Source: Nemertoderma westbladi (taxonomy: Eukaryota > Animalia > Xenacoelomorpha). From it: a DNA stretch of 33,582 nt. The position numbers and the translations under genes are program-made. Positions within the stretch are counted from its first letter, which is position 1, and the number at the start of each line of letters is the position of its first letter. The stretch is taken from assembly GCA_032718475.1 (NCBI GenBank), contig JAUCBJ010004733.1, positions 1 to 33,582 of the forward strand, written 5' to 3'. Below the pieces are notes generated by a model. It was not told where the DNA came from and ran no database searches. It saw nothing but the letters and a program-made list of their open reading frames with translations. Shown one piece after another: positions 1-33,582 of the stretch.

Positions 1-1557
1 GTAAAGCCAACCATTCAACCAACCACCAAGGTTAAGGCTGAATCACCAGCCGATCGCCTGAATGGTTGGAAGGGCCACTTTGAAAAGCTCCTCAATAATG
101 ACAGGGTATTGCCTGATAACTTTATAGAAGTAAAAGTGTCTGAGTCTGTACTCCCAGATATTCCCATTGGCGATATCTCCTTTACAGAAGTGAAGGCTGC
201 TGCAAAGAGTATTAAGACCGATCGTGCCAGTGGAGTAGATGGTGTTCCCCCTGAGGTCTTTAAAATACCTGAGTGTCTAAAGCTCATCTATCCCATCATA
301 CTGTAGTAGACATGTACCGAACAACAAGAGTCCCACAAGAAATGAAAACAAATAAGTTGGTGCCAGTTCCCAAGAAGGGCAGCCTAACACTCTATGGTTC
401 TTTTCGGGGAATCTCATTGATCTCGATTGCTGCAAAGCTATACAATAGAATTCTATTAAATCGCATCAGGGATCCCATTGATAGACTGCTCCGTGGAAAT
501 CAGAATGGGTTCCGTAAAGGTCGTGGGACCATGGAGCCCATTTTGGCACTTAGAAGGATAATTGAAGAGTTATGAGTTAGAGACAGGCATCTGGCTCTCT
601 CGCTCACGTATGTTCAGCATACTTTCATTATATGATCTTCATGATCTCCTTAGATCTTCATAATGATGATGGGGTGATGATAACTCCACCTACTAGCTCC
701 AGAAGTCGAGGAAATAATGCCAAGTACTAACTGATCTAGACTTTGCTTATGACTTAGGAGTACTCCCAGAATCACTAGAGGGAGCCCAACGGCTCATCGG
801 CTCATTAGAACAGGCTGCTTCTAGTGTTTATCTTTTTATTAACTCCAGAAAGACCAAAATTTTGACAGTTAACTTGAAAGTCCTCAGCAAGACTCTGACC
901 GGATGAGCATAAGCTCAAGGGATGGTATGCTTGAGCATGTGGACGACTTCTGTTACCTGGGATCATGGATCCGGAAGTCAGGTGAGGACCTTCAAATACG
1001 TAAGGGAAAAGCATGGGCAGCCTTGAAAAGGCTTTCGAGGATTTGGAAGTCACCGAGAATTAATCGGAAACTTAAGGTCCGATTATTTAGAGCAGCAGTA
1101 GTTCCAGTACTCCTCTATGGGAGTCCATGCTGGGCTCTAACTACTGAGGACACCAAATCTCTGGATGGCACATTCACAAGAATGCTACGCCGGGTTCATT
1201 GTGTCAAGTACAATGCACACATCTCCAACCAGACACTATATAACATTGGAGGTGTTTCATTGGTTCCCCCAAGCTTGACACTAGAACAAAGTCGCCTCCA
1301 ACAGAGAGAACAAAGTGAGGACCAGGCTGTGCGTAATCTTGTGCTTTGGCAGCCTCGTGGAGTGAATAACCATGTTGGACAGCCCATGATATTCTTGAGA
1401 CGCATCTTAAAGGACACTGGCCATGAATATGTAGCAAATGTCTAGCAAATGTCATGGGTGATAGGGAGTTGTGGCGGAGCAATTTTGTCGACAACCCGGC
1501 ACAGCATTCTTAAAAATGCAGCTGCGATGCAACATGCCGATCCTAGTAGTAGTAGTA
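1..1557 (+). mobile_element. Decayed RTE-clade non-LTR retrotransposon (RT region to 3' end, (TAG)n tail); runs off the window start
   Basis: Broken frames give RT motifs (ASGVDGVPPEVFK, VPVPKKGSL..FRGISL, NQNGFRKGRGT, LDFAYDL for xADD, FCYLGS, KVRLFRAAVVPVLLYGS). Stops, frameshifts and an internal RT deletion near 600. Ends in TAGTAGTAGTAGTA. Confidence 0.9.
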
Positions 1558-1677
1558 TAGCACAGTGACGGGTGGTGCCCGTCCGCCGAGAATGTCATCA
1601 ACGGGCACCGCCCTTTGCCGGCGTTAAAGGGTTGAGGCACAGGAGAGGCCCGGCTCAAACAGACTACTACAGTAGTA

Positions 1678-1875
1678 GCAAAGAATGCAGTTGAAGCTGT
1701 ATATCGGTCCCTGAACGGGCATGAGTCTGTTAATCTACAGGAGCTTATAAACCAACAGGTTGATGCCATCAATGATGCCGATGACAGCAGGCAATCATCC
1801 CAGGCATGGAAATCGATCAATTTGTTGACTGAGCGGAAAAGCCAACCAACCACCAAGGTTAAGACAGAATCACCT
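1678..1875 (+). mobile_element. Second RTE fragment (EN-RT linker region)
   Basis: 1838-1874 (aaagccaacc..aaccaccaaggttaag.c.gaatcacc) matches window positions 3-47. Translates as ...QAWKSINLLTERKSQPTTKVK, typical of an RTE linker. Confidence 0.7.
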
Positions 1876-3639
1876 TAAACCTGTAGGCTTACATTGGTTA
1901 ACCTAACTACAGTACTACCTACGTACATAACGTACGATGTGCTGCACCATCAAATAAAAGATTAATCGCTGTTATTGGTGTTAACATCATCATAGCAAAC
2001 TGTTAACTTATACTCATTTAATGTGCCTTACTTGTAACATTCAAATCTCGGGACTCAAATTTCTTTACATCGGTGGAGCAAGAACTATTTTTCATCTCGA
2101 GGATGTTGGTCTGTCTGTCTGTCCGTCAGAAAATTGGAAAGCACGTTATCTGCCTAAAAAATTTCCTACAGGGATTTTCCTTGTCCGTGATATCATTTCC
2201 GATGTCAGGGGTTTTCAAAATCGGCGGTAGGCGTTAGGCAGTATCGTGTCTGTGTGTATGCTTGTCGGTGTCTGTCTATCGTCAAGGCATAACCTACAGA
2301 CGGATAGACTATTTGGAAGCCATCAAATGCGAAAACCGACATTGCAAAGTGAAATCACCATCCATGAGAAAACCCCCATTGCAAACTTCTTAGCTCGGTT
2401 GGGTACTTTTTTCGAAATACCATTTCACTGGGAAATTTAAGTTGTCTCTTCATGGTGCCACCTATTTTTGCCATTATGGCAATTTTACTTTCGGCTCAAG
2501 CATTTTTTAAATAAACCACCAGGTAAAACGGGATCCGAAATGAAACGAAATTTGAAAATGAAATTAGGCATTTCGAGATAATTGTCTTCAAAGTTTAAAC
2601 TTGTCGAGCACAACTGTCTTTCTGGAGGGGACTACAGTACTACTGGTTGGTTAATAATGTCTGACATGATGGAAGCACAAACAACGAGCTAAAATTGTGG
2701 TTTTCGGGGTCACAAATTTCAATCAAGATGCCTGTTTTAATGTTTGGTACAATCTAGTCTGTCTGTCTATTCGTATGTCTGTCTGAATTGCTTAGCGGAT
2801 AGACCGGGAAACGGTCAGAGTGCGATAACTAAAGTCAAAATTAAATTATGTATGAATATTAATATTTTAAATCGGTTGGTCGGACGGTTTTGTCAGTAGG
2901 TTCGGTTGGAATGTGGGAAGATAATAATATGGGAAGATGGTGCCACACGGCGCCGATTTGTGAAGGGCGCCAAATTAGAAAATTCCGTATATGAGGAGTG
3001 GCAATATCATAAATAATAGAAAAAATATATAGGCCCCTACAGCCCTAATAAATAAAGTTAAGTACAGTAGTTTGACTTTAATAAGTATACAGTAGAAAAC
3101 ACGAGGTTTGATTTGATTGATATGTAATAAATATATTTTCAGATAAAAAATCTAGGAAAGTAATAATTGTAATCCTACTGTACAGCTAATAACCAACAAA
3201 GTAATAAACAGTAATATAGCAAGTACAGTAATAAACAACATTTTTTGGTAATAAAATCGGAATTTTGTGAATTTGTGGAGGGGGGGAGGGGGGTGGGGGG
3301 GGGGGGGGTAGAATCAGCTTGTAACAGGGCTCCAGAAATCTCGGCACGCCTCTGATCTCGATCTTTAGATACTGTCTTACCGTCCCCGCAATAAGTGCCA
3401 CGATCGTGTACCAAATCATCGTACAGTAGGCCTATATTTACCGCATATGTGCGTGATTCTATTGCCAAAAATGATAAGACCGTGGATAAAATGATTACAA
3501 ATTGCGTTGAACATGAAAGCTGCATTCAATGATGGAATTATCTGAAGTCTGAAATACGTTTTATGCTCACCAACTAGCAACTGTATAACTACTGTATGTA
3601 TATGATTGTATATGATGTATCGTCAATGATTATTGTTCA

Positions 3640-3961
3640 GGCTACCAATATAGACTGCAAGTCTCGCGTTCTTAAAGAAAAAGTAAAACTGAATAAGTCA
3701 ACCAACACCAGTCATATATTTATTGACAATGATCTAACTAAGTTACAGTCCAAACAGGCGTTCCTCCGTCGACAATCCCGCCCTAAAAACGCAGCTCGAT
3801 TAAATTTGCTGCCCCCCGCCGCCCCCATTCCTAACCACACCGACACATCGACCCCAGCTTCTCAGTTTGACGGAGCATCGGGAATGGGAACGGGATCGGA
3901 TTCACCTCGTTCTGTCCCTCCCACACCTCGAGATACCACCGTACCGAACCAGGGAAACTGA
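3640..3961 (+). CDS. CR1-type ORF1 C-terminal remnant
   Basis: IFIDNDLTKLQ...RR motif typical of LINE ORF1 C-termini, followed by a Pro/Ser-rich tail ending QGN*. The upstream ATG in the ORF track is probably flank sequence. Confidence 0.6.
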
Positions 3962-3990
3962 AACAGGGAGAAAGTCGCGTCCGCCCATTC

Positions 3991-6801
3991 GTGGACTGTA
4001 CCGTCTTTAATGCGCAGTCCTTGGGAAATAAATTGCCGGAACTGCATTTATTTCTAAAGGAGGGTAAATATGACGTAGTTGGAATTACGGAGACGTGGAT
4101 GAGGGAGTCCTTCACAGATCGAATGATAAATGGCGGCGAGAACTACAATGTCTATCGACAGGATCGCTCGGGTACTACAGGAGGAGGGGTTGCCATCTTG
4201 GTAAGGAAGGGAATAGAAGTCGTTAAGATAAAGTCTGTTTTTGATAAAGATGACTATGCACATCTTGAAGTTGTAGCCTTGGACCTTGTGGGACAAACGC
4301 CGTCTAGGTTGGTGTGTGTATACCGACCCCAGACTTCATCGGAATCATGGTCGTCTGCTAAAGACGAGAGTTTATGTCGCTGCCTGACTGAGCTATGTGA
4401 GACTAAACATCCCGTAGCTATATTTGGCGATTTTAACTTGCCGTCGTTGAATTGGAAAAATTATGATCATCCTGATACCGAGTTATATAATTTATTTGCT
4501 AATTTTTCTCTAGAAAATGGGTTAACTCAATTGCAACATGAACCCACACGCTTTGACAACACATTAGATTTAGTTTTTTCTTCAGATGATTTGTTTATCT
4601 CAGATGTATTTGTCACAACGCCCTTTTCCACTAGCGACCACTCTAGTGTGTGTTTTAGTATTTTGTCACCTAATCAGACAGAGTCAATTGAACTTAAATT
4701 AGGTTATTATGATTTTAGACACGCTAACTATGCAGATTTTTCAAAGTTTATTGACCGTAATAATTTTCGAAATGCGTTTGGTAATTGTAATACTGTTAAT
4801 GAGTACTGGTCTGTTCTTAGTGATGCACTAAAATCTGGTATTGATAAATTTGTGCCATTTAAAATGTTCAAGGTCAATTCCAGAACTAAGCTGTTACCGG
4901 CCTATGTGAGAAAACTTCAGAAAAATAAAAAAGCATTATGGCGCCGCAGACACACCATAAATGGAATGTCTGAATACAAACGTTGTGCTAAAGCCACTGC
5001 GAGAGCGGCGTTTAGAGCTGAATGCATTCGTGAAAACCATGTGCTTAGTTCTGGAAAGCCGGATGCAATATTTCAATTTGTAAACAGTAAGAGACACAAC
5101 CGATCTGGTATTTCACCCTTGAAATTTAAAGGGGACACTGTTGTCGATGATTGTACTAAGTCCAAAATTTTATCTCAGGTTTTTTCTGAAAACTTTACAT
5201 TAGATAATGACACTTTACCTATTTTTAATCATAGAGTGCCTAATAATATTAGTAAATCAACAATCAATTTGTCTCCCTTAAACGTGTATACTATACTTCG
5301 TAAAATGGATGCGAAAGTGAGTAATACTCCAGATGGTTTACCTAGCTTCATGTATTCTAAGTTAGCTCGTTGTTTATGTAGTCCGTTGTCTGTTATATTT
5401 AACGTCTCGTTTGTCACTCATGCTTTACCTACTGTGTGGTTAACTGCAAATATTGTGCCGATATTTAAGAAGGGCAACCCCACTGACCCATACAATTACC
5501 GCCCAGTTTCACTTACCTGTGTAGCGTGCAAGCTAATGGAACTCTGTGTTAAATCCGAACTAGCTGATTACTTACGAACGAATAAAATTATAACGAAGGC
5601 GCAACACGGATTCATGAAACGTCGATCCACATGCACCCAGCTTTTAACCTGTTCAAACGAATGGTTTAAGGTATTAGACTTTCGCCATAAAGTTGATGTG
5701 GTGTACATTGACTTAGCCAAAGCATTCGATTCGGTTGTGCACAATAAATTGATCCACAAATTGGCTAGTTACGGAATTACTGGTAACTTATTACTTTGGA
5801 TTGGTGCGTTCCTTAGTGATCGTAGACAATGTGTAGTTGTTGGTAATAGTACCTCGGAATTTGTAAAGGTTATATCTGGTACTGTACAAGGCAGTGTACT
5901 GGGGCCGCTATTGTTCCTGCTAGATGTAAACGATCTTCCTGCACAACTAGAAAACGTTTCCTGTGATCTATTTGCAGATGACTTAAAAATACACGCGCGT
6001 TCATCTGATAGCGATTTGCTTCACGCAGCACTTCGTAGTCTGGAGAAGTGGACAGCCGAATGGCAACTTACTATAGCGGCTCACAAGTGCACTGTAGTTC
6101 ATTTTGGTGGTAAACAAATAGATGTCCCGAAACAATATTTTCTTAACGGTATGTTACTTAAGCCCGATACAGAATGTAGAGATTTAGGCGTAACTTTTAG
6201 CGATAATTTAAAATTCGATCGACATTGTAAAGTTCAAGCTGCTAAAGGTTTTAAGATCGCAAATTTAATTTTTAGGTGCTTCCATACCAGTAATGTAAAA
6301 GCTTTATTAACGGCATATAAAGCGTACGTTCGGCCGCTGGTAGAATATTGTACTCCCGTATGGTCCCCTTTCCAACTGGGCTCCATTGATCTGATCGAAA
6401 GAGTCCAGCGTTATTTCACGCGTAGGTTATTTGCTCGATGCCGACTAGGTAATATAACCTACATGGAGCGTTTGCAGTTTTTGGACTTACAACCTCTAGA
6501 AGTCCGTAGGTTAATTTTCGATTTAAAAATGACATATTCCATTATTCACAATTGTGTTGATTTGGATTTTGATTCCTTTTTCACTGGTGCGAGTACACTT
6601 AACACAAGAGGTCATAATTTTAAACTGTTTCAATTTCGCGCTAGACTCCAAATTAGTAAATTTCGTTTTAGTAACCGAGTTGTTTCAATGTGGAATAATT
6701 TATCGGATGACATAGTGAACTCATCCAACAAAGATATTTTTACGTCTAGATTGAAGGAGGCAAATCTACTAACCTATTGTAAATTTAATCGATTGCTATA
6801 A
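3991..6801 (+). CDS. LINE ORF2: apurinic-like endonuclease + reverse transcriptase (CR1-type)
   Basis: Uninterrupted 936 codons. EN motifs NAQSL, ITETW, GGGVA, GDFN, LDL, SDH; RT motifs YRPVSLT, QHGF, DLAKAFD, QGSVLGP, FADD, DLGV; CR1-like C-terminus TRGHNFKL..FSNRVV.MWN.L. The frame is open from 3871 with no ATG before the EN motifs. Confidence 0.95.
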   Translation: MDCTVFNAQSLGNKLPELHLFLKEGKYDVVGITETWMRESFTDRMINGGENYNVYRQDRSGTTGGGVAILVRKGIEVVKIKSVFDKDDYAHLEVVALDLVGQTPSRLVCVYRPQTSSESWSSAKDESLCRCLTELCETKHPVAIFGDFNLPSLNWKNYDHPDTELYNLFANFSLENGLTQLQHEPTRFDNTLDLVFSSDDLFISDVFVTTPFSTSDHSSVCFSILSPNQTESIELKLGYYDFRHANYADFSKFIDRNNFRNAFGNCNTVNEYWSVLSDALKSGIDKFVPFKMFKVNSRTKLLPAYVRKLQKNKKALWRRRHTINGMSEYKRCAKATARAAFRAECIRENHVLSSGKPDAIFQFVNSKRHNRSGISPLKFKGDTVVDDCTKSKILSQVFSENFTLDNDTLPIFNHRVPNNISKSTINLSPLNVYTILRKMDAKVSNTPDGLPSFMYSKLARCLCSPLSVIFNVSFVTHALPTVWLTANIVPIFKKGNPTDPYNYRPVSLTCVACKLMELCVKSELADYLRTNKIITKAQHGFMKRRSTCTQLLTCSNEWFKVLDFRHKVDVVYIDLAKAFDSVVHNKLIHKLASYGITGNLLLWIGAFLSDRRQCVVVGNSTSEFVKVISGTVQGSVLGPLLFLLDVNDLPAQLENVSCDLFADDLKIHARSSDSDLLHAALRSLEKWTAEWQLTIAAHKCTVVHFGGKQIDVPKQYFLNGMLLKPDTECRDLGVTFSDNLKFDRHCKVQAAKGFKIANLIFRCFHTSNVKALLTAYKAYVRPLVEYCTPVWSPFQLGSIDLIERVQRYFTRRLFARCRLGNITYMERLQFLDLQPLEVRRLIFDLKMTYSIIHNCVDLDFDSFFTGASTLNTRGHNFKLFQFRARLQISKFRFSNRVVSMWNNLSDDIVNSSNKDIFTSRLKEANLLTYCKFNRLL

Positions 6802-8764
6802 TTTTTATTTCAATATTTTTAGACGCTATTGAATTACCCTGTATTTTTATACTGTATATATGTATTTTATTTTTTAGACTGGACAAGTTTTACTGGACTG
6901 CCAAGTCGATTTTAATGTATGTTGTCTTACTAGATATATTTTACTGGACTGCATAGACGTTGGAAATCAAATTTTCTTACTGTAGGCTAATTTTATTATG
7001 TCAAATTCATTTCTTAATGTACTGATATATGTTTTTATGTCACACTAATGTTTTACTGTATATTTTTAGACTGGACTATTCATGCAATATTGTTAGTTGT
7101 CGGTATTGTACATGGATTAATATTAAGTTGTAGGATATTTAGTGTTGTCTTTCACCTATTAGTGTTAATTTTTAACCTTGGTGATTTTCTCCCTCTATTA
7201 ATAATTTTATAATATATGAGGTGTTAATAATAATAATAATAATATACTGCTAAGTTAGGCGTAGCGTTTACACCGATTAATTTGGGGCATGTCTCTATGG
7301 TTTGGTTATGCAATCATATATGAAGTGTTGTTCCGTGCTAAAAAGGCAATATCGCTCTGTCATTCCCACCTTCTATCTGACTATACAGTAGACTGTTAGA
7401 CAGCTAGACTATGGCAATACTGACTGTGCTGTGCACAGTATTTTATCCAAGGTGTGGATTACAGATTAAGGGATTATAACTGCTGAACGGAATTCAAAGG
7501 AATTAAAAAAAGGATAATATTATACAGTAGGCCTATTTCTCCACCAACAATAATTGGGTTCAGAAGTTCAGAGATCAGAGTGAGACTCGTAGCCACACAC
7601 AGAAACATACTGCACTGCAGAGTGTCAACAAACTGTGAACTGTAGGCTGAGAGTTCAGCAGTTGGCCTATTCAGCAATCTCCGAAAGTTTTGAACACTTT
7701 CACACTCGGACACTGCAGCATTGTAAATACTGAAATACTACAGTACTAAATACAATGAAATAGTGTAGGCCTACATTTAAAGTTACAAAGTTATTTGATA
7801 TTTTTTTCATAATTTGTCTGGTACCGGTACTGACGACTGAGTGGTACCGGTGTCCGGTACTGTACATACGAAAATATAAAACGACCTGAAACGATTTGAA
7901 ACAACCTACATGACCTATGACTGTATGAAACGATCTGAAACACCCAGACGACCACGAATGGATAATTCCATCCAAATTCGACAACTCGCGGTGGCATGGC
8001 TGCATGGTTCATCGATTTCGTTTATTTTTAGATATAGGCTATGGTCGGAAATGGCATAAAATGACACCTGATGAAATATTTCTGATGATGGTTTATTGGT
8101 TTTCGAGATATTGCACTTCAAACTGTCTGACTGTCAAAGTTTGCGATTTATTCGAACATATCCCCAAACCCCAACCCAATGAAACCTACAGAAAATCTTT
8201 CTGACCTGTGGCAGTGTGGGTGGAGTGTCAATTTTATGTCTGTATGTTTGTTGTACACATAAACTGATAAATAGGTCTCATACACATTAAAACTGTAAAA
8301 CCTTGAATAAACACCACCCACTTGTCAGACCAACTTTTCTATGTGGCTAAAGATTGTACTTTTCGACAAATTTTGTCTTCTTGAGGCTTGAGTTGGAGTG
8401 GTGTGAATAGCGGGCAGCGGGTAGCCCAAAACATTTAGTATATAGTTAGATATACCAAAAGGGGGTTCTGTGGTACAATTTTCATGTACCACCAGCAAAT
8501 CAGACTTCCATAGGCCCTACCACTGTACCATCATTTGGAAAATTGAAACTTACTGACTTACCAAAATTGCCATACTTAGGAACATCGCTGCAAGCGTCTG
8601 ATAAAATATGGGCAGATGCAGAGATGGGTGCTTGAAATGAATCATGACTGCATGACAGTATACTACAATCGACATGCTGCATTGCAGCTGCATCAGTGCA
8701 TTATATATATATTAAGAATGCTGTACCGGCTTGTCGACAAAATTGCGCCTCCATAACTCCCTTA

Positions 8765-10685
8765 CAGTCGGTGAGAAGTCAAAAATTGGACTTCAAGTCC
8801 AATTTTAGACTTCAAGTCCAATTTTGGACTCCAAAGTCCAATATTGGACTTTAGTACAACTCCAAGTGTACCCAAGCTGCCATACTGCAGTACTGTATAT
8901 CGGTATTTCAATCAAAACTGCATCCCGTATCAGTACATATATATTACATAATTACAATGCAACATTATTTTAATGATCAAATTAATTATTATATGTATTA
9001 TAAACAGGGATCGTACACATACAGTCAGACATTAGTTAGTAGTTACTTTTTGCGGTAGTGGTATAGCTTTGCGGTAGCCTTACTGCAGTACTGCCTTAGC
9101 GGTGTATACCGCGGTAGCGTAGTTGAGTTATAGTTGTATAGTTCATTCATACCCATACTGCCATACCTGTGGTATTTTCGTATGGCTGTATGGCAAAAAT
9201 AAGACTACTGTAAACTGTAACCTATTATGTTATTGAGTTAATGTTTATTGACTAATTGTTTTGATTAGGTTCACTGTGTCAAGTACAATGCACACATCTC
9301 TGCATCTCCAACCAGACACTATATCACTTTGGAGTTGGAGGTGTCTGTCTCATTCAGTCATTGGTTCCCCCAAGCTTGAACTAGAACAAAGCCGCCTCCA
9401 CTTTGCAGGACATCGATTTAAGCCGTGAGGACCAGCCAGTGCACCTCATGGAGTGAATAAGCATGGTGGACAGCCCATTCTTGAGACACATCTGTCTTAA
9501 AGGACACTGGCCTTGAAGATGCGGATGATCTAGCAAATGTCATGGGTGATAAGGCTGTCAGGCTGTAAGAGTGTAAGGGAGTTGTGGAGGCGCACTTTTG
9601 TCAACAAGCCGGCACAGCATTCTTAATACATAATAGGGCCTATACTGCTATATATATAATGCAGCTGCAATGAATCATGCCGATTGTAGTAGTAGTATGT
9701 GGTGAGGTTATAGGGCTCCTTGGCTCCTTCAATTGGTTAAGTCAAAAGTGGCCGTTTATTGTTTTAGTTAGAAAAGCCTGCCTCTGTAACCTGTTCCTTT
9801 CCCTCAATTTGTTTATGATTATGACGTCTGTTACTTGTTACTTCTGTACTTATTATGTGGAGACCCCAATGCGTTAATCAGTTACTAATCCCGTTTCATT
9901 ATCCTGTTATCCAGCTGTTTTATAATACCCTTCCTGTTGTATGGAAAAATTAGAAGAGATGGTGGTAGCATCAACTTGTAGTATTTCTTTCTGATAGGGC
10001 TCCCATAGCCTTAGACGAAATCGTAGCTTGTACTGTAGTTAGCCTTAGCAGCAGCTGCAGTTGGCTAACCTGGCATTGCTACCAGTATCCACGAAATATA
10101 ATTTGTAATTAAATATTTGTTGGAGCATAATCTAATCTAGTCCTAAAGACACTATAAAGTCCTCGGTACATAAGGCAGTAAGGTTAGACATAACATGAAT
10201 GTAAATTGTGAACTAAACAATATGTTAAAAGTAAAGTACAAAGTACCTAGAATGCTAGAATGTACCATTATATTCTAAGTACAGTACAGTCAGTACACTG
10301 AAGATAACATACAGAGCTGCAAAGGTAACTTTCCATAACTTAACAGCTGTCTGGCTGTCTCTCATCTGTCATGCTACATGTTCGATTCTCAATGTCACGT
10401 CCAAAATTAGACTTAAAGTCCAATATTGGACTTTTGTAAAAATTCAAAGCCTTATAAAAAAAGTTCCCCCTGGTGAATTTCAGGTCCCCCTGTTCAAAAC
10501 TCTTATTTTTTGATATATTTTCGATTAAAATTAAAAAATCCCGCCCGATCCTATTACCCAAGGCCCTGGAACAATTGGCTGATTTGAAGTCCAATATTGG
10601 ACTCACAGAAGTCCAATTTTGGACTTGAACTGGAGTCGAAGTCCAATTTTGGACTCAAGTCCAATTCTTGACTTCTCACCGACTG
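8765..10685 (+). mobile_element. Non-autonomous TIR DNA transposon 'A' (CAG...CTG ends, 5-bp TSD CCTTA) carrying a captured RTE 3' fragment
   Basis: TIR CAGTCGGTGAGAAGTCAA(A/G)AATTG at 8765 with its reverse complement ending 10685. CCTTA at 8760-8764 and 10686-10690. Subterminal AAGTCCAAWWTTGGACT palindromic repeats at both ends. It interrupts an otherwise continuous minus-strand RTE fragment. Confidence 0.85.
9268..9697 (+). mobile_element. RTE 3'-terminal fragment inside element A
   Basis: Aligns by eye to 1193-1557 (ggttcactgtgtcaagtacaatgcacacatc ... gcagctgc ... gtagtagtagta). Confidence 0.85.
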
Positions 10686-12220
10686 CCTTATCACCCATGA
10701 CATTTGCTAGATCATCCGCATCTTCAAGGCCAGTGTCCGTTAATACAGTAAGATGCGTCTCAATAAAGTCATGGCCATGGGCTGTCCACGATGCTTATTC
10801 ACGCCATGAGTTGCACGTGCACTGGCTGGTCCTCATGGCGAAAGCAATGTCCTGCAAAGCGGAGGCGGCTTTGTTCTAGTGTCAAGCTTGGGGCAGTGGG
10901 GGAACTATTGAGACACCTCCAGGCTCCAGCTCCAATGTCTGAATGTTATAGTGTCTGGTTGGAGATGTGTGCATTGTAGGCCTACTTGATACAGTGAAGT
11001 GAATAAACATTACACATTAACTCAATAACATAGGTCTGTCTGTAGGTTACACTTCCAACTTCTGCACTTACAGTAGTCTTATTTTTGCAATACAGCAATA
11101 CGAAAGTGCCACAGGCAACAGGTACGGATATGAATGAACTAGGGCCTATCAGCCTATACAGCTATAATTCAACTACTGCTACCGCGGTTGGCGGTATATA
11201 GTATATACCTGTATACCGCTATGGCTACCGCAAAGCCATAGGCTGATAGGGCTACCACTACCGCAAAAAGTAACTACTGTACATGTACAATCCCCTGATG
11301 CTAATCCCTGCTTATCTACTTATATTAATTAATTTGATAATTAAAATAATGTTGCATTGTAATTATGTAATATATTGTAATATGTACAGATGTATGTACA
11401 AATGTATGTACCAGTCAGCCAGTACCAGTCCATTCAGCCATTGCAGTGTAGTACCCGGTATTGATTTAAATACCGATATACACTACACTACTGCATTATG
11501 CCAGTTACAGAGTTATGCAGCGCAGCTATGTATGCTATTCCAGTATTGCAGTATTGGCTGATTGGGTCTGGGTGCTGGGTGTTGGGGCCATGACAGCATG
11601 ATGTTCTATCTCTATGATCTATTCATACTGTCATATGCTCATATGGGTACCGGCTGACCGGACCGGTACACTAGGAGTTGCACTACAGTCCAGAAGTCCA
11701 ATATTGGACTTTGGCGTCCAAAATTGGACTTGAAGTCTAAAATTGGACTTGAAGTCCAATTTTTGACTTCTCACCGACTTCCGTTCCGACTGTAGGGAGC
11801 GATTTTAACAATACAAAATGTTATGAAAGCGAGCGAGCGAAGCGAGCGAAATTTTTTTTTGTGGCAGATTCTTCTTTTCACATCTGCTCTGCACGAACTT
11901 TAAATTCGTTGAGAGCACAAGCTTTGAGAGCCCTCCTGTCGCTCAGCGCCAGGGCACTCAAATCGCGCCTGTCGCACCGCGCCAGTTCACAATATTCTGC
12001 AAATCGCGCCAGGACTCTCCGGCGCGATTTGCAGTCTTACTTCGCGCCAGTCTGCCAGTTATATTCACCTAACTGGTGTATGCATTGCAGTCGGAGGCCT
12101 AGAGTATTATTGATATTGAATATACATTGATAATTCTGCAATTGTTTAAACTTAATACAGTGATAATAATATTTGAGGCTGGCGGAGTTTGGGAGAATTC
12201 CAGATTTACAACCACCACAG

Positions 12221-12771
12221 ATGCCTCTTGCTCAGTTTCCAGATGATCCTTGGCAAAACCATGAGAAGAAACCTGAAGGTCTAGAAGGACAACCAAGTGA
12301 AGATCAAGCGATGGCTACCGAGGCGGCTGTCGATGAGCACGAAATCGAACTTATCGAGCACGTGAAGAACGGCTTCCAAAAAGCCGATCCGTCCCAATTC
12401 GAACTGCTCAAGGTTCTAGGCCAAGGATCTTTTGGGAAGGTGTTTTTGGTGAGAAAGATAACTGACACCGATAGCGGAACGTTGTACGCAATGAAAGTTC
12501 TAAAGAAAGCAACGCTGAAAGTACGGGATCGGATTCGGACCAAAATGGAGCGGAATATATTAGCCGATGTTCAGCACCCTTTTATTGTTCGACTGCATTA
12601 CGCTTTCCAAACTGAAGGTAAACTTTACCTTATTCTAGACTTCCTCCGTGGGGGTGATTTGTTCACTCGATTATCCAAGGAGGTTATGTTTACTGAAGAA
12701 GACGTTAAGTTTTATCTATCCGAGTTGGCGTTGGCATTGGATCATCTTCATTCGTTGGGAATTATTTACAG
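12221..12771 (+). CDS. RPS6KA: p90 ribosomal S6 kinase (RSK), coding exon 1
   Basis: Starts [12 protein letters not shown] (cf. vertebrate RSK MPLAQLADPWQ). N-terminal kinase motifs [40 protein letters not shown], ...GIIYR. Donor AG|GTTAGG at 12772, phase 2. Confidence 0.95.
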
Positions 12772-13502
12772 GTTAGGCCTAGATCCTTAGAGAGCTACCG
12801 GTTGCCGGTAGGGTAATATGATGCAAGTCAAAGTAGAGCTGATCAGGTCTACCTTTAGCTTTTATAGAGTTTACAATATACTGGTTCAGTTGTTCGTTTG
12901 GAGATACAAAAAAGTGCGGTTTCAGGGTTATATAAGAAGTACCGGTAATGCAATTTACGTGTGGTCCTTGATACAGAAACATAGTACCTAGGCAGGGAGT
13001 GAAGTGTAGTGTACCGTAATAATTGCTCTGGAATGTAAAGAGCTTGTGTTATGTGTAGTGTGTCTGTCTGTATCTTTATAATGGGTGTATGATGTAGGTT
13101 GAGCGCAAGGTCAGGTACTCACTCTCCTTATCCTTTTCTTTAATAGGCTGACACTGAAACTGTCTCCTGCAACGACATGACAAGTCCCACCCCATTATCT
13201 CAATACATCTTTTACTTTCGCTTTCAGATTTTTAATCTTTTAAAGAAATGTCGCCGAAAATACAAGTAACATAACAGCCACAGCGCACATTTGTTGGTAT
13301 AGGTGGATAATTTGGATATATTTATTGAATTAATATTGATTAATATTTCTTCATTGAGCATAATTTATTGAGATAGATTCAATAATTTGTACTAACGGTA
13401 TATATATACTCTAGATTAATACATTAATGGAAGTGAACCTACAATGTAACAAAACCATTATTACATTTTATATTAGCAATTTTACGTATTTTTATATTTT
13501 AG

Positions 13503-14740
13503 AGATTTAAAACCGGAGAATATATTACTTGATTCAGATGGGCATATCAAACTGACGGATTTCGGACTGAGCAAAGAGTCTATAAGCGACAACAACCCAA
13601 AAACATACAGTTTCTGCGGCACCGTGGAGTACATGGCGCCGGAAGTTGTGAATCGCAAGGGCCATTCCCAGGCGGCGGACTGGTGGAGTTACGGCGTGCT
13701 AATGTACGAGATGCTAACGGGGTCGCTGCCCTTCCAAGGCCCGAATCGTAAGGACACGATGGGACTTATACTCAAAGCGAAACTCGGTATGCCCCAGTTC
13801 CTGAGCGCAGAAGCGCAAAGTTTGTTGCGCTGTTTGTTTAAAAGGAATCCGGCGAACCGTCTCGGTTGCGGCGCCGGGGGGATCGAGGAACTCAAGAGAC
13901 ATCCTTTCTTCGAGACGATCGCTTGGGATCGACTCTTCCGTGGCGAAGTGACGCCGCCCTTCCGACCGTCGGTGTGTCGCGCCGAGGACACCTTCTACTT
14001 CGACCGGGAGTTCACGGCGCAGACCCCCAAGGACAGCCCCGGCATTCCCCCCAGCGCAACCGCCCATCTCCTCTTCAAGGGTTTCAGCTTCGTCGCTCCT
14101 TTAGTTCTCGCCGACGAGGAGATGCCCCCCGCGGTGCCCCCTCGCAGCGGCGGCCCCCCCAAGTCGCTGGACGCGCAACTCCTACAGAACGGGTTGGCCC
14201 CCGCGCGATACTTCCTCGACGACTACCAACTGAAGGAAGTCATCGGGAAGGGTTCGTACAGCGTCTGTCGCCACTGCGTCCACAAGGCGACCCAGCAGGA
14301 ATACGCCGTCAAGATGATAGACAAGTCGAGACGGGACCCCACAGAGGAGGTCGACATAGTGCTGAGGTACGGCGACCACCCCAATATAGTCAAAGTGCGG
14401 GATATTTACGACGACGGGAAAATCGTATACATGGTGATGGAGTTGATGCGGGGCGGCGAGCTGTTGGATAGGATCATCCGGCACAGACATCTGTCGGAAC
14501 GGGAGGCCGCCGAGATCATGTTCGTTATCATAAAGGTTGTCATGTTTCTCCACGAGGGCGGCGTCTGTCATCGCGATTTGAAACCGAGTAACATTATGTT
14601 CGCGGACGAGTCCGGCTCGCCTTCCTCCATTCGTATCTGCGATTTCGGGTTCGCTAAACAACTCCGCGCCGATAACGGTTTGCTTATGACGCCCTGCTAT
14701 ACCGCAAACTTTGTTGCGCCTGAGGTTCTTAAGAGACAAG
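13503..14740 (+). CDS. RPS6KA: RSK coding exon 2 (rest of N-terminal kinase domain, linker, most of C-terminal kinase domain)
   Basis: Acceptor ttttAG at 13501-13502 restores R-DLKPEN, DFG and YSFCGT. Turn motif TPKDSP, hydrophobic motif FKGFSF, C-terminal domain [26 protein letters not shown]. Donor G|GTGAGT at 14741, phase 1. Confidence 0.96.
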
Positions 14741-16076
14741 GTGAGTTTATTCGGCTGTGGGAACGGCACATCGATTAGGCCTATCATTCATTATTATTAC
14801 CGTTGGGCTCCGATTAGCGAAATCGGCAATGACCACTATGTTGGATATGTTGGATAGAACAGGTGACTTCCAGGTTGGCTGGCTTTACCATTACTTTAGG
14901 GGCTCAGATAAGAGGTTAACCTAGAAATACTTACTGATATCTTTAATTTCCGCATTCTACGTTACCATGATGGCCTATTGCCACTCAACAGTCAATGCTA
15001 ATCATCTACAGCCGCTATACGCTCAATCCAAAGTAGTTAGCCGTCTTATTGATTCACATTCATGGATTATCATTTATGGATAAAAAATGAGGGGCAAATT
15101 TGCCTTGAAAATACCATTTTGCACATTTGCACCTTATTTTTCAATGTGCAGTGCTGCATATGCATTATGCATGGCAGCAGGAGGGATGTTCATTCTTACT
15201 CCTTCTTATTTTCCTTCCGGTTTTTTAAGAATTTATATTTCCCACATCTTTTCCACGTATAAGAGATGTAGTTCCGTGTTGCGTAGGTGTGGCAGCGGTA
15301 TATTGTAATTATGCTACTAACGCACAATCGCGTAAATAATTCAAGATGTATAAGGTAACACGGTGTGTGGGAGGGAAGTTGTGTTCTACAGATAAGGGAG
15401 AGGGGTGTATTAACAATTGCAATTGGATATGTACGCCACATGTAAAAGTAGTGATTGGGATAATTAACTATTCCTTAAAGTAAATGAGTCCTTGTCAGAG
15501 TTGCATCTTAGTAAGAGAGTGGCCGGATGTACGGGATTGGTTATACAGCTAATATAATGATGATTACCTCTGTTGTTCATCGAACAGTGACACAGGTAGA
15601 TGATTAGCTAAGATGAAAGAATAGTATATTATATTAATCGCGTAACTGTTAATATTACGTTGATTTTAATAAATCTACTCGCGACAGGAAGGGGTAAATA
15701 ACTTTGAGCGAGAGCGTTGGTTGGGGGGGGGGGGGGGGGGGGGGGGGGCTGGGCTGGGGATTACATGGATGGTGAACCGTATATTTTCTATTGTCCCAAT
15801 AGCATAGCATAATATGTGTGTGCTATAGAGATTCCCATAGGTGCAGTGTGAGTGGCTATATGGGTGTACTGTACCCCACGCATTCATTCCGCTTCCTCCG
15901 CACTTTATTTCCATAATAGTGAACATTATTAGGTGTTACCTAGAAGAATTCCCGTAGCATACAATGTGCTACCGGAACTGGCTAAAATATTACATTAAAT
16001 AAATTGGAGATGAGCTGTTGCAAATGTAATTAAAGGTGTAATATTATGGTTTTGTTCATTAGGTGGGAGTTTGAAT

Positions 16077-16183
16077 GTCAGGGGCTAGTGGCTGAACTGG
16101 TTAACGCTACTGATGAGGCCTGATAGGCTGAAACGTACGTATAGCGCTGGTTCAACCCCCGGTGACGCGCTTTCCCATTTTTT
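16077..16183 (+). promoter_or_regulatory. tRNA-like internal Pol III promoter (A box, B box) with T6 terminator, framing the hammerhead
   Basis: A box TGGCTGAACTGG 16089-16100; B box GGTTCAACCCC 16149-16159; GTCA-GGGG/CCCC-GG-TGAC closing pairing; TTTTTT at 16178-16183. Confidence 0.7.
16105..16146 (+). ncRNA. Type I hammerhead ribozyme (minimal palindromic stem III)
   Basis: Stem I CGCUA/UAGCG; core CUGAUGA 16110-16116; stem II GGCCU-GAU-AGGCU; GAAA 16130-16133; stem III within the palindrome ACGUACGU; cleavage triplet GUA with predicted cut after 16141. Confidence 0.88.
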
Positions 16184-16480
16184 CCACTTCTGAACAAAAC
16201 CATAATATTACACCTTTAAAATATTACTCGCACAAGTTAACCTGAAACATAAATACCGGTACGTCATTAGTGCTGCGGTTACCATAACGCGGTCTTGACG
16301 GTACTCTACATCACTTACTCAGTCCATCTTTCATCCTCCAGTCCCTCATGCTCCACGTCATCCTACTCCATACTCGTGTCCATTCATACGGGATACTGCA
16401 CTATGATACAGTTTTCTAATTTCATTGCTCGTTATTGCTATTTTAAGCTGATGTAACGAACTATTATTGATGATTTTTAG

Positions 16481-16953
16481 GATACGATAAAACCTGCGAT
16501 ATTTGGAGTCTCGGCGTGTTGCTGTACACAATGTTATCCGGTAGGACGCCATTCGCCATGTCCAACAGTGACACACCGGAGGACGTCCTAGCGCGGATTG
16601 GAACCGGACACATCCGGTTGTCCGGGGACAACTGGGATTACGTTACCGACAGCGTCAAGTACCTCATATCGAACATGTTGTACGTGGACCCGGCCAGACG
16701 CTGGACGGCTGCCCAGATACTCAACAATACCTGGTTACAGAACCGACACCAACTCCCCGTGCAACAACTCAGTCTGGATCGGGACCTGTCCCAGGTGCGA
16801 CACGACGTGGCCACCACCTTCCGTGCTATGAAGCACGAGGCGGGGACGACGCCGGCCCTGGCCCCCATTACTGCGAGTCATTTAGCGCAACGACGGAAAG
16901 AGAAAAAGGTATCCATGGAAATAGATGCGGATATTCAGGCTCGCATTAAATGA
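16481..16953 (+). CDS. RPS6KA: RSK coding exon 3 (end of C-terminal kinase domain, ERK docking site, stop)
   Basis: Acceptor tttttAG at 16479-16480 gives G-YDKTCDIWSLGVLLYTML. ERK-docking LAQRR; TGA at 16951-16953. The three exons sum to 2262 nt = 753 aa + stop. Confidence 0.95.
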
Positions 16954-18113
16954 GGCTGTTATTATTGTCTTATGTTACTTAAAACTCAGGCTGCTGGAAA
17001 AATAATGGAATTAGGGTCACTTATTTACTTTCTATTAAAATATAATATAATTCCTTTTCCAGTACGGCAAATATAATATTCAGGAATGGAAAAACTCAGA
17101 TGCTCTTTTCGGAGCACAGAGATTCAACTTTAGTCATCATCGGGTAAGTTTTGAGATGACGTCACAGGAAAGTAAAGTATATTATCACGTCATATTTTGA
17201 TACAAGTTGCTTTATGGGTTATTGTGTTCTAAATTGTTATTTTTTGGTACGGTTGCTTTATTTTGTTTATTTGAACAAATGTCTTTATAAACTTTATTGT
17301 CCAAGTTACCATGTTTGGTAAGTATTATGTATTTGAACCCGAAGAACGTGGACGCTCAGGTAGGAGCTGTTGGTAGTCAGTCACCATCGACTTGGTGTCT
17401 GCTGTCTGTCTGGATAATTATGAGACCCGTTCTGGTCTTATTGGATTGGTCAGCGGAAGATTTATTTAACTCTTTTATGGGTCTGGTTTCTCTGCAGTTG
17501 CAAGACATAAAAACACAGCAAAATATTTACCATTTTTACTATTAACTTGGTGTAATAATATTACTAACATGGTGAGCAATAAGCATTAAATATTTTAATT
17601 TTCTTAAATTCTAACATTCAGAGATACTAATTGGGATTTTTGGTGCTATAAGTTAATACGTACGGTGTTTTCTTTACTTCCATTACCACTACATCGTCAT
17701 TTACACTAAACGCGCACATATTGGCTAATTGGCTATTGCAACTACAACTATTTGTGTTTTGAATGTGGATTGTGTTCGAGGGATTCCAAAATTTAACACT
17801 TTTTAAAATGATTTTTTTTTATGTGATCCAAGTGAGTTAAACTTTTCCGTATTGTTAATTAGGGGAGACTGAGAATTTCCTACAAAGTATCACCGAAAGA
17901 TAAAGGCGTAAATATTGTGACACTCTTTACCAGAACTAATGTGACTAATGACGTGATCTATGAACTCATTTAATATCATGATGATATTCAATGATCAATA
18001 GTACATAACATTTATAACGATGAACTATGTAGTATTAATATATACCACTATAGTATGTATTTTATATCTATATGCCAATAATTACTGTACTTTGTGTATG
18101 TATATACTGAGAC

Positions 18114-18378
18114 GGGGGGGGGGGGGGGTGCTTGATGTAAATCCCATCTCTTCGAATTAATATCTTGTCTTGATAAATTAACCACGTCAATTATCAGATA
18201 AGGGAAATGACCAGGTTTTAGTGGCACGTTATTCGAACCAAAACAATAAACTATCATCAATAGAGCAGGTTACAGTTTTATTTTGTATGGAGTGTATTGA
18301 GCAGTTTTTTGCGTCGATTTTCCCCTGAAAGGGGATACATTTTGATTGGCAGGAATCCCCCCCCCCCCCCCCCCCGCC
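18114..18378. mobile_element. Copy of a dispersed ~240-bp MITE-like family, bounded by G-run and C-run
   Basis: Shares gcacgttatt..aaccaaaacaataaac, caggttacag and tgcgtcgatttt with 25928-26144 and 28865-29073. Confidence 0.6.
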
Positions 18379-18854
18379 CTATCTGTTATACCTATACCAA
18401 TGCAATATGCAGTTTGTTTATATGTATAAATATGTTGCATATGGAACTATAATACCAATAATCGGTTCATAGTGTTTATTATTTATTCCAAATTCTAACA
18501 TTATCTATATTATCCGTGTTTTTACAGCGCTTTGTTATAATTAATAGAACATTCCAGATCTGCGCGATTAAACGGAATAAAACTGATTTATTTTCTTAAC
18601 CAGGCACTACATGGTTGAACCCGAGAAACAATACAAATAATATATATCGGCTACAGCTTATAGTTACCCATACCGGTACACGTACATCACTGGTATCGTT
18701 GACTGTGGATACTGGAATCCGTTTTGTGCTGATAACATTTGTTTTTAATTCATTGTCATACTCTGGATTAATATTTAATTCCACGATTTCAAAAAACGTA
18801 GTTCTCATGTGCAGTATTATAGTTTGGTAATGTTAGAATTTTTGAATAAAACTT

Positions 18855-18967
18855 CATACATACATACATACATACATACATACATACATACATACATACA
18901 TACATACATACATACATACATACATACATACATACATACATACATACATACATACATACATACATAC
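18855..18967. repeat. (CATA)n microsatellite, about 28 units
   Basis: Perfect tetranucleotide run. Confidence 0.98.
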
Positions 18968-19829
18968 TTGCTGCGATGTAATTGACAGACCCTTGTATCT
19001 TTATTTTCAGGCATTCACTGCAGCACAATAAACAACAAATAAACGACCGTATTGTTACCCGATAAAGTTGATTATAATAATAATTAGTAAAGTAGTTATA
19101 ATTAATTAGATATTAATTTTCCTTTGGGATGGAATAAATCATTATCTGGTGTCGATGGTATTTTTTTACCATTTTTATTTGGACATTATGCGTTTGTTTG
19201 GTAAGTCCGTGTAAATGGAGCTTTAAAGATAAATTCAGCGGATTTTTTACGCACAACAATAAATTTAATACAAATCCACAAAGAGTCAATACGTAGCGGC
19301 AATTTCAAATGCACCGGAATACCGGTACCGATAACTGCAAGAATTTTCGAAATTACGAGGTCACTTTTTTTCTTCAATTTATACTTTTTCGGCCGAAAGG
19401 CAGCGCATCAGAACCGCAGTAACTATGGGGGCAATATAGTAAAATACTGCAGTTCAATTTATTTTGTAACACTATTTCATTCTACCTTTTATTAAAGAAT
19501 TGGGCAACAAAAAAGTACCAATTTAAGAATAAAATTACGTATTACATGGAAACAAACCGTATAACATTGTTTTTCTTTCAATATTCTCTCGACCCTTTAT
19601 TAACCTTGAGTCTGGAGCTCTGTATGTAAAATACCTCGAGATTAGTGTAAAAAGTTATACTTTTTTCCCCAAGTAATAAGTAATTATTTATTGGGTATAC
19701 TGTTAGTTATTGGTACTATGTATGTATGGTATATGAATATATTTTAGCATTATATATTTATTCAATGAAATTATAAGAAGTTTGGCGTAATACAAGTCAA
19801 ATAAATGATACAGAACGAAATTATATGAT

Positions 19830-20661
19830 AGGATCGAAAGAGTGATTGGTGTTCCAGAATAATTATATTAACTGTATAATAAGCTGCACGTTATTCAATG
19901 GTCAGTGTACACTGACTGACCAGTCACTAATTAATTGCTACATCTCGGAGACTATAACCATTACAGACCATAAGTCGCATACTATTTTTAAATTTATCAA
20001 AAGTGTCAGATAATCTGATAATATATTAAGGTTTTAACTGATGCAAAAATTATAAAATTCCACTGCAAGGAAATATAATGTGTTTTTGCTTTTTTATGTG
20101 TAATTTTTTATTTTTTTTAGTCTAAAAACCACAATTAGTTTAAAATAAATATCAGCTGTGAAATTTTTTTGGGAACAATGGTTTTTGAGGTCGACTGCGC
20201 ACTGGAAATTTGTGCGTAATCCCTGACCTAGTGGCCGAAGAAAATTTACTTTTTTTTACTTTACTTTTAGAAACAAAAACGGGCAAAATTGTGACTAAAG
20301 TGACACAAAAATGATTCGTTATTAAACTATTGTGGTTTTTAAACTAAAACAAATAAATAAATTACACCTAAAATTAATAGGGTAATCACAATTTTATTTT
20401 GTGAAAAATCTCCTCTAACACTAGTGAAAATCATTACAATTTCCTTGCAGCAGAAGTATATAATTTTTTTTGCATCACTTACTTGAATATATTTGGTAAT
20501 TTATGATACATTTAAAAATTACATGCTACTTCCATTTAACCGAATAAAATAAATTAATGTCATACTGGTCAGTATATATTTTATTACTTTCCCAATGAAT
20601 CATAGCTTATTGCAAAATTAATTATAATATTCTAGAACGTCACTAATTCGTTCCTTATCCT
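19830..20661. mobile_element. Old foldback/MITE element with ~330-bp degenerate inverted arms
   Basis: Paired blocks: tgatgcaaaaa/tttttgcatca, ctgcaaggaaat/atttccttgcag, aaaaaccacaat/attgtggttttt, tgaccagt/actggtca, aataagct/agcttatt. Confidence 0.65.
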
Positions 20662-20967
20662 CCCCTACTCCACCTTTTATTTTGCCTGTATTGTGCCAAT
20701 TTGTTTAGAATTTTCAGCAATAAATATATGTTACACCACAAATATTGTTAATTAATTACCTTTGGGGACTTTGGATATCTATATACCGGTAGCCAAAGTC
20801 CCTCACAAAAAACTTTGGGCACTTTTGTCATTTTTGTCACAATTTTTCACTATGCTACTCCACTTGAATACAATTTATTTGGCTCGGATGAATTGAATGC
20901 TCCTTTTGCCTAGATTGACTTTATTCTAGGCTTTACTGCTAATTGAAAATTATTATGATTAATCTCT

Positions 20968-21888
20968 GGGTCAAAATCACTAAAAGTGACCAAAACTAAA
21001 CAAAAACATTAGACACGCCGTAACTTTTGACTTCCTCGATCATTTCCAATAATTTATATCTTAAAATGAACGGCATTTGTTGGTGTTATAGAACACCATT
21101 ATTTTGCAGCGCTCGCTACCTTGTATTTATTTTCAGAATATCTGTGCGAATTCGAAAAAATATAAAAACATTTTTTAGTGTAGACACTCAATATGTAAGT
21201 TGGAAGGTACGTCTATCAGTAAGAATATTACAGTAGACAATTTTATTGCTTTTTTGTCCCCCCCTCCCTGTAATGGGCCTGGTTAACTAGGATGTACAGC
21301 TGAAATCATAGCAATCATGCTACAATTTGAAAGAACCATTTATCCCATGTTCGCTGACTAAATTTCAGCCAATGGCATGCGAGTACATTCATGTACTGTT
21401 AGTTTAAAGTAATAAAGTCAGGGTGTTCCGCTTGCTTTGTCCCCTCCCTGTAATGTCACTTAACTGTCAATAAAATATTACAAAGAAAGTCTTATTGGCT
21501 CGTATTTTTGAAAATGAAATTTAGCGGGCTTTTCAACTTACCACCCAAACATTATAAAATTATGTAGAAGTTTATTGAAATAAGAGATAAAAAACAAGCA
21601 GGGAATGTCCACCCCTGTAATGCGTCCCCCATTACAGGTTCCATACTGTCTTTAAAATAAGTAGCCCCACTGTAATGGTCCCCCATTACAGGTTCTATAC
21701 TGTACTATACGAAAATGGCATTACGGGGGGGGGGGGGGGGGCGACTTAACTTAAAACCCAAATAGAGCTAATTAAATAAAATTTAATAGCTTTTCATTGT
21801 GCTCATCAAATTATCCTGAAAAAGAGCCTTCGAATGCTATTTAATAATTTCCCAACCTAATTTTGACCACTTTTAGTGATTTTCACCG
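20968..21888. mobile_element. ~920-bp non-autonomous TIR element (copy 1)
   Basis: TIR GGGTCAAAATCACTAAAAGTGACCAAAA with ttttgaccacttttagtgattttcacc at the right end. A second, inverted partial copy lies at 32782-33355. Confidence 0.75.
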
Positions 21889-22185
21889 TCTATGAATTTT
21901 TATTAATTCCAGATTTGGCTTATTTCCGACAATATTTACATCTATTATATGCTAATACAATATATGGGAGTATTGCTTATTATTTAATCCTTACGAATCC
22001 AATGATTATAATTGAAGAATGAAGATTCAAATTTTTGTGCTAATTATTATAATTTGATTATGTTATAGTAATATACAAATTAATAGTTGATTCGAATGTT
22101 TTTAAACTCATTTATATTTATTACAGTTTTGTAATTTTTGGGGCAAGGTTTCTCACAAGTCGCAACTCCAATGCATTGTGTCCTG

Positions 22186-23460
22186 GAGCCGGTTGCATAA
22201 AACTCCCTTAAACTTAAATATTACTTAAAATAATTGTGCGACTTAAATGGGTAAGTCCAACTTACATAAGTCAGCCACTAAGTAAGTTGCATAAACACTT
22301 ACTATTTCACATAACTTATGTAAGTTCAACTTATTTAATTAAGGTTAATCATTAAACTTATGTTTACTATAATTTTTACATTCATAAGTTATTATGCTGC
22401 TATAGTTACCCTGTGTGATTGGTTGGTTTTCTTCAGCTGTTAAACCAATCGCATAGCGTATAGGCATTGTGCGTTCTCAACCAACTCACTATCCTGCAGT
22501 ATGCTATATCCATCTTTACTGTGTATAGAAAATGAAAGAATTGGAGCGATAGTGGAGGTACTGTAGGTACCGGTAGGTAGGGGCACAGTTGGTCAATAGC
22601 TTACCGGTACAGATTGGTCATATTTCCTATTGCAGTACAGTATTGGGGCTGTGGATGGCCGTAATAACCAATTTAAAATTAATTATTGAAAAATTACATG
22701 CAGTTCAAATTTTTACTGTAAATTGTTTGACGCTACGGTTACTGTGCAAGACTGCAAGATGAGTAAACATCAGCGTTGTTGAATTTGATGCTACTGTTCC
22801 TGACATTCGAAGAACAGTAGTCGATTTAAATAAAAAAGTTTCTAACTTAAAAGACAGTAGGCCTACACGAAAGTATTGCAATGAATTACGGAAATGTAAA
22901 ACTGGCGGTGGCAGGGTGGGCCCAAACCACAGGACCCTGAACCTTTTATCTGTTAAATGTACGATATACTGTGGAGACAGCGGTGTTGCGTTACTGGGTC
23001 TTAATTCTGGGGTAGAGACCCAGTCTACGGCTCCTACATCTATTATATACCAAGCTTGTGAGGACGGTACGGACTACAGCGCAGTCGAAGAGTCCGTGAA
23101 TTGGGTCCACCATCCACTGGGACTAGTGTAATGGAATCGAATACCGGTAATCGCCCAGAAGCACATCCAACGGTACCGGTATTACCGGCGTCCGTAAGCG
23201 CAAGCCAATGAAACTGTCTCATGAAATTTTACTTCTTAAAAAAAAGTACTTGAGAATCAACTATTGTTGGTAGGCGAGAACAGATAATTAATTAAAGAGC
23301 AACGCGCTGAACATGCCAAAAGAGTAGCTCGAATGGACCACCAGCTTTCTGCCATGGAAGGTCAGCTAGAAAGTGATAAACATACCTTACCTTACATATA
23401 CACCTTTACTTACAATGTTATATCTCGATAATTAAATAAAGTTTAGAGATATGGATTTTG
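22186..23460 (+). mobile_element. Decayed PIF/Harbinger transposon remnant with Myb/SANT-like ORF
   Basis: Left end CTG|GAGCCGGTTGCATAAA resembles Harbinger TIRs. Frame 22763-23131 reads ...IRRTVVDLNKKVSNLKD...RKCKTGGG...GLNSGVET, the Myb/SANT-like signature, followed by a broken coiled-coil. No right TIR or transposase seen. Confidence 0.65.
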
Positions 23461-23462
23461 TG

Positions 23463-23560
23463 ATAAATTCTGATTCAAAATTTTGAATCAGAATTTATTT
23501 AGTTTTAAATATCCTAACTGCCGCGGAATTTATTTAGTTTTAAATATCCTAACTGCCGCG
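23463..23560. repeat. 36-bp perfect palindrome overlapping a 35-bp tandem duplication
   Basis: ataaattctgattcaaaa|ttttgaatcagaatttat at 23463-23498; gaatttatttagttttaaatatcctaactgccgcg twice at 23491-23560. Confidence 0.9.
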
Positions 23561-24353
23561 GAAGGTGCAATTGGCGGCAACGCGCGGCAATCTCGGAGGA
23601 TGAATACTCAAGTTAAAATAATGACGTCGCTTATGAAGTAATAACTATTTACAAACTTGTGTGTAAAGTAGCACTTTACAGTGTTATGATCGGAGTGGCT
23701 TTGTTACATAAACGAACGTTAGTGAGTGAGTGAAAATAAAGCCACGAGGATCAGAACACTACTTTGCAACAAGTATGTATGTAGTTTTATTCCAAAATTT
23801 TAACATTACGAAATTATATAGGTATATAGATAAGGTATATATATATATTATAAGTGATAGAAACTGCACAAATTAAATTAGTTACTGTATAAATAAATGT
23901 AAAAATGACATAAATTATGTTATAAATAAGTTAGCTTATATTTATGGTGGCGTTTGGAGCCATGTTATAATAATATAGCTAGGCCCTACTGGTTATTAAT
24001 AGCTATACCCCGCCTACCGGTGGGTAATGCAGTAGGCCTATCTGGCTGTCAGGCAAATACCACCTATTGTTTACGTGGTAACCAATGACGGCATTAAGTA
24101 ATGTCCACTAACGGGACATTACTTAACTACTAACACCAAATACAATACTAAATGTACAGGCCAATACAATGCTGTAATGTTCTCAAAAGTTGTAAAGTGC
24201 TAAATAATAACTCGCTGTTAATACTAACGGCGTTGAGTAATATTACAATTTTGGAATAAAACAATTTAACAACAATTTCTAGATCCCTAATGGGGTCAGT
24301 TCCGCCAGAGGTTACATTTTTTACTGGTTCTTTCATACTAGATAGTTTTTTTA

Positions 24354-24539
24354 ATTTTATTTAAAAATGTTTTAGAACATGTTAACATGTTCTAAAACAT
24401 TTTTAAATAAAATCTGTTCTAGATTAAAATATATTTGCACTAAAACATACATTTAATTTCAATTAATAACTAACATGATGTTAGTTATTAATTGATATTA
24501 AATGTATGTTTTAGAGTAAATATATTTTAATCTAAAACA
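24354..24539. repeat. Two adjacent long palindromes (60 bp perfect; 125 bp near-perfect)
   Basis: 24354-24413 is centred on GTTAAC with no spacer; 24415-24539 is centred on G24477 with few mismatches. Confidence 0.92.
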
Positions 24540-25544
24540 ATTTTAATACTATCTAATTTTGCAATTCTTGAAATGTTATACAAAGTCTGCCATCCATTTA
24601 AATAAAATTTATGTTTATTTGCTCTTGTTTAATGTTTATTTGTTCTAGAATTCTTTTAAATATTAATTAGTGCGCCCACTTTTTAAAAATAGAACAGATT
24701 ATTCTCTGTGATTGATGATACACCACAAATGGCCCCTCAGCTCGCCGCTACAACAGCCCACTGCTTATACGCGTAGGCCCTACCTATCTTATCTTTTATG
24801 ACTTAAAGTTATATATTTAAGTTCCACTTAAAATATTAACTATTTATTATATTGTGTATAATGTGGCACTTTATCTCACGTCGGTACCGAGTGTTAATAT
24901 CTACACGAACGAGCGAAGCGAGTGAGTGAAATATTGAAACGCGGGACCGAAGTGAGATAAAGGTAGGCCCCCTACATTATACACAATATGTTATCTTATT
25001 GTTAAATCTCTAGATTACTTAACAAGATATATAATAGATAATATTAGCCATTTCTTATATTAGTATGTTTTATTCACGATTCGCGAACATTTTCGTTATT
25101 ATATACCAAATTTCTAGAACTATGTTCTAGACCTCTTAAAAAGGTTACAGAAAAACATTCTGGAACATTTTTATATACCAGCAAACATGTTCTAGAACAA
25201 CAATTTAAAAATAACAAAAACTAGCTAATATATTAATTTTTAACTATTTAAAAAAAATTAATATAATTTATTATAAAAATAATAGCTAACATGTTGACGA
25301 ACATACTAGCTAGTATAAAAAAAATACCTCATATTAGGTAATTTCCTTAACTGCAACAAGAAATAGTTAATAATACACTCTGTTATTAATAGTAACCAAG
25401 ACAACGTGAGTGAGAAATAAATAGGTGGATTACTTACGGCTCGTCCATTTACAGATGTTCGTTATTTTCGTATTTTATTTTTCATATTTTTTTAGTATTA
25501 TTAGCACCATTTTCGTTAGCAAAAGTTGTATAAAAATTCCAAAA

Positions 25545-25890
25545 GCAGTTACGCACTTTGGGCAGTTTCGCACTGTGGGCGCACTGTGAGCAGTTACGCG
25601 GTGTGAGCAGTTACGCAGTGTGAGCAGTTACGCAGTGTGAGCAGTTACGCACTGTGAGCAGTTACGCACTGTGAGCAGTTACGCACTTTTGGCAGTTTCG
25701 CACTGTGGGCGCACTGTGAGCAGTTACGCGGTGTGAGCAGTTACGCGGTGTGAGCAGTTACGCAGTGTGAGCAGTTACGCAGTGTGAGCAGTTACGCACT
25801 GTGAGCAGTTACGCACTGTGAGCAGTTACGCACTTTTGGCAGTTTCGCACTGTGGGCGCACTGTGAGCAGTTACGCGGTGTGGGCAGTTA
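25545..25890. repeat. 17-bp minisatellite (GCAGTTACGCACTGTGA) with higher-order periodicity
   Basis: About 21 monomers; the variant order recurs at 130 and 147 bp. Confidence 0.95.
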
Positions 25891-25920
25891 AGATATGAAT
25901 GACGATACAGGGGAGGGGGA

Positions 25921-26144
25921 GGGGGGAGGACTTGACGCAAATCTCGGCGAATTAATATTTCGTCTCACTGTTAAAATGTTAAATTACAAATTTAGGTAAA
26001 GCAGCAGGTTACATTTGAACATTATTTTAACCAAAACAATAAACGTAAGTTAATAGAACTGGTTAGTGTTTTGTTTTGGGGGTAATCAGCTGTTATTTGC
26101 GTCGATTTTGGAGAGGGATGAGAGATTTGCGTCGAAAGTCCCCC
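25921..26144. mobile_element. MITE-like family copy with recognisable TIRs
   Basis: ggacttgacgcaaatctc (25928-25945) pairs with gagatttgcgtcgaaagtcc (26122-26141). Related pieces at about 9750-9810(-), 27105-27155(-), 28075-28185, 28210-28265(-) and 28865-29073. Confidence 0.65.
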
Positions 26145-27361
26145 ACATCCGTGAATGACATTAGCTTAGCTCATCAGAATACACAACATAAAAATATATA
26201 TTAACGAGTCATTGCTCCAGAGCTTTCCACCAATTAGTTAGTATGAAACCCAATAAGGGAGCAACTGGTTTGTAGCCGATCCCTTCAGCCTGCAGACTGA
26301 TTCACATCCTTGGCACTGAGGCTGCTTTACGCTCATTGGCCAGCAAGAAGCCTGCTTATATCTATTATCAATGCCCAAGCTTTACCTGAGGTTGCCATGG
26401 GAACATCCGCCTTCCCTGTATAATGTTTGCTGACCTTGCCTCAGGTTCCATCCTATGGGATGGGCAGCATTGGGGTAGGTAAGCATTGCTGGTTGCTGGC
26501 CAAGGCTTCTGTAATGTGAGTCCAATATATTGCATGGAATCTCTCTTGTACAGCGTTATCCAAAGATGAGCTGTGATTAGGGAGGAAGGGATTTATTGCT
26601 TCCAGGTCTAGGAGCTAGCCACATTGATTGTGGCTACTTTCAATTAACTTATTTACATTGGTTATTAAAGGGTGTTTTTAATTACAAAAGTTGATCCTTT
26701 ACATATGATAAATTTAAGAATTGCAAGCCTGTAATAGTTTATAATAGCCCACCTGTAATCGATTTTCAGATTTTAGCATATTTAATTTGGGTTTGAAAAA
26801 TTGTATTTTAATTGTTGATTTTATTTGTTTAAGTTGTCTGTAATTTGTCTGTTACCTGGGTTTTTGTGAAAACCTGGTATACTTCACATGGGGTAAACTG
26901 AAACTGCAAAGTGAAATACAACCGCAGAATCCTGAGGACTAACGTGCTTCAGCTTTAAGCAGTTAAGGGCCTCCACCTGTAGTAGACCTTTAGTACTGCA
27001 GTAACAGTACATACAGCATGGATTGTGCTAGAGTAACATTACAGTTACTGTATAGTAAGTACGCTTCTGTAACCGGCTCCTTTCCCTCAAATGGTAATGT
27101 GGCCGATTATTGTTTTGGTTAGAAAAGCCTGCCTCTGCAACCTGCTCCTTTCCCCAATTGGTTTATTACGTGTGTTACTGTTACTTATATTATGTGGAGG
27201 CCCCCAAACACGTTATAATCCCGAAACCTGATATATTGGGCCAATTCCTGACAGTGGAAGGGACTTCTTCAAGAGATGGCATTCATGGAATAGTGCATGT
27301 TAAAATTTCAAGATTCAGTCTCCAGTCTCATTGTGTAGTTAGTTTTTGAGCTTTTCGAGTT

Positions 27362-28018
27362 TATGAGCACGTGGATGACTTCTGCTACATGGGATCATGG
27401 ATCAGAAAGTCAGATGGACCTTCGAATACGTAAGAGGAAGGCATGGGCAGCGTTAAATAGTCTGTCCAGGATTTGTAAGTCCATTAGAATAAAACAGAAC
27501 CTTAAGGTTCGATTATTTGTGACAGTAGTAGTACCAACACTCTTATGGGAGTCCATGGTGGCCTCTAATACTGCTGAGGATATACCAAATCTCTGGATGG
27601 CACTTTCACAAGAATGCTGCGCCGGGTTCATTGAGTCATTTACAATGAACACATCTCCAATCAGACTCTATACAACATTGGAGGTGTTCCATTCGTCTCC
27701 CCTAGCTTGACACTTGAACGGAACCGCCTCCGCTTTGCAGGACATTGCTTTCGCCGTGAGGACCAGCCAGTGCATAATCTTGTGCTTTGATGGCCTCCTG
27801 AAGCGAATAAGCATGGTGGACAGCCCTTGACTTTCTTGAGAGGCATCTTAAAGGACACTGGCCTCGTAGATACTGTACGGTTGATCTAGCAAATGTCATG
27901 GGTGGTAGGGAGTTGTGGCGGCGCAATTTTGTCGACAAGCCGCCACAGCATTCTTAATAATATATGTAATATATATATATAATACAGCTGCAGTAGCATG
28001 CCGATCGTTGTAGTAGTA
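27362..28018 (+). mobile_element. 5'-truncated, decayed RTE copy with (TAG)n tail
   Basis: Aligns by eye to 930-1557 (LRIRKRKAWAALNSLSRI, KVRLF) and ends gtagtagta. Confidence 0.88.
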
Positions 28019-29181
28019 CTTTTTATAAGTTAAATCTTACCGCATTCAACTTAGGAGGCAGTCGGGAGAAACTGGACGCAATTCTTATCTCGGCGAATCT
28101 CGGAATATTTCGTCTAAATATTATATTATCAATTTGTAGGAAAATGAGCAGGTTAGACTACATTGGCACGTTATTCTAACCAAAATTTGTCGCATTTGAA
28201 ATAAAGTTTTGTTTATTGTTTTGGTTAGAAAATTGCGCTACTGTAACCTGCTCCTTTCCCTAAATGTTTTACATTAAGTTTTTAAACCAACTAAACACAT
28301 AATTTGGTGTTTGCCGTCATTTTGCTATATTAAATCCTTCCATGGGAGATTTCATAAGCGCCAAGACAAGATGGTTTAATTATGTTTATATTGTTATAAA
28401 AGTTAGTATTATATTGTTATAATATATTGGCTTGCTTACTAAATCCTGTGCGAAGGCCCCACGAACTATAATTAATTGTAAATAATACAGCCTAATTGCA
28501 TGCATGAATTTATTGAATTCTTCCAAAACATTTCTTTATAATGCCATGTCTAGTCTAATTAATCCCTAGCTTTAAATAGCTTGAATGCATGAGTTTATAT
28601 TATTAATCAATATTTTATTTAAACTTAATGAGTACTGGAGTATTTAATCTTATAGTGAAAAGTAAAGAATCCTAGACCTTTATTTTATATTAGCACAAAA
28701 CAGTAATAATATCAGAATATAGAAACAGCAATAATAATTTCTGGCTAGCATAGTGTTGTTATGAGAGGTTAAAAAAATTAAAAAACTGTAAAATAGCAAA
28801 AGACATGTTAAACACAACATTTTCCAAAATATTCAAACTTTGGAAACAGTGAGGGAAACTGGTTGCAAAGCCTATATCGGAGTATTCATATCTCGTCTCA
28901 TTGTTATATTATCAAATATAAATTTAGGAATAGGAGTTGGTTACAGATGCACGTTATTCTAACCAAAACAATAAACTAAAATCATAGAACAGGGTACAGT
29001 TTTATTTTTGAGAATAATCAGTAAATAAGCTATTACTTGCCTGATTTTCCCCAGCCCCCCCCCCCCCCCCCCCGCTCCCATTTGACAATTTCAACTTTCA
29101 GATTCAGTTCAGTTTCATTGCATAGTAACTTATTGTTCTAACTTAAATATTATCATTAATTTTGGTAGAATTGTTTCTGAT

Positions 29182-29835
29182 ATGATAATGGAAGCTCGTA
29201 AGCGGAAGTCAACTTGTCCGCGAAAGATTCGAAGTAACAATATGACTAGTGGCGAAATCAACAGAATTAAATCAGATTTGTGCCGTGAGTTGTTAATTAG
29301 TGACACGTCAGATGAAATCGTTAATAATAACGATCTAGGCACTTCCACAGCTGTGGTATCAGCTAGTCTTGATGTTGACGGTGTCGAAGAGCGAGTAGAA
29401 GAATCATCAGACCTAGCTACGATTTCCGAGATACTAAGCATTGCTCATCCAACTGTCCACGGTCTAACTACAAAGCATATCACTACCAACTCTTCCTCCA
29501 CATCAAATTGCTCAGATGATGTGGAGATATTAAACTACGTACCCCATAGGAAGCTGCCCAGGGACCTGTCTGTAATTCCTTCAGACATGATTCATCAGTG
29601 GAAATCAGTGAGGCCTGTTACCGCGAAGTCTTTACTCTCCACTAAACCGGCGAGTTTCTATATGAAACAGTTCAAACTGATCACCCCGAAGGGAGGAAGT
29701 TCCGAGAGACAGTTGGTTGATAACGATAGAAAGACTTCGGCTCTGCTCAGTGAACATACAACTCCTGTGACGTCATTACCAGAAGATAGTGAAAGCTGTA
29801 ACGAGGAGAGTATTTCTAACAAATGTGTCGAACAG
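29182..29835 (+). CDS. Probable exon of an unidentified Ser/Thr-rich protein gene
   Basis: 218 open codons in AT-rich DNA with a basic RKRK motif, ending at a consensus donor CAG|GTGAGT (phase 0). No recognisable domain. Confidence 0.55.
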
Positions 29836-29874
29836 GTGAGTATTACATAATATATATTTATGGGCGCAAATATA

Positions 29875-30743
29875 TGTGGCTGGCCACGAGAAAAGGGACC
29901 TTATGTCACTGGAGGTCGATTTTGAGTTATTAGACCTATGAGATGCAGAATTTTCCAGAGATTTTAACAAAAAAAACGGTGTCTCAATATCTATTTCTAA
30001 AAAGAAGTTATAGCGATTTATGTGAAGGTGAATCGGGTAGCAAATAAAATTTTATTAATAGCAGTTATAATAAGCGATTATTAAAAAAAATGGAAAATAT
30101 TAATAATATCATAGCAATTCTTACTATATAGTTAGGCAGCTCAATGTTATTCGGGTTTTTATACAACTTTTAACACTTTTAAACTATTAATATTGTTCAT
30201 AAACTATTTAAAAAAAAATTTTGCAAAATTTTAAAAAAAAATTTTGCAAAATTTTCAAAAAAACATTTAACCCAAAAAAATTTTTTTTTAATTTTAAATC
30301 TTTTCAAAAAGATAAATTTATTTTACAAAATTTAAAATTATTTGTATTTTGAATTCTTTATTGGGATTACAAAATTTAATTAAGAACTAACAAAGATAAA
30401 TTAAGAAAATGACAGCCATATTGCATTTAAAAAATAACTGTAGGCCTACAGTACCGGTACCTACATATTACAGTAGTAGAATTTATTTCAGTCCTAAATT
30501 CAGACATGAAAACCCTAAAACAGTGGGATGTAGAATACTGCAACATCTTATATTGCTTCCTGTAATTAGTTATTTCCTAGGTATATTGAATATCAGAACC
30601 AATTTGAATTTCCCTCATCGTTTTATACATTTCTAAATTGATAATCCAATTAAATTTGTTCAAAAATAGAGGGAAACTTTAAACGCGATTATCTCAGAAT
30701 CAGGTTTTGCGACATAAGGTCCCTTTTCTCGTGGCCAGCCACA
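29875..30743. mobile_element. 869-bp non-autonomous element with perfect 33-bp TIRs (TGT...ACA) and TATA flanks
   Basis: TGTGGCTGGCCACGAGAAAAGGGACCTTATGTC at 29875-29907 and its exact reverse complement at 30711-30743. TATA on both sides; very AT-rich interior. Confidence 0.9.
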
Positions 30744-31136
30744 TATAGCTTCCAAAATTGATTTTCAATCATTTAAATAACACATTTAATAGCTTCCCGT
30801 TATTGTTATTGTTAATATGATTTTTAAATAGGCCTAAACTATGAACTGAGACGACTTTTAATTATTTTATATTCATTAATGATTTTATTAATTGCTATAG
30901 CTGTCTAGGATCATTATTGATAGTATACTGATCATTACACCAATTATTACTAAGGTATATTTATAAAATTTGAATTTCATATTATTTATCCACAGTAATC
31001 CTAACCTCAGAGAGTTGAATATTTTCTCAGTTTTGATAAAACGTCGGAAGGTTTACCCGGGCAGTGCTAGGGGCTTCTTAATTAATTTCGGTTCAATTTC
31101 AAATGACATTTCTTTATTCTATGAACATTTGTTCAG

Positions 31137-31342
31137 GAAATGGAGGAATTGTTTGAAAAGAAATTACTTTCTGCGAGCTACGAACAGGCTGTGGAAGAGT
31201 CCAGGCTGGAACTGGAGTTGAATAGCGATATGTTCTACTTGGATAACGCGAATAAACAGTGTCAGCATTGCGACCTAACCATCGAACATACGCATGATAA
31301 TATCGATTTACAGGCGGACACAATGATAAGCGGAAATTACCG
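31137..31342 (+). CDS. Probable next exon of the unidentified gene
   Basis: Acceptor ttgttcAG (31135-31136) is in phase 0 with the 29835 donor, giving ...CVEQ|EMEELFEKKLL...CQHC. The first donor-like CG|GTTAGT is at 31343; otherwise the frame stops at 31367. Confidence 0.5.
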
Positions 31343-32781
31343 GTTAGTTCACAGAAGGACAGAATGATAAGCGGAAATTACCGGTTAGTTCACAGAAGGA
31401 CACAATGATAAGCGGAAATTATCGGTTAGTTCACAGAAGGACACAATGATAAGCGGAAATTATCGGTGAGTTCTCAGAAGGACACAATGATAGCGGAAAT
31501 TACCGGTTAGTTCACAGAAGGACACAATGATAGCGGAAATTACCGGTTAGTTCACAGAAGGACACAATGATAGCGGAAATTACCGGTTAGTTCACAGAAG
31601 GACACAATGATAGCGGAAATTACCGGTTAGTTCACAGAAGGACACAATGATAAGCGGAAATTATCGGTGAGTTCTCAGAAGGACACAAAGATATTCGGAA
31701 ATTATCGGTTAGTTCACAGAAGGACTCAAAGATATTCGGAAATTATCGGTTAGTTCACAGAAGGACACAATGATAAAGCGGAAATTATCGGTTAGTTCTC
31801 AGAAGGACACAATAGATATTCGGAAATTACCGGTTAGTTCACAGAAGGACACAATGATAAGCGGAAATTACCGATTGGTTCACAGAAGGACACAATGATA
31901 AGCGGAAATTATCGGTGAGTTCTCAGAAGGACACAAAGATATTCGGAAATTATCGGTTAGTTCACAGAAGGACTCATAGATATTCGGAAATTATCGGTTA
32001 GTTCACAGAAGGACACAATGATAAAGCGGAAATTATCGGTGAGTTCTCAGAAGGACACAATAGATATGTCGGAAATTACCGGTTAGTTCACAGAAGGACA
32101 CAATGATAAAGCGGAAATTATCGGTTAGTTCACAGAAGGACACAATGATAAGCGGAAATTATCGGTTAGTTCACAGAAGGACACAATGATAAGCGGAAAT
32201 TACCGGTTAGTTCACAGAAGGACACAATGATAGCGGAAATTATCGGTTAGTTCACAGAAGGACACAATGATAAGCGGAAATTATCGGTTAGTTCACAGAA
32301 GGACACAATGATAAGCGGAAATTACCGGTTAGTTCACAGAAGGACACAATGATAGCGGAAATTATCGGTTAGTTCACAGAAGGACACAATAGATATGCGG
32401 AAATTACCGGTTAGTTCACAGAAGGACACAATGATAAAGCGGAAATTATCGGTTAGTTCACAGAAGGACTCAAAGATATTCGGAAATTATCGGTTAGTTC
32501 ACAGAAGGACTCAATGATATGCGGAAATTATCGGTTAGTTCACAGAAGGACACAATGATAAAGCGGAAATTATCGGTGAGTTCTCAGAAGGACACAATGA
32601 TATGCGGAAATTATCGGTTAGTTCACAGAAGGACACAATGATAAAGCGGAAATTATCGGTTAATTCACTTGACACAATTGAAACGGAAATTATCGGTTAG
32701 TTAACAGAATGACACAATGAGATACGGAAATTACCGGTTAATTTACAGAAGGATACAATGAAAAACGGAAATTACCGGTTA
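31316..32781. repeat. ~41-bp tandem satellite, about 35 copies
   Basis: Unit GACACAATGATAAGCGGAAATTA(C/T)CGGTTAGTTCACAGAAG with 40-43 bp variants; the last three units are the most diverged. Confidence 0.97.
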
Positions 32782-33355
32782 GGGTTAAAATCACTAAAAG
32801 TGGCCAAACTTAAAGATGGGATTTTCGTCAAAAAATTTTTCTTTCAAAACCTATAAACATATATATCATTCGAAAGCTCTTTTTAAGAAGAATTCGATGA
32901 GCACGTTGGTCAGCTATTAAAATTTATTTCACTAATTCTATTTGGGTTTTAAGTTTTTTTAGTTAGTTTAAGTTTTAATGCCATTTTCGCATAGTAATAG
33001 ATAGAGCCTGTAATGGGGACACATTACAGGGGTGGACATTTCCTGCTTATTCTTATTTCAATAAACTTCTACATATTTTATAATGTTTGGGCAAGTTGAT
33101 AAGCCCGCTAAATTTCCTTTTCAAAAATGTGAACCAATAAGACTTATACGTTTCTTGGGAATATTTTATTGGCATTTTAAGTGGCATTACGGAGGGGGGG
33201 GGGGGGGGGAGGTGGGTGGGGTGGGGGGTCATAGCAAGCGACACACCCCGCCTTCGTAACTGTGAACTACCGGTACCCCTACATGATTATACTAACATGC
33301 TATTGGCTGAAATTTGGACAGCGAACATGGGAAAGATAGTTCTTTCATATAATAT
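32782..33355 (-). mobile_element. Partial inverted copy of the 20968-21888 element
   Basis: Begins with TIR gggttaaaatcactaaaagtggccaaa. Blocks at about 32870, 33010 and 33280-33345 are reverse complements of about 21770-21835, 21590-21640 and 21320-21395. Confidence 0.8.
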
Positions 33356-33582
33356 CCAGGTGGAGAGCGCAAATGGAGCATTTGCGCCGTGCGAGTGCAT
33401 GGCCGACGGCGTTGGCCATGTGGTATTGTTCTAGAATGTTACATTATTATTAATCCCATGTAAAGTTAAAAGTTAAAGCCCATGTTGCTGATGGAAAATA
33501 ACAAATGCCACAAATTTTGTTAAGGTCAGTTTTGTTTATACTTGAAGTCTTACATATATAAGTATACATGGGCATAATATTC

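What the first reader, a model, noticed from the sequence alone, without database searches (positions are those of the whole stretch)
7916..12059. Dense field of 5-bp-duplication + CAG/CTG scars upstream of RSK
Seen: 31 instances of NNNNN-C(A/T)G-NNNNN counted by eye in ~4.1 kb, starting at 7916, 7995, 8122, 8207, 8235, 8259, 8288, 8548, 8614, 8643, 8689, 9153, 9181, 9295, 9350, 9640, 9839, 9899, 10346, 11145, 11238, 11382, 11411, 11430, 11503, 11544, 11553, 11589, 11623, 11649 and 12047. A rough chance expectation is below one. I noticed only isolated ones elsewhere (20010, 22747). Paralogous copies show they are 8-bp insertions (CATCT-ctg-CATCT at 9295 versus a single CATCT near 1219). 27 of 31 have a central A/T. 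Known: Sleeping Beauty leaves TSD+CWG+TSD, but with a TA target. Inference: these are excision footprints of a CAG-ended, 5-bp-TSD transposon with Tc1/mariner-like staggered cutting that repeatedly visited this possibly open-chromatin region and rewrote it.
Basis: partly seen in the sequence, partly recalled or inferred. Interest (0 to 1): 0.82.

Follow-up and report, generated by a model that had tools for sequence, protein, structure and literature searches.

The report
Transposon excision scars crowd RSK promoter
The 4.4 kb just upstream of a ribosomal S6 kinase gene carries 43 perfect 8-base insertions (a 5-base duplication around CAG or CTG) that are likely the scars left each time a small jumping-DNA element, one copy of which still sits there, cut itself out, so repeated visits would have written hundreds of bases of new DNA.

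Summary
All 31 listed sites are exact X5-C(A/T)G-X5, and 12 more lie in 7700-12100: 43 against 0.25 expected, with 9 in the other 29 kb. Only a 5-base repeat with a 3-base CAG/CTG spacer is enriched. Paralogous repeat copies outside the field, and high-copy contigs from public runs, lack these 8 bases, so they are insertions. The field holds the likely culprit: a 1,921-bp non-autonomous element (8765-10685) with perfect CAGTCGGTGAGAAGTC inverted termini and a 5-bp duplication, CCTTA. Its empty site is seen in other genomic copies. CAG and CTG are equally frequent. The duplicated 5-mers show a two-fold symmetric preference (YMWKR), and the same nucleotide was hit repeatedly. This fits Sleeping Beauty-type excision (inferred): a 3-nt stagger, then CAG overhangs annealing around an A·A mismatch, but at a 5-bp rather than TA target. 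No transposase, whole genome or organism name could be obtained, so the superfamily stays open (hAT5-like, Tc1/mariner-like or new). So does the cause of the clustering (short-range hopping or a promoter hot spot). Verdict: first reading supported; new variant of a known kind; interest 0.66.

The parts
7725..12059 (.). Field of 43 exact X5-C(A/T)G-X5 scars (about 10 per kb), plus about 18 in excess of chance that carry one mismatch
8765..10685 (+). E1: intact non-autonomous cut-and-paste element, 1,921 bp, with termini CAGTCGGTGAGAAGTC...GACTTCTCACCGACTG (16/16) and no ORF with a transposase domain
8760..8764 (+). Left copy of E1's 5-bp target site duplication, CCTTA
   Evidence: the empty site is seen in other genomic copies (joint 8758->10686)
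10686..10690 (+). Right copy of E1's target site duplication, CCTTA
8765..8872 (+). Left end of E1: the terminal inverted repeat followed by four tandem 19-bp units, each holding the palindrome AGTCCAAnnTTGGACT (a presumed transposase binding site)
10380..10685 (+). Right end region of E1: a MITE-like unit with further AGTCCAAnnTTGGACT copies. It carries no scars. Contig depth suggests a family of several hundred copies
11665..11792 (-). A third element end of the left-end type, inverted. It is 99% identical to 8766-8851 over 86 nt. Its tip is damaged by a 12-nt partial duplication
9549..9580 (+). Compound scar at the same TAAGG site of the LINE tail that E1 occupies in the other copy. It reads TAAGG-CTG-[GCTGT-CAG-GCTGT nested]-TAAGa-gTG-TAAGG, which implies at least 3 visits
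11376..11693 (.). Scar-built block of 318 nt where the high-copy family version has about 78 nt. It holds 9 exact and 3 one-mismatch scars. Lag-8 autocorrelation is 0.41
8661..8764 (-). Tail part of a LINE 3' fragment (repeat R) that E1 split
10691..10998 (-). Head part of the same LINE 3' fragment split by E1. It carries scars at 10889 and 10934 that other copies lack
9268..9697 (+). Second copy of the LINE 3' fragment, inside E1. It carries scars at 9295, 9350, 9554 and 9640
12170..12790 (+). First coding exon of the RSK (p90 ribosomal S6 kinase) gene. The field ends about 110 bp upstream of this open frame

Best explanation
The 43 exact 8-bp insertions are most likely excision scars of a non-autonomous cut-and-paste DNA transposon family that makes 5-bp target duplications and ends in CAG...CTG; one intact member (8765-10685) still lies in the field. 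Shown: the sites are insertions relative to paralogous copies. The element has perfect inverted termini and a 5-bp duplication. Its empty site exists elsewhere in the genome. Inferred: on leaving, the transposase would cut the non-transferred strand 3 nt inside each 5' end, as Sleeping Beauty and mariner do. Each flank would then keep a 3' CAG overhang next to its copy of the duplicated 5-mer. The two overhangs would pair C:G and G:C around an A·A mismatch. End-joining and mismatch resolution would give CAG or CTG with equal odds, for a net gain of 8 bp per visit. Also inferred: the pile-up reflects very short-range re-insertion from resident copies, or tethering to their many binding sites. 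Re-use of preferred, scar-duplicated targets would add to it, so that repeated visits built new sequence.
For: Enrichment: 43 sites against 0.25 expected, and only for a 5-base repeat with a CAG/CTG spacer. Peeling removes 46 units with CAG/CTG against at most 7 for any of the other 31 spacer pairs. Insertions: 7 of the 8 scars that lie in repeats with out-of-field paralogs are absent from those paralogs. High-copy contigs from public runs lack 8 bp at 8883, 9180 and 9552. Those contigs also lack 62 and 177 nt of the block 11376-11693. Element: it is the only X5-CAG...CTG-X5 pair in the window with at least 12/16 terminal complementarity, with TSD CCTTA and 16/16 termini. Contigs with a single TAAGG join 8758 to 10686 in three runs. 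In other genomic copies, differing flanks follow ...CCGACTG (loose ends at 11779). Repair signature: 19 CAG to 24 CTG, p=0.54. Target: the preference is two-fold symmetric, Y-M-W-K-R. G occurs 2/43 times at position 1, C 2/43 at position 5 and A/C 7/43 at position 4 (p=6e-6). E1's own CCTTA fits. Re-hits: 5 neighbour pairs lie within 1 nt in scar-free coordinates against 0.77 expected, P=0.001. Literature: the SB canonical footprints TACAGTA/TACTGTA and the 3' overhangs of Tc1/mariner (PMC6943129 and PMC4378557, passages read).
Against: Only one intact element with both flanks is available, so the family's 5-bp TSD rests on one copy plus the scars. No transposase was found in the window or in public collections. 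The cutting chemistry is therefore inferred from the scars alone. No site was seen occupied in one haplotype and scarred in another. No 8-bp indel was listed in the low-copy part 10985-12150, though 9 rows of that table were not shown. The runs may include the sample the window was assembled from. Simple peeling explains only 96 of the 239 extra nucleotides in 11376-11693. Scars also lie inside E1, so more than one mobile copy must have been involved. Why the field is so sharply bounded (7725 to 12059) is unexplained.
Confidence: 0.8

Rival explanations
1. The scars have the same origin, but the clustering is a chromatin effect. The region upstream of the RSK start would be an open, promoter-proximal hot spot that attracts insertions from copies anywhere in the genome, rather than short-range hopping from resident elements.
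For: The field ends about 110 bp before the first RSK coding exon. Repeat copies of the same families elsewhere in the window carry few or no scars, so location matters more than sequence.
Against: Chromatin was not tested. No scar field lies next to the other candidate coding region at 29086-29850. Three element ends with 14 binding-site palindromes sit in the middle of the field. Same-nucleotide re-hits point to site re-use or short hops.
Confidence: 0.3
2. The family is an ordinary hAT5 or Transib-type element, both known to make 5-bp duplications, and the CWG comes from hairpin opening at the flanks rather than from element-derived overhangs.
For: [quoted passage not shown] Multiple subterminal repeats are common in hAT and CACTA elements (recalled).
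Against: Hairpin repair gives variable, flank-complementary additions and deletions (PMC3499496, passages). Here the three inserted bases are constant, match the element's own first and last three bases, and do not depend on the flanking 5-mer.
Confidence: 0.1
3. Generic replication slippage or templated micro-duplication produced the 8-bp repeats, with no transposon involved.
For: The field also holds a modest excess of 5-7 bp tandem duplications.
Against: Slippage would give X8-X8 with any content. Here 43 of the 101 repeats with a 3-base spacer carry CAG or CTG, and no other spacer exceeds 6. The base after the second copy is C in only 13 of 43 and the base before the first is G in only 7 of 43, so the unit is not an 8-bp tandem repeat.
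Confidence: 0.02
4. Assembly or sequencing artefact.
For: None specific.
Against: Contigs of runs from two studies reproduce 7600-8034 (4 scars) and 10985-11302 (5 scars) with 0 gaps. One of them may be the source sample.
Confidence: 0.01

Closest known systems
Canonical excision footprint of Sleeping Beauty and other Tc1/mariner elements (TA-CAG-TA / TA-CTG-TA)
   Same: A 3-bp scar equal to the element's terminal CAG/CTG lies between two copies of the target duplication, with A or T at its centre in about equal shares. The element ends begin CAGT. Repeated binding sites lie inside each end.
   Different: The duplicated target is 5 bp with a loose symmetric preference (YMWKR), not the obligatory TA. 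No Tc1/mariner transposase was found. TA-type scars (TACWGTA) occur separately and are spread over the whole window.
hAT5 group of hAT transposons (5-bp TSDs; Kapitonov and Jurka 2007, as cited in PMC12730594)
   Same: 5-bp target duplication, CAG...CTG termini, short terminal inverted repeats with subterminal repeats, and an animal host.
   Different: Known hAT excision leaves variable flank-hairpin footprints (PMC3499496), not a constant element-derived CWG. The fifth terminal base is C, where my recalled hAT motif has G. The Repbase report itself was not available to read.
Transib / CMCT clade (5'-CA..TG-3' termini, 2-5 bp TSDs; PMC12730594 passage)
   Same: 5-bp TSD and CA...TG termini.
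   Different: RAG/Transib-type cutting makes flank hairpins (established knowledge, recalled). The terminal sequence is not the CAC-type heptamer.
Piles of TA-flanked excision scars noted earlier in this scan in placozoan, diatom and coral windows
   Same: Scars accumulate locally, stack on one another, and a scar can recreate or duplicate the preferred target.
   Different: Those scars sit at TA sites. This is the first case in those notes with a 5-bp duplication, and the first with the likely donor element still in place.

Membership tests
Non-autonomous cut-and-paste DNA transposon (MITE-like) | Terminal inverted repeats | tested here: met
   16/16 complementary termini at 8765 and 10685, and a third end at 11780 with one mismatch
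Non-autonomous cut-and-paste DNA transposon (MITE-like) | Target site duplication and a matching empty site | tested here: met
   CCTTA lies on both sides. Contigs in three runs join 8758 to 10686 with a single copy
Non-autonomous cut-and-paste DNA transposon (MITE-like) | Multi-copy, with no transposase gene of its own | tested here: met
   Contig depth over the ends is hundreds of times the single-copy level, and other copies have different flanks. No ORF has a transposase domain
Tc1/mariner (IS630-Tc1-mariner) | TA target, duplicated on insertion | tested here: not met
   The TSD is 5 bp. The 43 duplicated 5-mers are diverse
Tc1/mariner (IS630-Tc1-mariner) | Footprint made of the element's terminal 2-4 nt, from a staggered cut inside the 5' ends | tested here: met
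   The scar is constant CAG/CTG, equal to the element's termini, in a 19:24 ratio. The cut itself is inferred
Tc1/mariner (IS630-Tc1-mariner) | DD(E/D) transposase with paired-like DNA-binding domain | not testable with these tools
   There is no autonomous copy in the window, no genome is held, and the collection scans found nothing
hAT (hAT5 group) | 5-bp TSD | tested here: met
hAT (hAT5 group) | Excision through flank hairpins, giving variable flank-complementary footprints | tested here: not met
   The scars are constant and derive from the element, unlike the footprints described in PMC3499496
hAT (hAT5 group) | hAT transposase (BED finger, RNase H fold with insertion, hAT dimerisation domain) | not testable with these tools
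   No autonomous copy is available
Transib / CMCT | 5-bp TSD and CA..TG termini | tested here: met
Transib / CMCT | RAG1-like transposase and hairpin-type flank repair | tested here: inconclusive
   The transposase could not be tested. The constant CWG scar argues against hairpin repair

The most novel reading that the evidence does not exclude
This would be an undescribed kind of cut-and-paste transposon that combines a 5-bp staggered target cut with Tc1/mariner-type 3-nt staggered excision. It hops over distances of tens to hundreds of bases and returns to its own scars. One promoter-proximal locus would then record more than 60 germline visits, and stacked 8-bp scars would have created a tenth or more of its sequence de novo.
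Probability: 0.35. Interest if true: 0.8.

Novelty: new variant of a known kind. Interest (0 to 1): 0.66.

Why it matters
Excision scars are a fossil record of cut-and-paste transposition, and they reveal the cutting chemistry of a family without any biochemistry. Here they would assign a 3-nt staggered excision to a family with 5-bp duplications. I found no description of that combination in seven literature searches. The locus also shows how repeated insertion and excision can lengthen and rewrite DNA right next to a gene start. One 318-nt block is about three quarters additions. The locus offers a simple word, X5-CWG-X5, with which to map germline transposition hot spots across this genome.

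Tried and rejected
- **Whole genome:** none is held, so the genome-wide spacer test, the TSS/ATAC test and the search for an autonomous copy could not be run.
- **Collection scans:** scans for the terminal repeat in metagenome contigs and viral contigs returned 0 loci.
- **Transposase:** no ORF in the window has a transposase domain (17 ORFs scanned against Pfam).
- **Organism:** not identified. The RSK exon is at most 70% identical to any database protein, with vertebrates and Lingula at similar distance. The LINE ORF's best hit is 46%.
- **Earlier notes of this scan:** none for this genome or for the element end.
- **Polymorphism:** two read-laying runs showed paralogous copies without scars but no clear allelic 8-bp indel. 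Large parts of 8062-8523 and 11414-11686 have little or no contig cover in some runs, which proves nothing.
- **Tolerant peeling:** applied to the block 11376-11693, it explained only 96 of 239 extra bases.
- **Nested-copy model:** I considered that E1 had inserted into a second, inverted copy of the same composite element. It predicts homology between 7700-8660 and 9698-10685, and BLAST found none. The origin of the inverted arms stays open.
- **8-bp TSD reading (X5CWG duplicated):** rejected, because no second CWG follows.
Full report
**Observation.** I scanned the window exhaustively for a 5-base word repeated after a 3-base spacer.
- The window holds 358 such sites, of which 52 have spacer CAG or CTG.
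- Within 7700-12100 there are 43 (24 CTG, 19 CAG) among 101 sites with any spacer. The next commonest spacer has 6.
- In 500 second-order Markov simulations of that stretch the mean was 0.25 and the maximum 3.
The 12 it missed are 7725, 7736, 8518, 8883, 9081, 9554, 10171, 10889, 10934, 11088, 11154 and 11204.
- The signal is specific to repeat length 5 and spacer length 3. Counts for spacers of 0 to 8 bases are 22, 25, 39, 101, 15, 17, 15, 27 and 13.
- Iterative removal of X5+spacer units takes out 46 units with CAG/CTG, against at most 7 for any of the other 31 complementary spacer pairs.
- The remaining 29 kb holds 9 exact sites against about 1.1 expected. The word is therefore mildly enriched everywhere and about 40 times denser in the field.
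- Forms with a single mismatch number 23 in the field against 4.4 expected.

**They are insertions.** Eight exact scars lie in repeats that have copies outside the field.
- In alignments of the LINE 3' fragment R and the short repeat S, 7 of the 8 are clearly absent from the out-of-field copies: 9295, 9350, 9554, 10889, 10934, 8689 and 9839. The eighth, 9640, sits in a variable TA run and is ambiguous.
- In contigs of public sequencing runs of the same coded organism, high-depth (multi-copy) versions of the repeats lack exactly 8 bases at 8883, 9180 and 9552.
- The two inverted arms of the locus, 8766-9559 and 10681-11790, are 92% identical in aligned columns. They differ by gaps of 8 bases and by much longer blocks (64, 60 and 59).
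- A high-copy contig has 23 nt where the window has 85 (11376-11460), and 34 nt where it has 211 (11483-11693). About 239 of the 318 nt in that block are therefore additions specific to this locus.
- Simple peeling accounts for 96 of those 239 nt: 9 exact and 3 one-mismatch scars.
- The rest shows a strong 8-base periodicity. Autocorrelation is 0.41 at lag 8, against 0.17-0.31 at other lags. I read the rest as nested and decayed scars; that is an inference.

**The element.**
- The 16-mer CAGTCGGTGAGAAGTC occurs at 8765 (+) and 10685 (-) without mismatch, and at 11780 (-) with one.
- I searched the whole window for X5-CAG...CTG-X5 with at least 12 of 16 complementary terminal bases. The single hit is 8765-10685, with TSD CCTTA and 16/16 termini.
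- This element interrupts a LINE 3' fragment. Contigs in three runs join 8758 to 10686 and carry a single TAAGG, which is the empty site.
- In other genomic copies the terminus ...CCGACTG is followed by unrelated flanks (loose ends at 11779).
- Each end carries tandem 19-bp units with the palindrome AGTCCAAnnTTGGACT. There are 14 copies, all inside the field.
- No transposase is encoded in the window.

**Mechanism.** The element begins CAG and ends CTG, and the scar is the duplicated 5-mer, then C(A/T)G, then the 5-mer again.
- This is the Sleeping Beauty canonical footprint with TA replaced by a 5-bp duplication.
[quoted passage not shown] This leaves 3' overhangs, and end-joining gives TACAGTA or TACTGTA (PMC6943129 and PMC4378557, passages read).
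- The same logic applies here. Two CAG overhangs pairing around an A·A mismatch predict equal CAG and CTG. The observed split is 19:24, p=0.54.
- Flank-hairpin repair, as in hAT elements, gives variable additions complementary to the flank (PMC3499496, passages). It does not fit a constant CWG. The cut itself was not observed.

**Target choice.**
- The 43 duplicated 5-mers show a two-fold symmetric preference, Y-M-W-K-R. G occurs 2/43 times at position 1, C 2/43 at position 5, G/C 9/43 at the centre and A/C 7/43 at position 4 (p=6e-6).
- This symmetry is what a dimeric transposase would be expected to give, and E1's own CCTTA fits it.
- In scar-free coordinates, 5 neighbour pairs lie within 1 nt of each other against 0.77 expected, P=0.001.
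- The TAAGG site of the LINE tail carries a compound scar of at least three visits in one copy (9549-9580) and holds E1 in the other. The two copies of this LINE tail outside the field are clean at that site.
- The field also has a modest excess of 5-7 bp tandem duplications. Examples are ACCGG-CTG-ACCGG-ACCGG at 11649 and CCAGT-CAG-CCAGT-A-CCAGT at 11411. These may be non-canonical scars.

**Layout and age.**
- Scar density is 14 in 7700-8764 and 16 in 10686-11780, but only 2 in 9900-10685.
- There are none in the 530 bp of the three element ends, where 5.2 are expected (P=0.006).
- There are none in 3036-7724, which holds a full-length LINE ending in (AAT)n at about 7245.
- There are none from 12060 to 20009. 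The first RSK coding exon begins in the frame that opens at 12170.
- The ratio of one-mismatch to exact forms suggests about 3% decay per site. That makes the scars somewhat younger than the 92%-identical arms. This is a rough inference.
- Contigs from two studies reproduce nine of the scars without gaps, so they are not assembly errors. One run may be the source sample, and no allelic 8-bp indel was seen.

**Why here.** Scars inside E1 mean that more than one mobile copy was involved.
- I favour short-range re-insertion from resident copies, or tethering to their many binding sites. Re-use of targets that each scar duplicates would add to it.
- A promoter-proximal hot spot is the main rival, and one window cannot exclude it.

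**Classification.** Known eukaryotic groups with 5-bp duplications include hAT5 and Transib (PMC12730594, passages).
- Both are thought to excise through flank hairpins, which the scars contradict.
- Tc1/mariner chemistry fits, but its defining TA target is not met.
- Seven literature searches found no description of 5-bp-TSD plus CWG scars. The library lacks most subscription journals and Repbase Reports.
- I file this as a new variant of a known kind. The scar logic is known, and the combination with a 5-bp target and the extreme local pile-up appear new.

**Limits.** The evidence comes from one window. No genome is held and no autonomous element was found. The history of the inverted arms is unresolved.

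Noticed in passing
whole window: TA-flanked palindromic words that look like Tc1/mariner/pogo-type excision scars are enriched, and they are not clustered in the field. TAC[AT]GTA occurs 38 times against 10.1 expected, TAGGCCTA 10 against 0.28, and TACCGGTA 12 against 0.64. One in-field LINE-tail copy has a TA-GGCC-TA insertion that the 3 other copies lack.
   Followed up: partly
8765-9559 versus 10686-11780: The left part of E1 is an inverted copy (92% identity) of the DNA lying to the right of E1. That DNA includes a second left-type element end. The terminal 86 nt are 99% identical, much closer than the rest of the arms. The origin is unresolved: nested copies, aberrant transposition or gap repair.
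   Followed up: partly
11765-11800: The third element end has a damaged tip. Read on the minus strand it is CAGTCGGAACGG followed by AAGTCGGTGAGAAGTC, a 12-nt partial duplication of the terminus. This is not an 8-bp scar.
   Followed up: no
7700-12100: There is an excess of short tandem duplications with periods of 5-7 bases. Five-mer repeats number 22 at lag 5, 25 at lag 6 and 39 at lag 7, against 11-19 at lags 9-18, except lag 12 with 27. Some sit directly beside canonical scars at the same 5-mer, so they may be non-canonical scars.
   Followed up: partly
12170-16953: The RSK gene here has few, long coding exons (12170-12790, 13477-14778, 16474-16953). Its best database matches are only 69-70% identical (vertebrate RSK1-3) or 66% (Lingula). 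No protein from the organism itself appears in the searched collection.
   Followed up: partly
3871-7245: A full-length non-LTR retrotransposon has an uninterrupted 976-codon frame (endonuclease plus reverse transcriptase) and an (AAT)n tail. Its best database hit is 46% identical. It carries no X5-CWG-X5 scar, so it is probably younger than the field.
   Followed up: partly
26762, 26955, 28630, 28708; also 22747, 22907: A thin second scatter of exact X5-CWG-X5 scars lies near other copies of the R and S repeats. No element end is nearby.
   Followed up: no
31277-32782; 25546-25907; 18855-18966: Tandem arrays with 41-bp and 17-bp units, and a (CATA)n microsatellite.
   Followed up: no
11820-12060: Between the field and the RSK exon there is a run of GCGAGCGA repeats and several CGCGCCAG-type words. 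Contig depth suggests a low-copy repeat, possibly promoter elements.
   Followed up: no

Follow-up and report, generated by a model that had tools for sequence, protein, structure and literature searches.

The window, the 33,582-nt stretch of DNA that was analysed, contains a gene for an RSK-like (p90 S6) kinase, whose exons were located by tblastn with mouse RSK at 12341-12772, 13492-14742 and 16480-16914 on the plus strand. The exons of this gene are very long; one spans residues 180-587 of mouse RSK with 69% identity, and the exon for the N-terminal kinase is 86% identical to mouse. The best identities in the exon search were 68-69%, to vertebrate RSKs, and nothing closer was found; the host is probably an animal other than a vertebrate, and the 86% identity would speak against a flatworm. 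A hammerhead ribozyme motif lies in the last intron of the gene, on the sense strand. The same intron carries a run of 26 G residues (15723-15748). Three short arrays built from a roughly 19-nt palindrome (TTGGACTTCAAGTCCAATT-like) are found upstream of the kinase gene, at 8786-8851, 10630-10673 and 11693-11759, and may be hairpin-forming repeats or remnants of MITEs. Elsewhere there are an intact 936-aa open reading frame with APE endonuclease and RVT_1 domains (3991-6801, plus strand), possibly an active LINE; more reverse-transcriptase fragments at 1-575 and 903-1445, and a related one at 27363-27710; a satellite whose unit is 41 bp long (31316-32782, 35.8 copies, 91% match, 124-bp higher-order period); a 17-bp minisatellite (25544-25890, 21.5 copies); and a (CATA)28 repeat (18855-18967).

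The features around the hammerhead are, in order along the window:

15983-15993, no strand: left target-site duplication, TAAAATATTAC, identical to the 11-mer at 16217-16227.
15994-16058, minus strand: inverted, 5'-truncated copy of the family 3' tail, its inner 29 nt forming a perfect inverted repeat with the direct tail.
15994-16029, minus strand: outer 36 nt of the inverted tail copy, with no counterpart after 16219 in the window copy.
16030-16058, minus strand: left arm of the inverted repeat, 29 nt, identical to the right arm at 29 of 29 positions.
16059-16075, plus strand: 17-nt junction segment from the inverted to the direct copy, a trough in depth.
16076-16219, plus strand: direct copy with tRNA-type boxes, hammerhead, T6 and 3' tail, delimited by the starts and ends of other copies.
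16089-16100, plus strand: A-box-like motif, TGGCTGAACTGG, a regular-expression match.
16093-16100, plus strand: 5' strand of the distal helix I extension, UGAACUGG, forming 8 pairs with CUGGUUCA at 16147-16154.
16101-16104, plus strand: 4-nt bulge (loop 1), UUAA in the window copy, from the sequence.
16105-16109, plus strand: 5' strand of helix I, CGCUA, paired with 16142-16146 (UAGCG).
16110-16116, plus strand: hammerhead core C3 to A9, CUGAUGA, from the sequence, the Rfam alignment and the descriptor.
16117-16129, plus strand: helix II, GGCC/GGCU (16117-16120 with 16126-16129), round the loop UGAUA; in the window copy it is closed at 10.1-11.1 by a G-U pair (both from the pair listing).
16130-16132, plus strand: core G12, A13 and A14 (GAA; with A15.1, GAAA at 16130-16133), from the sequence and the Rfam alignment.
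16133-16140, plus strand: helix III palindrome, ACGUACGU, A15.1 to U16.1, from the sequence and the cofold.
16141-16142, plus strand: predicted cleavage site between A17 (16141) and U1.1 (16142), from hammerhead numbering.
16142-16154, plus strand: helix I, 3' strand (16142-16146), followed by the 3' strand of the distal extension (16147-16154), from the pair listing.
16149-16159, plus strand: B-box-like motif, GGTTCAACCCC, the only B-box match of the regular expression in the window on either strand.
16178-16183, plus strand: T6 run, a predicted Pol III terminator inside the repeat unit, from the sequence.
16191-16219, plus strand: right arm of the 29-nt inverted repeat, that is, the 3' tail of the direct copy; the arm match stops exactly here.
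16217-16227, no strand: right target-site duplication, TAAAATATTAC, identical to the 11-mer at 15983-15993.

The hammerhead at 16105-16146 on the plus strand is a complete type I motif, every listed element of which was confirmed at its position. Three helices surround the core, and it is helix I, with 5 bp and an 8-bp extension, that has the open ends; helix II has 4 bp, and helix III consists of 2 bp and a tetraloop in the monomer and of 8 bp between two molecules. All the residues required of a type I core (C3, U4, G5, A6, N7, G8 and A9; G12, A13 and A14; the pair A15.1-U16.1; and H17, which is not G) are found, at 16110-16116, 16130-16133, 16140 and 16141. The hammerhead and the distal helix together comprise 19 pairs, each of which was checked base by base, and the distal extension (16093-16100/16147-16154) is also present in the minimum-free-energy fold. 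The predicted cut falls after A16141, a position that follows from the established hammerhead numbering. A descriptor that required the core, at least 5 bp in helix I, at least 3 bp in helix II, at least 2 bp in helix III and an H17 other than G was matched at a single site when both strands of the window were scanned, and in none of 300 dinucleotide-preserving shuffles. The consensus strings behind this descriptor, and behind the regular expressions for the A and B boxes, are general knowledge.

An Infernal search with the Rfam model Hammerhead_1 (RF00163) had been proposed as a check in the earlier note, and its outcome was divided: in a 55-nt search the model was aligned over its full length (model 1-45 with 16104-16147), but the score was 16.4 bits (E = 0.062), under the gathering score of 34. 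No Rfam model reached its gathering score when the whole window was searched. The hammerhead thus conforms to the textbook consensus and falls short of the curated threshold of Rfam. In two respects the motif looks like the Hammerhead_1 consensus: stem III is a palindrome without a loop, and the AUAGG side of loop 2 is shared. The best match within the clan, to Hammerhead_3 in a 351-nt search (19.9 bits against 48.5), was permuted and used unrelated upstream bases as stem III, and the type I alignment was preferred to it. A match to MIR2646 (22.4 bits, gathering score 245) reflects the long hairpin only.

Promoter boxes were sought with a regular expression in which a B box comes 20-70 nt after an A box. 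There is one such site in the window (16089-16159), and at least one was found in 2 of 500 shuffles; the hammerhead sits between this sole pair of boxes. Chance occurrence was rejected by the shuffle controls for the hammerhead and for the combined boxes, and three claims of the earlier note were borne out, namely that a type I hammerhead lies complete between an A and a B box, that the A- and B-box sequences can pair with each other past a UUAA bulge (the 8 pairs of the distal helix) and that stem III is a tiny palindrome. Internal A and B boxes, the mark of a tRNA-derived SINE, are present. The description of the locus as a tRNA-like cassette holds for the boxes only: ARAGORN found no tRNA in the stretch at default stringency, with introns allowed or not, which confines the tRNA likeness to the promoter boxes. 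Calls made by ARAGORN at 60-80% of the score threshold were mutually inconsistent and were discarded.

The abundance of the sequence was determined with contigs from four public DNA runs of one organism (X1-X4), aligned at 80% likeness. The interval 15994-16219 is a repeat, with a summed depth three to four orders of magnitude above that of its flanks, about 10,000-fold. For the bin 16111-16119, the summed contig depth was 97,779 in X1, 272,148 in X2 and 324,931 in X3, compared to flank depths of 6.0-7.6, 22.4 and 32.7, and the number of contigs aligned was 1,223, 2,317 and 1,522, respectively. The X1 contigs fall into likeness classes of at least 99%, 95-99%, 90-95% and below 90% with 180, 370, 466 and 207 members. 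Summed depth is not copy number, and the family data are summary tables of contigs rather than single copy sequences; the depths are read only as a sign that the family numbers thousands of copies, in the region of 10^4. There is no further copy inside the window, and a search of public metagenome, viral and genome contig collections for relatives of the element gave 0 matches. Compared to the X2 and X3 contigs, the single-copy flanks (15830-15953 and 16367-16471) show several substitutions as well as indels of 19-23 nt, which points to high polymorphism in the species or to another strain.

At the left boundary of the repeat, the X1 depth jumps from about 100 in the bin 15985-15993 to 44,556 in the bin 15994-16002. 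The flanking target-site duplication is 11 nt, or 8 nt if the element ends at 16219. Taken together, the flanking 11-mer, the depth boundaries and the asymmetry of the arms point to a single insertion event. The window copy is one insertion, made up of an inverted truncated tail, the 17-nt junction and a direct copy that lacks the outer tail. The earlier note mentions neither the inverted repeat nor the target duplication nor this fold-back arrangement. In other copies the direct tail runs on past 16219, where it matches the reverse complement of 15995-16029, and loose ends at 16219 occur in 17-22 contigs per run in X1 and X2. The junction itself (16059-16075) has a depth of 6,552 in X1, compared to 7.6 for single-copy sequence, about 900-fold, and is common to a minority of copies.

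The end positions of other copies were taken from the 32 longest pieces listed, beyond which there are 5,262 further pieces. Ten of the 32, from about 6 distinct loci, start at 16076-16078, several of them inside contigs of 0.5-2 kb, and the right ends fall at 16199-16221. The 5' ends thus precede the A box by 11-13 nt and lie where a tRNA-type promoter would be expected to start transcription. The T6 run is conserved across the family, with variants at no more than 0.2% in X1-X3 among those listed. Even so, 27 of the 32 listed pieces run past 16183, and the X1 depth at 16183-16200 is 113,000-123,000, compared to 98,000 in the core. The family copies thus read through T6, and the RNA that was copied is not a Pol III transcript terminated there. 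The earlier note had proposed a stand-alone Pol III RNA of about 100 nt; this was not sustained, as the locus is one copy of a repeat of some 10^4 copies, most of whose listed pieces pass T6.

The window copy departs from the family majority at two positions of the helices. Position 16104 is G in more than 99% of the family depth (99.7-100%) and A in the window copy; the G would pair with C16147, giving a sixth pair and the usual 6-bp helix I. Position 16129 is C in 67%, 72%, 59% and 86% of the depth in X1 to X4, respectively, and T in the window copy; the C provides the standard G10.1-C11.1 closure of stem II. The T followed by G at 16129 would match the expected product of CpG decay. Judged by the family majorities at both positions, the window copy is slightly decayed, and it is probably a weakened one. 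The G-U closure and the 4-nt bulge are, by the same comparison, traits of the window copy or of a minority subfamily. The remark of the earlier note that stem II closes with G-U is consequently true of the window copy and describes a minority state of the family. The subfamily with U11.1 accounts for 14-41% of the depth, which implies that amplification did not need the standard closure.

Three other variants are common in the family. In the distal helix, 16096 is changed from A to G in 41%, 58%, 46% and 7% of the depth in X1 to X4, the pair being kept as G-U; in loop 2, 16123 is changed from A to T in 47%, 59%, 46% and 8%; and in the palindrome, 16137 is changed from A to G in 2.6%, 13.6%, 5.0% and 4.0%, which is wobble-compatible in the dimer helix. 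Among the variants listed for the hammerhead, four reach at least 5% in any of X1-X3 (16104, 16123, 16129 and 16137), and none of them is in the invariant core. The only listed core variant at 1% or more in X1-X3 is at N7 (16114; 1.2-1.9%), a free position of the consensus, and those at G5, G12 and A15.1 do not exceed 0.6%. That the 12 conserved core positions are free of variants is not significant (P about 0.17, a hypergeometric estimate with 5 variable sites in 42, from the variants listed). The common helix variants at 16096, 16129 and 16137 are all wobble-compatible, for which the chance is about 1 in 8, calculated from per-site shares only and without linkage. The low variation of the core fits a maintained ribozyme, and proves little.

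When two molecules were cofolded with ViennaRNA, the prediction was precisely the double hammerhead, joined through 8 bp of ACGUACGU, at -65.4 kcal/mol compared to 2 x -28.5 (-57.0) for the separate molecules, a ddG of -8.4 kcal/mol. For the monomer (16093-16154), the hammerhead fold was calculated at -12.8 kcal/mol and a competing minimum at -16.8 kcal/mol. The fold of the 107-nt segment did not stand out from its shuffles (z = +0.59), a measure that is uninformative for a hammerhead. Short palindromic stems III have been linked to dimeric action in the available text of PMC4209133 and in the legend to Figure S8 of PMC3088659, and dimer behaviour of canonical animal type I hammerheads is reported in the portions available of PMC4209133, PMC7229834 and PMC3088659.

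On balance, the element is probably a hammerhead SINE or a retrozyme-like retroelement, for which cleavage, action as a dimer and transcription by Pol III are predictions. TFIIIC would bind the A and B boxes, and Pol III would start near 16076-16078, where copies elsewhere begin. Two transcripts would pair through ACGUACGU into the double hammerhead, from which cleavage is predicted to be concentration-dependent; a lone transcript would be mostly in the inactive fold. A cut after A16141 would leave the A box and the B box on different pieces, so that daughters bearing the promoter could come only from uncut or religated RNA. The RNA to be copied would read through T6, and a Penelope-type enzyme would integrate it, leaving the inverted truncated copy on the 5' side and an extra one-sided tail of 30-40 bp; the inverted repeat, the flanking duplication and the one-sided outer tail of the window copy agree with what PMC8557442 describes for Penelope-type insertions.

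A more specific reading is possible, and we put it forward tentatively. The family would consist of mini-retrozymes, around ten thousand in number, that derive from tRNA and are driven by Pol III. The hammerhead would stand in for the anticodon arm, the promoter sequences of the D- and T-loops would double as distal helix I, the cut would split the promoter, and dimerisation would serve as a dose sensor. If this is true, the dose sensor would decide between a promoter-bearing template and a cut transcript, and the family would be the first retrozyme-like element with a promoter of its own. For the host, the insertion adds a hairpin of 29 bp, in the sense orientation, to an intron of the RSK-like kinase gene.

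Of the other explanations, the best placed is that the insertion is the fold-back stump of an autonomous Penelope-like element, the unit of about 140-180 nt being its ribozyme-bearing end repeat (pLTR or 3' end), with A and B boxes that are incidental or belong to that repeat. We consider this unlikely, though a serious competitor. Insertions of Penelope-like elements are described in the available text of PMC8557442 as having an inverted 5'-truncated copy beside the 5' end and a tail of 30-40 bp at one end only, and the window copy has both features: its inverted 5'-truncated copy lies at the 5' side, and its additional tail is confined to one end. The depth also climbs from 5' to 3' over 16057-16155, as it does with 5'-truncated retroelements, and retrozymes are related to pLTRs in what is available of a preprint (10.64898/2026.07.22.740005). 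Against a stump, the pieces in longer contigs that start at 16076-16078 at about 6 loci suggest a discrete short unit, and the hammerhead is canonical, compared to the minimal ones of animal Penelope-like elements, with a long helix II and no loops (PMC4209133, available text). The window contains no Penelope-type open reading frame or reverse transcriptase; those reading frames that have Pfam matches belong to APE+RT LINEs. A short non-autonomous element is favoured over a Penelope stump by two features, the clustering of the 5' ends and the canonical form of the hammerhead.

It is distinctly improbable, and more so than a stump, that the element is a tRNA-derived SINE mobilised by a LINE, with the inverted tail as a by-product of twin priming or template switching and the hammerhead as a passenger. 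The A and B boxes, the discrete 5' end and a target duplication of variable length agree with such a SINE, and APE+RT LINEs, one with the intact 936-aa reading frame, are at hand in the window. The 65-nt tail, however, has a best score of only 32 elsewhere in the window, compared to a mean of 27.7 and a maximum of 41 for the shuffled query, and an A-rich or microsatellite tail is absent. In twin priming it is an upstream portion of the RNA that is inverted, and the mechanism is not known to leave one 3' tail in duplicate at the two ends of an insertion. A one-sided tail of 36 nt is in addition a Penelope-type feature, according to the available text of PMC8557442.

There is very little to commend the view that the element is a MITE, a fold-back DNA transposon carrying the hammerhead and a tRNA-like segment as passengers between its terminal inverted repeats. 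It would explain the perfect 29-nt inverted repeat, the 190-nt hairpin of which has a folding z of -8.2, and the TTAA at the outer end of each arm. In each of X1-X3, moreover, 11-19 contigs match the window from 16058 rightwards and share one different, arm-like sequence to the left of it; the fold-back form may itself be propagated, as a minority subfamily with an inverted arm of its own. The equal terminal inverted repeats and the fixed duplication of a MITE are nevertheless not found, since the ends are asymmetric at insertion, with 65 nt compared to 29 nt inside an intact duplication of 8-11 bp. The depth of both arms summed is about 1x that of the core and not 2x, from which most copies have one arm, and among the pieces listed other copies start at about 16076, have no left arm and end variably at 16199-16219. 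Finally, domestication by the host, with the locus regulating the RSK-like gene as an intronic ribozyme or a small Pol III gene, would suit the sense orientation in the last intron of that gene, and intronic hammerheads are conserved in amniotes (PMC6155905, available text), but it can be virtually dismissed, the locus being one among thousands of copies, off the family majority at two helix positions and young, with a perfect inverted repeat.

A hammerhead SINE or retrozyme-like retroelement, the reading that we prefer, can be compared with several known systems. One likeness is to the metazoan non-LTR retrozymes (PMC7229834, Cervera and de la Pena 2020; review PMC7761336), which in the available parts of those papers share with the present family the type I topology and short palindromic helix III, a non-coding carrier of low GC and 150-450 bp, target duplications longer than 4 bp and a suspected mobilisation by Penelope-type enzymes. 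Retrozymes are, however, defined there by tandem repeats and abundant circular RNA, whereas the window has a single unit with an inverted fragment. Head-to-tail repeats of 150-450 bp are not found in the window, which has one hammerhead only, and there are no tandem (unit-length 'goes back') joints among the joints listed. Retrozymes also seem to be without promoters, as far as the text available from PMC7761336 indicates, in contrast to the A and B boxes that flank the ribozyme here.

The SINE-like elements Sm-alpha and Sj-alpha of schistosomes (PMC6765202 and PMC2770079, in part) are likewise short, of high copy number and equipped with a Pol III-type promoter and a type I hammerhead. Sm-alpha, the one classical case of a Pol III element with a hammerhead, which is compared here by secondary descriptions, is 'a promoter followed by a hammerhead' in the excerpt from PMC6765202, rather than a hammerhead between the boxes; its head is called tRNA-Gln by tRNAscan-SE in that from PMC2770079, whereas ARAGORN finds no tRNA here; and its length is given as 335 bp in that from PMC8490949, compared to a unit of about 140-180 nt. 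The Sm-alpha order of a promoter and then a hammerhead, and its recognisable tRNA head, are thus not seen in the window copy.

Penelope-like insertions and the hammerheads of their pLTRs (available text of PMC4209133 and PMC8557442) have in common with the element the inverted 5'-truncated copy, the one-sided tail, the target duplication and the expected action as a dimer. They differ in that those of animals carry minimal hammerheads; the unit here appears to be short, with a discrete 5' end, and no reverse transcriptase/GIY-YIG reading frame is linked to it in the window. With tRNA-derived SINEs and their type 2 Pol III promoter the element shares a tRNA-like spacing of the boxes (60 nt from start to start), a target duplication, and an A box that lies 11-13 nt downstream of the 5' ends. 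The differences are that a ribozyme replaces the anticodon-arm region, that T6 is inside the unit, and that there is no A-rich tail and no match of the tail to the LINEs of the window.

Taken alone the motif is ordinary, since many hammerheads have been described from the repeats of animals. No description of a hammerhead between an A and a B box was found in a search of the literature and by motif letters, which took in few subscription journals and not Repbase; the supplementary figures of PMC4209133 and PMC7229834 may show look-alikes. With 6 bp in helix I and 4 bp in helix II for the family majority, and with partners in its loop and bulge, the ribozyme resembles the canonical metazoan hammerhead of PMC4209133 (available text). 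Judged by these features it is a member-like canonical metazoan type I hammerhead, and it is its position inside the promoter that is unusual. A ribozyme within a split tRNA-type promoter would show an autonomous route of transcription for such elements, and with the split, cleavage would be tied directly to promoter loss in its products.
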